Source of the DNA: Rhodobacterales bacterium
Lineage (GTDB): Bacteria > Pseudomonadota > Alphaproteobacteria > Rhodobacterales > Rhodobacteraceae
Reading direction: 5' to 3'
DNA: 59,004 bases
NCBI GenBank assembly: GCA_041737515.1
Contig: JBGSRQ010000315.1
Coordinates: 1 to 59,004, forward strand
Shown: positions 1 through 59,004 of the stretch, piece after piece
Numbering within the stretch: the first letter of the stretch is position 1
Layout: every line of letters starts with the position of its first letter
The notes under the pieces: generated by a model
Database searches by the model: none
The model's input: the letters and a program-made list of their open reading frames with translations, nothing else
What the model was told of the DNA's origin: nothing
Translations under genes and position numbers: made by a program

Positions 1-1352
1 ACGGCATAATCGACGCTGATCAGGCTGCCGCAGCGTTGCGCGAAATCGTGCCCCGGGTGCGTCGCCCGGTTCCGCAACTGGCCCCGCATCTGACCGATCG
101 GGTGACGCTGGCCGAGCCATTGACGCGTCGCCACGAGCTGACGCTGGACGCCAGCCTGCAAGCCCGGATCGAGGCTTTGGCGCGAGAGGTCGTAGTAGGC
201 AAGGGTGATCGTTTGCAGGTGGCGATTGTAGTGGCCGATCACCGCGCGGGCGAGATCCTCGCCTCGGTCGGATCAGCCGCCTATCAAGCGGATCGCAGGC
301 TTGGGTTCATTGATATGACCACGGCGCTGCGCAGCCCCGGATCAACGCTGAAGCCGCTGGTGTATGGGTTGGCGTTTGATGAGGGGCTGGCCCATCCCGA
401 AACTCTCATGGAAGACGTCCCGACAACATTCGGCACCTACGCGCCGCAGAATTTCGACAAGCATTTTCGGGGCACGATCCGGGTGCGCGAAGCGTTGCAG
501 CAATCGCTGAACATTCCCGTGGTTGTGCTGACCGATGCCATGGGCCCCGCCAAACTGCTGACCGGGATGCACCGCGCCGGGATGCGGGCTGAATTTCCGG
601 GCGGCAAACCGGGGCTGGCGCTGGCACTTGGCGGCGTGGGTGTGACGCTGCTGGATATGGTGCAGCTCTATGCGGCAATCGCTCGTGGTGGTGTGGCCCT
701 GCCGTTGCGCCATTCCGGCGAAACCGCCGAAGGCCAGCGAGTGATGTCATCGGTTGCCGCCTGGGAGGTGGGTGACATTCTGTCGGGTCTTGCTCCGCCC
801 CCGGGTTCACCGCCCAACCGTCTGGCCTACAAGACCGGCACCAGTTACGGGAACCGCGATACCTGGGCGATCGGGTATGACGGGCGTCATGTGATCGGCA
901 TCTGGATGGGTCGCGCGGATGGCACGCCGGTTCCGGGAGCGTTCGGAGCGGCACTCGCGGCCCCTGTGCTGTTTCAGGCGTTCGGGCGGTTGTCGGGAGA
1001 TCTGGTTCCACAACCCCCTGCCCCTCCGGCGACGCTTCTGGTGTCTAATGCGCAACTTCCGGCCCCCCTGCGAAAATTCCGGTCGCGCAACGCCGCATTT
1101 GCACAAGCGCCGGATGCGCCCGCGGTGGCATTTCCCCCGGATGGTGCGGAGGTGGAGTTGCTGAGCGGTGCGTTGATGGTGCGGGTGAAGGGTGGTGTTG
1201 CACCCTTTACATGGCTTGCTGACGGCGTTCCTGTGGCGATCGGATTAAGCAGTGCCGAAACAGTTCTAACCCTGCCCGGAACCGGTTTTGTGACGCTTTC
1301 GGTCATAGATGCCGCAGGACGCTCTGCCCGCAGCGGGGTGCGCTTGCGATGA
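1..1352 (+). CDS. pbpC: penicillin-binding protein 1C, C-terminal part (5' end lies upstream of the window)
   Basis: Reading frame is open from base 3. Product carries transpeptidase motifs GSTLKP (SxxK) and KTGTS, followed by a beta-rich C-terminal tail as in PBP1C. Confidence 0.8.
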   Translation, partial: GIIDADQAAAALREIVPRVRRPVPQLAPHLTDRVTLAEPLTRRHELTLDASLQARIEALAREVVVGKGDRLQVAIVVADHRAGEILASVGSAAYQADRRLGFIDMTTALRSPGSTLKPLVYGLAFDEGLAHPETLMEDVPTTFGTYAPQNFDKHFRGTIRVREALQQSLNIPVVVLTDAMGPAKLLTGMHRAGMRAEFPGGKPGLALALGGVGVTLLDMVQLYAAIARGGVALPLRHSGETAEGQRVMSSVAAWEVGDILSGLAPPPGSPPNRLAYKTGTSYGNRDTWAIGYDGRHVIGIWMGRADGTPVPGAFGAALAAPVLFQAFGRLSGDLVPQPPAPPATLLVSNAQLPAPLRKFRSRNAAFAQAPDAPAVAFPPDGAEVELLSGALMVRVKGGVAPFTWLADGVPVAIGLSSAETVLTLPGTGFVTLSVIDAAGRSARSGVRLR

Positions 1353-1411
1353 GTTCTGGCGGTTCGTGTGGCGATGGCAGAGTGAGTATTTTTGCAAAGA
1401 TGAAGCCCGCG

Positions 1412-2587
1412 TCAGAGTCGTTCTATCGCGAGTGCGATGCCCTGACCGCCGCCGATGCACATCGTGATCAGGGCGCGGCGGCCCCCGGTACGGTCAAGCT
1501 CATACATCGCCTTGATGGCGAGGATTGCCCCCGTGGCCCCAACGGGATGCCCCAGCGCAATCGCTCCACCGTTCGGATTGACTCGAGCAGGATCGAAGTT
1601 CAGCTCCTTTGAGATGGCCAGCGCCTGCGATGCAAACGCCTCATTCGATTCGATCACCTCGAAATCGACAGCGGTCAGGCCAGTTCGGACGAGCAGGGCC
1701 TGAACAGCCGGGATCGGACCGATGCCCATGACTTGCGGGCGCACCCCGGCATGGGCATAGCCCAAGATGCGGAACCGGGGTTTCAGACCAGCCGCTTGTG
1801 CAGCATCAGCACGCGCCAGAACCAGCGCCGCAGCCCCATCGTTGATGCCGGAGGCGTTGCCCGCAGTGACCGTCCCATCTTTCTGAAAGACAGGACGCAG
1901 TCCCGCCAGAGCCTCCAGGGTGCTGGATTTGGGGTGTTCGTCCACTTCGAAATGCACGGCACCCTTGCGCGTTGTTACCTCGACCGGTGTGATCTGGCTG
2001 CGAAACCGGCCTTCCGACAAGGCCCGCGCCGCCCGGATCTGGCTTTGCAGGGCAAAGTAATCCTGATCTGCGCGGCTGATCCCGTGTTCCGCCGCCACGT
2101 TCTCGGCAGTGACGCCCATGTGGCCGGTGCCAAACGGGCAGGTCAGCGCGCCTGTCATCATGTCGACCGCTTTCGTATCGCCCATCTTCTGGCCAAAACG
2201 CGCGGCGGGCAGGGTATGGGGCGAGCGGCTCATGCATTCCGCGCCACCCGCCAAGGCAAAATCGGCATCCCCCAGCATCAGTGCCTGCGCCGCAGACACG
2301 ATTGCCTGCACGCCCGACCCGCAAAGCCGGTTCACGTTCATGGCGGGCACTGTCTCGGGCACACCCGCCTTCATCGCTGAGACGCGTGCCAGATACATGT
2401 CACGCGGCTCTGTGTTGATGACATGCCCAAAAACCGTGTGGCCGATCCGGTCCGGCGAGACGCCCGACCGCTCCAGCGATGCTTTTGCCACAATCGCGGC
2501 CAGATCAATCGGTGGAACCGCCGACAGTGACCCGCCAAAGGAGCCGATCGCCGTGCGCGCTCCGGAAAGTATGACGATATCGGTCAT
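1412..2587 (-). CDS. acetyl-CoA C-acetyltransferase (thiolase II)
   Basis: 391 aa. Thiolase signatures NRLCGSG (acyl-enzyme Cys), GNASGINDGAAA and C-terminal CIGGGQG. Confidence 0.93.
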   Translation of the reverse strand: MTDIVILSGARTAIGSFGGSLSAVPPIDLAAIVAKASLERSGVSPDRIGHTVFGHVINTEPRDMYLARVSAMKAGVPETVPAMNVNRLCGSGVQAIVSAAQALMLGDADFALAGGAECMSRSPHTLPAARFGQKMGDTKAVDMMTGALTCPFGTGHMGVTAENVAAEHGISRADQDYFALQSQIRAARALSEGRFRSQITPVEVTTRKGAVHFEVDEHPKSSTLEALAGLRPVFQKDGTVTAGNASGINDGAAALVLARADAAQAAGLKPRFRILGYAHAGVRPQVMGIGPIPAVQALLVRTGLTAVDFEVIESNEAFASQALAISKELNFDPARVNPNGGAIALGHPVGATGAILAIKAMYELDRTGGRRALITMCIGGGQGIALAIERL

Positions 2588-2642
2588 TCAGTGATCCTTT
2601 GCGCTCTGCTGGGATTCAGGATGGCTTCAGCCCCGCTCGTAA

Positions 2643-3392
2643 TCAAGAGGTGCGAGGATGGACGGAACGCAACGGAATGCGGCCCTGATCGGTCAGATGA
2701 TAGATCTGATCGCCGTCGATCAACACCGTGCTCAGCGGCCCACCATAGGCCGCACCCGAATCTATGTTCAGCCGATTTCCATAGTGGGTCGGCGCGTCGA
2801 TGGCGGTGTGACCATGCACGATCAGTGCGCCATGATCGCGCATGTCGCTCAGAAACGGTTCACGGATCCAGACAAGATCGGTTTCCACCTGATCCTCAAG
2901 TCGGACGCCGGGGCGAATTCCGGCATGCACGAACACCGCGCTGCCGCGACGATACATGGTCGGCAGCGCGTTGACATAGTCGCGATGCATTTGCGGAACA
3001 GCGGCGATGGCATCATTGTAAACATCGCGCAAAGGGCGGTCCGCTGCCGAGCGCACACCATAGGATTTGAGCGTGGCTGCACCCCCGAGCCGCGGGTTCA
3101 GCCAGCTGAGATCGGGCCGCAGACCGATGTCATGCGCGGCGATATCGGTCAGGTACAGCGCGAACATCCGGTCGTGATTGCCCTTCAATACCACCCAACT
3201 TTCGCCCGCCATCTGCCCCTGCATCAGATGGTCGACCACGCCACGGCTGTCGGGGCCGCGATCCACAAGGTCGCCGACATGCACAATCGGGCCGTTCACA
3301 TGGTATTGTGAACGATCCTTCGCAATGCGCAGATGTGCGGCCATCAAAAGGTCAAGATGGCCATGAATATCACCGATGGCATAGGTCTGCAT
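2643..3392 (-). CDS. metallophosphoesterase / serine-threonine protein phosphatase 1-like
   Basis: 249 aa. Calcineurin-like motifs GDIHGH, GDLVDRGPDS, GNHD and a VHGH box. Confidence 0.85.
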   Translation of the reverse strand: MQTYAIGDIHGHLDLLMAAHLRIAKDRSQYHVNGPIVHVGDLVDRGPDSRGVVDHLMQGQMAGESWVVLKGNHDRMFALYLTDIAAHDIGLRPDLSWLNPRLGGAATLKSYGVRSAADRPLRDVYNDAIAAVPQMHRDYVNALPTMYRRGSAVFVHAGIRPGVRLEDQVETDLVWIREPFLSDMRDHGALIVHGHTAIDAPTHYGNRLNIDSGAAYGGPLSTVLIDGDQIYHLTDQGRIPLRSVHPRTS

Positions 3393-3474
3393 GGTTCAGG
3401 CCCTCATGAATCGCGAGCCGGCCGGGTTGATGTGCCCCAAGCGCTTCATCGTTTTCTGCGCCTGATCCCGAATG

Positions 3475-5070
3475 CTACGCAACGTCAAACTCCAGCGGTT
3501 TGACCTGCTGAAACATTCCGGTCGATTCCAGCGTTTCCACGACCTTCGGATCAATCTTCTGATCAAGATACAAAATCGCAATTGCCTCTTTTGCTGCCCC
3601 CGCACGGCCAAGGGTAAAGTTAGCGATGTTGACGCCGTTCTTGCCCATCGTCATTCCCAAAAGACCGATTATCCCGGGAACATCGTCGTTTGTCGTGTAA
3701 AGCATGTGTTGACCGATTTCGGCATCAATGTTGATACCCTTGATCTGTATGAAGCGCGGTTTTCCGTCCGAGAAACAAGTGCCCGCAATGGATCGCTCAC
3801 GTTGTTCCGTAACAACAGTCAGTTTGATGAAAGCATCAAATACCCCGGTCTTTTCCTGCCGCGTGGTCGATATCTGGATGCCGCGTTCCTTGGCGACAAT
3901 CGGGGCAGAAACCATATTCACATCAGGATTGGTCGCCTTCATGATGCCTGCGATGGTCGCGCAATTCAGCGCGGCCAGATTCATGTTCGCAACCGTGCCG
4001 TCATACAGCACGTTGATCGCGGTGATAGGTTCGTCGGTCATCTGGCCGACAAACGCGCCAAGATGCCCGGCCAGTTTAAGCCACGGCCCCATGATCGCTG
4101 CTTCTTCCGCCGTGACCGAAGGCATGTTCAGAGCATTCTGGACAGCGCCGGTCAACAAATAGTCCGACATCTGTTCCGCGACCTGCAAAGCTACGTTTTC
4201 CTGCGCTTCAGTCGTCGCAGCGCCCAGATGCGGGGTCACAACAACGCCGGGCAGGTTGAACAGCGGGCTTTCCTTCGCCGGTTCGACCGTGAATACGTCA
4301 AAGGCCGCACCCGCAACATGACCGGAAGTGATCGCTGCTGCCAGCGCCGCTTCATCGACCAGCCCTCCGCGCGCGCAATTGATGATCCTGACACCCGGCT
4401 TGCACAGGGCGATGTTTTCAGCCCCCAGGATGTTCCTGGTCTTTTCAGTCAGCGGAACATGTAGAGTGATGAAATCGGCACGCGCCAAAAGGTCTTCCAG
4501 TTCAACCTTCGTCACGCCCAGCTGCAGCGCGCGTTCCTCCGAGAGGAACGGGTCGTAGGCGACAACTTTCATATGCAAACCGAGCGCTCGTTCACAAACA
4601 ATACCGCCGATGTTTCCGGCACCAATGACACCAAGAGTCTTGTTGAACAACTCGACCCCCATGAAACGTGATTTTTCCCATTTTCCGCTGTGCGTGGACG
4701 CATTCGCTTCGGGAATCTGCCGCGCAACAGCAAACATCATGGCAATGGCGTGTTCTGCCGTAGTGATCGAGTTGCCGAAGGGTGTATTCATCACGATCAC
4801 GCCCTTTTTGGAAGCGGCCGCAATGTCTACATTATCGACACCGATTCCAGCGCGCCCGACAACCTTGAGGTTCGTCGCGGCTTCAAGCAATTTCGCAGTA
4901 ACTTTGCTTGCTGAACGGATCGCGAGCCCGTCATACTTGTTGATCACCGCAGCAAGGGCGTCCTTGTCTTTGCCAAGTTGCGGCAGATAGTCCACCTCAA
5001 TCCCGCGATCACGAAAGATCTGGACTGCGGTTTCGGAAAGTTCGTCGGAAACAAGTACACGGGGGGCCAT
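3475..5070 (-). CDS. serA: D-3-phosphoglycerate dehydrogenase
   Basis: Long-form SerA with NAD-binding GVIGAGNIGG and a C-terminal ACT-type region. Start placed at ATG 5070 (MAPRVLVSD), which has GGAG 6 nt upstream. The ORF-track start at 5082 has no RBS. Confidence 0.92.
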   Translation of the reverse strand: MAPRVLVSDELSETAVQIFRDRGIEVDYLPQLGKDKDALAAVINKYDGLAIRSASKVTAKLLEAATNLKVVGRAGIGVDNVDIAAASKKGVIVMNTPFGNSITTAEHAIAMMFAVARQIPEANASTHSGKWEKSRFMGVELFNKTLGVIGAGNIGGIVCERALGLHMKVVAYDPFLSEERALQLGVTKVELEDLLARADFITLHVPLTEKTRNILGAENIALCKPGVRIINCARGGLVDEAALAAAITSGHVAGAAFDVFTVEPAKESPLFNLPGVVVTPHLGAATTEAQENVALQVAEQMSDYLLTGAVQNALNMPSVTAEEAAIMGPWLKLAGHLGAFVGQMTDEPITAINVLYDGTVANMNLAALNCATIAGIMKATNPDVNMVSAPIVAKERGIQISTTRQEKTGVFDAFIKLTVVTEQRERSIAGTCFSDGKPRFIQIKGINIDAEIGQHMLYTTNDDVPGIIGLLGMTMGKNGVNIANFTLGRAGAAKEAIAILYLDQKIDPKVVETLESTGMFQQVKPLEFDVA

Positions 5071-5115
5071 GGGAGACTCCATTTATGAATGAGTATTCGG
5101 TTTGAATGGAATGCT

Positions 5116-6273
5116 TCAGGTCGCAGACTGAAGATTCGCGATTTCGGCGTGAAATGCCCAGTCGATCCAGGGCATCAGGGCCTGAACATCGCTGATTTCC
5201 ACGGTAGAGCCGCACCAGATACGCAATCCCGGAGGAGCATCGCGATAGGCCCCGACGTCAAGAGCAACGCCTTGGGCCTCCAACCGTTTGGCGACGGATC
5301 TGGCAAAACCCGCTCCATCCTTGATGCGCGGATCGTGGAACGTCAGGCACACGCTGGTCGTCGATGCCGTCGCGGGATCAACCGCCAGATTGCGCAGCCA
5401 GGTCGTGCCAGCAGCAAAATCCAGCACGGCCTTCGCATTCGACGTCGCCCGCTTGATCAACGCGGAAAGACCGCCGACAGATTTCGCCCAATTCAGGGCT
5501 ACCAGATAATCTTCGACCGCAAGCATCGACGGCGTGTTGATCGTTTCGCCCTGAAAGATCCCCTCGATCAGCTTACCCTTTGATGTCAGGCGGAAAATCT
5601 TGGGCAAGGGCCAGGATGGGACATGGGTTTCAAGCCTTTCCACAGCGCGGGGCGAAAGGATCAGGACGCCATGCGCCCCTTCGCCGCCCAGAACTTTTTG
5701 CCAGCTGAATGTCACCACATCCAGCTTTTCCCACGGCAAATCCATCGCAAACGCCGCAGACGTCGCATCACACAATGTCAGACCGCCGCGATCAGCCGGA
5801 ATCGCGTCACCATTGGGCAACCGAACGCCCGAAGTGGTTCCATTCCAGGTGAAAAGTACGTCCTTGTCGAAATCGACCTGCGCAAGATCCACAATGTCAC
5901 CGTATGCTACCTGCCGAACGGTCGCATCAAGTTTCAACTGCTTGACAGCATCCGTCACCCAGCCTTCGCCAAAGGATTCCCACGCCAGCGCCTCAACCGG
6001 GCGGGCACCCAGAAGCGACCACATCGCCATTTCATACGCACCGGTGTCGGAAGCGGGAACGATGCCGATGCGGTAATCGGAAGGCACACAAAGAACTTCG
6101 CGTGTAAGATCAATCGCCTGTTTCAGCTTGTTTTTCCCGACAGATGCGCGATGCGAGCGGCCCAAAGGCGCGTCAAAAAGAAGATCGAGCGAATAACCGG
6201 GGATCTTGGCACAAGGGCCAGAAGAAAAGCGCGGATTTGCCGGCCGCGCGGCCGGGGTCTTGAGATCAGACAT
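5116..6273 (-). CDS. serC: phosphoserine aminotransferase
   Basis: N-terminus [23 protein letters not shown] is typical of alpha-type SerC. ATG at 6273 is preceded by GGAAGGA. The 54-codon upstream extension in the ORF track is Arg/Trp-rich and judged non-coding. Confidence 0.9.
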
Positions 6274-6419
6274 GGTATCCTTCCAGATAAATGCCCACCG
6301 TTGGGGGTGGGTGTCCCACTTGCGGCAATACGTCCAAGCCAGGTCTGGCACAAGCAGAAATTTTGCCCTAGAGCGGCGCTTGAGGGCGCGAAACCGACGC
6401 CACGCAGGAAAGTCTGGAC

Positions 6420-7292
6420 ATGTTTGTTGCATCATTGATCACCGATCCCGCCCGCCCGACGCTGGACCGTGCCACGGTTGAGGCCCTGCGTGATGCATGG
6501 AGCGGCAGTGATGCGATCTGGCTGAAGCCTGGCGTCGCGGCCGAGTTTGTGCTACCCGCCGTGCCGGAAAATCGCTGGGATGTCTGGCGGGGCTTGCAGG
6601 ATTTGCGCGTTGATCTGGTTCTACAGTGCGCCAAAGGGCGTCGCCGAAAAATTCTGCTGGCCGATATGGACAGCACCATGATCGGGCAGGAATGTATCGA
6701 CGAACTGGCCGACGCGGCCGGGGTTGGCGCGCATGTGGCAGGTATTACGGCGCGCGCCATGAATGGTGATCTGGATTTTGAGACGGCTTTGAAAGAGCGG
6801 GTCGCATTGCTGCAAGGACTGGACGCGAACGTTATTGAACAAGTGTTCACAAACCGCATCACGATGACGCCGGGTGGTTCGGTTCTGATAGCAACGATGA
6901 AGGCAAACGGCGGTTACGCGGCTTTGGTTTCGGGAGGTTTCACAGAATTTACCACGCGTGTGGCACAGATGCTGGGCTTTGACGAGAACCGCGCGAATAA
7001 ACTGGACATTAAAGACGGCGTGCTGACCGGCACCGTGGCCGACCCCATTCTGGGGCGCGACGCAAAGGTTCGGGCTTTGGATGAAATCGCTGCAAAGCAA
7101 GGTCTTACGGCTCAGGATGTGATCGCCGTTGGCGACGGCGCGAATGATCTGGGCATGCTTGGGCGGGCGGGGACCGGCGTTGCACTGCATGCCAAGCCCT
7201 CCGTCGCAGTGCAATGCGATGTTCGGATCAACTTTGGCGATCTGACGACGCTATTGTATCTGCAGGGCTATGGTGAGGCAGAGTTTGCGTGA
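6420..7292 (+). CDS. serB: phosphoserine phosphatase
   Basis: HAD motif I DMDSTMI, motif [12 protein letters not shown]. Divergent from serC-serA. Confidence 0.9.
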
Positions 7293-7380
7293 CCGCAAGC
7301 GCGCAGGTTTGTTCGAGCTGTGACGGCTTTACATTGGTCCACCGCGGGTCGATCAAAGCGCAGCAGACCGAAAAGCACAG

Positions 7381-8139
7381 ATGTTTGAAGTTTCTCTTTC
7401 CCTCGCCCTGATCCTGATCGCCTCGGCGTATGTTGCCGGGTTTGTCGACAGCATCGCCGGGGGCGGCGGTCTGATCACGCTGCCGATGCTGCTGTTTTGT
7501 GGCGCGACCCCGGTGCAGGCATTGTCGACCAACAAGGTGCAGGGCACGTTCGGGGCCGCAACAGCGGCAATTTCGTATGCAATGGCGGGGCAGGTGCAGC
7601 CACGGCGGCAGATCGGTGCTGCAATGCTTGCTTTTGCGGCGGGGTGTTGTGGCGCGCTGATCGCGTCGCATGTGCCGACCGCATGGTTTCGGATGGCGCT
7701 GCCCGTCATTCTGATCGGAATTGCCGCATTTTTTGCGTTGAAACCGGGATTGACCGATTCGGATCGTACGCAGCGGATCACACCTGCCGCGTTCACCGCC
7801 TTTGTGGTGCCCATGATCGGGCTCTATGACGGGATTATCGGGCCAGGTGCGGGCGCGTTCTACATGATCGGCTTTGTGCTTCTGGCCGGATACGGCGTGC
7901 TGAAAGCGACGGCACATACGAAGTTTCTGAATTTCGCGTCCAACCTTGGCGGGTTGGTGGTGTTTGCAGCGCAGGGCGCGCCGTGGTGGGCAATCGGTCT
8001 GGCAATGGGTCTGGCGCAGGTTGCGGGCGCGCGGCTTGGGTCGCGGATGGCGATGCAGATCGGTTCACGGGTCATCAAGCCGCTGCTTGTTGTTACCTCG
8101 ACCCTGCTGGCGCTGCGGCTTTTGTGGCAGATGCTTTAG
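7381..8139 (+). CDS. TauE/SafE family sulfite/anion exporter (membrane protein)
   Basis: 252 aa, about 8 hydrophobic helices. Family-typical GxGGG motif (IAGGGGLITLP) and second-half GPGAGAF repeat. Confidence 0.8.
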   Translation: MFEVSLSLALILIASAYVAGFVDSIAGGGGLITLPMLLFCGATPVQALSTNKVQGTFGAATAAISYAMAGQVQPRRQIGAAMLAFAAGCCGALIASHVPTAWFRMALPVILIGIAAFFALKPGLTDSDRTQRITPAAFTAFVVPMIGLYDGIIGPGAGAFYMIGFVLLAGYGVLKATAHTKFLNFASNLGGLVVFAAQGAPWWAIGLAMGLAQVAGARLGSRMAMQIGSRVIKPLLVVTSTLLALRLLWQML

Positions 8140-9209
8140 CTGCCCCAGTCGGCCGATTGCATTTCACGCAGGCGGCTGGCGGTGCGTTCGAATTCGAATG
8201 ATCCGGCACCCTCGATATAAAGCCGCTCTGGCACATCGGCGGCCGAGGCGATCAGACGCACCCGAGCCTCATAAATCGTGTCGATCAGGATCACGAATCG
8301 TTTCGCCTCGTTGTAGTTGCCGGATGAAAGCTGCGGAATATCTTCCAGGATCAGCACCCGCAGCGCCGCCGCAATCGCCAGATAATCCGCCGGCCCCAAG
8401 GGCTTGGCGCACAAGTCCCAGAACGTCGCGCGGCCCACACCATTGGCAAATTGCGGCACGGTCACATCGCGCCCGTTCACCCGCAACGTCAATTGCACCG
8501 CCACCGCCCCATCCGTCAGGTCGCGCCAGATCGCCGAAATCTGCGGCCCGGCCTTTCCGGCCGGGTGGAAATAGACCTGCGCGCCTTCCAGCCGGTGCTG
8601 ACGGTAATCGGTCGGGCCATCCAGTGCTATCACTCTCATCCTGTCGCGCAGGAGGTCGATGAACGGCAGGAACAGCGCACGGTTCAGCCCGTCCTTGTAC
8701 AAATCCTCGGGCGGACGGTTCGAGGTCGCAACAATCACAACATCTGCGGCAAACAGCTTTTCAAACAGCCGCCCCACAATCATTGCATCGGTGATGTCGG
8801 TGATCTGCATTTCGTCAAATGCCAGCAATCGCAGGCCCCGCGCCACATCATCGGCCACTGGCGCCAGCGCATCATCAACACCCATCTTGCGGGCGGCATG
8901 CATGCCGCGGTGCAAATCCTGCATGAAGGCGTGAAAATGCACCCGTCGTTTGCCGACAATATCCAGATTGGCCACGAACAGATCCATCAGCATGGATTTG
9001 CCGCGCCCCACCCCTCCCCACAGGTAGATACCCTTGGGTGGCGCAGGCGGCCTGGCGAAAAGACCGCTCAAAAGGCCAGTCTTCCGGTCAGGGTGGTTCT
9101 CCAGCCAGAGCCGGAGCTCTTCCAGTTGGCGCACGAGATCGGCCTGCGCCGCATCGGGCTTCAGGCTGCCATTGGCGATACGGGTGTCATAATCCTGAAC
9201 AAGCGTCAT
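8136..9209 (-). CDS. zapE: AFG1-like ATPase / cell division protein ZapE
   Basis: 357 aa. Walker A GGVGRGKS, Walker B LLAFDEMQ, overall AFG1/ZapE layout. Confidence 0.88.
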   Translation of the reverse strand: MTLVQDYDTRIANGSLKPDAAQADLVRQLEELRLWLENHPDRKTGLLSGLFARPPAPPKGIYLWGGVGRGKSMLMDLFVANLDIVGKRRVHFHAFMQDLHRGMHAARKMGVDDALAPVADDVARGLRLLAFDEMQITDITDAMIVGRLFEKLFAADVVIVATSNRPPEDLYKDGLNRALFLPFIDLLRDRMRVIALDGPTDYRQHRLEGAQVYFHPAGKAGPQISAIWRDLTDGAVAVQLTLRVNGRDVTVPQFANGVGRATFWDLCAKPLGPADYLAIAAALRVLILEDIPQLSSGNYNEAKRFVILIDTIYEARVRLIASAADVPERLYIEGAGSFEFERTASRLREMQSADWGS

Positions 9210-9257
9210 GACAGGGGTTTAGCCTGCCCGTGATGCGCTGGAAAGTCAGGAAAGAAG

Positions 9258-9333
9258 TGGTGAGCCCGTCGGGATCCGAACCCGAGACCTACTGATTAAA
9301 AGTCAGTTGCTCTACCAACTGAGCTACAGGCCC
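9258..9333 (-). tRNA. tRNA-Lys (anticodon UUU)
   Basis: Reverse complement reads GGGCCTGTAGCTCAGTTGGTAGAGCAACTGACTTTTAATCAGTAGGTCTCGGGTTCGGATCCCGACGGGCTCACCA. It has a 7-bp acceptor stem, anticodon loop CT-TTT-AA, a T-loop GGTTCGGATCC and an encoded CCA. Confidence 0.95.
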
Positions 9334-9439
9334 ACAACAGGGGGTTTCCTAGGAACTTCGCAGCAGGGGGTCAAGGGCGAAAACGCATAAACACCGGACG
9401 GGCTGGCAAAAAGGCAGAAGGGGGCGTATATCGCGGCGC

Positions 9440-10270
9440 ATGATGGATAGGCACGCCAACACCCGCTTCATGAAGATGCACGGGCTGGGCAATGATTTCG
9501 TGGTGATCGACTCGCGCGGGCGAGATCGCGTGACCACACCTGCCTTGGCTCAGGCATTGGGCGACCGGCACCGCGGCGTGGGGTTCGACCAACTGGCCGA
9601 GATTCGCGACACCGATGGCGCCGATTTCGCGCTGGAGTTCTGGAACAACGACGGCAGCCGGGCCGGTGCTTGCGGCAATGCAACGCGCTGTGTGGCGGGG
9701 TTCATGATGGCGAGGTTGGGGCGCGATGAGGTGTCACTGACCACGCCTCGCGGGCTTTTGCGGGCGGTGCGGGTCGATGGGATGGTTTCCGTGAACATGG
9801 GCCATCCGCAGCAGAAATGGCACGAGATTCCGCTTGTATCGGACGTGGACGTTTTGCATCTGCCGCTGCCTGGCGACCCCGTCGCCGTAGGTATGGGCAA
9901 CCCGCATTGCGTGTTTTTCGTTCCCGATGCCGATAGTGTGGACGTGCCAAGCCTTGGCGCACGGTTCGAGAATGACCCGCTGTTTCCCCAGCGCACCAAT
10001 GTCGAATTCGTAAGCCTGATCGCGCCGGATCATCTGCGAATGCGGGTGTGGGAACGCGGTGCGGGCATCACTTTGGCCTGCGGATCGGGTGTCTGTGCAG
10101 CGGCTGTGGCAGCACATATGCGCGGGCTGACCGGTCGTTCGGTGCGGATTGATGTGGACGGCGGCACGCTTTCGGTGGATTGGCGCGCGGATGGAGTCTG
10201 GATGACCGGCCCGACTGCGCATGTATTCGACGGAGTTCTGACAGCCGAGTTTCTGGCGGCACATCCGTGA
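9440..10270 (+). CDS. dapF: diaminopimelate epimerase
   Basis: [16 protein letters not shown]-terminus and two catalytic Cys regions (GNATRC, LACGSG). Confidence 0.93.
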
Positions 10271-11520
10271 ACGCACCAATCTTCGCCACTCATGGCTGCC
10301 GCCTGAATGCCTATGAAACCGAGGCGATGAAAGAACTTGCCGCAGCCGCCGGTTTGCGGGACGCGGTGATTGTGAACACTTGTGCGGTTACTGCCGAAGC
10401 AGTGCGCAAAGCCAAGCAGGAAATTCGCCGGATGTCGCGTGATCATCCCGGCATACCGATCATCGTCACGGGTTGTGCCGCACAAACCGAGCCGGAAACT
10501 TTCGCCGCAATGCCCGAAGTGGCGCGGGTGATCGGCAACACTGAAAAGATGCAGGCGGCCACATGGCAGGGCCTGCGCGCACCCGATCTGATTGGCCAAA
10601 CGGAACGGGTGCAGGTTGATGACATCATGTCGGTGCGCGAAACGGCCGGGCATCTGATCGACGGTTTCGGGCGGCACCGCGCCTATGTTCAGGTGCAGAA
10701 TGGCTGCGATCACCGCTGCACGTTCTGCATCATTCCCTATGGCCGCGGAAACTCGCGTTCGGTGCCGGCGGGCGTTGTGGTCGAACAGATCAAGCGTCTG
10801 GTAAACAATGGTTTTCTTGAGGTTGTTCTGACCGGCGTTGATCTGACGTCTTGGGGGGCAGACCTGCCTGCGACGCCGCGACTGGGTGATCTGGTGATGC
10901 GGATTCTGCGGCTGGTGCCGGACCTGGCCCGCCTTCGGATCAGTTCCATTGACAGCATCGAGGTTGACCCTGCCCTGATGCAGGCCATCGCCACCGAACC
11001 GCGCCTGATGCCACATCTGCATCTTTCGTTGCAGGCGGGCGATGACATGGTTCTCAAACGCATGAAACGCCGCCATCTGCGCGACGATGCAATCCGGTTT
11101 TGCGAGGAAGCCCGGCGCCTGCGGCCCGATATCGTGTTCGGGGCAGACATCATCGCGGGCTTTCCGACGGAAACCGAACAGATGTTCACAAATTCGCTGT
11201 CAATTGTGCAAGATTGCGGTTTGACCTTCCTGCATGTGTTTCCCTATTCGCCGCGAAAGGGCACGCCAGCAGCACGGATGCCGCAGGTTCGGGGGCCGGA
11301 TATCAAGGATCGGGCGGCACGGTTGCGTTCGGCAGGAGTTGCAGCCCTGGGACGCCACCTTTCGGCGCAGGTCGGCAAAGTGCACTGCATTCTGACCGAA
11401 GGCCCGCACATGGGCCGCACCGAAGGCTTTGCGGAGGTGACGTTTGCACACCCGCAACCGGAAGGTCAGATCGTTGAAGCCCGGATCAGCGGAGTGTCGG
11501 GTGGCCGTCTTACAGCCTGA
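10267..11520 (+). CDS. mtaB: tRNA (N6-threonylcarbamoyladenosine) methylthiotransferase MtaB (radical SAM)
   Basis: N-terminal MTTase domain ([10 protein letters not shown]), radical-SAM CDHRCTFC, C-terminal TRAM-like region. GTG start overlaps the dapF stop (GTGA). The ORF-track 5' extension lies inside dapF. Confidence 0.88.
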
Positions 11521-12538
11521 CGCGGATGGTGTCACCCGGCTGCAAGGTCGGCTCCATTTCGATGATCTGCGCGCCTGTCGCAGCATCACGCAACCCGGCG
11601 ACAATCTGCGCCGCGTGCCGACCAATCGCCAGACGACAAGCATCCATTGATGCCAGTTTACGCGGCAACCCGTCCAGCAGTTCAACCCCGTTAAACCCGG
11701 CCAACCCGATTTTTTCCGGCACATCCATGCCGTGCTCAAGGCAATACAAAAGTCCACCCGCGCCGATCATGTCATTGGAGTAATAGAGAAAGTCCAGATC
11801 CGGCGAGCGTTTCAGAATGCTCGCAGTCATCTCGCGCCCCTTCAGAAGCGCAGACCCGCCGGAATAGAACTCCTGATCTTCCAGAGTCAGACCGACCTTT
11901 GCGAGCCCCTCCTGAAACCCTTCCAGCCGCTTTCGCGCGCGGTGATCCTCGGGCATCTTGGTGCCCAGAAAGCCGATCCGCCGATACCCTGCCGCCGCAA
12001 TCGCCTGCGCCATATGCAGGCCGGCACGACGGTGCGAGATGCCGACGGCGTGATCCACAGGCGTTCCGTCAACGTCCATGATTTCCACAATCGGGATGCC
12101 GGCGTTGGCCAGCATCGCACGCGCGGCTGGTGTATGTTCCAGCCCGGCAATGATCACGCCACTGGGCCGCCACGACAGCATTTCGTACAGCACAGCTTCC
12201 TCACGATCGGTCGAGTAGTTCGTAACCCCAACAACCGGCTGCAGGACGGTATCATCCAGCACATCCGAAATGCCGGTCAGCACTTCGGGGAATACCATGT
12301 TCGACAGGGAAGGAATGATCACAGCCACCAGATTGACGCGCTGGCTTGCCAAAGCTCCTGCAATCTTGTTGGGCACATAGCCAAGGCTGCGCGCGGCAGC
12401 CAGAACGCGCGTGCGCGTGGCATCCGATACATCGCCGCGCGCGCGCAACACACGGCTGACGGTCATTTCACTGACGCCCGACGCCTCTGATACGTCGCGC
12501 AAGGTCAACGAGCGGCGGGGGGGAGGAATTAAGGCCAA
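11510..12538 (-). CDS. LacI family transcriptional regulator
   Basis: HTH LTLRDVSEASGVSEMTVSRVL followed by a periplasmic-binding-protein-like sugar-binding fold. Start placed at TTG 12538, which has GAAGG 10 nt upstream. The maximal ORF (ATG 12640) lacks an RBS and would start 24 nt from the tRNA-Arg gene. Confidence 0.85.
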   Translation of the reverse strand: MALIPPPRRSLTLRDVSEASGVSEMTVSRVLRARGDVSDATRTRVLAAARSLGYVPNKIAGALASQRVNLVAVIIPSLSNMVFPEVLTGISDVLDDTVLQPVVGVTNYSTDREEAVLYEMLSWRPSGVIIAGLEHTPAARAMLANAGIPIVEIMDVDGTPVDHAVGISHRRAGLHMAQAIAAAGYRRIGFLGTKMPEDHRARKRLEGFQEGLAKVGLTLEDQEFYSGGSALLKGREMTASILKRSPDLDFLYYSNDMIGAGGLLYCLEHGMDVPEKIGLAGFNGVELLDGLPRKLASMDACRLAIGRHAAQIVAGLRDAATGAQIIEMEPTLQPGDTIRVRL

Positions 12539-12664
12539 GTTGCGGGAACCTTCGTTTGTCGTCTGCTCAATGTTAGCGCTATGCCCTGGATTTGTCCAAG
12601 ACGCTGAACCGATGCGCGAAAGTGTTGCACGCGTCGTCATTTGGCGGCATGACTGGCGCGTAAT

Positions 12665-12741
12665 GGCCCCGTAGCTCAGCTGGATAGAGCGACGGTTTCC
12701 TAAACCGTAGGCCGCGTGTTCGAATCACGCCGGGGTCACCA
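12665..12741 (+). tRNA. tRNA-Arg (anticodon CCU)
   Basis: GGCCCCGTAGCTCAGCTGGATAGAGCGACGGTTTCCTAAACCGTAGGCCGCGTGTTCGAATCACGCCGGGGTCACCA. Cloverleaf is consistent: anticodon stem ACGGT/ACCGT, loop TT-CCT-AA, encoded CCA. Confidence 0.95.
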
Positions 12742-12743
12742 GT

Positions 12744-14282
12744 TCAGCACACCACTTCAACAAGATGCGGCCCATGTGTGGAAAAGGCTGCCTGCAAAGC
12801 GGCGACCAGGCCATCCGCATCCGTCACCCGTGTGCCTGAAACGCCGTGGCCCTTGGCCAGAGCGACCCAATCCAGCGTGGGACCCTCTACATCGAACATC
12901 CGCTGCGCGTTTCGCCCCACATCGTCGACGCCGACATTCGCAAGCTCCAGCCGCAGGATCTGATAGCCCCGGTTTGCGAAAACAAGCGTCACCACATCCA
13001 GATTTTCGCGGGCCATCGTCCAAAGACATTGCAGCGTGTACATTGCCGAGCCGTCGCCCGTCAGGCACACGACCTTGCGATCAGGGCAAGCTACCGCTGC
13101 ACCCGTCGCCAAGGGCAGGCCGCTACCGATTGCGCCGCCCATCAGGCAAAGCCAGTCATGCGGGCGGGCAGTTTTGGTGGGCGGCGTCAGAAAACGGCTG
13201 GTTGTGATGCCTTCGTCCACCACAATCGCATCTTTTGGCAACAGGGCGGCCAACGCCTGACCGATCTTGTCCAGACTCATCCCCCCAGTCGGCAGGGCGG
13301 GCAGTGCAAGCACTTCGCGGGGTGCGTCAACCTGCACGCCCAGCTCTTTGTGCAGGGCGTGCAGCGTTGCCGCACTGTCCATATCAGGCGCGCAGAGATC
13401 GAAAACATGCGTGCCCTCGGCCTCGGGAAGGCTGGGCTTTCCGGGATAGGCAAAAAAGTTCGCAGGCCGGTGCGCGCCGCACAGAACCAGCGTTTTCACC
13501 TCTGCCATGACGGCCGAGTTTTCCTCGACGATATAGGCAAGGCGTTCGATCTTTACACTTCCAGCCCCGCGCCGAATGCGCGGCACGAAATAGGGGGCCA
13601 GAAGACGGCACCCGGTCGATGCTGCAATCCGGGCGGCGACTGAGATCAGGTCTTCGCCCAAGGCGCGCCCGTCGATCAGCAGGGCTGCTCCGGGTTGGCA
13701 AAGAGCTTGTGCGGCGCGCGCAACATGGGACGCAGCAGGTCGGCGAAGCACAGGCGGCGCAACCACGCGCGCCGGGTCATCCGCTTTGTCCCAAGCGGTG
13801 TTTGCAGGCAGAATAAGCGTCGCGATCTGCCCGCCATTGCTGCGTGCCGCACGGATGGCATCAGCGCCGTCCTGCGCCACCATTGCAGCATCACTGCTGA
13901 CCCGCGTGAAATGCGAGACTGTCTGGCTGATACCCGCCGTATCCCCTTTCAGAGGGCTTTCGTAGTGCTGATGCCATATCGCGTGATCCCCCACGATATT
14001 CACGATCCCGCTGCGGGCCTTTTTGGCGTTGTGCAGATTGGCGTAACCGTTGCCGAAACCGGGGGCCAGATGCAGAAGGGTCGCCGGAACCTGACCCGTC
14101 ATGCGATAGTAGCCGTCGGCAGCGCCCGTCGCCCCTCCCTCGAACAGGCACAGGACGCAACGCATCTCTGGGTGGCGGTCCAATGCCGCCACAAAATGCA
14201 TCTCGGACGTTCCAGGGTTTGCAAAACATACATTCACCCCCCCCGACAGCATGGTTTTCACAAGGGTTTCGGCGCCGTTCAT
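12744..14282 (-). CDS. thiamine-pyrophosphate-dependent enzyme (acetolactate synthase large-subunit family)
   Basis: 512 aa. N-terminal TPP pyrimidine-binding domain (GVNVCFANPGTSEMHF) and C-terminal TPP-binding motif GDGSAMYT...N. Substrate not assignable from sequence. Confidence 0.8.
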   Translation of the reverse strand: MNGAETLVKTMLSGGVNVCFANPGTSEMHFVAALDRHPEMRCVLCLFEGGATGAADGYYRMTGQVPATLLHLAPGFGNGYANLHNAKKARSGIVNIVGDHAIWHQHYESPLKGDTAGISQTVSHFTRVSSDAAMVAQDGADAIRAARSNGGQIATLILPANTAWDKADDPARVVAPPVLRRPAASHVARAAQALCQPGAALLIDGRALGEDLISVAARIAASTGCRLLAPYFVPRIRRGAGSVKIERLAYIVEENSAVMAEVKTLVLCGAHRPANFFAYPGKPSLPEAEGTHVFDLCAPDMDSAATLHALHKELGVQVDAPREVLALPALPTGGMSLDKIGQALAALLPKDAIVVDEGITTSRFLTPPTKTARPHDWLCLMGGAIGSGLPLATGAAVACPDRKVVCLTGDGSAMYTLQCLWTMARENLDVVTLVFANRGYQILRLELANVGVDDVGRNAQRMFDVEGPTLDWVALAKGHGVSGTRVTDADGLVAALQAAFSTHGPHLVEVVC

Positions 14283-14292
14283 GGCAAGTCCC

Positions 14293-16728
<2,436 letters not shown>

Positions 16729-16789
16729 TCAGCCTGTTTTATAGGCTTTTCCTGCATGATTGTCACGGCCTGACCACAAGATTTAGCGG

Positions 16790-17410
16790 TTAACTGAACC
16801 CGATCACCACGCCGACCGCAATCAGCAGAACACCCGAAACAAGGTTGATCCGCGCGATCCGGTCGGGTGAGGCCAAAAGCCTGCGCGCGCGGTCGATCGA
16901 CAGCGCCAGGATCAGGTTACCGATCAGCGGAACAGCAACCGAGACCGCCAGTATGGCCGCGATATCCCAGCCGTTCACGCGGGTCAGATCAAAGAACCCC
17001 GGCAAAACGCCCATGTAGAACAGAACTGCCTTGGGGTTGCCAAACACTGCCGCAACGCCGGTCAGGAACCCCGCCATGCGACCGGGTGTCGTCATCCGGT
17101 TGTTGGCCGAAATGGGTCTGCGTGCGCTGCGGATCAGAAGCCCGCCCATGATGCAGAACGTCACCCCGGCGACATACCGCAAAACGCTCAGAAAATCGCC
17201 GTAGACCGACAAGATCCACGTCAGCCCGAAGATCGCAGCCAGCGGCCAGAGCAAATCGCCCAGCGCCACACCCACCGCCAAAGGCCAGGCCGACGCAAAC
17301 CCGCCCGAAAGCGCGCGCGCGGTCAGCGCCACCCAAACAGGGCCGGGCACGATGAACAACAGGAACATGCCCCCCGCGTAGAACAGAAGGCTTTCAGGGG
17401 AGATCGTCAT
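16790..17410 (-). CDS. LysE/RhtB family amino-acid exporter
   Basis: About 206 aa, six hydrophobic segments, PGP motif near the N-terminus (FIVPGPVW). ATG 17410 overlaps the recF stop (ATGA). Alternative upstream ATG at 17428. Confidence 0.8.
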   Translation of the reverse strand: MTISPESLLFYAGGMFLLFIVPGPVWVALTARALSGGFASAWPLAVGVALGDLLWPLAAIFGLTWILSVYGDFLSVLRYVAGVTFCIMGGLLIRSARRPISANNRMTTPGRMAGFLTGVAAVFGNPKAVLFYMGVLPGFFDLTRVNGWDIAAILAVSVAVPLIGNLILALSIDRARRLLASPDRIARINLVSGVLLIAVGVVIGFS

Positions 17411-18510
17411 GTCAACTCCTGCACGCAAGATGCGCCTGATGTTTCCACCACCAAAAACGTCTGCGCGCGCGGGCCAAGGCTATCAAACAGTGCAGCTTCT
17501 GTGCCAGTCATGATGGCTTGCGCGCCCAATGTGAGCAATTCTTCATAAAGTGCAGCGCGGCGGTCTGTATCCAGGTGGGCAGCCACTTCATCCAGCAGCA
17601 AAACAGGCGCGCGGCCAAGTTCGGCGGCCAGCGCGCGGGCGTTGGCAAGGATCAGGCTGATCAGCAGCGCCTTCTGCTCGCCGGTAGAGCATTGGTCGGC
17701 TGGCACGCCTTTTGCAGCATAGGTCGCGGCCAGATCGGCGCGATGCGGGCCGAGCAAGGTCCGCCCTGCGGAAAGGTCGCGGCGACGGTTTCGGGCAAGA
17801 GCCGACGCCAGATCATCAGGCACGGCATCGTCCCCGTCCGGCGCGGTCAGCGCCAGATCGGCGCGGGGGAAAGACGTATCGACACCCGTTTGCGCCTCGG
17901 CCAGCCGGGCAAGCGCATGGCTGCGGTTGGCGGTGATCGCCTGCGCCGCCTCGGCCATCTGGGCCTCCAGCGCCAGATACCAATGCGCGTCCGTGACCTG
18001 GTCTTTCAAAAGGCGGTTGCGGTCGCGCATCGCTTTTTCATAGGTCAGCACCGAGTCGGCATGGTCTGGCGCAAAGCTGAGCGTCATGCGGTCCAGAAAA
18101 CGTCGCCGCCCCTCGGCCGCCTCGATCCACAGCCGGTCCATCGACGGCACCAGCCAGACCATCCGCAATATCCGGCCCAGCATCACCTGCGTGGCAGCCT
18201 TGCCATCAATGCGCACCTGCCGGGGCTGGCCATGTTCGGCCCAGCTTTCCACATCATGTGCGGCGCCAAGGCCCTGGACTTCGGCAGCAATCTTCCAGCC
18301 CAGCACCTCAGGTCGTCGCGCCAGATCATCCGCCGCCGCCCGTCTGATACCCCGCCCGGGTGACAGAAGTGAGATCGCTTCAAGCACATTCGTCTTGCCC
18401 GCCCCGTTCGGCCCGATGATCGCCACGGGCCGCCCGTCAAACTGCATCCGCGTGACCGGATGGCTGCGAAAGTGCGCAAGGACAAGAGATGTGATTGCCA
18501 AACCCGGCAC
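17407..18510 (-). CDS. recF: DNA replication/repair protein RecF
   Basis: 367 aa. Walker A GPNGAGKTN, signature STGEQKALL, Walker B LLLDEV. Confidence 0.95.
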   Translation of the reverse strand: MPGLAITSLVLAHFRSHPVTRMQFDGRPVAIIGPNGAGKTNVLEAISLLSPGRGIRRAAADDLARRPEVLGWKIAAEVQGLGAAHDVESWAEHGQPRQVRIDGKAATQVMLGRILRMVWLVPSMDRLWIEAAEGRRRFLDRMTLSFAPDHADSVLTYEKAMRDRNRLLKDQVTDAHWYLALEAQMAEAAQAITANRSHALARLAEAQTGVDTSFPRADLALTAPDGDDAVPDDLASALARNRRRDLSAGRTLLGPHRADLAATYAAKGVPADQCSTGEQKALLISLILANARALAAELGRAPVLLLDEVAAHLDTDRRAALYEELLTLGAQAIMTGTEAALFDSLGPRAQTFLVVETSGASCVQELT

Positions 18511-18594
18511 GCGGTTTTTCTTTCCGGCAGCAGACCACCGATCACATTGTTGCCGGTGGAATATCAGAAGGCGGGACGCCCGGCTTGCCGCGGG

Positions 18595-19713
18595 TCAAAC
18601 GCGCATCGGCATCACGACATAGACAGCACTCAGATCATTGCCTTCACGCATCAGGGTCGGGTCGCCGGATGAATTGAACAGGAACACGGCATTTTCGCGG
18701 TCGACCTGACTGGCAATTTCCAACAGGTATTTCGCGTTGAATCCGATCTCCAGATGTTCATCGGCGTAGGCGACGGCCAGTTCTTCCTCGGCGGCACCGC
18801 TATCGGGTGCATTGACAGACAGCACCAGCCGATCCTCATCAAGGCTAAGCTTCACCGCCCGCGAGCGTTCTGAAGATACGGTTGCCACACGGTCCACCGC
18901 TTTGGCGAAATCGGCCGCATCGACTTCCAGCCGCTTGGTGTTTCCGGTTGGAATAACGCGGGTGTAGTCGGGGAAGGTGCCGTCAATCACCTTGGATGTC
19001 ATGGTGATGGCCGGAGTCGCGAACCGCACTTTGGTTTCCGACACCGACACGGCAATCATCGCCTCGTCATCATCCAGAAGCTTGCGCAATTCGCCCACAG
19101 TCTTGCGCGGCACGATGACGCCAGGCATTCCGGCGGCCCCGTCCGGCAGGGGCGCGTCAATGCGGGCAAGTCGGTGGCCGTCGGTCGCCACGCAGCGTAG
19201 AACCGGGCCATCTTCGCCCGTCGACACATGCATGTAGACACCGTTCAGGTAATAGCGCGTCTCTTCGGTCGAAATTGCAAATTTCGCTTTGTCGAACAGG
19301 CGGCGCAGCACCGGGGCCTTGCAGCCAAAGTTCGACGAATATTCCGACGACGCCATGACCGGAAAATCTTCCTTCGGCAGAGTCGCCAGATTAAAGACCG
19401 ACCTGCCTGCGGCAACCGTCAATCGCCCGGCGGCACTGTCTTCGGTCAGGCTGACCAGCGCACCGTCTGGCAATTTACGGACGATCTCGTGCAAAAGAAC
19501 CGCCGACACAGTCGTGGCACCGGCGCGTTCGACGACAGCACTCGTGCGGTCGATCACCTCGATATCCAGATCGGTGGCACGGAAGCTGACACTGGAGCCT
19601 TCCGCCTCGATCAGGACGTTGGCAAGGATGGGAATCGTATTGCGACGCTCAACAACCGATTGCGCTTGACCCACGGCTTTCAGAAGCGCCGCGCGTTCGA
19701 TGCTGATCTTCAT
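18595..19713 (-). CDS. dnaN: DNA polymerase III beta sliding clamp
   Basis: 372 aa. MKISIERAALLKAV...RNTIPILANVLIEA N-terminus and three-domain length. Confidence 0.97.
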   Translation of the reverse strand: MKISIERAALLKAVGQAQSVVERRNTIPILANVLIEAEGSSVSFRATDLDIEVIDRTSAVVERAGATTVSAVLLHEIVRKLPDGALVSLTEDSAAGRLTVAAGRSVFNLATLPKEDFPVMASSEYSSNFGCKAPVLRRLFDKAKFAISTEETRYYLNGVYMHVSTGEDGPVLRCVATDGHRLARIDAPLPDGAAGMPGVIVPRKTVGELRKLLDDDEAMIAVSVSETKVRFATPAITMTSKVIDGTFPDYTRVIPTGNTKRLEVDAADFAKAVDRVATVSSERSRAVKLSLDEDRLVLSVNAPDSGAAEEELAVAYADEHLEIGFNAKYLLEIASQVDRENAVFLFNSSGDPTLMREGNDLSAVYVVMPMRV

Positions 19714-19820
19714 TCGCTCATTCCCTTTTGGCAGCCCGCCCCCGAAGTGCAGCAGGGACGATGAACCTATCCGGTTTTAGCCGTGGCTCAAACAATTTTT
19801 CGGACATTCGGTGCGTTTAT

Positions 19821-19839
19821 GCGGGCCGTCAAGGCCCGC
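19821..19839 (-). terminator. 7-bp GC hairpin 4 nt after the dnaA stop (possible attenuator between dnaA and dnaN)
   Basis: GCGGGCC-gtcaa-GGCCCGC read directly. No U-tract follows on the minus strand, so termination is uncertain. Confidence 0.25.
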
Positions 19840-19842
19840 AGG

Positions 19843-21219
19843 TCACTGTTGCAGCAGACGGCGCAGAAGTTGCAGGTCATCGGTCATCTGACTGTCGGTC
19901 GCCATCAGCTCTTCAATCCTGCGCACGCCGTGCATGATGGTGGTGTGGTCCCGCCCACCAAAGCGGCGTCCAATTTCGGGCAGGCTGCGCTGGGTCAGTT
20001 GCTTGGCCAGATACATCGCAATCTGACGCGGCCGCGCGATGGTGCGTTGCCGCTTGGGGCCGATCATGTCGCTAAGCCGCACATTGTAATGCTCGGCCAC
20101 CTTGCGTTGAATTTCCTCGATCGTGACCTTGCGATCATTGGCGCGCAGAATGTCGGCCAGACAATCCTGCACCAGATCGAGCGTGATCTCGCGGCCGACA
20201 AGGCTGGCAAAGGCGAACAGGCGGGTCAAGGCTCCCTCCAGAACGCGGACGTTCGTCGTGATGCGATGCGCCAGAAACTCCAGGATTCCGTCCGAAAGCT
20301 GCAGGCCCTTGTATTGCAGGCGGTAATATTCCGCCTTTTGCTGCAGGATACCAAGCCGGAGTTCATAATCAGTCGGATGCAGATCTACGACCAGCCCGCA
20401 TTGCAGGCGCGATTTGATGCGATCTTCCAGATCCTTGATCTCGCCGGGGGCGCGGTCCGCCGAAATGACGATCTGTTTGTTCTGATCGACCAGCGCGTTG
20501 AAGGTATGAAAAAATTCATCCTGCGTGGAATCCTTGCCGGCGATGAACTGCACGTCGTCCACCATCAGCACGTCGACCGACCGGAACAGGCTTTTGAAAT
20601 CCATGATCTGACGGTCACGCAGGGCTTGCACGAACCGGTACATGAACTGCTCTGCCGACAGGTAAAGCACCCGCAATTCGGGGCGACGGGCGCGCAATTC
20701 ATGGGCAATGGCGTGCATCAGGTGGGTTTTGCCCAAGCCGACACCGCCATAAAGAAACAGAGGGTTGAAGCTGACCGGCCCGCCCTCGGCAACCCGCCGC
20801 GCGGCGGCATGGGCAAGCTCGTTCGGGGTGCCTACAACAAACGTATCAAACGTGAACCGCGCATCCAGAGGCGCACCGGGCATGTCGTCATCATTTGCGG
20901 GGGCCGGTTTGTCACTGGCGCGTGGCATCTTGGGCATGGGTTCGGCGCGCGCACTGACACTGACGTTGAACTCGGCGCGCTCTACTTCGGCGCCAGCCAG
21001 ATTAAGCTGGTGGCAGATATGGTCAGAGAAATTTCGCGACACCCAGTCGCCGAAGAAAACGGTTGGAACGTCAAATTGCACAACGCCATCACGCAAGCCC
21101 GACATCCGGAGAGGCTCGATCCATGTTGTGAAATTGTTTTTGCCTACCCGTTGCCTAAGCTCCTCACGCACTTTCCCCCAAGTTTCGTCCGTCATTCGAT
21201 CCGACCTGTCCGTCGCCAT
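19843..21219 (-). CDS. dnaA: chromosomal replication initiator DnaA
   Basis: Walker A GGVGLGKTHL, AAA+ sensor regions, C-terminal DnaA-box binding domain (IGRRFGGRDHTTIMHG). Start could alternatively be ATG 21195 (MTDETWGKV). Confidence 0.97.
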   Translation of the reverse strand: MATDRSDRMTDETWGKVREELRQRVGKNNFTTWIEPLRMSGLRDGVVQFDVPTVFFGDWVSRNFSDHICHQLNLAGAEVERAEFNVSVSARAEPMPKMPRASDKPAPANDDDMPGAPLDARFTFDTFVVGTPNELAHAAARRVAEGGPVSFNPLFLYGGVGLGKTHLMHAIAHELRARRPELRVLYLSAEQFMYRFVQALRDRQIMDFKSLFRSVDVLMVDDVQFIAGKDSTQDEFFHTFNALVDQNKQIVISADRAPGEIKDLEDRIKSRLQCGLVVDLHPTDYELRLGILQQKAEYYRLQYKGLQLSDGILEFLAHRITTNVRVLEGALTRLFAFASLVGREITLDLVQDCLADILRANDRKVTIEEIQRKVAEHYNVRLSDMIGPKRQRTIARPRQIAMYLAKQLTQRSLPEIGRRFGGRDHTTIMHGVRRIEELMATDSQMTDDLQLLRRLLQQ

Positions 21220-21279
21220 TCTTTTTGGCCCCTGTTGGGGCGCCTAACCTGCGCCCTTAAAACCCACACATACGATTCT

Positions 21280-21327
21280 GCCCGTGAACATCACGGGCAA
21301 CACAACAACTTCCGGGAAAACCCGGAA
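21280..21327. other. two adjacent perfect hairpins
   Basis: GCCCGTGA-aca-TCACGGGC (21280-21298, 8 bp) and TTCCGGG-aaaa-CCCGGAA (21310-21327, 7 bp). Confidence 0.6.
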
Positions 21328-21330
21328 CTG

Positions 21331-21354
21331 GGGAAACAGAACGTGGGAAACAGA
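21331..21354. repeat. 10-bp direct repeat GGGAAACAGA-acgt-GGGAAACAGA
   Basis: Exact copies at 21331-21340 and 21345-21354. A related GGGAAAAC lies at 21314-21321. Confidence 0.7.
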
Positions 21355-21368
21355 CGGCCAAAGCCGAT

Positions 21369-21377
21369 CTTTCCACA
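21369..21377. promoter_or_regulatory. DnaA-box-like 9-mer CTTTCCACA
   Basis: 7 of 9 match to the TTATCCACA consensus, including the invariant TCCACA core. Single copy only. Confidence 0.3.
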
Positions 21378-21391
21378 ATGATGATACGGTT

Positions 21392-21405
21392 GCCGCAATT
21401 GCGGC
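21392..21405. repeat. perfect 14-bp palindrome GCCGCAATTGCGGC
   Basis: Self-complementary as read. Candidate dimeric regulator site or hairpin. Confidence 0.6.
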
Positions 21406-21445
21406 TCAGACACCCCAACACCTTGATCGCAAACAAGAAACATTA

Positions 21446-21466
21446 GCCGTTGTGGCAGACAACGGC
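21446..21466. other. 8-bp hairpin GCCGTTGT-ggcag-ACAACGGC
   Basis: Read directly. Followed by tandem CCTGAT and GATCACG repeats at 21473-21496. Confidence 0.55.
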
Positions 21467-21650
21467 AGATAACCTGATTTCCTGATCACGATCACGCCTT
21501 GTCCCCCAGGACAAATGAATCGCTTGGCCAAACTAGCAATCCATCACGCGCGCTTGCAACTGATCTTCTCTGTTGACACGCGTCTTGCCCAGCGAATCCC
21601 GCGGCTCTGGCAAATCGGCAACGCAACGCCGAAAATGACCCTGAACATAC

Positions 21651-21677
21651 GAAAAAACGCGCCAACACGGCGCGTTC
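21651..21677 (-). terminator. rho-independent terminator of rpsT
   Basis: On the minus strand: AACGCGCC-gtgtt-GGCGCGTT followed by TTTTC, 26 nt downstream of the rpsT stop. Confidence 0.8.
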
Positions 21678-21702
21678 TTCAACTTCGAATAAATCTGAAA
21701 AA

Positions 21703-21978
21703 TCAGGCGGTTGCTGTTTCAAGGCCTTTGACGCGCGACGTCAGGCGCGACATCTTGCGTGCAACCGTGTTCTTGTGAAGCACACCCTTGGACACGCCAC
21801 GATCAAGCTCGGGCTGTGCGGCGTGCAGGGCAGCAGTTGCCGCATCCTGATTGCCAGCGGCAAGCGCTTCTTCGACTTTGCGCAGGAACGTGCGGATACG
21901 CGAGCGGCGCGCCTTGTTCACGGCATACCGCGCCTCGGACTGGCGGGCGCGTTTCTTGGACTGGGCGGTATTGGCCAT
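21703..21978 (-). CDS. rpsT: 30S ribosomal protein S20
   Basis: 91 aa. [36 protein letters not shown]. Confidence 0.97.
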
Positions 21979-22050
21979 AGATCGGGTTCCGGTTCTTCGG
22001 TTCGTGTCAAACTTGAAGCCGCGTCTTTACGGGCGACTCGGGGGCAAGTC

Positions 22051-22072
22051 AACCGGGGAACACCCGGTTTTT
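22051..22072 (+). other. terminator-like hairpin with T-run on the plus strand
   Basis: AACCGGG-gaaca-CCCGGTT followed by TTTC. Lies between two minus-strand genes, so orientation does not fit either. Confidence 0.3.
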
Positions 22073-22075
22073 CAC

Positions 22076-22852
22076 CTATCTGTCACGGAATTGCGGTTGA
22101 CGCTTTTCCAGAAAGGCTGCCATCCCTTCTTTCTGGTCATCTGTGGCGAAAAGCGCCTGAAACATGCGGCGTTCAAACAGCAGGCCTTCACGCAGCGTCG
22201 TCTCATAGCTCCGGTTGACCGATTCTTTCACGGCCATCACGGTCAGCGCCGATTTCTCGGCAATCTTGCGCGCAGCTTTCAGCGATTCCTCGATCAGAGC
22301 CTTGGCCGGAACGATCCGGCTGACCAGCCCGCAGCGCTCTGCCTCGACCGCGTCCATGGAGCGTCCCGTAAGGTGCATGTCCATCGACTTTGACTTGCCG
22401 ATGAACCGGGTCAGGCGCTGGCTGCCGCCCATTCCCGCCACCACGCCAAGATTGATTTCGGGTTGGCCGAACTTGGCGGTATCGGACGCGATTATGAAAT
22501 CGCACATCATTGCCAACTCGCACCCACCACCCAAGGCATAGCCCGACACCGCCGCAATGATGGGCTTGCGCACCCGCATGATCGCTTCGGCCTCGGCCCC
22601 GAAAAAATCGTCGCCAAACGTGTCGACAAAGGTCTTTTCAGCCATTTCCTTGATGTCAGCCCCGGCGGCGAACGCCTTTTCCGACCCTGTCAGCACGATG
22701 CAGCGCACCTTGTCATTCGCATCCAGATCGGCAAACGCCACACCCAGTTCCTGCATCATCTTCGCGTTCAGCGCGTTCAGCGCATCGGGCCGGTTCAGCC
22801 GGACAAGCGCCACATAATCCTCGACTTCGCAGATCAGCGTTTCATAGGCCAT
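22076..22852 (-). CDS. enoyl-CoA hydratase (crotonase family)
   Basis: 258 aa from ATG 22852 ([28 protein letters not shown]). Oxyanion-hole segments FAAGADI and [12 protein letters not shown]. The upstream 75-codon extension in the ORF track was rejected. Confidence 0.92.
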
Positions 22853-22913
22853 GTGACATTCCCCGGTTACGACAGCAGCAAGGACTCCTAGCACCCTGTG
22901 CCGCGCTTTCAAG

Positions 22914-23765
22914 TCATCTCTGGCAATGCGGGCAGTAGAACGAAGATCGCCCCGACTGAACGATCCGCGTGATCTGCCCCGTGCAGGCCGGGTTCGGGCA
23001 GCCCTCGCCCGCCCGATCGTAGACCCGGAAATTGTGCTGAAAATAACCCAATTCGCCGTCGGTCTGGCGGTAGTCACGCAAGGACGAACCGCCCGCTGTG
23101 ATCGCCTCGGTCAGAACATCGCGGATCAGGGGCACAAGGCTGGCCACGCGCGGTGCGGCAATCTGCCCGGCCCGGCGTTTGGGGCTGATGCCCGCGCGGT
23201 GCAGGACTTCTGACACATAGATGTTGCCAAGCCCCGCCACGATCCGCTGATCCAGCAAGGCGGATTTGATCGGAGTATTGCGCCCCTTCAGGCGGGCGAT
23301 CAGATAGGGTTCATCAAAGGTGTTCCCCAGCGGTTCCGGCCCCAAAGCCGACAACAAGGGATGCGCAACGTCCTGCCCTGCCGCAAAAAGATCCATCGCA
23401 CCGAAACGGCGGGCGTCGTTGAAGGTGACGCGCGCGCCGCCTTCCATATCCAGGACAACATGATCGTGTTTGGCAGGGGCGGGGTGGATCAGGTGAAAGT
23501 CACCCAGCATCTGCCCCGAGATCAGCATCCGCCCCGACATCCCCAGATGCACCAGAAGCGTCTCGCCCGTCGACAGATCGGCGAGGATGTATTTCGACCG
23601 TCGCCGCAAATCCAGCACCCGCGCGCCCGTCAACCGCGCTGCCATGCCAACAGGAAACGGCCAGCGCAGATCGGGTCGGTTCACCTGCGCCAGCGTGATC
23701 AGACGTCCGGTCATCACGGGCTCCAATCCGCGCCGCACGGTTTCAACTTCGGGCAGTTCGGGCAT
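22914..23765 (-). CDS. mutM: formamidopyrimidine-DNA glycosylase
   Basis: Starts [14 protein letters not shown] (catalytic Pro2/Glu3). H2TH region and C-terminal zinc finger CPNPAC...CPHCQ. Confidence 0.95.
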
Positions 23766-23853
23766 GTCAACCTTCGCATCTGGACAGTTGGGCGCATTGC
23801 AGCGCCGCGCGCGCGCTCTATAAGGTAGGGCAGCGACAAGGATAGCGAAAGTC

Positions 23854-24606
23854 ATGACAGACAAACCCGACTCAACAACCCATTTCGGCTTTCAGACCGT
23901 GGCCGAGGGCGACAAGGCCGGAATGGTCCACGGCGTCTTTTCCCGCGTCGCGTCACGCTATGATGTGATGAATGATGTAATGAGCGTCGGCATCCACCGG
24001 CTCTGGAAAGACGCAATGATGGATTGGCTGGCACCGCGCGCCGGGCAAAAACTGCTGGATGTGGCAGGCGGCACCGGCGATATCGCGTTTCGCTTCCTGC
24101 GCCGGGCCGAACGCGCACAGGCGGTCGTGCTGGACATGACCGAGGCGATGCTGGTTGAAGGGCGGCAACGTGCCGAAAGCGCGCGGCTGGCCGATCAGCT
24201 TGATTGGGTTGTGGGCGATGCGATGGCGCTGCCCTTCGCCGCCAATTCGTTTGACGTCTATACCATCAGCTTCGGCATCCGCAACGTCACCCGCATTCAG
24301 GATGCGCTGACCGAAGCCTTCCGCGTGCTGCGCCCTGGCGGGCGTTTGATGGTGCTGGAGTTCAGCCAGCTTCCCAACCCGGCGATGCAATGGGCGTACG
24401 ACCGCTATTCGTTCAACGTGATCCCGGTGATGGGGCAGATCGTGGCGGGCGATCGCGACTCCTATCAGTACCTGGTGGAAAGTATCCGCAAGTTCCCCGA
24501 TCAGGAAACCTTCGCCACGATGATCCGCGCGGCGGGGTTTGATCAGGTGAAATTCCGCAACCTCACGATGGGTGTTGCAGCACTTCATTCGGGGTGGAAG
24601 ATCTAG
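23854..24606 (+). CDS. ubiE: ubiquinone/menaquinone biosynthesis C-methyltransferase UbiE
   Basis: 250 aa. FGFQTV..., [12 protein letters not shown] motif LDVAGGTGD. Confidence 0.93.
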
Positions 24607-26136
24607 GTGCGCGGCCCGCACAACATCATCCGGCTGGTGCGCACCCTTGCCACGCTGGAGCGGACGGGAGGCATCGGCGTTGTGCTGGATGCATTTCATG
24701 CCACGCCGCGGCTGCGGTTGGTGGCGCATGTTCTGGGTTGGCCGTTCAAATGGCTGGGCCTGAAGGGCGACCCGGCCCTACCCCCTGCGACGCGTGCGCT
24801 GACCGCACTTGGCCCCGCTTATATCAAGTTCGGGCAGGTGCTTTCGACCCGGCCCGACATTGTCGGCGACGAGTTGGCGCTGCAACTGAAGTATCTTCAG
24901 GACAAGCTGCCACCCTTCCCCATCGCCGTCGCCAAGCAGATGATCGAGGCCGAATTGATGGTGCCCGTCGATCAGATTTTTTCCGAGTTTTCCGAACCCG
25001 TGGCCGCCGCCTCCATCGCACAGGTCCACAAGGCGCGGCTGACACACAATGGCCAGCAAGTGGCGGTAAAGGTGCTGCGCCCCAACATCGAGCGTGCCTT
25101 TCGCAAGGATATCGACGCCTTCTATCTTGCCGCCCGGATCATCGAACTTCTGGCCCCCGCCGCGCGACGTCTGCGCCCGATGGAGGTGATCACGCATTTC
25201 GAAGGCGTGGTCCTGCAAGAGCTTGATTTGCGGCTTGAATCGGCGGCGGCGGGTGAGTTTGCCGCCAACACCGAAAAAGACGCAGGTTTTCAGGTGCCAT
25301 CAGTGGTGTGGGATTATTCGGGCCGTCAGGTGATGACGCTGGAATGGGCCGAAGGCACCAACATGGCCGATAATCTTGCCATTGATGCCGCAGGTCACGA
25401 CCGCCGCGTTCTGGGCGCGCGGGTATTGCAACTGTTCCTCAGCCACGCTTTGCGCGACGGCTATTTCCATGCCGACATGCACCAGGGCAACCTCAAGGTT
25501 GCGGCGAACGGCAACATCATCGCCTATGATTTCGGCATCATGGGGCGGCTGGATGAATACACCCGCCGCGTCTATGCCGAAATTCTGTTCGGTTTCATCC
25601 GCAAGGATTACCGCCGCGTCGCCGAGGTTCATTTCGAGGCGGGCTATGTTCCCGCCGATCGCGACATCGACGAATTTGCCCGCGCCCTGCGGGTGGTCGG
25701 CGAGCCGATCTTTGGCATGGATGCCAGCCGGATTTCGATGGCGCGGTTGCTGAGCTATCTGTTCGAGGTGACGGAGCGGTTTGGAATGGAAACCCGCACC
25801 GAACTTATCCTTTTGCAGCGCACGATGGTTGTGGTTGAAGGCGTGGCGCGCAGCCTTGATCCCCATATCAATATCTGGCAGGTCGCGCGGCCCATTGTTG
25901 AGGGTTATATCAAGGAAAACATCGGTCCCAAGGCGCTGTTGCGTGACCTTGGCAAAGCCGCGCTGGTTCTGGCCCGGTTTGCTCCGAAACTTCCGGGTCT
26001 GATGGAAGAACAACTGATCCGTCAAAGCGAAAAACCGGTTCCAATCGTGATCCGGCGGCCGACGCATCCGTTGATCTGGATGGCGGCTGGTGCGGGTCTG
26101 CTTGCGGCGGGCATCTGGCTCGACAAGCTCATTTAA
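24607..26136 (+). CDS. ubiB: UbiB (ABC1 atypical kinase-like ubiquinone biosynthesis protein)
   Basis: 509 aa. ABC1 motifs AAASIAQVH, VAVKVLRP, HADMHQGNL, plus a C-terminal TM segment. GTG start directly abuts the ubiE stop (TAG GTG). Confidence 0.9.
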   Translation: MRGPHNIIRLVRTLATLERTGGIGVVLDAFHATPRLRLVAHVLGWPFKWLGLKGDPALPPATRALTALGPAYIKFGQVLSTRPDIVGDELALQLKYLQDKLPPFPIAVAKQMIEAELMVPVDQIFSEFSEPVAAASIAQVHKARLTHNGQQVAVKVLRPNIERAFRKDIDAFYLAARIIELLAPAARRLRPMEVITHFEGVVLQELDLRLESAAAGEFAANTEKDAGFQVPSVVWDYSGRQVMTLEWAEGTNMADNLAIDAAGHDRRVLGARVLQLFLSHALRDGYFHADMHQGNLKVAANGNIIAYDFGIMGRLDEYTRRVYAEILFGFIRKDYRRVAEVHFEAGYVPADRDIDEFARALRVVGEPIFGMDASRISMARLLSYLFEVTERFGMETRTELILLQRTMVVVEGVARSLDPHINIWQVARPIVEGYIKENIGPKALLRDLGKAALVLARFAPKLPGLMEEQLIRQSEKPVPIVIRRPTHPLIWMAAGAGLLAAGIWLDKLI

Positions 26137-26190
26137 GGTGCATGCGCGGCGGCGGGCGTCGAGCAGCCGCCTAATAAAGCAGCGCCGCGC

Positions 26191-26220
26191 TTGACAGGCC
26201 CCTGTTTTCAACGCCCTAAT
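26191..26220 (+). promoter_or_regulatory. candidate sigma70-type promoter for the ABC transporter operon
   Basis: TTGACA (26191-26196), 18-nt spacer, CCTAAT (26215-26220), about 60 nt upstream of the ATG. Confidence 0.3.
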
Positions 26221-26282
26221 CCTTGGATGCGACGCGGCGTACCCGCGCGAATAATCATAAAATTCCAGCAAGGAGCGAACGC

Positions 26283-27878
26283 ATGTTCTTGAAGACGAAA
26301 CTGTTTGCAGCAGCGGCCATTGCCGCGCTGCTGGTCACGTCACCGATGCAGGTGATGGCCGAAACGCCGCCCGATACCTTCATTCAGGCTTGGACCCTAG
26401 ACGACATGATCAGCCTTGATCCGGCCGAAGTGTTCGAGTTTTCCGCCTCGGAAATCCTTGGCAACAGCTACGAGCCGATCATCGGTTATGATCTTAACGA
26501 TGTCTCCAATATCTTCGGCGTTGTCGCCGATTCCTGGACTCTTTCCGAAGACGGCAAGACCATGTCGTTTACTGTGAAACAGGGCAAGAAATTTGCATCC
26601 GGCAATGACATGGCCGCCGATGATGTGGTGTTCAGTCTGGTTCGCGCCGTCAAACTGGACAAATCGCCTGCGTTCATTCTGGGCCAGTTCGGCCTGACAC
26701 CCGACAACGTCGAAACCATGGTCAAGCAGACCGGCGACTACAGCTTTGATCTGACGATGGATCAGGCCTATGCGCCGACGTTCCTCTTGTATTGTCTGAC
26801 CGCGACCGTGGCGATGGTCGTCGACAAGGACCTTGTGATGGAACACGAGGCAGACGGCGATTACGGCTACAACTGGCTGAAGACCAACTATGCAGGCTCT
26901 GGCCCCTTCACCATCCGCGAATGGCGCGCCAACGAGTCCGTCGTAATGGAACGCAACGACAATTACAGCGGTGAAAAGCCCACCCTTGCCCGCGCCATCT
27001 ATCGCCACATCCCCGAAGCCGCGACGCAGCGCCTTCTGCTGGAAAAGGGTGACATCGACGCAGCTCGTGATCTTCTGCCCGAGGAGATCGAGGCCTTGTC
27101 GAAGAACCCCGATATCCAGATTGCGTCCGGAATCAAAGGCACGATCTTCTATCTTGCGCTGAACCAGAAGAACGAGTTCCTGGCCAAGCCCGAAGTGCGC
27201 GAGGCGATGAAATACCTGATCGATTATCAGGCTATTGCCGACACGATCGTCAAAGGCAAGATGGAGGTGCACCAAACCTTCCTGCCCAAGGGCTTTTTGG
27301 GCGAACTGGACAGCAACCCCTATTCACTGAACGTCGAAAAGGCCAAGGAACTGCTCGCCGCCGCCGGTCTGCCCGATGGCTTCACCGTCACGATGGATAC
27401 CCGCAACACGCCTGACGTGACGGCCATCGCACTGGCCGTTCAGCAGACCATGGCGCAAGCCGGCATCAAGCTGGAAATCATCCCTGGCGATGGTGGCCAG
27501 ACGCTGGAGAAATACCGCGCCCGCACACATGACATCTATATCGGCAACTGGGGCCCCGACTATCAGGACCCGCACACCAACGCGACCTTTGCGCGCAACC
27601 CCGACAACAGCGACGATGCGGCAGCCAAGCCCCTGGCATGGCGCAACGCGTGGGACATTCCGGAAATGACTGCCAAAGCCGACGCCGCCGTGCTGGAGCG
27701 TGATGCCGAAAAACGGGCCGTGACCTACCGCGACCTTCAGGCCGAGCATCAGAAGGTGTCGCCTTTTGTCATCATGTTCCAGGAAACCGAAGTGGCCGCC
27801 CTGCGCGCGAACGTGAAGGGTTATCTGTTCGGGCCGTCGTTCAATGACAACACATTCCGCTTCGTCACCAAGGAATGA
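26283..27878 (+). CDS. ABC transporter substrate-binding protein, family 5 (peptide/nickel/opine type)
   Basis: ATG 26283 preceded by AAGGAG. Signal peptide MFLKTKLFAAAAIAALLVTSPMQVMA. About 530 aa mature SBP_bac_5-like protein. Confidence 0.88.
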   Translation: MFLKTKLFAAAAIAALLVTSPMQVMAETPPDTFIQAWTLDDMISLDPAEVFEFSASEILGNSYEPIIGYDLNDVSNIFGVVADSWTLSEDGKTMSFTVKQGKKFASGNDMAADDVVFSLVRAVKLDKSPAFILGQFGLTPDNVETMVKQTGDYSFDLTMDQAYAPTFLLYCLTATVAMVVDKDLVMEHEADGDYGYNWLKTNYAGSGPFTIREWRANESVVMERNDNYSGEKPTLARAIYRHIPEAATQRLLLEKGDIDAARDLLPEEIEALSKNPDIQIASGIKGTIFYLALNQKNEFLAKPEVREAMKYLIDYQAIADTIVKGKMEVHQTFLPKGFLGELDSNPYSLNVEKAKELLAAAGLPDGFTVTMDTRNTPDVTAIALAVQQTMAQAGIKLEIIPGDGGQTLEKYRARTHDIYIGNWGPDYQDPHTNATFARNPDNSDDAAAKPLAWRNAWDIPEMTAKADAAVLERDAEKRAVTYRDLQAEHQKVSPFVIMFQETEVAALRANVKGYLFGPSFNDNTFRFVTKE

Positions 27879-28942
27879 CCGACACGCCGATCTCCGGGGC
27901 TGGGCCAAGTGCGCTGCCCCGTTTTCTGTCCAAAACGGCAAAGCTGGCGGCCACACTGGCCGTCACCTTTCTGGGGTTGCTTCTGATCACCTTTCTGATC
28001 AGCCATGTCATAAGCGTTGATCCGGTTCTTGCGGTCGTGGGCGACCGCGCCAGCAAGGCCACCTATGACAAGATGTTTCTGGAGATGGGTCTGGACAAAC
28101 CGCTTTACGAGCAGTTTTTGATCTACGTCCAAAAGGTTCTGTCCGGCAATTTCGGCAATTCCTTTCTGACCAAAAAGCCGGTTCTGGGCGATCTGGCCCG
28201 CGCCTTTCCTGCCACGCTGGAGCTTGCCACGGTTGCAATTCTGATCGGCACCCTGTTCGGAGTGCCGCTTGGCGTGTTGTCTGCCGTCAAAGAGGGCAAG
28301 CTGGTGGATCAGGTGGTCCGCATCGTTGGCCTTGTCGGCTATTCCGCGCCGATCTTCTGGCTTGGCCTTCTGGGCCTGTTGATCTTTTACGCGCAGCTTG
28401 GCTGGATTTCCGGGCCAGGGCGCATTGACATAAGCTACGAATACTCGATCCGCCCGGCGACCGGGCTGTTGCTGCTCGACAGCGCGATGCAAGGCGAGTG
28501 GGCGGCGTTCGGGAATGCGTTTTCACACATCATTCTGCCCGCGTCGCTGCTTGGCTATTACTCGCTGGCCTATATCAGCCGGATGACGCGCAGCTTCATG
28601 CTGACCGAATTATCGCAGGAATACATCGTGACCGCGCGGGTCAAGGGCGTGTCCGAGGCGCGGATCATCTGGGTCCATGCCCTGCGCAACGCGGCCGTGC
28701 CGTTAGTGACGGTGATCGCGCTCAGCTATGCCGGACTGCTGGAAGGGTCGGTGCTGACCGAAACGGTTTTCGCATGGCCGGGTCTGGGGCTTTATCTGAC
28801 CAACAGCCTTCAAGTCGCCGACATGAACGCGGTGCTGGGTGGCACGCTGCTGATCGGTGCGATCTTCATCGGGCTGAACCTTTTGTCCGACGTGCTTTAC
28901 ACGCTGCTTGATCCGCGCGTGCGCCGTGGGGCCGACGCATGA
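27875..28942 (+). CDS. ABC transporter permease (DppB/OppB-like)
   Basis: 355 aa, multi-pass, EAA-type loop region. ATGA overlap with the SBP gene. Confidence 0.88.
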   Translation: MTDTPISGAGPSALPRFLSKTAKLAATLAVTFLGLLLITFLISHVISVDPVLAVVGDRASKATYDKMFLEMGLDKPLYEQFLIYVQKVLSGNFGNSFLTKKPVLGDLARAFPATLELATVAILIGTLFGVPLGVLSAVKEGKLVDQVVRIVGLVGYSAPIFWLGLLGLLIFYAQLGWISGPGRIDISYEYSIRPATGLLLLDSAMQGEWAAFGNAFSHIILPASLLGYYSLAYISRMTRSFMLTELSQEYIVTARVKGVSEARIIWVHALRNAAVPLVTVIALSYAGLLEGSVLTETVFAWPGLGLYLTNSLQVADMNAVLGGTLLIGAIFIGLNLLSDVLYTLLDPRVRRGADA

Positions 28943-29850
28943 CCACGATGACCCGCCGCGAATGGCTGCTGTCTGATGCGCCCAATTCCCGCGCGCAGGC
29001 ACGCTGGGGGCAGATGTATCGCACCTGGGTTGCATTGAAGGCAAACAAGCTGGCGATGGTGGGGCTTTCCATCATTGTCGTGCTGGTTCTGATGGCAATT
29101 TTCGCGCCGATTCTGGCCCCGTATGATCCGATCCTGAGCGGCAATATCCGCACCGAGCGGTTGTTGCCGCCATCATGGGATCATTGGATGGGCACCGATG
29201 ATCAGGCTTTCGACATATGGTCGCGCATCGTCTACGGCGCGCGGCTCACCTTGCTGGTGGTGGCGCTGGTGGCCTTGATCGCCACGCCCATCGGCCTTTT
29301 GTTCGGCACAGCAGCGGGTTATTTCGGCGGCTGGATTGATGTCGTGCTGATGCGGATCACCGATATCTTTCTGGCCTTCCCGCGCCTGATTCTCGCGCTC
29401 GCCTTCGTATCCGCGCTTGGGCCGGGGATCGAGAACGCCATCATCGCCATTGCCATCACCTCGTGGCCACCCTACGCCCGGCTGGCCCGCGCCGAAACCC
29501 TGACCATACGCGAAAGCGATTTCATTGCGGCTGCGCGGCTACAGGGGGCATCGTCATGGCGCATCTTGTGGGGACATGTGACACCATTGTGCCTGTCATC
29601 GGTGATCGTGCGGGTCACGCTGGATATGGCGGGCATCATCCTGACCGCCGCCGGTTTAGGCTTTCTGGGCCTTGGCGCGCGGCCACCGCAGCCCGAATGG
29701 GGGGCCATGATCGCGGGCGGGCGGCGGTTCATCATTGATTACTGGTGGGTTGCCACAATGCCGGGGGCCGCGATTTTCATCGTGTCGCTGGGGTTCAATC
29801 TGCTGGGTGACGGATTGCGCGACGTGCTTGACCCAAAGGCCCGCAAGTGA
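28939..29850 (+). CDS. ABC transporter permease (DppC/OppC-like)
   Basis: 303 aa, multi-pass. 4-nt overlap with the preceding gene. Confidence 0.88.
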   Translation: MTTMTRREWLLSDAPNSRAQARWGQMYRTWVALKANKLAMVGLSIIVVLVLMAIFAPILAPYDPILSGNIRTERLLPPSWDHWMGTDDQAFDIWSRIVYGARLTLLVVALVALIATPIGLLFGTAAGYFGGWIDVVLMRITDIFLAFPRLILALAFVSALGPGIENAIIAIAITSWPPYARLARAETLTIRESDFIAAARLQGASSWRILWGHVTPLCLSSVIVRVTLDMAGIILTAAGLGFLGLGARPPQPEWGAMIAGGRRFIIDYWWVATMPGAAIFIVSLGFNLLGDGLRDVLDPKARK

Positions 29851-30671
29851 CCCTGCTGAGTGTGAAAAACCTGCGCGTCACCTTCCCCACGCGGCAAGGC
29901 CCGGTCGATGTGGTGCGCGGCGTGTCGTTCGATCTGGGGCGCGAGCGGCTGGGCATCGTGGGCGAAAGCGGATCTGGCAAATCACAGACCGGGCGTGCGA
30001 TTCTTGGCCTGACACCCAGTCCCGGCAAGGTGGCGGCAGATGTGCTCAGCTTTGACGGCATTGATCTGCGCAACGCCGATGCGCGGCTCTGGAGATCGCT
30101 GCGCGGGGTGCGGATGTCGATGGTGATGCAGGACCCCAAGTTTTCTCTGAACCCGGTGATGACCATTGGGCGGCAGTTGATAGAGGCCGGGCGCCGCACC
30201 GTCAGCAAACCGCAGGCCAAGGCTGCTGCCATGGCCATGCTGGAGGCCGTTCAGATTCGCGACCCCAAGCGCGTGTTCAGCGCCTATCCGCATGAGCTTT
30301 CGGGAGGTATGGGCCAGCGCGCGATGATTGCAATGATGCTGATCACCGAGCCCGACCTTCTGATCGCAGATGAGCCGACCTCGGCATTGGACGTTACCGT
30401 GCAGATCGAGGTTCTGCGTATTCTGGACCGTCTTGTGACCGACCGTGGCATGGGCCTGATCTTCATCAGCCATGATCTGCGACTGGTCAGCTCGTTCTGC
30501 GACCGCGTGCTGGTGATGTATGCCGGGCGCATCGTCGAAGAGGTAAAGGCATCGGACCTGGGGCAGGCGCAACACCCCTACACGCAAGGTCTTTTGCGTT
30601 GTCTGCCGCAGATCGAAGGCGGCGCGCGGCCCCTGCCGACCTTGCAGCGCGATGCAGAGTGGGCGCGCTGA
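29847..30671 (+). CDS. ABC transporter ATP-binding protein (DppD-like)
   Basis: Walker A GESGSGKS, signature LSGGMGQR, Walker B LLIADEPT. Confidence 0.92.
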   Translation: MTLLSVKNLRVTFPTRQGPVDVVRGVSFDLGRERLGIVGESGSGKSQTGRAILGLTPSPGKVAADVLSFDGIDLRNADARLWRSLRGVRMSMVMQDPKFSLNPVMTIGRQLIEAGRRTVSKPQAKAAAMAMLEAVQIRDPKRVFSAYPHELSGGMGQRAMIAMMLITEPDLLIADEPTSALDVTVQIEVLRILDRLVTDRGMGLIFISHDLRLVSSFCDRVLVMYAGRIVEEVKASDLGQAQHPYTQGLLRCLPQIEGGARPLPTLQRDAEWAR

Positions 30672-31465
30672 TGGGGCTGATTGATATTCAGGCGCTGGAA
30701 GTGACATTCACAGGAGGTGCCGCGCCGGTGCGGGCCGTGCGGGGGCTGACGCTTTCTGTCAACGAAGGGGAAAGCTACGGCATTGTCGGCGAAAGCGGGT
30801 CGGGGAAATCGACGGTCCTGCGGGCGATTTGCGGGCTTGCCCCGACTTCGGGCGGAGTTATTTCAGTGGATGGCACAGCACTGAGCCGCCCCCGCACCCC
30901 GGATTTTTACCGCCGGGTGCAGATGGTGTTTCAGGACCCCTACGCTTCGCTGCATCCGCGCCATACGGTGGACCGGGTGCTGGCCGAACCCTTGGCGATT
31001 CATGGGTTCACCGATGCCGAACGCCGGATCGAAACCGCGCTGACGGATGTCGGCCTTGGCACAGGTTTCCGCTTTCGCTATCCGCACCAGCTTTCGGGCG
31101 GCCAGCGCCAGCGCGTGGCGATTGCCCGCGCGCTTATTCTGGAGCCGAGGGTGTTGTTGCTGGACGAGCCGACCTCGGCGCTTGATGCCTCGATTCAGGC
31201 CGAGGTGCTGAACCTTCTGGACCGCCTGCGAGGCGAGCGCGGCCTGACCTATGTGCTGGTCAGTCACGATCTTGCAGTCGTCGCGCACATGTGCGAACGG
31301 CTGACCGTCATGCAGCACGGGCTGGCGGTGGAGGAGTTGACTCGGGCCGACCTGCAAGCACGCCGGGCGCAAATGGATTATACCCGCGCGCTTTTGGCGG
31401 CGTCGGAGGGTTACCGCGCCAACGACCCGATGGAAGCAAGTTCCAGTTCCGCCGCGCGGGCATAA
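30671..31465 (+). CDS. ABC transporter ATP-binding protein (DppF-like)
   Basis: ATG 30671 overlaps the previous stop by 1 nt (TGATG). Walker A GESGSGKS, signature LSGGQRQR, Walker B LLLDEPT. Confidence 0.92.
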   Translation: MGLIDIQALEVTFTGGAAPVRAVRGLTLSVNEGESYGIVGESGSGKSTVLRAICGLAPTSGGVISVDGTALSRPRTPDFYRRVQMVFQDPYASLHPRHTVDRVLAEPLAIHGFTDAERRIETALTDVGLGTGFRFRYPHQLSGGQRQRVAIARALILEPRVLLLDEPTSALDASIQAEVLNLLDRLRGERGLTYVLVSHDLAVVAHMCERLTVMQHGLAVEELTRADLQARRAQMDYTRALLAASEGYRANDPMEASSSSAARA

Positions 31466-32265
31466 TCGGCTGCCCCGCGTGCGGCCTTCCACAGGCAATG
31501 CGCTGCCATGCGCCAATGCAGGATGGGAGCATAGGCACGATATCGCGCGACAGTTGCGGCATCGGGATAGGCCAACAGAAAATCTGCCGTTTCGGCCTTT
31601 GTCAGAACCGCGCCCCGATAAAGCCATTGCATCGCCGGCGACAGAAACGCCGCAATATCCTCGATCGGGTCACCCAGGGCAGGGCATTGCCAGTCAATCA
31701 GGATCAGGCTTTTTGCGCTCTCGATGATATTGCCGGGCACAGCATCGCCGTGCAGCAGCGATCGGGATGCCTGAAATGAGATGCCGGGATTTGGCGGCGG
31801 CGGTGGCAGATCACCAAGGCAATCCGCGGTCATGCTGATAGCCGCCGCAATCAGACCATCGCCTGACATCGGCAGATTGCGGAAACTGTCGGCCAGGACG
31901 GGGGTCCTATGAACCCGGTTCAAAATCCGGGCAACCGACGCCACATCCGTCGACCAGACGGGGCCGGCGACATGGTCGTACGCGATCCATCCAGCACCCT
32001 GCGCGCGCAATGCGGGCGCAAGGTTCAAGGGTGCGCAAAGCCGCAAGGCCCTTGCCTCTGCCGCCGGATCGTTAGGGAAAAGCGGACTTTGCGCGCCCGC
32101 ATCAAAAGCCTTCACAACCAAGGCGCCAACACGCCACACAAGGTTGCTGCGGCCGCCAGAAAGCAACAGCCAGTCGTGGTTCGCAAGATCAGGCAGCCGG
32201 TCCAGAACCTCGAACCGCAACCGGGCGGATGGACCTGTGACGGGCGCAGTTTGGCTGAAGATCAT
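31411..32265 (-). CDS. phosphotransferase (APH/choline-kinase-like) family protein
   Basis: 284 aa. Catalytic-loop-like LLHGDAVPGNII and LIDWQCPALGDPIEDIA (Brenner/DxD-type motifs). Substrate unknown. Confidence 0.7.
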   Translation of the reverse strand: MIFSQTAPVTGPSARLRFEVLDRLPDLANHDWLLLSGGRSNLVWRVGALVVKAFDAGAQSPLFPNDPAAEARALRLCAPLNLAPALRAQGAGWIAYDHVAGPVWSTDVASVARILNRVHRTPVLADSFRNLPMSGDGLIAAAISMTADCLGDLPPPPPNPGISFQASRSLLHGDAVPGNIIESAKSLILIDWQCPALGDPIEDIAAFLSPAMQWLYRGAVLTKAETADFLLAYPDAATVARYRAYAPILHWRMAAHCLWKAARGAADYARAAELELASIGSLAR

Positions 32266-32319
32266 GCCCCTAGGCCTAGCCGTATTTCACGGCTTTGCAC
32301 AGGGCCTGCCGCACGGGCC

Positions 32320-32973
32320 CTAGCTGCGCAGCGCTGTCACATCTGCGGCACGGATTTCGGCACCGCCCTCAAGCACGAGCGTCGTGCCCCCCGGACCACC
32401 GCGCACTTCGGTAATGCGGGCGTAAGCCTCAACTGGGGTTGTCGACAGAAGCTCTTGCCCGGAATAGCTTTCCAACTGGAAACTGTAGGTGCCAGGCGGC
32501 AGAGGCTGGCCCTGTGCATCAAGCGGCTGCCAGTTTACGGACGCGCGGGAGACTGGCAGTTCTTCACGGGCAACAAGCGTGCCAAGGCTGTCATAAATGC
32601 CCAGAATGGTGCGGTCCGCCCCTGTTGCGGGCTTTGGCGACAGTGTGACGGGATCGGTTTCCACCCGGACAGGTGCAGCACTCAGCGCCTCGCGTCCGAC
32701 CCAGCTTGCCAGTTGCGCCATGCCCATCAATCCGAATTCCGAACCCAGATTGCCAAGAAGTTCGTTGGTTTTCGTCTGCTGTTCCACCTGCGAAAATGTG
32801 GCCAGTTGAACCGCATAATCCGCCGAATCAATTGGCTTGAGGGGGTCTTGGTTCTTCAGCTGGGTCGTCAGCATCAACAAGAACGTGTCGAAATCCGAGC
32901 TGATTGCCGATTTCGCCTTGTCGGGCGAAACCGTCGGCTGCGTCGTTGCGGCAAGGGTCTGGGTGATTTCCAA
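32320..32973 (-). CDS. flgD: flagellar hook capping/assembly protein FlgD
   Basis: 217 aa. FLLMLTTQLKNQDPLKPIDSADYAVQLATFSQVEQ is the FlgD signature region. Confidence 0.92.
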   Translation of the reverse strand: MEITQTLAATTQPTVSPDKAKSAISSDFDTFLLMLTTQLKNQDPLKPIDSADYAVQLATFSQVEQQTKTNELLGNLGSEFGLMGMAQLASWVGREALSAAPVRVETDPVTLSPKPATGADRTILGIYDSLGTLVAREELPVSRASVNWQPLDAQGQPLPPGTYSFQLESYSGQELLSTTPVEAYARITEVRGGPGGTTLVLEGGAEIRAADVTALRS

Positions 32974-32985
32974 GTCAAAGTCCTT

Positions 32986-34662
32986 TCAGAGTCGCAGATC
33001 AAGCCCTGCAGAGTTGGTTTTCATGGTGCGCTCGGCCGGTGCAAGGCGCACGGCGGCGGGTTCAGCGTCTGATGCTTGCGGTTCATCGCCGAAAGGCAGT
33101 TGCGGTTGCGAGCGGGTGAAACCGCCAGAACCACCTTGGGAAAACTGCAGCGTCGCGCCCGAAAATCCGGCGCCCCGAAGTTCTGCCGTCAGTTGATCGG
33201 CGTGGCGGCGCATCAGATCAAGGGTTTCGGGTCGGTCGGCAGAAACCATCACGCGCACATCACCGGCATCCTGCGAGATCGTCATGCGCAAATGACCCAG
33301 TTCTTCCGGCGCAAGGGTCAGCGTGACATGGCCTGTCGGCGCCGCTTTCACATGTGCCACAATCGTCGGGGCCAGTGGTTCTGCTGATACGACAGCGTAA
33401 CCCGTCACATGGGTCACAAGGATTCTGGATAACGGTTGAGGGTCGGGAAGCGTACCCCCCACAGGCAGTGTCTGCCTGACGACTGAAACAGGACTGTTCG
33501 CGAAATCCGTGCCTTGGACAACTTCTGTGTAGACATCTGTCTTTATGGCAAGGGCATTTGGATCGGTGTTTATTTCAGGCGGCGCAGGCATCTGCATGTG
33601 TGCGGTGGGTCGCAGATTCGGTTCTTCACGTTTGCGTTCAGCAAGAGGCGGCGTCAAACTTGGTTCCGAGGCGAGGCCTTCCGGAACAGAATCACCACTC
33701 GGCGCCACCTGTTCCGGGCCTGACTGGATCCGCGTTTGCGTGGATTTAATGGGGACAATCTGATCAGACGGAAGTGCCGCAGCAACCTGAGGCATCAGCC
33801 CTTGCGCCACCCAAAGCCGCTCGGTCGAGGATTGGAAACGTTCGGGTCTGGTCTTCACGCCCGTCTGTGATGGAACTTGAACAGGATGATTCGGTGTTTC
33901 GACCGGAATGGATTTGCCAGACCAGACCAGACCGGCCGGGGCTGTGGTCTTGCCCGCCACCTCCACTTTCTCCACCGTTTCAGCCATATCAACAGGCGAC
34001 GATACCACCGCAACGTCTGGCTGGCGTGAAGGAGTGCCGGGCACCTTGGCGTCGGCCATATTTTTCAGGTGATCAGCGTTTGTCGGTTCAACCCGGCTTG
34101 CTACATCAGCACTATGACCGTCGATCAGGGCACGTTGCGCGGAGCGTGGCACCTGTGACAACGGATCGTGCGCCACCGGACCCGCCGTCAGATTAGCAGC
34201 GTCATTTACCGGAGACGGTTCTGCAATATCTTCCGGTGGAAGTGCCGGTCGTAGCTGGCCTGGCTGAACAATCGCGGCTGCGAACACCGTGACATCTGTC
34301 GGACCATCCGGAACCTTCGCGTCGTTCGGTTCGTCGTAAGGATCGATGGAAATATGCGCAGGTGCAATGCCGCTTTGTGCCGCAACAACCTGCTCCGGGC
34401 CGCCACCGCCCACAGTCGGCACCAATGTCTGCGGCGCCGGAACAAGGGTTGAAGCCGGAAAAAGCGACAGATACGCGGCATCCATGGCCGCGTGTTCCAG
34501 ACGCCTGGTCACAACAGGCGGCGCCCGTTCAGGACCAATTTCAGGCATCAATTCGACATCAAGCAGGAACATCTCGTCCTGCACAGTCGGAACTTCGGCC
34601 GCGCCAACGCCTTGCGCTATTGCACCAGGATTAACGAAAGCAAGGGCGGTTGCAGTTTGCAT
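32986..34662 (-). CDS. fliK: flagellar hook-length control protein FliK
   Basis: 558 aa. Pro/Ala-rich disordered body and a C-terminal Flg_hook-type domain (LTLAPEELGHLRMTISQDAGDVRVMVSADRPETLDLMRRHADQLTAELRGAGF). Confidence 0.85.
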   Translation of the reverse strand: MQTATALAFVNPGAIAQGVGAAEVPTVQDEMFLLDVELMPEIGPERAPPVVTRRLEHAAMDAAYLSLFPASTLVPAPQTLVPTVGGGGPEQVVAAQSGIAPAHISIDPYDEPNDAKVPDGPTDVTVFAAAIVQPGQLRPALPPEDIAEPSPVNDAANLTAGPVAHDPLSQVPRSAQRALIDGHSADVASRVEPTNADHLKNMADAKVPGTPSRQPDVAVVSSPVDMAETVEKVEVAGKTTAPAGLVWSGKSIPVETPNHPVQVPSQTGVKTRPERFQSSTERLWVAQGLMPQVAAALPSDQIVPIKSTQTRIQSGPEQVAPSGDSVPEGLASEPSLTPPLAERKREEPNLRPTAHMQMPAPPEINTDPNALAIKTDVYTEVVQGTDFANSPVSVVRQTLPVGGTLPDPQPLSRILVTHVTGYAVVSAEPLAPTIVAHVKAAPTGHVTLTLAPEELGHLRMTISQDAGDVRVMVSADRPETLDLMRRHADQLTAELRGAGFSGATLQFSQGGSGGFTRSQPQLPFGDEPQASDAEPAAVRLAPAERTMKTNSAGLDLRL

Positions 34663-34712
34663 GGCGAATGTCCCGACTTCTGCCGTTCTGCGCCGACTAT
34701 TGCTGCGATTGC

Positions 34713-34727
34713 TTACCAGTTGTTTAC
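34713..34727. promoter_or_regulatory. CtrA-box-like motif TTAC-N7-TTAC in the fliK / flgJ-like divergent region
   Basis: 6 of 8 match to TTAA-N7-TTAA, read directly. Confidence 0.2.
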
Positions 34728-34774
34728 TGAAGGGCCGTCATAGTCAGGAAAATTGAACTGATCGGATATGGCAT

Positions 34775-35059
34775 ATGGCTGACATTTCCCCTGTCTCCGC
34801 TGCGCGCGCCCTGCCTCAGGACGCCCGGGCGCAACTGCGCGAAAAGGCGCAACAGCTTGAGTCGGCGTTCTTGTCGGAAATGCTGGGATATGCAGGGTTT
34901 GGCAAAACCCGCGACAGTTTCGGCGGCGGCATCGGCGAAGATCAGTTCGCGTCCTTCCTGCGTGAGGCACAGGCGAAATCCATGGTCCGTGCCGGCGGTA
35001 TTGGCCTTTCCGAATCGCTGTTTCAAGCTTTGGTCAAGGGGCTTGACGACAATGGATGA
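34775..35059 (+). CDS. flgJ: rod-binding protein (single-domain FlgJ-like, no muramidase domain)
   Basis: 94 aa. AQQLESAFLSEMLGYAG...FASFLREAQAKSMVRAGGIGLSESL matches the Rod-binding/FlgJ N-terminal pattern. Confidence 0.75.
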   Translation: MADISPVSAARALPQDARAQLREKAQQLESAFLSEMLGYAGFGKTRDSFGGGIGEDQFASFLREAQAKSMVRAGGIGLSESLFQALVKGLDDNG

Positions 35060-35393
35060 ACGCTTGGGCCCTGCCGCACTTGAGACACTATTGGATAATG
35101 TGCACACCGCCGTTCTTGCAGGTGATCATGCGACATTGCTGCAATTGACCCCTTTCATCGAACAGGGCCTGGCGCGCCTTGATCCGATTGCCAATCTTGA
35201 AATCGCCCAGCGCCTGCAGCGCAAGGCCGAGCGGAATGCAACATGTCTCCAGGCGGCGCTGCGCGGCATTCGGGCGGCCCATCGGCGCGTGCAAGAGGTC
35301 GGGGCCGCCCGGTCCGGTTTTGCAACCTATGACGGTGCAGGTCGGCGGGCCCGGATTTCCAATGGCGACGTCGCAATGACGCGCCGGTTCTGA
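35052..35393 (+). CDS. hypothetical flagellar-cluster protein (113 aa, helical; FlgN-like chaperone is a guess)
   Basis: ATG 35052 overlaps the flgJ-like stop (ATGGATGA). High GC3. The ORF-track 5' extension overlaps flgJ-like out of frame and was rejected. Confidence 0.55.
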   Translation: MDERLGPAALETLLDNVHTAVLAGDHATLLQLTPFIEQGLARLDPIANLEIAQRLQRKAERNATCLQAALRGIRAAHRRVQEVGAARSGFATYDGAGRRARISNGDVAMTRRF

Positions 35394-35406
35394 TCGTATG
35401 TTTGGC

Positions 35407-35421
35407 TTAAATTGTGCATAA
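35407..35421. promoter_or_regulatory. CtrA-box-like motif TTAA-N7-ATAA upstream of flagellin
   Basis: 7 of 8 match to TTAA-N7-TTAA, 190 nt upstream of the flagellin ATG. Confidence 0.3.
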
Positions 35422-35549
35422 ATCGGTGTTTGTTGAACCAGGCAGCTTAGGGAAGCCTTAGAACTTTGCCGCCAAGACTGATGCTGCATCCCACAACCGG
35501 GATGGCGCGGTCAGCCTTTTCGCTCCGCAGGGGTAAGAAAACCAGTCCT

Positions 35550-35566
35550 GCCGCCACTTTGGCGGC
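35550..35566 (+). other. 7-bp hairpin in the putative flagellin 5' leader
   Basis: GCCGCCA-ctt-TGGCGGC, 45 nt upstream of the ATG. RBS AAGGAA lies downstream. Confidence 0.5.
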
Positions 35567-35610
35567 GCCAAACGCCACGCGCAAAGCGCAGGCCTGATAA
35601 GGAACGTAAA

Positions 35611-36816
35611 ATGTCGTCTGTTCTGACCAATACAAGTGCGATGGTTGCCCTTCAGACACTGAAAGGCATCAACAAAAACCTGAACGTGACACAGGCAGAG
35701 ATTGCCACCGGAAAATCGGTGTCCAACGCCAAGGACAACTCGGCCGTCTATGCGATCTCCAAAGTCATGGAGTCGGATGTGAAGGGCTTCAAGGGCATTT
35801 CCGACAGTCTTGCACTCGGATCGTCAACCGTTGCCGTGGGCCGTCAGGCGGCAGAACGCGTGACCGACCTTTTGACCGAAATCAAGGGCAAGGTTGTTGC
35901 GGCGCAGGAATCCAACGTCGACCGCAACAAGATCCAGACCGACATCACGGCACTGACGGACCAGATCAAAACGGTTGTCGGCGCCGCCCAGTTCAACGGC
36001 CTGAACCTGGTGGACGGATCGCAGACCACGGTCAACATCCTGTCGTCGCTTGACCGGTCGGCTACGGGCGTGAAGGCATCGCAGATTGGTGTCACAGCGC
36101 AGAACCTTTCAACCGGTGGCTACACTGCCAAAGCCGTGCTGACGGGATCGACGGGCGCCTCAACAGGTGCCGATACGGCTGGTTTCGCGCTGGATGCGGC
36201 AACCGGAACTGGCAACATCGTCATCGACGATAGCACGACGGCCTTTGCGGCCGGGGACAAGATCGCGATCAACATTGGGGGAAAATCGGCAAGCTACACG
36301 GTGACGGCCGAAGATGTTGCCTCTACCACCACGGCCGATATCGTTGCCGTCGGCTTGAAAGGGGCAGTGGAATCGTTGGGTATCGCCGGTCTGACCGTGG
36401 ACTATGACAGCGGCACAGCCGGAACGCTGGTGTTCACCAACGGCGGAACCAAGGATCTCTCCGCCAGCGCGCAATTCACCAATGCCAATTCAGGTGGCCT
36501 GGGCGCATTGGCGTCGATCGACGTCTCGACCAGCCTCGGCGCGTCGTCAGCACTGGGCAACATTGAAACGCTGATCCAGACGTCGATTGACGCTGCCGCA
36601 TCGTTCGGCTCGGCACAAAAGCGGGTCGATATTCAGAAAGAGTTCATCGGTGAACTGAGCGACGCCCTGAAATCCGGGATCGGCGCATTGGTCGATGCCG
36701 ATCTGGAGGAAGCCTCGGCACGGTTGCAGGCGCTTCAGGTTCAACAGCAGTTGGGCACACAGGCTCTGTCGATTGCTAACCAGGCACCGCAGAACATCCT
36801 GTCACTGTTCCGGTAA
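35611..36816 (+). CDS. fliC: flagellin
   Basis: 401 aa. Conserved N-terminus (MSSVLTNTSAMVALQTLKGINKNL) and C-terminus (LQALQVQQQLGTQALSIANQAPQNILSLFR). Thr/Gly/Ala-rich variable middle. Confidence 0.96.
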   Translation: MSSVLTNTSAMVALQTLKGINKNLNVTQAEIATGKSVSNAKDNSAVYAISKVMESDVKGFKGISDSLALGSSTVAVGRQAAERVTDLLTEIKGKVVAAQESNVDRNKIQTDITALTDQIKTVVGAAQFNGLNLVDGSQTTVNILSSLDRSATGVKASQIGVTAQNLSTGGYTAKAVLTGSTGASTGADTAGFALDAATGTGNIVIDDSTTAFAAGDKIAINIGGKSASYTVTAEDVASTTTADIVAVGLKGAVESLGIAGLTVDYDSGTAGTLVFTNGGTKDLSASAQFTNANSGGLGALASIDVSTSLGASSALGNIETLIQTSIDAAASFGSAQKRVDIQKEFIGELSDALKSGIGALVDADLEEASARLQALQVQQQLGTQALSIANQAPQNILSLFR

Positions 36817-36822
36817 GCGGTA

Positions 36823-36852
36823 CGGGCCGGGGCGACTGATTGCTCCGGCCCG
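36823..36852 (+). terminator. hairpin downstream of flagellin (possible terminator)
   Basis: CGGGCCGG-14 nt-CCGGCCCG, 7 nt after the stop. No clear U-tract. Confidence 0.4.
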
Positions 36853-36903
36853 CATCCGTTCTGAAACTGAATTTGTCCGCACGCACAGCTGAAAGTGACC
36901 CCG

Positions 36904-37281
36904 ATGAACGCCTTCACCTCAAGCCGCAGCGCCTATGCGCAACACACCACCCCTGCAAGAAACCCGCGCAGCATCGAATACGATCTGATCGCGCGCACAA
37001 CGAACCGGCTCTCAACGGCCAATGACTTGAAATCAAATAATTATTCGGAATTTGTTGGCGCGCTGAACGATAACCTGATGGTCTGGTCGACGCTTGCCTC
37101 TGACGTTGCGGAACCTGGCAACGGGTTGCCCGCACAACTGCGCGCGCAACTGTTCTATCTGTACGAATTCACCGCCGATCACAGCAGCAAGGTTCTGTCT
37201 GGCGACGGCAACATCGACGTGCTGATTGATATCAACACAGCCGTGATGCGTGGCCTGCGCGGCAACGGAGTCCCGAAATGA
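36904..37281 (+). CDS. flaF: flagellar biosynthesis regulator FlaF
   Basis: YAQHTTPARNPRSIEYDLIARTTNRL... matches the FlaF family. ATG 36904; alternative GTG at 36895. Confidence 0.88.
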   Translation: MNAFTSSRSAYAQHTTPARNPRSIEYDLIARTTNRLSTANDLKSNNYSEFVGALNDNLMVWSTLASDVAEPGNGLPAQLRAQLFYLYEFTADHSSKVLSGDGNIDVLIDINTAVMRGLRGNGVPK

Positions 37282-37682
37282 GCGGGCTGGTCCTGAAACT
37301 GGGACCGCACGAACGCGTCCTGATCAATGGTGCCGTCATCGAAAACGGCGAGCGCCGCTCGCGGTTGGCAATCATGACGCCAAACGCCCATATCCTGCGC
37401 CTGCGTGATGCCATTCACCCGGAAGAGGTGAACACGCCGGTGCGCCGGGTCTGCTACATCGCGCAGCTTGTCCTTTCGGGAGATGCCGAGGCCGGCGTGG
37501 CACGGATGCAATTGCTGCGCGGAATCGAACAACTGAGCCAGGTTCTGACCGATCATGACAGCAGAACCCATCTGTCGGTTGCCACCGCCGCTGTGCTGGA
37601 AGATCAGCATTACATGGCCCTGAAGGCCCTGCGTGCCCTGCTTCCGCGCGAAGACCGGCTGATGGCCGCCGCAACAGCATGA
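37278..37682 (+). CDS. flbT: flagellin synthesis repressor FlbT
   Basis: MSGLVLKLGPHERVLINGAVIENGERRSRLAI is the FlbT N-terminal signature. ATGA overlap with flaF. Confidence 0.9.
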   Translation: MSGLVLKLGPHERVLINGAVIENGERRSRLAIMTPNAHILRLRDAIHPEEVNTPVRRVCYIAQLVLSGDAEAGVARMQLLRGIEQLSQVLTDHDSRTHLSVATAAVLEDQHYMALKALRALLPREDRLMAAATA

Positions 37683-38512
37683 CCTTTCCACCCGTCATAC
37701 CCTTTTCAGGCTATGCCGGGTGGACATTCCTGCAGCGCACCTCCCCCCAGCAACGCGCCGTGTTTGAAGCGGTGCCCACCAGCAAACGGGATGAGGATTA
37801 TTTTCGGGAAAAGATCGGCTCTGTCAAAACCGCAGATGATCTGGTCGGTGACCGGCGGTTGCTCAAAGTGGCGCTGGGGGCATTTGGCCTCGACTCCGAT
37901 CTCGACAACAAGTTCTTCATCAAGAAAGTTCTTGAAGGTGGAACACTGACTGCAGGCGCGCTTGCCAACCGTCTGGCGGACAAGCAATATCTTGCCTTGT
38001 CTGCCGAGTTCGGGTTTGGCGATTTCGGGGTACCCAGCACGCAGCTTTCCACCTTTGCCGACAAGCTTCTGTCCAAATACAGGGACAGGCAGTTTGAAAT
38101 TGCCGTGGGCACCCAGAACAGCGATCTGCGCCTGGCGATGAATGCTTCGCGAGAGTTGGGCACGCTTGCCTCACGGTCTATCGGTGAAACAACGAAATGG
38201 TACTCGGTGTTGGGAAGCGCGCCCCTGAGACAGGTTTTTCAACAAGCGCTCGGGCTGCCTTCCAGCATCGCAGGCATTGATCTGGATCAGCAGCTTGGGG
38301 TGTTTCAGGCCAAGGCAGAAAGAATTTTTGGCAGCAATGACATCTCGCAGTTCTCCGATCCGGCCAAGGTTGACAAGCTGATCCGCCAGTTCCTCGTACG
38401 GTCAGATCTGGTGGGCGGTCTTTCGGCCTCGGCGCGGGGGGCGGGGGCGCTGACGCTGCTGCAGACCAGTGCACAATCGGCCGGGGCCAATATTCTGGCC
38501 CTGTTACGCTGA
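37679..38512 (+). CDS. DUF1217-like flagellar-cluster protein
   Basis: 277 aa. SGYAGWTFLQRT...YFREKIGSVKTADDLVGDRRLLKVALGAFGL pattern repeated in a second half. ATGA overlap with flbT. Confidence 0.75.
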   Translation: MTFPPVIPFSGYAGWTFLQRTSPQQRAVFEAVPTSKRDEDYFREKIGSVKTADDLVGDRRLLKVALGAFGLDSDLDNKFFIKKVLEGGTLTAGALANRLADKQYLALSAEFGFGDFGVPSTQLSTFADKLLSKYRDRQFEIAVGTQNSDLRLAMNASRELGTLASRSIGETTKWYSVLGSAPLRQVFQQALGLPSSIAGIDLDQQLGVFQAKAERIFGSNDISQFSDPAKVDKLIRQFLVRSDLVGGLSASARGAGALTLLQTSAQSAGANILALLR

Positions 38513-39826
38513 TCCCTTGGCGGCAACGCAGGCTGCCAGACGCTCGAAGCTGACTTCAATCCCTGACGGCGCATCCTCGGCCAGAAATGCATCGAGCGCG
38601 GGCCAGACGCGGATCGCGGCATCAACCAGAGGGTCTGATCCTTTGGCATAAAGGCCGGCCTGGATCATCATTTCTGCCCGTTCATAGGCGCCAAGAAGCT
38701 TGCGTGCTTCGGAAATCAGTTTGTTTTCATTCGCGCTGGCAGCGCCCGGCAGGCTGCGAGACACTGATTTCAGCAGATCGATCGCAGGATAGCGGCCACG
38801 TTCTGCAATCGTGCGGTCCATAACCACATGGCCGTCCAGAACCCCCCGCAGAATATCCGCAACCGGCTCGTCCATGTCTGATCCCGCGACGAGCACGGTA
38901 AAGATCGCCGTGATATCGCCAGACCCCTCCGGCCCCGGCCCCGCCCGTTCCGCCAGCGACATGATCGTATGCGAGGTCGACGCAGGAAAGCCGCGGAGGT
39001 TCCCAACTTCCCCCGCCGCAAGGGCCACTTCCCGGTGCGCTTCGGCAAAGCGGGTGATCGAATCCGTCAGAAGAAGCACATGCAGACCCTGGTCACGAAA
39101 ATGCTCCGCAACGGCCATCGCCGTCCAGGCACAGCGGCGGCGGATCAACGGCGACTGATCCGACGTCGCTGTAACGACAACGGCCCGTTTCATCCCCTCG
39201 GCCCCCAATACATGCTCGGTGAATTCGCGCAACTCGCGTCCTCGCTCGCCGACCAGCGCGATCACAACGATATCGGCAGAAAGTCCGCGCGCAAATTTGG
39301 CCAGAAGCGACGATTTGCCCACGCCCGAGCCCGCAAAAAGCCCGATCCGCTGTCCCCGCACAATCGGTAGTAGTGTATCAAACACCGCGACTCCGGTAGC
39401 CAGACGCTCGCCCAGACGGCGCCTGCTGGCCGCCGCAGGGGCCGCCGCGCGCAGGGATCGCGCAACAGCTCCTCGAAACAACGGTCGGCCGTCCTGAGGC
39501 TTGCCGAATGGGTCGATGATGCGCCCGATCCAGAAATCATTCGGCGCAATCTCTGCCGCACCAACACGTTCAACCCGGTCGCCGATGGCCAGACCATCAG
39601 CGCTTCCATCAGGCAGAACGGTCAACACATCCCGCGACAGATGCAAAACCTCACCGCCGATCGCACCGTCCGAACCGTGAATAAGAACTCTGTCACCCAA
39701 TCCCGCGACATCGCCCAGCCCACTGAGCCGCACCGTACCGCGACCGAGTTCAGTGATGCGACCGACCCGGTTGGCAAGACAGACCGAGCCGATCTCGGCG
39801 CGCAATCCATCAAAAACTCCGGTCAT
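38504..39826 (-). CDS. fliI: flagellum-specific ATPase FliI
   Basis: 440 aa from ATG 39826 (RBS GAGGGA). Walker A GSGVGKS, Walker B VLLLTDS. Confidence 0.93.
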   Translation of the reverse strand: MTGVFDGLRAEIGSVCLANRVGRITELGRGTVRLSGLGDVAGLGDRVLIHGSDGAIGGEVLHLSRDVLTVLPDGSADGLAIGDRVERVGAAEIAPNDFWIGRIIDPFGKPQDGRPLFRGAVARSLRAAAPAAASRRRLGERLATGVAVFDTLLPIVRGQRIGLFAGSGVGKSSLLAKFARGLSADIVVIALVGERGRELREFTEHVLGAEGMKRAVVVTATSDQSPLIRRRCAWTAMAVAEHFRDQGLHVLLLTDSITRFAEAHREVALAAGEVGNLRGFPASTSHTIMSLAERAGPGPEGSGDITAIFTVLVAGSDMDEPVADILRGVLDGHVVMDRTIAERGRYPAIDLLKSVSRSLPGAASANENKLISEARKLLGAYERAEMMIQAGLYAKGSDPLVDAAIRVWPALDAFLAEDAPSGIEVSFERLAACVAAKGSA

Positions 39827-39873
39827 TTCATTCCCTCTTTGTTCACTGCTTACCCTTTCTAAAGGAATCAGTC

Positions 39874-39888
39874 TTAAACCTTGATGAA
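39874..39888. promoter_or_regulatory. CtrA-box-like motif TTAA-N7-TGAA in the fliI / flgB divergent region
   Basis: 7 of 8 match to TTAA-N7-TTAA. 48 nt from the fliI ATG and 23 nt from the flgB ATG. Confidence 0.25.
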
Positions 39889-39910
39889 GTTGGTCGAGGG
39901 AGAAGCCCCG

Positions 39911-40291
39911 ATGTTCGAAAAACTCGAAATCACCCGAATGGCGCAATCATTGGCGTCCTATGCCGGGGCACGACAAGACGCGGTTTCGCGCAATGTCGCT
40001 AATGCCGATACGCCGGGATACCGCGCGCTCGACATGCCCGATTTCACCACTGTCTACGGTGAAGAAAGTTCGATGCGATCCACCCGGCCCGAGCATCAGA
40101 TGCAGCATGGCCAGATGGACCTGACACTGGTGCGAACCGCAGGCAGCGGTGCATCACCCAATGGCAATACCGTCTCGCTGGAAGGCGAAATGGTCAAGGC
40201 CGTGGTCGTCAAGGAACAGCACGACATGGCGCTCGCCATCTATCGCAGCACGTCGGATGTGATCCGCGCCAGCCTTGGGCGGGGGCGCTAA
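39911..40291 (+). CDS. flgB: flagellar basal-body rod protein FlgB
   Basis: ATG 39911 preceded by GAGGGAGAA. RNVANADTPGYRA rod-protein N-terminal motif. Confidence 0.9.
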   Translation: MFEKLEITRMAQSLASYAGARQDAVSRNVANADTPGYRALDMPDFTTVYGEESSMRSTRPEHQMQHGQMDLTLVRTAGSGASPNGNTVSLEGEMVKAVVVKEQHDMALAIYRSTSDVIRASLGRGR

Positions 40292-40294
40292 GAG

Positions 40295-40675
40295 ATGGCA
40301 GATCTTGTGACATCACTTGGCATGGCCGCCTCGGGAATGGAGGCGCAGGCGGCACGTTTGCGCCACGTTTCTGAAAACATCGCCAACGCCGATACCCCCG
40401 GTTACCACCGCAAAACGATCAGCTTTCAGGAAGCGATGGATGGCGGTTCGGTCAGGGCCGGCCCGGTGCGGCTAGACCGCAGCGCTTTGACGAAAATCTA
40501 CGATCCCAGCCACCCGATGGCGGATGAAACCGGTCACTATGACGGCTCGAATGTCGATCTGGTGATCGAAATTGCTGACGCGCGCGAAGCGCAGCGCAGC
40601 TACGAGGCGAACCTTCGCATGTTCGATCAGGCGCGGCAAATGACGCAAAGCCTGTTCGAATTGCTTCGCCGATAG
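40295..40675 (+). CDS. flgC: flagellar basal-body rod protein FlgC
   Basis: SENIANADTPGYHRK ... EIADAREAQRSYEANL. Confidence 0.93.
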   Translation: MADLVTSLGMAASGMEAQAARLRHVSENIANADTPGYHRKTISFQEAMDGGSVRAGPVRLDRSALTKIYDPSHPMADETGHYDGSNVDLVIEIADAREAQRSYEANLRMFDQARQMTQSLFELLRR

Positions 40676-40687
40676 AGGAGGTCCAGA

Positions 40688-40975
40688 ATGGATATCAATG
40701 CTTCTTTTGCCGCGCAGACCTATGCGCAAGCCCGGAAGGTTGCAGCCCCCCAGCCGCAACCTTCCGGAGCCTCTGGTTTCGCCGGAATGGCGACCAGTTT
40801 CATCGAAACGCTGAACACGGGCGAGGCGACAGCACGCGCCGCGATGACCGGTGGTGCAGATCCGCACGCTTTGGTGCAGGCCCTGTCGGCCACCAGTCTT
40901 GCCGTCGAAACCGTGGCCACTGTGCGCGACAAGGTGGTTGAGGCATATCAGGAAATCCTGCGGATGCCGGTGTGA
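40688..40975 (+). CDS. fliE: flagellar hook-basal body complex protein FliE
   Basis: 95 aa. C-terminal LAVETVATVRDKVVEAYQEILRMPV. Confidence 0.88.
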   Translation: MDINASFAAQTYAQARKVAAPQPQPSGASGFAGMATSFIETLNTGEATARAAMTGGADPHALVQALSATSLAVETVATVRDKVVEAYQEILRMPV

Positions 40976-40982
40976 GGATACC

Positions 40983-41249
40983 ATGACCGAAGCCGACATT
41001 TTTGACACCCTGCGCCAAGGTCTGTGGGTCGCCGTTCTGATGTCGGCGCCACTGCTGGCAGTTGCGCTGGTCGCAGGTCTGACCATTGGTCTGTTTCAGG
41101 CGTTGACCTCGGTGCAGGAAATGACCCTGACCTTCGTGCCCAAGGTCGGCGCGATGCTGATCGTTTTCTGGGTCTCGATGAGCTTCATGACGTCAACGCT
41201 GGTCGCGTATTTCACCGACCGCATCATACCGATGATCGCAGGAAGCTGA
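40983..41249 (+). CDS. fliQ: flagellar export apparatus protein FliQ
   Basis: 88 aa from ATG 40983. Two TM helices and the FliQ motif GLFQALTSVQEMTLTFVPK. Confidence 0.92.
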   Translation: MTEADIFDTLRQGLWVAVLMSAPLLAVALVAGLTIGLFQALTSVQEMTLTFVPKVGAMLIVFWVSMSFMTSTLVAYFTDRIIPMIAGS

Positions 41250-41250
41250 T

Positions 41251-41964
41251 ATGGACGCCGCAGGTTACACCACGCTAAGCCGCCAGTCGGGCCTGATGCG
41301 CGAAATGCAGGTGGTGGCAAACAACATCGCCAACGCCTCCACCACGGGCTTTCGTCGCGAAGGCGTGGTATTTTCCGAATATGTCGAACAGATGCAGGAT
41401 GAGCCGTCGCTTTCGATGGCAACCGCTGCGGCCCGCAATGTTGATCTGACGCAGGGCGGGTTGACCCAGACCGGCGGCAGCTTTGACTTTGCGATCGAAG
41501 GCGAGGGGTTCTTTTTGCTGGATACACCTCGCGGCCAGCGCCTGACACGGGCGGGCAGCTTCACGCCCTCAGCCGAGGGCGAGCTGGTCAACCCGGATGG
41601 TTACCGGCTGCTGGATCAGGGCGGTGCGCCCGTGTTCGTGCCACCCGACGCCGGGCCAGTGTCGATGGCACAGGATGGCACGCTCTCGGCCAATGGCCAG
41701 CCCATCGCCCGCGTTGGCCTTTGGCAGCCCAACACCGCCACCGATCTGCGCCATGAAAGTGGCACGGTCTTTGTGGCAGCAGGCGGTAGTCAACCCGTTG
41801 ACGGCGGCAAGATCCTGCAAGGCTACGTCGAAGACAGCAACGTCAACCCGGTCGTTGAAATCGCCCGGATGATTGATGTCCAGCGCGCCTACGAACTCGG
41901 TCAGACCTTTCTTGACCGAGAGGATTCACGCGTGCGCGGCGTGATCCAGACCCTTGGCCGATAG
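41251..41964 (+). CDS. flgF: flagellar basal-body rod protein FlgF
   Basis: 237 aa. ANNIANASTTGFRRE N-terminus and C-terminal VNPVVEIARMIDVQRAYE. Confidence 0.9.
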   Translation: MDAAGYTTLSRQSGLMREMQVVANNIANASTTGFRREGVVFSEYVEQMQDEPSLSMATAAARNVDLTQGGLTQTGGSFDFAIEGEGFFLLDTPRGQRLTRAGSFTPSAEGELVNPDGYRLLDQGGAPVFVPPDAGPVSMAQDGTLSANGQPIARVGLWQPNTATDLRHESGTVFVAAGGSQPVDGGKILQGYVEDSNVNPVVEIARMIDVQRAYELGQTFLDREDSRVRGVIQTLGR

Positions 41965-41973
41965 GAGAGACCG

Positions 41974-42759
41974 ATGAACGCCCTTCAGATTGCGGCAAGC
42001 GGCATGGCGGCCCAGCAGATGCGGGTCGATGTCGTGTCCAACAACCTCGCGAACATGTCGACAACGGGCTACAATGCGCGCAGGGCCGAGTTTGCCGACC
42101 TGCATTATCAACAACTTGCCCGACCGGGAACCGTTTCGGCACAAGACGGCACATTGCTGCCCACAGGCGTGCAACTTGGCATGGGCGTGCGACCCACATC
42201 GGTGTCTGTCATTCTCGCCCAAGGTTCGCTGACCGCAACCGGTGGCGATCTGGATGTGGCGATCGAGGGGCGCGGATATCTTGAGGTGACGCTGCCCTCC
42301 GGCGCATCGGGATATACCCGCGACGGCGGCCTGAAGCGCACCGGCGACGGCCTGATCGTCACCTCTGACGGCTATCCGGTGGCGCCGGGCCTGACCATTC
42401 CATCCGATGCGCGCAGTGTGTCGATAAACGCCGAGGGCGAGGTTTACGCCTACTTCACAAACCAGGTGCAGCCGCAACTGCTGGGGCAACTCAGCATGGC
42501 GGGATTCACCAACGAAAAGGGGTTGGAGGCGATCGGCTCGAACCTCTTTCTGGAAACTCCTGCTTCCGGCCCGGCGCTGACCGGAACCGCCGGTCAGGAC
42601 GGGCTTGGCACCTTGCGGCAGGGCTATCTTGAGGAAAGTTCGGTCGACGCCGTGCGCGAAGTGACCGAGTTGATCAAGGCCCAGCGTGGCTATGAATTGA
42701 ACGCGAAAGTCATCACTGCTGCCGACCAGATGCTGTCCGCCACAACGCAGGTGCGATGA
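41974..42759 (+). CDS. flgG: flagellar basal-body distal rod protein FlgG
   Basis: 261 aa. SNNLANMSTTGYNARR and LEESSVDAVREVTELIKAQRGYELNAKVI. Confidence 0.95.
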   Translation: MNALQIAASGMAAQQMRVDVVSNNLANMSTTGYNARRAEFADLHYQQLARPGTVSAQDGTLLPTGVQLGMGVRPTSVSVILAQGSLTATGGDLDVAIEGRGYLEVTLPSGASGYTRDGGLKRTGDGLIVTSDGYPVAPGLTIPSDARSVSINAEGEVYAYFTNQVQPQLLGQLSMAGFTNEKGLEAIGSNLFLETPASGPALTGTAGQDGLGTLRQGYLEESSVDAVREVTELIKAQRGYELNAKVITAADQMLSATTQVR

Positions 42760-43175
42760 TGCGCTGGCTGTTCCTCATGATGCTGCCTCAGATGGCGATG
42801 GCTGACAGCCTGATCGCAACTCGCACGATCCGGGCGCAATCGGTGCTTGAAGAAGCCGACATCACGCTTGTTGCCGCAGAAATTCCCGGTGCGCTGTCTG
42901 TTTCGGCCGATGCCATCGGCCAGGAGGCGCGGATCACCCTTTACGCCGGCCGCGCCGTCCGGGCCGAAGACCTGGGGCCTCCGGCGACGGTCGAGCGGAA
43001 CCAGATTGTGCCATTGTCCTATTCCGTCGGTAGCCTGTCCATCACAACCGAAGGCCGCGCCCTGCTGCGGGGCGGCACTGGCGACACAATCCGCGTGATG
43101 AACCTTGCCTCCCGCACAACAGTATCTGGCCGGATCGCGGATGATGGTCGCGTTCTGGTCGGTCCCCCGTCCTGA
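42756..43175 (+). CDS. flgA: flagellar P-ring assembly chaperone FlgA
   Basis: 139 aa. Signal peptide, SAF-like region, C-terminal GDTIRVMNLASRTTVSGRI. Confidence 0.85.
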   Translation: MMRWLFLMMLPQMAMADSLIATRTIRAQSVLEEADITLVAAEIPGALSVSADAIGQEARITLYAGRAVRAEDLGPPATVERNQIVPLSYSVGSLSITTEGRALLRGGTGDTIRVMNLASRTTVSGRIADDGRVLVGPPS

Positions 43176-43185
43176 AGGAAACCAT

Positions 43186-43905
43186 ATGCGCCTGCTTCTT
43201 GTTGCCCTTGTTGCCGTCACTGCCTGCTCCCGGTTGGATGAAGTCGGGCGTGCGCCGGATTTTTCCCCGATCGAGGAAAGCAATCAGTACCACGCAATCT
43301 ACTCCAACCCACTTCCCGAAACGGCTGACGCGAACAGTGTCACGGATGCCTCATCCTTGTGGACCAACGGGCGTTCGTCGCTTTTTGGTGAACGTCGCGC
43401 AGCAGGTCGGGGCGACATTCTGACCGTCGTGATCGAAATCAATGACAAGGCGGAAATCTCCAACTCGACGGGCCGCACAAGAAGCGGTTCGGAGACATTG
43501 GGAATTCCGTCCTTGTTCGGCATTCCACAGCGGATCGACAAGGCCCTGCCAGATGGCGCAAGCTTGGCCGAAGCTGTAAACACAACCTCTTCGTCCAGCT
43601 TTTCGGGCGACGGATCAGTGGCACGCAAGGAAAAACTGACCCTGCGCGTGGCAGCAACCGTCGTCGAAGATCTTCCCAACGGCGTTCTTCGCATCGAGGG
43701 GCAGCAAGAGGTTCGGGTCAACTACGAACTGCGCGAACTGATCGTGTCAGGGTATGTACGCCCCGGCGATATCTCGCGTCAGAACGAGATCACCTATGAC
43801 AAGATCGCTGGCGCGCGCATTTCCTATGGTGGCCGCGGCCAGATTACTGAGGTCCAGCAGCCCCGTTATGGCCAGCAGATCGCGGACAAACTCCTTCCAT
43901 TCTAA
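43186..43905 (+). CDS. flgH: flagellar L-ring lipoprotein FlgH
   Basis: ATG 43186 (RBS GAAGGAA). Lipobox LVAVTAC. GDILTVVIEINDKA and NGVLRIEGQQEVRVNYELRELIVSGYVRPGDI. Confidence 0.93.
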   Translation: MRLLLVALVAVTACSRLDEVGRAPDFSPIEESNQYHAIYSNPLPETADANSVTDASSLWTNGRSSLFGERRAAGRGDILTVVIEINDKAEISNSTGRTRSGSETLGIPSLFGIPQRIDKALPDGASLAEAVNTTSSSSFSGDGSVARKEKLTLRVAATVVEDLPNGVLRIEGQQEVRVNYELRELIVSGYVRPGDISRQNEITYDKIAGARISYGGRGQITEVQQPRYGQQIADKLLPF

Positions 43906-43914
43906 GGACGCCAG

Positions 43915-44367
43915 ATGTACAAACTGATCCCGCTCATCCTTGCCTTGATCGGACTTGGCGGCGGCGCCGGTGCGGGGTTGTATTTACGCCCTGGCTCCGT
44001 TGCGGCGGCCGAGCCGGAACATGTCGAGATGACCCCGGAAGAGCAGCCGGACTATGTAAAGATGTCGAACCAATTCATCATTCCGATCCTGCGCGAGGGG
44101 CGTGTCGCTTCGATGATGATCCTGTCTCTCAGTGTTGAGACACACCACGGCGGGACCGAAGACATATATGCCAAGGAACCGAAACTGCGCGACGCCTTCC
44201 TGCAAGTCATGTTCGACCATGCCAATGCCGGCGGGTTCGAAGGCGAATTCACCGACGCCTCGAAACTCATAGTCCTGCGCAAGGCCCTGAAAGAAGCCGC
44301 GCAAAAGGCGGTCGGCGATCTGGTTGCGGATGTTCTGATCGCCGATATCGCGCGTCAGGAAGGCTAA
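43915..44367 (+). CDS. fliL: flagellar basal body-associated protein FliL (copy 1)
   Basis: 150 aa. N-terminal TM helix, then a YVKMSNQFIIPIL...LRDAFLQVM FliL-type domain. Confidence 0.8.
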   Translation: MYKLIPLILALIGLGGGAGAGLYLRPGSVAAAEPEHVEMTPEEQPDYVKMSNQFIIPILREGRVASMMILSLSVETHHGGTEDIYAKEPKLRDAFLQVMFDHANAGGFEGEFTDASKLIVLRKALKEAAQKAVGDLVADVLIADIARQEG

Positions 44368-44371
44368 GCCA

Positions 44372-44707
44372 TCAGGGCTTTGAACCGCGCCTTCTGGCCT
44401 CCAGCAGGCGCAGGGCCTCCGTCCGGCCGAAGGCATGCCGGGTTTCGACCTGCGCTTCATGCCATGCCGCCGTCTGCCGGGCTAGATTGAGGTTGATCTC
44501 GGCACGGCGCTGGTCAGCCCAAAGTTGATACCGCAAATGTGCCTTCGCGGCCGTCAGCGGATCCAGGTCTTGCGCCGATGGCATGGCCAGTGACGCAAGA
44601 CGATCCAGGCTTTCCTGACGCAACCGGGTTGCCGCAGACAGCCGCATCTGCTGCACATCAAAAATCATGTCCGACAAGCGACAAATGTGCGCAAGCTTGT
44701 GCTTCAT
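44372..44707 (-). CDS. hypothetical coiled-coil protein coupled to flhB (FliJ-like candidate)
   Basis: 111 aa, Arg/Leu/Gln-rich helical. ATGA overlap with the flhB stop. Third-position GC counted by hand is about 69 percent. Confidence 0.55.
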   Translation of the reverse strand: MKHKLAHICRLSDMIFDVQQMRLSAATRLRQESLDRLASLAMPSAQDLDPLTAAKAHLRYQLWADQRRAEINLNLARQTAAWHEAQVETRHAFGRTEALRLLEARRRGSKP

Positions 44708-45789
44708 CGCCGAGTTCTTTTCGCGCGTTTGCGCATCGCCTCGGCAAACCGTATAGCGGCAGCGACAGCACGGTAATGTTCTGGTCGAATTTCAGAACCA
44801 ATCTCGACGCCCGCGTGAAGGGCGCGCGCAGTTGGCGGGTCACTTTGAATCGGGATGCCGGCAAGGGCCGCGCGCTCACGGATACGCGCCGCAATCTCGT
44901 CCACGCCCTTTGCCACGCAGACCGGCGCGCGTCGCGCATTGCGGTTCCATTTCAACGCCACCGCATAATGGGTCGGGTTCACGATCACAACATCGGCCCC
45001 CGCCACATCGGAGAGCATCCGGTTTGTCGCAATGTCGATGCCGCGCTGGCGGCGCTGGGCCTTGGCGTGCGGATCACCCTCGGAGTCCTTGTGTTCATCT
45101 ACCATTTCCTTGCGTGACATGCGGTTTTTGCGAAAATGCTCGGCGCGCTGCCACAAGTAGTCGATCGCGCCGATCGCCGTCGACAAGAACAGGATCAGAA
45201 CCAGAAACTCGACGGCCATCTGCACCAGAACCGTCGTCGTCATTGCGGGCGTCAGATAAAGCGTGCCGATCATCTGGCTGGCGCGCGAGGCAAGAAAGCC
45301 GCCCAACGTTGCTGCATAGACCACAAGTTTCACGGAGCTTTTGCCGAACTCGAACAGACCGGCCCTTCCGAACTTGTTTCCGAACCCGGCCAGAGGCGAG
45401 ATCTTGCTGAGCCTCATCTCGATTTTTTGCGGTGCAAAGACCAGCGACCGCTGCGACAGTATGGCGGCCAGGGCGGCCAAGGCGGGAAGCGCAAAGAACG
45501 GCGCGATTGCAATTCCAACGCTGCTGAGAATCCCGCCAACCGGCGCGGCGCTGCTCCGAAAGATCAGGTTTGACAGACGGTCTGATTGATCAAGCAAAAT
45601 GGCACAAACATCGCCCAGATGCTGCAGCGACCCTGCACCCAAAGCCACCGCGGCAAGGACCATGCCACCATACCCCGCAGCCGTCGTCAGATCGGGGGAA
45701 CGGACGAGCTCTCCTTTTTCGCGGGCCTGTTCCAGTTTGCGGGCAGAGGGGTCGTGCTCCTTGTCGGACTGGTCTTCCTCATCGCTCAT
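44704..45789 (-). CDS. flhB: flagellar export switch protein FlhB
   Basis: 361 aa. DKEHDPSARKLEQAREKGELVRS N-terminus, four TM helices, autocleavage site NPTHYAVAL. Confidence 0.95.
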   Translation of the reverse strand: MSDEEDQSDKEHDPSARKLEQAREKGELVRSPDLTTAAGYGGMVLAAVALGAGSLQHLGDVCAILLDQSDRLSNLIFRSSAAPVGGILSSVGIAIAPFFALPALAALAAILSQRSLVFAPQKIEMRLSKISPLAGFGNKFGRAGLFEFGKSSVKLVVYAATLGGFLASRASQMIGTLYLTPAMTTTVLVQMAVEFLVLILFLSTAIGAIDYLWQRAEHFRKNRMSRKEMVDEHKDSEGDPHAKAQRRQRGIDIATNRMLSDVAGADVVIVNPTHYAVALKWNRNARRAPVCVAKGVDEIAARIRERAALAGIPIQSDPPTARALHAGVEIGSEIRPEHYRAVAAAIRFAEAMRKRAKRTRR

Positions 45790-46565
45790 CGAGTCACCCG
45801 CAGCGGTGCCGCGAAGAAATCGAAAAAGTCATGTTGCCAAACTGCAAGCGACAGCGGCACAACAACCGTCATCAACGCCAGCCCGCCCAACGTCAACGCC
45901 GGCGCTCCCACAAATGCGACAGCCAGTTGCGGCATCGCCCGGTTGATGACCCCCAAGGCCACGTTGTACACCAAGGATGCGACGACAAATGGCGCAGCCA
46001 GAGAAAACCCAAGCGCGAAGGCCCGCCCGATCTGAAAAAGCCCCCATTGAGCAAGATCCGACGGCCCGACAAACAATCCTGGCGGCAAAAGGTCGTATGA
46101 CAGAATCAAGAGTTCGGCCACACGCACATGCAAGCCGCCGATCACCGCAAGCGCCAGAGCGGCGACAGTCAGCATGTTACCGACGGCTGGCTGCGGCTCA
46201 CCCGCCATGCCGCCGAAAAGCTGTGATAGCGAAAGCGCCTGACCGGCAATGGACCCGGCAATCTGCAGGGCATGAATGAAAAGTCGCAATCCGATACCCA
46301 GGATCAGACCCGCCATCACCTCGGTCACCAGAGGGAGCGCGACCAGCCCGTTCATGACGGAAATCTTCTCCGCTGCCGCGGGCGCCACGATCACCGTAAA
46401 GGCAAGCGTCAGGCCCAGCCGCACCCGCTGCGGCACGGTCTGGTCGCCAAAGGCCGGCAGCAGCGCCATCATCGCTCCGACGCGCAAAAACACCAGAAAC
46501 CCGATCTGAAGATACGTCTGGGTCAGACCGGTCAATTGCATCAGAGCGGCGAGAAGATCGGTCAT
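45786..46565 (-). CDS. fliR: flagellar export apparatus protein FliR
   Basis: 259 aa polytopic membrane protein. 4-nt overlaps with flhA and flhB. Confidence 0.9.
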   Translation of the reverse strand: MTDLLAALMQLTGLTQTYLQIGFLVFLRVGAMMALLPAFGDQTVPQRVRLGLTLAFTVIVAPAAAEKISVMNGLVALPLVTEVMAGLILGIGLRLFIHALQIAGSIAGQALSLSQLFGGMAGEPQPAVGNMLTVAALALAVIGGLHVRVAELLILSYDLLPPGLFVGPSDLAQWGLFQIGRAFALGFSLAAPFVVASLVYNVALGVINRAMPQLAVAFVGAPALTLGGLALMTVVVPLSLAVWQHDFFDFFAAPLRVTR

Positions 46566-48637
46566 GCCGGCACAAGGCCCACCATGGCGGGGCGCGCCTC
46601 GATCCCGATTTCCTCGTAGGACAGCACCGGAGCTGACAGGCTGCGCGCGCCCATAACCGTACGCAGGAACCGCCGCCGCAGGGTAGAGGTCACGATTGCG
46701 GGTGAAACCCCGTTTTCTGCGGCACGATTCAGCTTTTCCGCAAGGCCGTTCGCAAGCCGACTGAATTGCTCGGGCGGCAGGGCGACATCGCGCATCCCCC
46801 GGTCACCTTCAATCTGGTAGGTCACGAAAGCTTGCTCCCATTCCGGGGCAAGCTGGATCAGCGGGATGGTGCCGTCAGCACGGCGCAACTCTGCCACCAA
46901 CTGAAACCCGAGCCGTTGGCGCACATGTTCGCACACCGCCTCGGGCGAACCAAAATTCCGCGCCTCGGCGACCGATTCAAGGATCAGCGGCAGATTGCGG
47001 ATCGACACACGTTCCTCCAGCAAGAGCCGCAGCACCGCAAGCAAAAGATCGACGGGCACCTTGTCGGGAACCAACTCTTCCAGCAGCCGGCGGTTGGCAT
47101 CGGCGCGGGCCGGGTCTGAGACGTTAACGAACTCATCCAGCAACCGCCGCAGCCCGCGCAGCGTCAGCAGTCGCGCCAGATTACCCTTCATCACTTCCAA
47201 AAGGTGCGTCGCCAAAACCTCGGCGGGCGAAACAACGGTCAACCCGGCCAGGGCCGCCATTTCCTGATGATCGGACAGAATCCACCGCGCAGGCGCACCG
47301 TAAACCGGTTCGCGCACGTCCTCGCCCGGGGGGGCTTGAACCCCGTCCATCAACAGCGCAAGCGCACGGTCCGGCACCAGACGGTCGCGCACGCTCTCTA
47401 CCCCCTGCAGACGGATCCGGTAATGCCCGGGGGGAAGAATTGCTTCATCCGTCAGGCGCATTTCGGGCAGAATCAGGCCGAACGCGCTGGCAACATGGGT
47501 GCGCATGTTCTGGATGCGGCTATCAAGACCGGTGGCCGGATCAAGCACCATGGCCACCAGATTCGGCGCGAATTCAATGTGGATATCGTCAAAATCCAGC
47601 GTGTCGCCCAAGGATTTCGGACGCGGAGCTGCGGCCTCGATCACCGGTTCGACCACATTGGCGGTGTCACGACGATGGCCGAGCCAGGCTGCCCCTGCCA
47701 GTGCGGCCGCCCCCAGCATGAACGGCAAGAACGGCAATCCGGGGATAAGCGCAAACAGGGCCATCAGCACCGAAACCGTCCCCAATGCTGCCGGATACTT
47801 GCCAAGCTGACGGAAAAACGAAACATCCGTAGCGCCGGTCGCCCCGCCTCGCGCCAGCAAGAGCGCCGCCGCGATAGAGATGATCACAGCCGGAATCTGA
47901 CCAACCAGCCCGTCGCCCACCGTCAGAATGGCATATGTCTCGAACGCGCGACCAATCGGCATGTCGTGCACGAACACACCCATGATCAGACCCATGATGA
48001 TATTCAGCCCGGTGATCATCAGGCCCGCCACGGCGTCGCCCTTGACGAATTTGGACGCCCCGTCCAGCGAACCGAAAAAGTTCGTCTCGGCCAGCTCGCG
48101 CTCGCGCCGGGCTTTCGCCTCGGCGTGGTCGATGGCACCTGCGGCCATGTCGCTGTCGATCGCCAGCTGTTTGCCGGGCATCCCGTCCAGCGCGAATCGG
48201 GCACCAACCTCGGCCATGCGGCCAGCACCTTTGGTGATGACCATGAAGTTCACGATCAAGAGGACGCAAAAGATTACCACGCCCTGCAGCACACTGCCCG
48301 CCATGATGAAATTGGCAAAGCCTTCGATCACGCTTCCGGCAGCATCCGTGCCGGTATGGCCCTGCCCGATAATCAGCTTGGTGGACGAGATATTCAGCGA
48401 AAGACGCAGCATAAGCGACGCCAGAAGAATCGTCGGAAAAGCCGAGAAATCGAGAGGCCGTTCGATAAAGAGGGTAGTTGTGAACATCAGGATCGCCAGC
48501 GCGAACGACAGCGCAAGCCCGACATCCAGCATCCACGACGGAACTGGCAGGACCATCATCAGGATGACCGCCATCAACACCAACGCCAGCAGGATCGTGG
48601 GACGGAATATCAGTTGGGCAAGCGAGGGAGCACTCAT
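46562..48637 (-). CDS. flhA: flagellar export gate protein FlhA
   Basis: 691 aa. FHIPEP region FPTILLASLMLRLSLNISSTKLIIGQGH, ITKGAGRMAEVGARFALDGMPGKQLAID, and a cytoplasmic C-domain. Confidence 0.97.
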   Translation of the reverse strand: MSAPSLAQLIFRPTILLALVLMAVILMMVLPVPSWMLDVGLALSFALAILMFTTTLFIERPLDFSAFPTILLASLMLRLSLNISSTKLIIGQGHTGTDAAGSVIEGFANFIMAGSVLQGVVIFCVLLIVNFMVITKGAGRMAEVGARFALDGMPGKQLAIDSDMAAGAIDHAEAKARRERELAETNFFGSLDGASKFVKGDAVAGLMITGLNIIMGLIMGVFVHDMPIGRAFETYAILTVGDGLVGQIPAVIISIAAALLLARGGATGATDVSFFRQLGKYPAALGTVSVLMALFALIPGLPFLPFMLGAAALAGAAWLGHRRDTANVVEPVIEAAAPRPKSLGDTLDFDDIHIEFAPNLVAMVLDPATGLDSRIQNMRTHVASAFGLILPEMRLTDEAILPPGHYRIRLQGVESVRDRLVPDRALALLMDGVQAPPGEDVREPVYGAPARWILSDHQEMAALAGLTVVSPAEVLATHLLEVMKGNLARLLTLRGLRRLLDEFVNVSDPARADANRRLLEELVPDKVPVDLLLAVLRLLLEERVSIRNLPLILESVAEARNFGSPEAVCEHVRQRLGFQLVAELRRADGTIPLIQLAPEWEQAFVTYQIEGDRGMRDVALPPEQFSRLANGLAEKLNRAAENGVSPAIVTSTLRRRFLRTVMGARSLSAPVLSYEEIGIEARPAMVGLVPA

Positions 48638-48638
48638 G

Positions 48639-49409
48639 TCACGACGGATCGCCGAACAGCGGGCGTCGGGCCGACACGGCGGTAAACAGCGACGGCCCGG
48701 TTTGCGGCAAACCCGCCCGCAAAAGCGGGAATTGGTTTTCGCGGGGCTTCAGCGCGGCGAGACGCGCAGGTGCCTCGGTTTCCATTACCGGCAGTTGGTC
48801 GGACTGCGCCGCGAGGATCCGATCAAACCTGCGCCGGTATTTCTGTGCAAATTCTGGCGTACGAGAATGATAGGCCCCGGCCGCCACCGACCAGTCGCCA
48901 AATTCGCGGTAAAGGCGGTCAAGCAGCCGGGCCGCGTAAAGCGCATTGGTTTCGGGATCGAACATGCCCGACAGGTCGCGGAACCCCTCGGAGTGCCAAC
49001 GGTGGTTCAGCTGAAAGCAACCGACATCGACATTGGAGACGCCATTGGCAATTTGGCCCGAGACATAGGTTTCAGCCTCGGCTCGTGTGTTGAACCAATG
49101 GCTGTCTCCGCCCTGATTTGCAGCCCAGGGCCAGGGCCGCATCTGACCGGCACCACCCTTGAGGGTTCTGCCGGTTTCCGTAAGGCTGATTGAAAGCAAG
49201 ACCGCCAAAGGCACGCCGGTTTGTGCGGACGCATACTGCGATGCCACCTCACACAGGCTCGCGGGCGATTGCTCCCGTGCAGGAGCCGCTGTGGCAACGA
49301 TACCTGCAAAAAGAAAACTGGCGGAGGCGACACCCAGTCGCTGCAGCAGAACACCCGTGACCCGGACCGACCGGAATTCGCACTTATCTGAGGACACTTT
49401 CCGCTCCAC
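48639..49409 (-). CDS. secreted lytic transglycosylase (SLT domain; SltF-like flagellar PG hydrolase candidate)
   Basis: 256 aa. GTG start with GAGG RBS and a signal peptide. SLT core LLSISLTETGR ... VDVGCFQLNHRWH ... AGAYHS. Stop lies 1 nt from the flhA start. Confidence 0.8.
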   Translation of the reverse strand: MERKVSSDKCEFRSVRVTGVLLQRLGVASASFLFAGIVATAAPAREQSPASLCEVASQYASAQTGVPLAVLLSISLTETGRTLKGGAGQMRPWPWAANQGGDSHWFNTRAEAETYVSGQIANGVSNVDVGCFQLNHRWHSEGFRDLSGMFDPETNALYAARLLDRLYREFGDWSVAAGAYHSRTPEFAQKYRRRFDRILAAQSDQLPVMETEAPARLAALKPRENQFPLLRAGLPQTGPSLFTAVSARRPLFGDPS

Positions 49410-49486
49410 TCTGCCTCGTTCTGAGGCGTTGAGGGCAGACTAGTGCGCGAATCTTTCCAAAGTGTGAGGACCGACCATTTATTGGC

Positions 49487-51688
49487 TCAAGGCCCTTTTG
49501 CAATCGCCAGAAGATCAGACAGGGTTTTTCGCGCAGTTGCAGATTCGGTCACCAATGCACGGCTTTGTGCCAGTGGACCTTTCTGCCCAGATGTACCGGC
49601 TGTACCATCCTGAACTGGTTCTGCCGCATCGCCCGGAACAAGCAACCGTGCCGCCGGAGCCCAGGGATCATCCGTTGTCGCGGCGATCTGCGGCCATTCT
49701 GCAGAAATCCGAGTTGCATGTTGTTCCTGCTCGACATCACCCAGTTCTTCAAATGTGCGCGCCGCGGTTCTGGTGTTGCCCGCCATCATCTCGGCCTTGG
49801 CGATTTGCTCAAGCGCCTCATCCGACGTTAATCCTGCCAGCAGTCCACGGACAAGTGTCGGGTTACGCTCTTGCAGCGCCGCTTGTGCCAGAAGCAGTCT
49901 GTCCGTCGGATCAGCCTGCCCGGGCTGATCAGCCTCGAGCTGCAACCATGACCGCGCGAGGCTGCCAAAACCAACCTTCAGCAGCCGGGTCGCGATGTCG
50001 CGACGCAGCACAAGCGGCAGTTTCAGCCGCTCGGCATCATCCACCGCTGTCGCATGGTTCAAGAATGGCGCCTCCGGGGCATTGGCCAACAACCGCCAGA
50101 CTGTTTCAGCAGCATCCGGGGTTGTGGGAAGCCGATCAAATGCGCCATCAAAATCGCCCAGCGCGGCACGGACCTTGGTCTGGACAAGGTGCAACGAGGG
50201 TTCCATTTCGGTGCCCTTGTACTCTTGTGCAAGCGCGTCAAAGGTGGTGACGCTCCGGGGATCAATGGGGTCATCGCTGTCAATCTGGCGCGTAACCATG
50301 AGGATTTTCGCCTTCACCGCGTCCGGACCGGTATCACTGCTCAGATCCGCAAGGTCATGTGTCGCAGCGGCGTTCTCACCCCTGTCGATCTTCAGCTCAA
50401 CCTCAGTCAGCCGAACCGCCGGACCGGGGTTTCCCGGTCCTCGCACGATGGAAGCGACAAGCGTTGTGGCCGTCTGGAGATCACCCGAAAGACGGAATGC
50501 TTCCGCAAGCCTGGCTCCCAGATGTCGCCGCAGATGCAGCGGCAGGGCCGAGAATGTCCGCAGAATGGCGCGCTTGTTCACGGTTTGCGCGTTTGTCTGG
50601 GACAGATCGGCCAAAAGTGACCAGAGCGCTGCAGCGTTGTCGCAGGCGGCCATTCCGGCAAAGGCCCCGCCGGGATCTTCCCTGCCCTCCATGATACCGG
50701 AAAGGGTCAAAAGCTGGTCCTGCTGCCGGGGTTCTGTGCCAAAGACAGTCAGAATCTGATAGGCCTCGGCCCCGAAGCCAAGGTAGATATAAAATCGGGC
50801 CGTCCTCGCGACGGCGTCAGGGTCTGGCTTGTCGAACTCTCCGGCAAGGTTTTGCTTTACGTCAGCGAACTGATCTGGGATCCGGTCTTCCCGACCCCAA
50901 GTGCCTAGATCGACCTCGTCATCCGGGAAACAGGCGTCGCCGGATTGGGTGAGCCTTTCTGGTTCATCCGTGTCAAAATTAGCCACCAAACCAAGATTTT
51001 GGCCGATGCGCACTTGGGACGCCAAGGCATGATCGGATGTCGGTCCTTCGTCCGGATTGCGCTGCGGCAGTTCAAGATCGACCATCCCCCGCGATGCGCC
51101 GTCGCTGAGTTGACGCAAGAGTGTTCTCTTCACTTCGCCAAGATCGGCCGTTTGCGAGGGCTCGAGCGGCAGCGAAGGAGGAGTCGGCGTTGTGCTGGGC
51201 AAGCCCTGCCACTCATAGCCAGCCAAGCTGTTTGTTCGCTCCGGGCGCGCACGCGGGCGAGGTCGGTCTGCCACGGTCAGCGCCGGCATCACAGCACCAC
51301 CAATAGAAGTTTCAAACGACGTACCTTGCGGCGGCGGCCCGTCCCGAACATCGACGACAATCGTGCCGGGCGCAATCTCGAACGGGGTCGCAAAACAGGC
51401 ACAACCCACGCCGAATTGCAGCGTGCCGCTGTCTGGATTAAGCGAAACCGAGCCTATCCGGTTCTTCGTGATCTTGTCGAAAACTCTTGATAGATCGTAG
51501 CGGGACCGCGACTTCCCCAGTGATATCTCATACCCCGTTTCTGTTCGCCCGAAGGCCCAATCGACAGCCCCCCCGGCGTTGATCACAAGACGTGTGAACG
51601 CCCCGTGTTCGCCAGAAGTGACAGACACGGTCTGGGCTACCCCACCTTGTGCCACGACCATCAACAGAACAATCAGGATGCCTTTCAT
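49487..51688 (-). CDS. large secreted protein of unknown function, translationally coupled to motA
   Basis: 733 aa. Signal peptide MKGILIVLLMVVAQGGVAQT, a beta-rich N-terminal module, a Pro-rich linker, and about 500 aa of Leu/Ala-rich helical region. ATG overlaps the motA stop (ATGA at 51685-51688). Confidence 0.8.
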   Translation of the reverse strand: MKGILIVLLMVVAQGGVAQTVSVTSGEHGAFTRLVINAGGAVDWAFGRTETGYEISLGKSRSRYDLSRVFDKITKNRIGSVSLNPDSGTLQFGVGCACFATPFEIAPGTIVVDVRDGPPPQGTSFETSIGGAVMPALTVADRPRPRARPERTNSLAGYEWQGLPSTTPTPPSLPLEPSQTADLGEVKRTLLRQLSDGASRGMVDLELPQRNPDEGPTSDHALASQVRIGQNLGLVANFDTDEPERLTQSGDACFPDDEVDLGTWGREDRIPDQFADVKQNLAGEFDKPDPDAVARTARFYIYLGFGAEAYQILTVFGTEPRQQDQLLTLSGIMEGREDPGGAFAGMAACDNAAALWSLLADLSQTNAQTVNKRAILRTFSALPLHLRRHLGARLAEAFRLSGDLQTATTLVASIVRGPGNPGPAVRLTEVELKIDRGENAAATHDLADLSSDTGPDAVKAKILMVTRQIDSDDPIDPRSVTTFDALAQEYKGTEMEPSLHLVQTKVRAALGDFDGAFDRLPTTPDAAETVWRLLANAPEAPFLNHATAVDDAERLKLPLVLRRDIATRLLKVGFGSLARSWLQLEADQPGQADPTDRLLLAQAALQERNPTLVRGLLAGLTSDEALEQIAKAEMMAGNTRTAARTFEELGDVEQEQHATRISAEWPQIAATTDDPWAPAARLLVPGDAAEPVQDGTAGTSGQKGPLAQSRALVTESATARKTLSDLLAIAKGP

Positions 51689-52554
51689 GCGACATCCTGT
51701 TTCAGCGAGCGTAGCGCCTCTTCCAGCGATGAAAACGAGGGGCGGACGTGATGCGGTGAATTCTGACGCCCGACTTCAATACACAGATTGGCCGCGTGGT
51801 TGTGAAGGTTGGCGATCAGAACCTCGCGGATCAAGTTGTAGAAATGCGCATCATCGTCAACAACCGCCTTGACCCGCGCCGCAAAGGGGCCAACCAGACC
51901 GTAGGCCATGAACACGCCCAGAAACGTGCCGACCAACGCACCGCCGATCATCTTGCCCAGAATTTCCGGCGGCTGGTCGATCGAGGCCATGGTTTTGATC
52001 ACCCCTAGAACTGCAGCCACAATGCCCAGCGCGGGAAGAGCGTCGGCAATGGATTGCAGGGCGTGACTGGAGTGAAGCGCGTGCGCCTGTGCTGTCTCCA
52101 TCCGCTTGTCCAGCACCTCTTCCACCTGATGCGGATCATCATAGTTCATTGATGCCGCGCGCAGCGTGTCGCAAATCAGATCGACGGACTCGTGATCTTT
52201 CTGAATTTTCGGATAACGCCCGAAGATCGTTGATTCCTTTGGGTTTTCGATGTGCTCTTCCAACGCCACCGGGTTCGACTTCGCGATTCTGATCAATTCG
52301 AACAACAAACAGAGCATGTCGCGGTAATCGGCCGGCTTCCATTTCGGGCCGGCAAACACCTTCTTGATGTCCTTGACCGTGTGTTTCACCCCGGCAAAAT
52401 CGTTCGACAACAAGAACGCACCCACGGCTGCGCCCGCGATCATGGTCATCTCATGAGGAAGGGCGTGCAGAATAATCTCCAGCTTGCCGCCGGCGGAAAC
52501 GTAGCCGCCGAAAACCATCACGAAGATGACCACGATACCGATAATGCCAAACAT
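51685..52554 (-). CDS. motA: flagellar stator protein MotA
   Basis: 289 aa. Four TM helices, conserved GALVGTFLGVFMAYG and cytoplasmic loop. RBS GGGAG. Confidence 0.93.
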   Translation of the reverse strand: MFGIIGIVVIFVMVFGGYVSAGGKLEIILHALPHEMTMIAGAAVGAFLLSNDFAGVKHTVKDIKKVFAGPKWKPADYRDMLCLLFELIRIAKSNPVALEEHIENPKESTIFGRYPKIQKDHESVDLICDTLRAASMNYDDPHQVEEVLDKRMETAQAHALHSSHALQSIADALPALGIVAAVLGVIKTMASIDQPPEILGKMIGGALVGTFLGVFMAYGLVGPFAARVKAVVDDDAHFYNLIREVLIANLHNHAANLCIEVGRQNSPHHVRPSFSSLEEALRSLKQDVA

Positions 52555-52639
52555 GGCCGCTCCCTTTGCCCTGAACTACCGTCATGCTGGCAGGGGCGGG
52601 TTAAGAAAAGCTGACGCGCGCCTGGAAAATTGCGTTCAA

Positions 52640-53203
52640 TTAGTTCTTTGGCACCAGCGCATTGCGCCCTGCCAAAATTGCGCTGACGGCATATGCAGAA
52701 TCGGGCGGCATTCCGGAAAGGATCGCGGCCGAGGCGGTGGGTTGCATACGGCCAAGAAACCCGGCAGAAAACTCCGGGTCCATCGAGGCAAAAAGCTTGG
52801 CCGCATCCTTGGGCTTCATCGCCTCATAAACCGACGTGAGACGCGCAAGATCGGCCTCGGCCGCCCCGTCAGCCAAGCTGAGCGTCGCCGAAAGCTTTGC
52901 CTCGGCTTCGGTCAGAGCGGTCATGCGCTGGTCAATGGCCGCATTGGCCAGATCAAGCGCGGCAAGTCGTTCTGCCAGCGCAGTTTCGCGGGATGCAACC
53001 TGCGTCTCGCGGTCGGTCAAGGCCTTGGCCAGGGCCGCAGGGGGCGTCGGGCAAATCAGAGGCGCCGCACCGTCACCTGCACTGGGCGCACGCGCCAGTG
53101 CCATGCCGAAGCCGTCTCCCAACCGCAAGGCCCCGGAGGATGCCAGAAGAAGCGAAAGGATGATCAGTGCGCCCCGCCCGGCGCGTTTGCGGCCACGGCT
53201 CAT
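52640..53203 (-). CDS. MotE/FlbB-like periplasmic flagellar protein
   Basis: 187 aa from ATG 53203 (ATGA overlap with the upstream gene). Signal-anchor, coiled coil, C-terminal VYEAMKPKDAAKLFASMDPEFSAGFLGRMQPTASAAILSGMPPDSA (MgtE_N-like repeat as in MotE/FlbB). Confidence 0.7.
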   Translation of the reverse strand: MSRGRKRAGRGALIILSLLLASSGALRLGDGFGMALARAPSAGDGAAPLICPTPPAALAKALTDRETQVASRETALAERLAALDLANAAIDQRMTALTEAEAKLSATLSLADGAAEADLARLTSVYEAMKPKDAAKLFASMDPEFSAGFLGRMQPTASAAILSGMPPDSAYAVSAILAGRNALVPKN

Positions 53204-53613
53204 TCGGCTGCCTCCAGTCCGTCGCGCATGGAGCGGCGCCGCACGAATCGCAATCGCTTCTCCGCGGCATCCTCGGGGTCGGATTCGGGTGCCGGGTTCC
53301 AACGGTCGGCCAAGGGTGATGCCTTTGGCGATGGAAGATCGTGCATCGACGCCAGCAACAACTCCAGCCGGATGGCGGCAGCATCTGCCCGCGCGTTAAG
53401 ACCCTGCAGGGCCGCGGCAGACCCCGAAGCTGCGTTGCGGGCCTGGTCGAGGGCTCTTGTCATATCGTCGACCTGCACGGAGAGGACGGCAATCGCCCCG
53501 CCCATCCCGGTTTCCAGCGTGGAAAACTTTTTCAGCCGGGCCGACAGGATGTAGCAATAGATTGCCGCGCCAAACGCGCCGGCAGCCATCAGGATATCTG
53601 CGATCAAGGCCAT
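53200..53613 (-). CDS. hypothetical single-pass membrane coiled-coil protein (flagellar operon)
   Basis: 137 aa. N-terminal TM MALIADILMAAGAFGAAIYCYIL, Ala-rich helical middle, acidic/basic tail. RBS AAGGG. Confidence 0.65.
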   Translation of the reverse strand: MALIADILMAAGAFGAAIYCYILSARLKKFSTLETGMGGAIAVLSVQVDDMTRALDQARNAASGSAAALQGLNARADAAAIRLELLLASMHDLPSPKASPLADRWNPAPESDPEDAAEKRLRFVRRRSMRDGLEAAE

Positions 53614-53624
53614 GATGCGCCCTT

Positions 53625-54266
53625 TCAGTTCAGAACAAATTCGGTGATCAGTAGATCGCGCACCCGGCCTTCGCCTGTGACGATCTGGATGCGGCGCAAC
53701 ATCTGCGCGCGCAGCGTCACAAGCGACGACGGGTCCTCAAGCTGGGCCACATCGACGGCACGCAGATAGCCGTTGATGACATCAAGAATGCGCGGCATCA
53801 GCATCGTCACCTCGGCCGCCATCGGCTTGTCGACCTCAAGCTGTGAGGACATGATCAGATGCGCATTGTTGGCCGCAGACCCCAGTGAGATCACCACTTG
53901 CTGCACCGGCACGAAGGCCAACTCCGGCAATCGTTCGTTGGCAGCCGTATTGTGCCGTCCCTCGGCCGGTGCCGCCTCACCATGGCCGGAGGCTGATTCG
54001 CCATGTCCAGCATCCACAGCCATTTCGCCATGATCGCCGTCGGGCTTTGCAGCCTCGCCGTGGTCAGCATCGGCCACGGTTTCCCCGTGCCCCCCACCGG
54101 ATGGATCGGCCATGGCCGCATCTGCGGCCGGCCCCAGAACAAGTCCGGAATAGGTGGCATAAAACCCGCCGCCCCCAAGCACCAGCGCCAGTACGACGCC
54201 GATCAGCAGGGGCAGTTTGGATTTCTTCTTCTGGGCTGCATCGGGGGCAACTTCGGGGTCTGACAT
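53625..54266 (-). CDS. fliL: FliL paralogue (copy 2) with His-Gly-Glu repeat linker
   Basis: 213 aa. Lys-rich N-terminus plus TM, five HGE repeats (aa 60-97), then a FliL domain FVPVQQVVISL...LRAQMLRRIQIVTGEGRVRDLLITEFVLN. Confidence 0.8.
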   Translation of the reverse strand: MSDPEVAPDAAQKKKSKLPLLIGVVLALVLGGGGFYATYSGLVLGPAADAAMADPSGGGHGETVADADHGEAAKPDGDHGEMAVDAGHGESASGHGEAAPAEGRHNTAANERLPELAFVPVQQVVISLGSAANNAHLIMSSQLEVDKPMAAEVTMLMPRILDVINGYLRAVDVAQLEDPSSLVTLRAQMLRRIQIVTGEGRVRDLLITEFVLN

Positions 54267-54312
54267 CTGATCCTCGGGCCATTCAACTGACCGATGTATA
54301 AGCCCAAGGACA

Positions 54313-54327
54313 CTAACCGATTGTTAA
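54313..54327. promoter_or_regulatory. CtrA-box-like motif CTAA-N7-TTAA in the fliL2 / fliF divergent region
   Basis: 7 of 8 match to TTAA-N7-TTAA. 47 nt from the fliL2 ATG and 58 nt from the fliF GTG. Confidence 0.35.
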
Positions 54328-54384
54328 GCCCAATCCGTCAAAGCTGCATCCATCGGGCAGAAGCCCCCTGGTTGGAGAACCCTT

Positions 54385-56001
54385 GTGCAAAACCTGATTA
54401 CCCTTTGGTCGTCCCTCAGCGGTGTCAGACGATTCGTGGTGATCGGCGCGACTTTGATGATGTTTGCGGCCATACTGGGCCTGTCGCGCATGGCCACGGC
54501 GCCCAGCATGGCGCTGCTCTATTCGGGGCTCGACAGCACGGCAGCGGGTGAGGTGGTAGTGGCGCTGGAACAGCGCGGCGTCACTTACGAAGTGCAGGGC
54601 GATTCGATAAGGGTCGATGCCATGATGCGCGACGAGTTGCGCATGACCCTGGCCGCAGACGGCCTGCCGAAGGCCAGCGCCTCGGGCTACGAATTGTTGG
54701 ATGGGATGTCGGGTTTCGGCACCACGTCGCAGATGTTCGATGCCGCCTACTGGCGTGCAAAAGAGGGTGAGCTTGCCCGCACAATCCTTGCCAACCCGCA
54801 GATCAAGGCGGCCCGCGTGCATATCGCGCAGGCCCCCAACCAGCCTTTTCAACGTGATGCCAAAGCCACCGCCAGCGTCACCGTAACAACGATCTCCGGC
54901 CGCCTGAGCCCGGTTCAGGCCCAGGCACTCAAGCATTTGGTCGCGGCGGCTGTCTCGGGGCTGAATGCCGACGAGGTGCAGATCATTGACACGGTCGGCG
55001 GGTTGATTGCGGGGGGCGACGAAACCGTTCAGCCGGGGCAGATGGGTGATGAACGCGCGGCAGAGCTCAAGCACAATGTCGAACGCTTGCTGGCAGCGAG
55101 GGTGGGGTCGGGCAAGGCGGTGGTCGAAGTGGCCGTCGATGTTGTGACAGACCACGAGCAGATCACCGAACATACGTTCGATCCGCAAAGCCGGGTCGCG
55201 ATTTCGACCGATACGGAAGAGAAATCGAATTCCGCAACCGAACCCGGCGCAGATGTCACGGTTGCCTCCAACCTGCCGCAGGGCGAGGGTGCTGCAGGCG
55301 GGGCGAGCGGGCAAAGTCAGGGCAATGAAACCCGCGAACGGGTGAATTACGAGGTGTCCGAAACTCAGCGCGAGGTGCTTCGCGCACCCGGCGCCACCCG
55401 CAAGATCAGCGTGGCCGTCATGATCGACGGTATTCTGACGACGGCTGCCGATGGCACAACAACATGGGCTGCACGGCCAGATGCCGAGCTTGCCGTTTTG
55501 CGCGAACTTGTCGCCTCTGCCGTCGGTCTGGATGAATCGCGGGGCGATGTGCTGACCCTGAAATCCCTTCAGTTCGAATCCCCGCCCGTCAACGGAACAC
55601 TGGCCGAGGCCGGTATGCTGGGGGCGTTCCAGACGTTCGATCTGATGTCGCTGATCCAGATGGCGGTGCTGGCGATTGTGGTATTGATCCTTGGGCTTTT
55701 TGTCATTCGCCCACTTCTGTTGGCGGCACCGCGCACAGCGCCGGGCGATAGCAGACCGCTTTCCCTTCCCGGGATGAGCGACGGTGCTCCTGGCAGCACA
55801 GGCTTCCCACATCTTGATGCAAGGAATGTGCTGAACGGCGAAATCGACGATGGCACGGGATTGCCCGGCCTGTCCGTGAACGGGCGGTCAGACCTTCCCG
55901 CCGATCCGATCGCCCGCTTGCGCCAACTGATTGAGGACCGTCAAGCGGAGTCGGTTGAAATCCTGCGCGGCTGGATGGAATCCCCCGAGGAGTCAACATA
56001 A
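54385..56001 (+). CDS. fliF: flagellar MS-ring protein FliF
   Basis: 538 aa. GTG start with GGAGAA RBS. N-terminal TM, YscJ/FliF periplasmic domains, second TM near the C-terminus. Confidence 0.93.
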   Translation: MQNLITLWSSLSGVRRFVVIGATLMMFAAILGLSRMATAPSMALLYSGLDSTAAGEVVVALEQRGVTYEVQGDSIRVDAMMRDELRMTLAADGLPKASASGYELLDGMSGFGTTSQMFDAAYWRAKEGELARTILANPQIKAARVHIAQAPNQPFQRDAKATASVTVTTISGRLSPVQAQALKHLVAAAVSGLNADEVQIIDTVGGLIAGGDETVQPGQMGDERAAELKHNVERLLAARVGSGKAVVEVAVDVVTDHEQITEHTFDPQSRVAISTDTEEKSNSATEPGADVTVASNLPQGEGAAGGASGQSQGNETRERVNYEVSETQREVLRAPGATRKISVAVMIDGILTTAADGTTTWAARPDAELAVLRELVASAVGLDESRGDVLTLKSLQFESPPVNGTLAEAGMLGAFQTFDLMSLIQMAVLAIVVLILGLFVIRPLLLAAPRTAPGDSRPLSLPGMSDGAPGSTGFPHLDARNVLNGEIDDGTGLPGLSVNGRSDLPADPIARLRQLIEDRQAESVEILRGWMESPEEST

Positions 56002-56585
56002 TGGCGCTGTTGTCGCTTGAGGTATTCGAAGGCCCGACGGAACAAGGCTCAGATACGGTCGTCACCGATATCGGCGCGATCGAGGATGCCAAACTGGCAG
56101 CGTACGAGCAGGGCTATACAGCCGGCTGGGATGACGCAAGCGCGTCGCAGGCCGACGATCAATCCCGGATCAAGGCCGACCTTGCCCGCACCCTGCAGAC
56201 ACTTGGCTTCACCTTTCATGAAGCGCGGGTTCACGTCCTGAATGCCATCGAACCCTTGCTTCTGGATATGGTCCGCACCGTTTTGCCTGCCACAGCGCGC
56301 GCTGCATTGCCGTCGATCGTGCTGGAAACGCTGATGCCGCTGGCCGGTGAAATGGCCGACGCGCCCGTCACACTTGTGCTGAACCCCGCCGTTCGACCCG
56401 CGATCGAGGCTTTGCTGGAACAGGCGACCGGCCTGCCGATCACGGTTTGCGAAGAACCGACACTAAGCGAGGGGCAGGTTTACCTGCGTCTGGGCGAAAC
56501 CGAAACACGCATCGATCTTGATCGTGCAACCGCCGATATTGCCCGCGCTGTGCGGGGTTTTTTCGGCCATCCCGAAGGGAATTAA
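56001..56585 (+). CDS. fliH: FliH-like flagellar assembly protein
   Basis: 194 aa. AYEQGYTAGWDDA motif and position between fliF and fliN. ATG overlaps the fliF stop (TAATG). Confidence 0.6.
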   Translation: MALLSLEVFEGPTEQGSDTVVTDIGAIEDAKLAAYEQGYTAGWDDASASQADDQSRIKADLARTLQTLGFTFHEARVHVLNAIEPLLLDMVRTVLPATARAALPSIVLETLMPLAGEMADAPVTLVLNPAVRPAIEALLEQATGLPITVCEEPTLSEGQVYLRLGETETRIDLDRATADIARAVRGFFGHPEGN

Positions 56586-56588
56586 TCC

Positions 56589-56858
56589 ATGGACACCACC
56601 GCAGAGCCGAATCCGTTCAGCCAGGTGCCGATCGAAATCACCATTTCAGTCGGCAAAGCCCGCCCGCAGGTGCGTGAGCTTTTGAAGTTGCAGCGCGACG
56701 CCGTTTTGCCTCTGGACCGCCGGGTTGATGACCCGGTGGAGCTTTACGTCGGCGACCGCCTGATTGCGCGCGGCGAGTTGCAGGAACTCGAAGGTGAGCA
56801 AGCGGGCCAACTGGCCGTGCGCCTGACCGAAGTGGCAAATCTGCGCGGCGGGCTTTGA
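56589..56858 (+). CDS. fliN: flagellar motor switch protein FliN (short form)
   Basis: 89 aa. SpoA domain VPIEITISVGKARPQVRELLKLQRDAVLPLDRRVDDPVELYVGDRLIARGEL. Confidence 0.9.
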   Translation: MDTTAEPNPFSQVPIEITISVGKARPQVRELLKLQRDAVLPLDRRVDDPVELYVGDRLIARGELQELEGEQAGQLAVRLTEVANLRGGL

Positions 56859-57586
56859 TGCGCGCGGGCTGCCTGGCCTTTGTGCTGCTTGCAATGGCAG
56901 GGCCCGCGTTTGCGCAAGACCTGCCATTTGATCTGGGCGGCCAACTGGGTGGCGAAGGGTCACTCAGCCTGCGCAGTGTCCAGCTTCTGGCGTTGATAAC
57001 CGTGCTAAGCTTGGTGCCCGGCATAGCCGTGATGGTGACGTGTTTTCCCTTTATCGTCACGGTTTTGTCGATCTTGCGGCAGGCCATAGGGCTGCAGCAA
57101 TCGCCGCCCAACATGCTGATCGTCAGCCTTGCCCTGTTCTTGACCTGGTATGTGATGGACCCGATTTTCACCGAGGCCTGGGCAAAGGGGATAGAACCCC
57201 TGACCCAAGGCTCGGTCGATCTCCAAGCTGCGATCACCGCAACACTGGCGCCCTTCCGGGTGTTCATGGCGGCCCGGCTGGACCCGGACACGTTCACCTC
57301 ACTTCAAAATCTGCGCCCCGGAGCAAGTGGACCCGCAATCGACGCCCCCCTTTCCATTCTGGTGCCATCGTTTCTGCTCAGCGAGATTCAGCGCGCGTTC
57401 GAGATCGGTTTCATGATCTTCATGCCGTTCCTGATCATTGATCTGGTTGTTGCGGCGGTGCTCATGTCGATGGGCATGATGATGGTGCCGCCTGCCATCG
57501 TGTCATTGCCCTTCAAGCTCGCATTTTTTGTCGTGGCCGATGGCTGGTCACTTGTTTCGGGCGCTTTGGTTCGCAGCTATTTCTAG
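56858..57586 (+). CDS. fliP: flagellar export apparatus protein FliP
   Basis: LLALITVLSLVPGIAVMVTCFPFIVTVLSILRQAIGLQQSPPN and the FliP C-terminal motif. ATG overlaps the fliN stop by 1 nt; alternative TTG at 56855. Confidence 0.94.
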   Translation: MRAGCLAFVLLAMAGPAFAQDLPFDLGGQLGGEGSLSLRSVQLLALITVLSLVPGIAVMVTCFPFIVTVLSILRQAIGLQQSPPNMLIVSLALFLTWYVMDPIFTEAWAKGIEPLTQGSVDLQAAITATLAPFRVFMAARLDPDTFTSLQNLRPGASGPAIDAPLSILVPSFLLSEIQRAFEIGFMIFMPFLIIDLVVAAVLMSMGMMMVPPAIVSLPFKLAFFVVADGWSLVSGALVRSYF

Positions 57587-57678
57587 AGCGTCTCGCGCAG
57601 GGCCATGCAACGGGTCAAGGGCGGGCCAATCCCCCCGATCTTGGCGTGCCGCGCGCCTCAGCAACTGGCCGGTAATCC

Positions 57679-58773
57679 CTAGCGCACCACAAACTCGGCA
57701 TGCAGCGCCCCTGCGGCGTTGATGCTTTTCAGAATGTCGATCATGTCATAGGGTGCCACGCCCAGCGCGTTCAGCCCCGCCACGACTTCGGAAAGGTTCG
57801 TGCCCTCGCTCACTTCGGCAAGGCCGGTGCCATCGCCCTTTGTTATGTTGGTCTGGGTGCGTGGCACAACGACCGTTTCCCCATCGGTGAACGGGTTCGG
57901 CTGGCTGACAACAGGCGTTTCCTCGACCCGCAGCGTCAAATTACCCTGTGCCACTGCAACTTGCGAAATGCGCACGTCCGCTCCCATGACGATCGTGCCC
58001 GAGCGTTGATCGACCACCACCCGTGCCCGGGTTTCAGGCTCGACCAGCAGATTTTCCAGCCGCCCGATCACATGGGCGGGCGATGACATATAAGCTGCAT
58101 TCAGATCAAGCGCCACCGTGCCCGAATCAAGCATTACAGCGATCGGGTTGCCGAATTCGCGGTTGATCGTCTGCTCGATGCGCCCGGCAGTCGTGAAATC
58201 GGGGCTGCGCAGAGCTAGCCGAAGCGAGTCGAGCGCGGTGAAATCAAACGCGATCTCGCGCTCCACCCGCGCGCCCGCCGGGATTGTGCCTGAAGTCGGA
58301 ACCCCCTGCACGACACGCGATCCCTCGCCTTCGGCTGACACTCCGCCCGCAATGATCGTGCCTTGGGCTACGGCATAAATCTCGCCATCCGCGCCGTTCA
58401 ATGGCGTCAGAACCAGCGTACCGCCAAGCAGGCTTTTCGCATCGCCGATGGCAGACACCGTCACATCAATCTGCCCGCCTGCGCGCGCAAAGGGGGGCAG
58501 GCTGGCCGTCACAAAAACGGCTGCCACGTTCTTGGGCCGGAACTGCTCACCCGAGACATTCACACCCAGCCGCTCCAGCAGGTTGGTCATGATTTCTTCG
58601 GTGAAGGGCGCGTTGCGCAACCCGTCGCCGGTGCCGTTCAGGCCGACAACCAGGCCATAGCCGACCAGATCGTTGCTGCGCACCCCGTCGAACTCGACCA
58701 GATCCTTTATGCGGATCGGCCCTGCCTGAGCAGGGAACGCGAACATTGCGGCAATCAATGCGATTCGTATCAT
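57679..58773 (-). CDS. flgI: flagellar P-ring protein FlgI
   Basis: Signal peptide, then IRIKDLVEFDGVRSNDLVGYGLVVGLNGTGD. ATG 58773; alternative TTG at 58776. Confidence 0.95.
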   Translation of the reverse strand: MIRIALIAAMFAFPAQAGPIRIKDLVEFDGVRSNDLVGYGLVVGLNGTGDGLRNAPFTEEIMTNLLERLGVNVSGEQFRPKNVAAVFVTASLPPFARAGGQIDVTVSAIGDAKSLLGGTLVLTPLNGADGEIYAVAQGTIIAGGVSAEGEGSRVVQGVPTSGTIPAGARVEREIAFDFTALDSLRLALRSPDFTTAGRIEQTINREFGNPIAVMLDSGTVALDLNAAYMSSPAHVIGRLENLLVEPETRARVVVDQRSGTIVMGADVRISQVAVAQGNLTLRVEETPVVSQPNPFTDGETVVVPRTQTNITKGDGTGLAEVSEGTNLSEVVAGLNALGVAPYDMIDILKSINAAGALHAEFVVR

Positions 58774-59004
58774 CAAAGGTAATCCGCTAGGTTCAGGCGC
58801 GACAGCCGCGCGGTCAGTGTATAAAGCGTCTCGATCCGCGTCTGGGTTTCCTGCAGCCGGGTTGCAGCCTCGTAAGGGTCCACGGCCAGAAGGTCGGTCC
58901 GGGCAATCTGCAGCGCAGAGGCTTCAGATGCATTGCGGGTCTTTGCAGCCGCAATCTGGCCTTCGGTAATACCAAGGCGTGCGGCAAGATAGGTCTGATT
59001 GTCC
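58773..59004 (-). CDS. flgL: flagellar hook-associated protein FlgL, C-terminal fragment (5' end beyond the window)
   Basis: Open frame to the window edge ending ...EAATRLQETQTRIETLYTLTARLSRLNLADYL, a flagellin/FlgL-type C-terminal helix. Stop overlaps the flgI ATG by 1 nt. Confidence 0.7.
   Translation of the reverse strand, partial: DNQTYLAARLGITEGQIAAAKTRNASEASALQIARTDLLAVDPYEAATRLQETQTRIETLYTLTARLSRLNLADYL

Follow-up and report, generated by a model that had tools for sequence, protein, structure and literature searches.

What is the protein encoded directly after the stator gene motA in this flagellar gene cluster of a Rhodobacterales bacterium, and what does it do there? An earlier, sequence-only reading of the window, by which we mean the whole 59,004-nucleotide stretch of DNA analysed here, had described it as a 733-aa secreted protein in the slot normally held by motB, had recognised no characterised flagellar family in it and had proposed that it anchors or scaffolds the stator, possibly as something new. 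We find that this protein is very probably an orthologue of MotK, a periplasmic stator-associated scaffold, an assignment that is set by its operon position, its layout and its structural matches, and not by an aligned MotK sequence.

The ancestral flagellum of the Rhodobacterales is referred to as Fla2 in Cereibacter sphaeroides and as fla1-type in the nomenclature used for roseobacters. MotK was described in the Fla2 system of C. sphaeroides (RSP_1318 / RSWS8N_12065, UniProt Q3IY86; Velez-Gonzalez, 2024, PMC10954123), where it is a periplasmic protein that binds MotE and MotB2 and needs MotA2/MotB2 for its localization; motK mutants are Mot-, yet flagellated, that is, they carry a paralysed flagellum (PMC10954123). 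In 2025, a second protein, CP4 of Phaeobacter inhibens, was found to be essential for motility, with six immotile Tn mutants that still exported FliC and hook proteins (PMC12363192). The functional guess of the sequence-only reading thus agrees with the experiments on MotK, but since MotK was named and characterised in 2024 and CP4 shown to be required for motility in 2025, neither its novelty nor the lack of a characterised family can be upheld.

Gene arrangement and promoter region

As GC3 was uninformative for gene calling at 60% GC, we instead scanned all long ORFs of the window with Pfam. The motK-type gene is an ORF of 733 aa on the (-) strand (49487..51688), with a product that is predicted to be periplasmic. 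It follows motA (51685..52554, (-)), which encodes the 289-aa stator channel subunit and is identified by TIGR03818 (E 5.7e-109) as well as by Pfam MotA_N and MotA_ExbB. The junction between the two genes reads ...GTC GCA TGA AAG..., such that the ATG of the motK-type gene and the stop codon of motA share bases as ATGA at 51685-51688, just as had been claimed from the sequence alone, and an AGGA is found 6 nt upstream of this ATG. The overlap of start and stop fits translational coupling to motA.

Upstream of motA lies motE (52640..53203, (-)). Read from its ATG at 53203, it encodes 187 aa; its longest ORF would begin at a TTG at 53302, and the gene call in a relative likewise gives 187 aa. 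The product matches MgtE_N (E 1.4e-5) and collar_FlbB (E 7e-6), both weakly, and contains a single cysteine, in APLICPTPP (motif APLxCPxPP), in line with the MotE-like gene noticed here before. By analogy, it would be the periplasmic E-ring-type partner of MotK. Its ATG overlaps with the stop codon of the preceding gene, again as ATGA. This preceding gene (53200..53613, (-), 137 aa) shows a weak match to DUF6468 and is pflI-like, as its place agrees with that of pflI in the published operon, and it is with fliL (53625..54266, (-); FliL E 3.5e-13) that the fliL-pflI-motE-motA-motK operon begins. At the other end, motK is followed downstream by a gene (48639..49409, (-); SLT E 3e-6) for an SltF-like lytic transglycosylase with an SLT domain, and sltF is found at the equivalent position in P. 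inhibens.

The divergent fliL/fliF promoter region contains a CtrA-box-like sequence, CTAACCGATTGTTAA (54313..54327, (+)), with one mismatch to TTAA-N7-TTAA. Since the count of such boxes in the window is not above chance (4 matches versus 2.3 expected, not significant), an enrichment was rejected and the support from this box is positional only. The published fliL operon of C. sphaeroides fla2 is CtrA-dependent (PMC10954123).

Domain architecture

The protein begins with a putative signal peptide (residues 1-18; MKGILIVLLMVVAQGGVA|QT), in which the n-region is basic, the hydrophobic core spans 11 residues and cleavage would take place at a small-x-Ala site. This n-h-c pattern, judged by eye, agrees with the Sec signal proposed earlier, and A18 at the VA|Q cleavage site is nearly invariant among family members. 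The signal is followed by an AMIN-like β domain (~20-116), a conserved DGPPPxGSSFE motif (116-126), two Pro-rich disordered linkers (148-182 and 203-243) on either side of a conserved helix (184-199), a TPR-like α-solenoid of ~435 aa (~250-685) and a C-terminal helix (705-729). In the full-length AF2 model (pLDDT 81.6), nine strands extend across residues 20-116 with a pLDDT of ~85-90, which rises to 91 in a separate model of this domain; the pLDDT is below 50 at 148-182 and 203-243, and exceeds 90 in the helical solenoid of residues ~250-685 that precedes the C-terminal helix. Proline accounts for 17.9% of residues 119-185. The β module, the Pro-rich linker and the helical remainder, all of which had been proposed before, are therefore present in the sequence or in the AF2 model.

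In a Foldseek search with the model of the N-domain (residues 19-130), the top three PDB matches were the AMIN domain of AmiC (4bin, TMq 0.58), the B2 domain of PilQ (4aqz, TMq 0.64) and again PilQ (4av2), with TMq values that span 0.56-0.64, at E-values of just 0.02-0.08 and identities of 13-15%. The structural ranking published for the N-domain of MotK also lists AmiC first, followed by the AMIN domains of PilQ (PMC10954123). On the sequence level, the window protein itself matched no Pfam family at E<=1, AMIN and AMIN-like included, and no NCBIfam model; likewise, no model in Pfam or NCBIfam covers its family. Within a set of 32 family members, the AMIN-like family PF24837 matched weakly in 14 (best E 0.0021), and TPR families of Pfam matched weakly in several. 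Taken with the AF2 models and Foldseek, which support them, the earlier AMIN-like and TPR-like assignments hold.

Four cysteines (Cys 96, 98, 253 and 349) are invariant across the alignment of these 32 sequences and are kept even in a plasmid-borne homolog of 24% identity. C96-x-C98 sits in the AMIN-like domain, while C253 and C349 are located at the start of the solenoid. The family is marked by this invariant CxC and by a motif GEHxxFTR, neither of which is known as a trait of canonical AMIN domains.

Location of motB

As the sequence-only reading had stated, the window contains no motB-like gene: the Pfam scans of all long ORFs in the 59 kb yielded no OmpA/MotB family, and no OmpA-type motif was found in its six frames. 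This is because Rhodobacterales have motB at the start of an operon of its own, motB-flgEKLI (PMC12363192), and its place is outside the window. The sequence breaks off shortly after flgI, ~4-5 kb short of the expected place of motB, and a close relative (L002, 85% identical) has flgE-K-L-I at that point. The slot normally held by motB is therefore an enterobacterial expectation, and the motK-type gene neither fills nor replaces it, given that Rhodobacterales motB is encoded elsewhere (PMC12363192).

For the same reasons, we give next to no credence to a MotB-less stator in which the 733-aa protein would supply the peptidoglycan anchor in place of MotB. Such a substitute might be suspected from a 59-kb window without motB, from a start codon that overlaps with the motA stop and from the putative peptidoglycan-binding domain of the product, but the archetypal cluster has motB at the head of motB-flgEKLI (PMC12363192), and precisely where the window breaks off past flgI, the 85%-identical relative carries flgE-K-L-I. 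Furthermore, the protein lacks the traits of a MotB/OmpA-like stator anchor, namely one N-terminal TM helix with a conserved Asp and an OmpA-like domain at the C-terminus: it shows no Pfam OmpA/MotB match, and its AF2 model has no predicted TM helix past the putative cleavable signal, whereas the TM helix of MotB carries the proton-binding Asp. Lastly, MotB2 and MotK occur side by side in C. sphaeroides, which needs both (PMC10954123).

Family distribution and synteny

The family to which the window protein belongs comprises 3,607 cluster representatives (50% identity) at E<=1e-3 and 2,545 at E<=1e-30. Its N-domain is strongly conserved, with a mean column identity of 66%, and it includes forms of 650-684 aa that are devoid of window residues ~585-650. 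The named members that we retrieved are all labelled ‘hypothetical protein’, occasionally ‘TPR/HEAT repeat protein’. When all sequences in the PDB were searched with the family profile (E<=10), only weak matches to proteins with TPR-type repeats were obtained, such as coatomer epsilon and a TPR-like kinesin light chain. In genome contigs, the 85%-identical relative was the sole match to the single protein, and in metagenomes, the FW-1318HindIII primer led to one contig (L003), which stems from a different Paracoccaceae organism.

In the window and in five relatives, the genes follow the identical order fliL-(DUF6468/pflI)-motE-motA-X-SLT-flhA-fliR-flhB, where X denotes the motK-type gene. A shorter motE-motA-X order is present in L003, and fliL-hyp-hyp-motA-X on a Paroceanicella plasmid. 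The linkage to motA, for which the earlier reading had suggested a survey of gene neighbourhoods, is hence kept in all of these, and in each locus, X starts either within the stop codon of motA or right next to it (seven junctions were read, and that of the Paroceanicella plasmid was judged by coordinates). The MotK paper, too, reports a fliL-pflI-motE-motA-motK arrangement that is conserved in Paracoccaceae (PMC10954123).

This gene order bears on whether the protein could be a general cell-envelope protein with AMIN and TPR parts, for instance in division or peptidoglycan remodelling, that is found beside motA by chance, with no function specific to the flagellum. Such a protein would accommodate that AmiC and PilQ are the best-known carriers of AMIN domains, that TPR solenoids serve as scaffolds of a generic kind and that the adjoining gene encodes a lytic transglycosylase; nevertheless, we consider it highly improbable, as the position is strictly conserved, with a start that overlaps or abuts motA in all loci examined, the plasmid-borne cluster included, and as mutants at the equivalent position show motility-specific phenotypes in two species.

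Comparison with characterised scaffold proteins

The likeness to MotK extends from the operon to short sequence motifs. In both organisms, the gene occupies the last place of fliL-pflI-motE-motA-motK, and its start codon overlaps the preceding stop or lies close to it. The proteins combine a Sec signal, putative in the window protein, with a β domain of ~100 aa that matches AMIN domains, Pro-rich disordered linkers and TPR-like helices; the published description of MotK places β strands at residues 23-119 and also lists disordered stretches rich in Pro and helices of the TPR-like kind (PMC10954123). The MotE partner keeps its key cysteine, in APLICPTPP in the window and in APLDCPEPPL in C. sphaeroides, where this residue is essential for the stability of MotE (PMC10954123). 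Likewise, a tag in MotA reads NMCIEVG in C. sphaeroides and NLCIEVG in the window, and the primer-derived mature N-terminus of C. sphaeroides MotK, AEAAVRTG, is in register with the A-x3-V-x2-G-E-H pattern of the family. The two proteins differ in length, with 733 aa here and 652 aa (a shorter form) in C. sphaeroides, and in the extent of the solenoid, which continues to ~685 here with high confidence, whereas C. sphaeroides MotK is described as helical at 260-535 and then disordered and Pro-rich.

The primer-derived MotK tags (AEAAVRTG... and ...GGEQPPDG) had no match in 344 retrieved proteins, a protein query built on such tags yielded no candidate, and a search from the Rhodobacter-like protein P0094 showed no Cereibacter among the matches listed (best 120 of 707). 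In the MotK paper, BLAST finds MotK-like proteins in Paracoccaceae, and the similarity to other Rhodobacterales proteins is called ‘low’ (PMC10954123). A match to an already characterised protein, which the sequence-only reading had set against its own proposal, is provided by synteny and architecture and not by a curated HMM, because no such HMM for MotK exists yet.

In the archetypal cluster, the gene for CP4 of P. inhibens DSM 17395 (PGA1_c35690) comes straight after motA and is followed by sltF-flhA (PMC12363192). CP4 stems from the Roseobacteraceae and is likened here by position, and its function was left open in its paper (PMC12363192).

With the whole model, the best PDB match in Foldseek was 9hmf_K (773 residues, E 2.3e-5), a chain from the periplasmic scaffold of C. 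jejuni, which ranks ahead of generic TPR/PPR proteins at an alignment identity of 9%. The global TM-score to this chain is low (0.19), which is expected for flexible two-domain solenoids and not decisive. Going by its length, we take chain K of 9hmf to be PflA, whose 788 aa minus a signal of ~15 residues amount to 773. No sequence homology to PflA was apparent, with 9hmf absent from the matches of the family profile to all PDB sequences at E<=10. PflA of C. jejuni and H. pylori resembles the layout predicted for the window protein in its signal peptide, β-sandwich, unstructured linker and long TPR superhelix; the sandwich is N-terminal, and PflA constitutes the spoke of the proximal disk in Campylobacter (PMC12222027). 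As a radial spoke, it positions the stators, serving as a scaffold for MotB and touching the region of the E-ring. By contrast, its β-sandwich binds the rim partner PflB, whereas the flagellar operons that we examined showed no PflB and no other large TPR protein, and the Campylobacter scaffold has basal and medial disks, which are not known in Rhodobacterales. From the PflA-like layout, the most likely geometry for the window protein would be that of a spoke set between the E-ring and the ring of stators.

A third relative in function is MotC of Sinorhizobium meliloti, a periplasmic, TPR-rich partner of MotE that is proposed to act on MotB and is needed for rotation. Could the window protein be a functional analogue or very distant homolog of this MotB-binding, MotE-chaperoned protein, instead of a MotK-type scaffold? 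Its operon does encode a MotE homolog and no MotC, and a 2026 review sees MotC and MotK as TPR-rich MotE partners and probably as distant homologs. Yet we regard this as improbable: the MotC models of Pfam and NCBIfam give no match to the 733-aa protein, so that no similarity was detected at the HMM level, MotC is without an AMIN domain according to the same review, and motC of S. meliloti follows motB, whereas the window gene follows motA. Moreover, MotE stabilizes MotC in the rhizobial system, whereas MotK stabilizes MotE in C. sphaeroides. On the level of what the proteins do, the MotC reading overlaps with that of a MotK-type scaffold and is not a separate mechanism; the 2026 review places MotK in one group with MotC, PflA and FlcB, as TPR proteins that partner the E-ring protein.

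Proposed function and significance

As a MotK-type scaffold, the exported protein would use its TPR superhelix to bind a dimer of MotE, as a FlgY/FlbB-type E-ring protein around the MS-ring, and also the periplasmic part of MotB, while its AMIN-like domain would anchor the assembly to peptidoglycan. Together, these contacts may bring stator units to the rotor's surroundings or keep them in an open, proton-conducting state, and in their absence the flagellum would be built but would not rotate. For the window protein, we infer the contacts to MotE and MotB, the binding of peptidoglycan and the spoke geometry from the characterised proteins at the equivalent operon position.

A more detailed picture, which we consider possible but unlikely, is that the long-form MotK of most Rhodobacterales forms a ring of PflA-like radial spokes between the MotE E-ring and the stators, and that its four cysteines form an inter-domain disulfide lock. 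If there were such a spoke ring, this alphaproteobacterial motor would have a fixed scaffold in the periplasm, and its stators would be held statically. If there were such a lock, it would fasten the putative peptidoglycan-binding domain onto the TPR arm and make stator recruitment dependent on periplasmic oxidative folding.

The role of this gene is already established by the experiments of 2024-2025; the finding is real, but not new, and opens no new question. Its value lies in annotation, as the entries labelled ‘hypothetical protein’ can now be designated MotK-type stator scaffolds. With 3,607 representatives, the family is one of the more widespread among the flagellar accessory proteins that lack annotation, and would benefit from a curated HMM. 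Furthermore, it supports the emerging view that E-ring proteins (MotE/FlgY/FlbB) and their TPR partners (MotK/MotC/PflA/FlcB) represent an ancient and widespread module for the positioning of stators. The four family-invariant cysteines, which the MotK paper does not discuss (PMC10954123), add a minor new detail.

The gene after motA and its operon

Directly after motA, the minus-strand ORF 49487..51688 encodes a protein of 733 residues. As a sequence-only reading of this stretch had stated, its start codon overlaps the motA stop codon in the ATGA at 51685-51688 (junction ...GTC GCA TGA AAG GC...), and an AGGA lies 6 nt 5' of the ATG. The upstream gene encodes a bona fide MotA (TIGR03818, E 5.7e-109; MotA_N and MotA_ExbB), and the overlap, situated within the fliL operon, fits coupled translation. 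The Sec signal peptide claimed in that reading is also recognizable by eye, in the n-h-c layout of the N-terminus (MKGILIVLLMVVAQGGVA/QT). Judged by its sequence, the product is predicted to be an exported protein with a two-domain layout and flexible linkers.

The preceding genes encode FliL (53625-54266), a DUF6468/PflI-like protein (53200-53613) and MotE (52640-53203); an SLT-domain, SltF-like enzyme follows, and then FlhA, FliR and FlhB. The order FliL, PflI-like protein, MotE, MotA and 733-residue protein is that of the Cereibacter sphaeroides fla2 operon, and the neighborhood is identical in five relatives (a Rhodobacterales MAG, Paragemmobacter ruber, Szabonella alba, Rhodobacter ferrooxidans and the 3.7-Mb metagenome-assembled contig ERZ25039524). 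The junction with motA, whose conservation the earlier reading had proposed to examine, is found in these five and in two more loci, a short metagenome contig (motE-motA followed by the homolog) and a Paroceanicella profunda plasmid with an 883-residue homolog. In every locus examined, the start codon overlaps or abuts the motA stop codon, as ATGA, TGATG or with a 2-nt gap.

The longest motE ORF (52640-53302, minus strand, TTG start, 220 residues) overlaps pflI by about 100 nt. Gene calls in relatives give 183-197 residues (187 in the closest) and indicate the ATG at 53203, which overlaps the pflI stop codon as ATGA; 4-nt overlaps are therefore present at both the pflI-motE and the motA-motK junction. 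In P. profunda, the flagellar cluster resides on the 137-kb non-mobilizable plasmid pD4M1D (NZ_CP040822.1, 88962-103255), where the divergent MotK-type gene overlaps the motA stop codon and is followed by flgF/G-flgA-flgH, not by sltF-flhA. The metagenome contig (1.4 kb, a C. sphaeroides primer match) ends at 1380-1426 in an apparent sequencing adapter (AGATCGGAAGAGC-like, reverse complement), so that its last ~40 bases and the ORF tail 'RRASCRERV' are artefactual. Near-matches to the CtrA box TTAA-N7-TTAA are not above chance in the window (four, with 2.3 expected); three lie in or near flagellar promoter regions, namely in the divergent fliL/fliF region (54313-54327), upstream of flagellin (35407-35421) and at the 5' end of the fliI ORF (39874-39888).

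Relationship to MotK

The protein has no match in Pfam and NCBIfam, and its homologs are almost all labeled 'hypothetical protein'. The earlier view that it belongs to no characterized flagellar family is nevertheless out of date, as the founding member, MotK, was characterized in 2024 in C. sphaeroides, where its gene closes the fla2 operon fliL2-pflI-motE-motA2-motK (Velez-Gonzalez et al., 2024; PMC10954123). MotK has 652 residues, with a Sec signal, a β domain (23-119) for which the AMIN domain of AmiC and then PilQ are the best structural templates, proline-rich disordered regions and a TPR-like helical region; its gene order is conserved in Paracoccaceae, and BLAST searches with it retrieve similar proteins across this family (PMC10954123). 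It is periplasmic, binds MotE and MotB2, stabilizes MotE and requires MotA2/MotB2 for its localization at the flagellated pole, and motK mutants possess flagella but are paralyzed (PMC10954123). Likewise, six transposon mutants in the Phaeobacter inhibens gene CP4 (PGA1_c35690), which directly follows motA, are immotile but still export flagellin and hook proteins; its function was left open by its authors (PMC12363192).

The partner proteins could be compared with C. sphaeroides peptide tags translated from the primers in the MotK paper (PMC10954123). The C. sphaeroides MotE tags read ...APLDCPEPPL... around an essential cysteine and ...ALAPSE at the end. MotE of the window has one cysteine, in ...APLICPTPPA..., the MotE proteins of the five relatives have one each, followed by P-x-P-P, and that of Paragemmobacter ends in ...NALAPTE. 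The MotA tag NMCIEVG corresponds to NLCIEVG in the window, and AEAAVRTG, with which mature C. sphaeroides MotK begins, is in register with the conserved A-x3-V-x2-G-E-H of the family. Given synteny, architecture, structural matches, partner conservation and the BLAST statement for Paracoccaceae, with MotK itself (Q3IY86) compared by its published description, we consider it very probable that the protein is of the MotK type. The proposal of a stator scaffold was thus a good one, in agreement with what is known of C. sphaeroides MotK at the same operon position (PMC10954123).

The family comprises 3607 representatives at 50% identity, 2545 of them at E<=1e-30. The chief value of the assignment lies in the correct annotation of this family, while the conserved cysteines and the idea of a PflA-like spoke, both discussed below, are modest leads.

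Predicted structure

An AlphaFold2 model of the protein, built from a 32-sequence family alignment, has a mean pLDDT of 81.6 and contains all the features that had been read from the sequence: a β-module of nine strands (residues 20-116), a proline-rich linker (17.9% proline over residues 119-185) and a continuous helical solenoid (residues ~250 to 685, mostly pLDDT >90). Two low-confidence segments (148-182 and 203-243) flank a conserved helix (184-199), and a terminal helix spans residues 705-729.

Modeled by itself (pLDDT 91, pTM 0.85), the N-terminal domain has AmiC (4bin), the B2 domain of PilQ (4aqz) and PilQ (4av2) as its top three PDB matches (TMq 0.56-0.64), in the same ranking as published for C. 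sphaeroides MotK. The guess of an AMIN-type domain was therefore right at the level of the fold. Because the E-values are modest (0.02-0.08) and Pfam AMIN-like matches are weak, in 14 of the 32 family members, we describe the modeled domain as an AMIN-like fold, membership in the AMIN sequence family not being demonstrated.

Among 350 542 PDB chains, the best match to the whole model is the 773-residue chain K of 9hmf, from the periplasmic motor scaffold of Campylobacter jejuni (E 2.3e-5); by its length, we take this chain to be PflA, for which a β-sandwich at the N-terminus, an unstructured linker and a TPR superhelix have been described (PMC12222027). It outranks generic TPR and PPR proteins, and the suspected TPR-like nature of the helices is borne out by these matches. 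The similarity is confined to structure, with 9% identity in the Foldseek alignment and 9hmf not among the matches of a family-profile search of PDB sequences.

Cysteines, linker motifs and length variants

All four cysteines of the protein (C96, C98, C253 and C349) are invariant in the 32-sequence alignment and are kept in the Paroceanicella homolog, which is 24% identical and aligns collinearly to the family profile across 695 columns (hhalign E 3.4e-49). Cysteines of MotK are not discussed in the MotK paper (PMC10954123). This conservation makes periplasmic disulfides a reasonable guess; possibly they link the two domains and would then connect the AMIN-like domain with the beginning of the TPR solenoid. 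Also highly conserved are the motif DGPPPxGSSFE (residues 116-126), directly after the β domain, and, within the otherwise disordered linker, the isolated helix LxxLRxxLLxQLSRGA... (184-199). By analogy with the PflB-binding linker of PflA, either may serve as a peptide-in-groove or partner-binding element.

Two size classes make up the family: long forms of ~705-800 residues, which include the protein studied here, and short forms of ~650-684 residues, which cleanly lack the equivalents of residues ~585-650 (about two helical hairpins) and 690-701. C. sphaeroides MotK belongs to the short size class; it is described as disordered and proline-rich after residue ~540, whereas the solenoid in our model runs to ~685.

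Proposed mechanism

From the literature on MotK, PflA and the E-ring, the following mechanism can be outlined. MotE dimers would assemble into a structure of the E-ring type that surrounds the MS-ring, the TPR superhelix of MotK would bind both MotE and MotB, the latter through its periplasmic region, and the AMIN-like domain would hold the assembly to peptidoglycan. Stator units would thereby be recruited or activated, and loss of the protein would leave a flagellum that is built but does not rotate. By analogy, a radial spoke geometry like that of PflA is plausible for the MotK-type protein.

Position of motB and other features of the locus

Pfam scans of all long ORFs and a six-frame motif scan found no MotB or OmpA-family protein encoded in the window, which upholds the earlier statement that motB is missing from it. 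The notion that the gene after motA occupies the slot of motB, however, is wrong for this cluster and reflects an enterobacterial expectation: in the archetypal Rhodobacterales cluster, motB is the first gene of a separate motB-flgEKLI operon, divergent to fliFHNP (PMC12363192). Since an 85%-identical relative has flgE-flgK-flgL-flgI exactly at the point where the window breaks off, motB is expected ~4-5 kb past its end.

The flagellar cluster extends from fliK (32986-34662) to flgI (57679-58776), just before the window end, and is preceded by a housekeeping block (PBP, thiolase, serA-like, dapF, gyrB, recF, dnaN, ubiE and an oligopeptide ABC transporter). With gyrB, recF, dnaN and a probable dnaA (19843-21219, minus strand, 458 residues), all within 14293-21381, ~12 kb away, the cluster lies near a probable replication origin, as has likewise been reported for P. 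inhibens.

Two regions with small conserved ORFs within the cluster, both on the minus strand, yielded no family matches. The ORF at 44372-44707 (111 residues, after flhB) is probably the 'gene 19, unknown function' of a 2025 comparison; 40472-41548 holds ORFs of 204 and 150 residues, where in the relative fliQ, fliE, flgC and flgB are instead called on the opposite strand. A second, weakly FliL-like gene (43915-44367, plus strand, 150 residues; Pfam FliL E 1.4e-4, below threshold) adjoins flgH and is reminiscent of MotF, the FliL paralog of S. meliloti; in P. inhibens, a second fliL is also annotated at this position.
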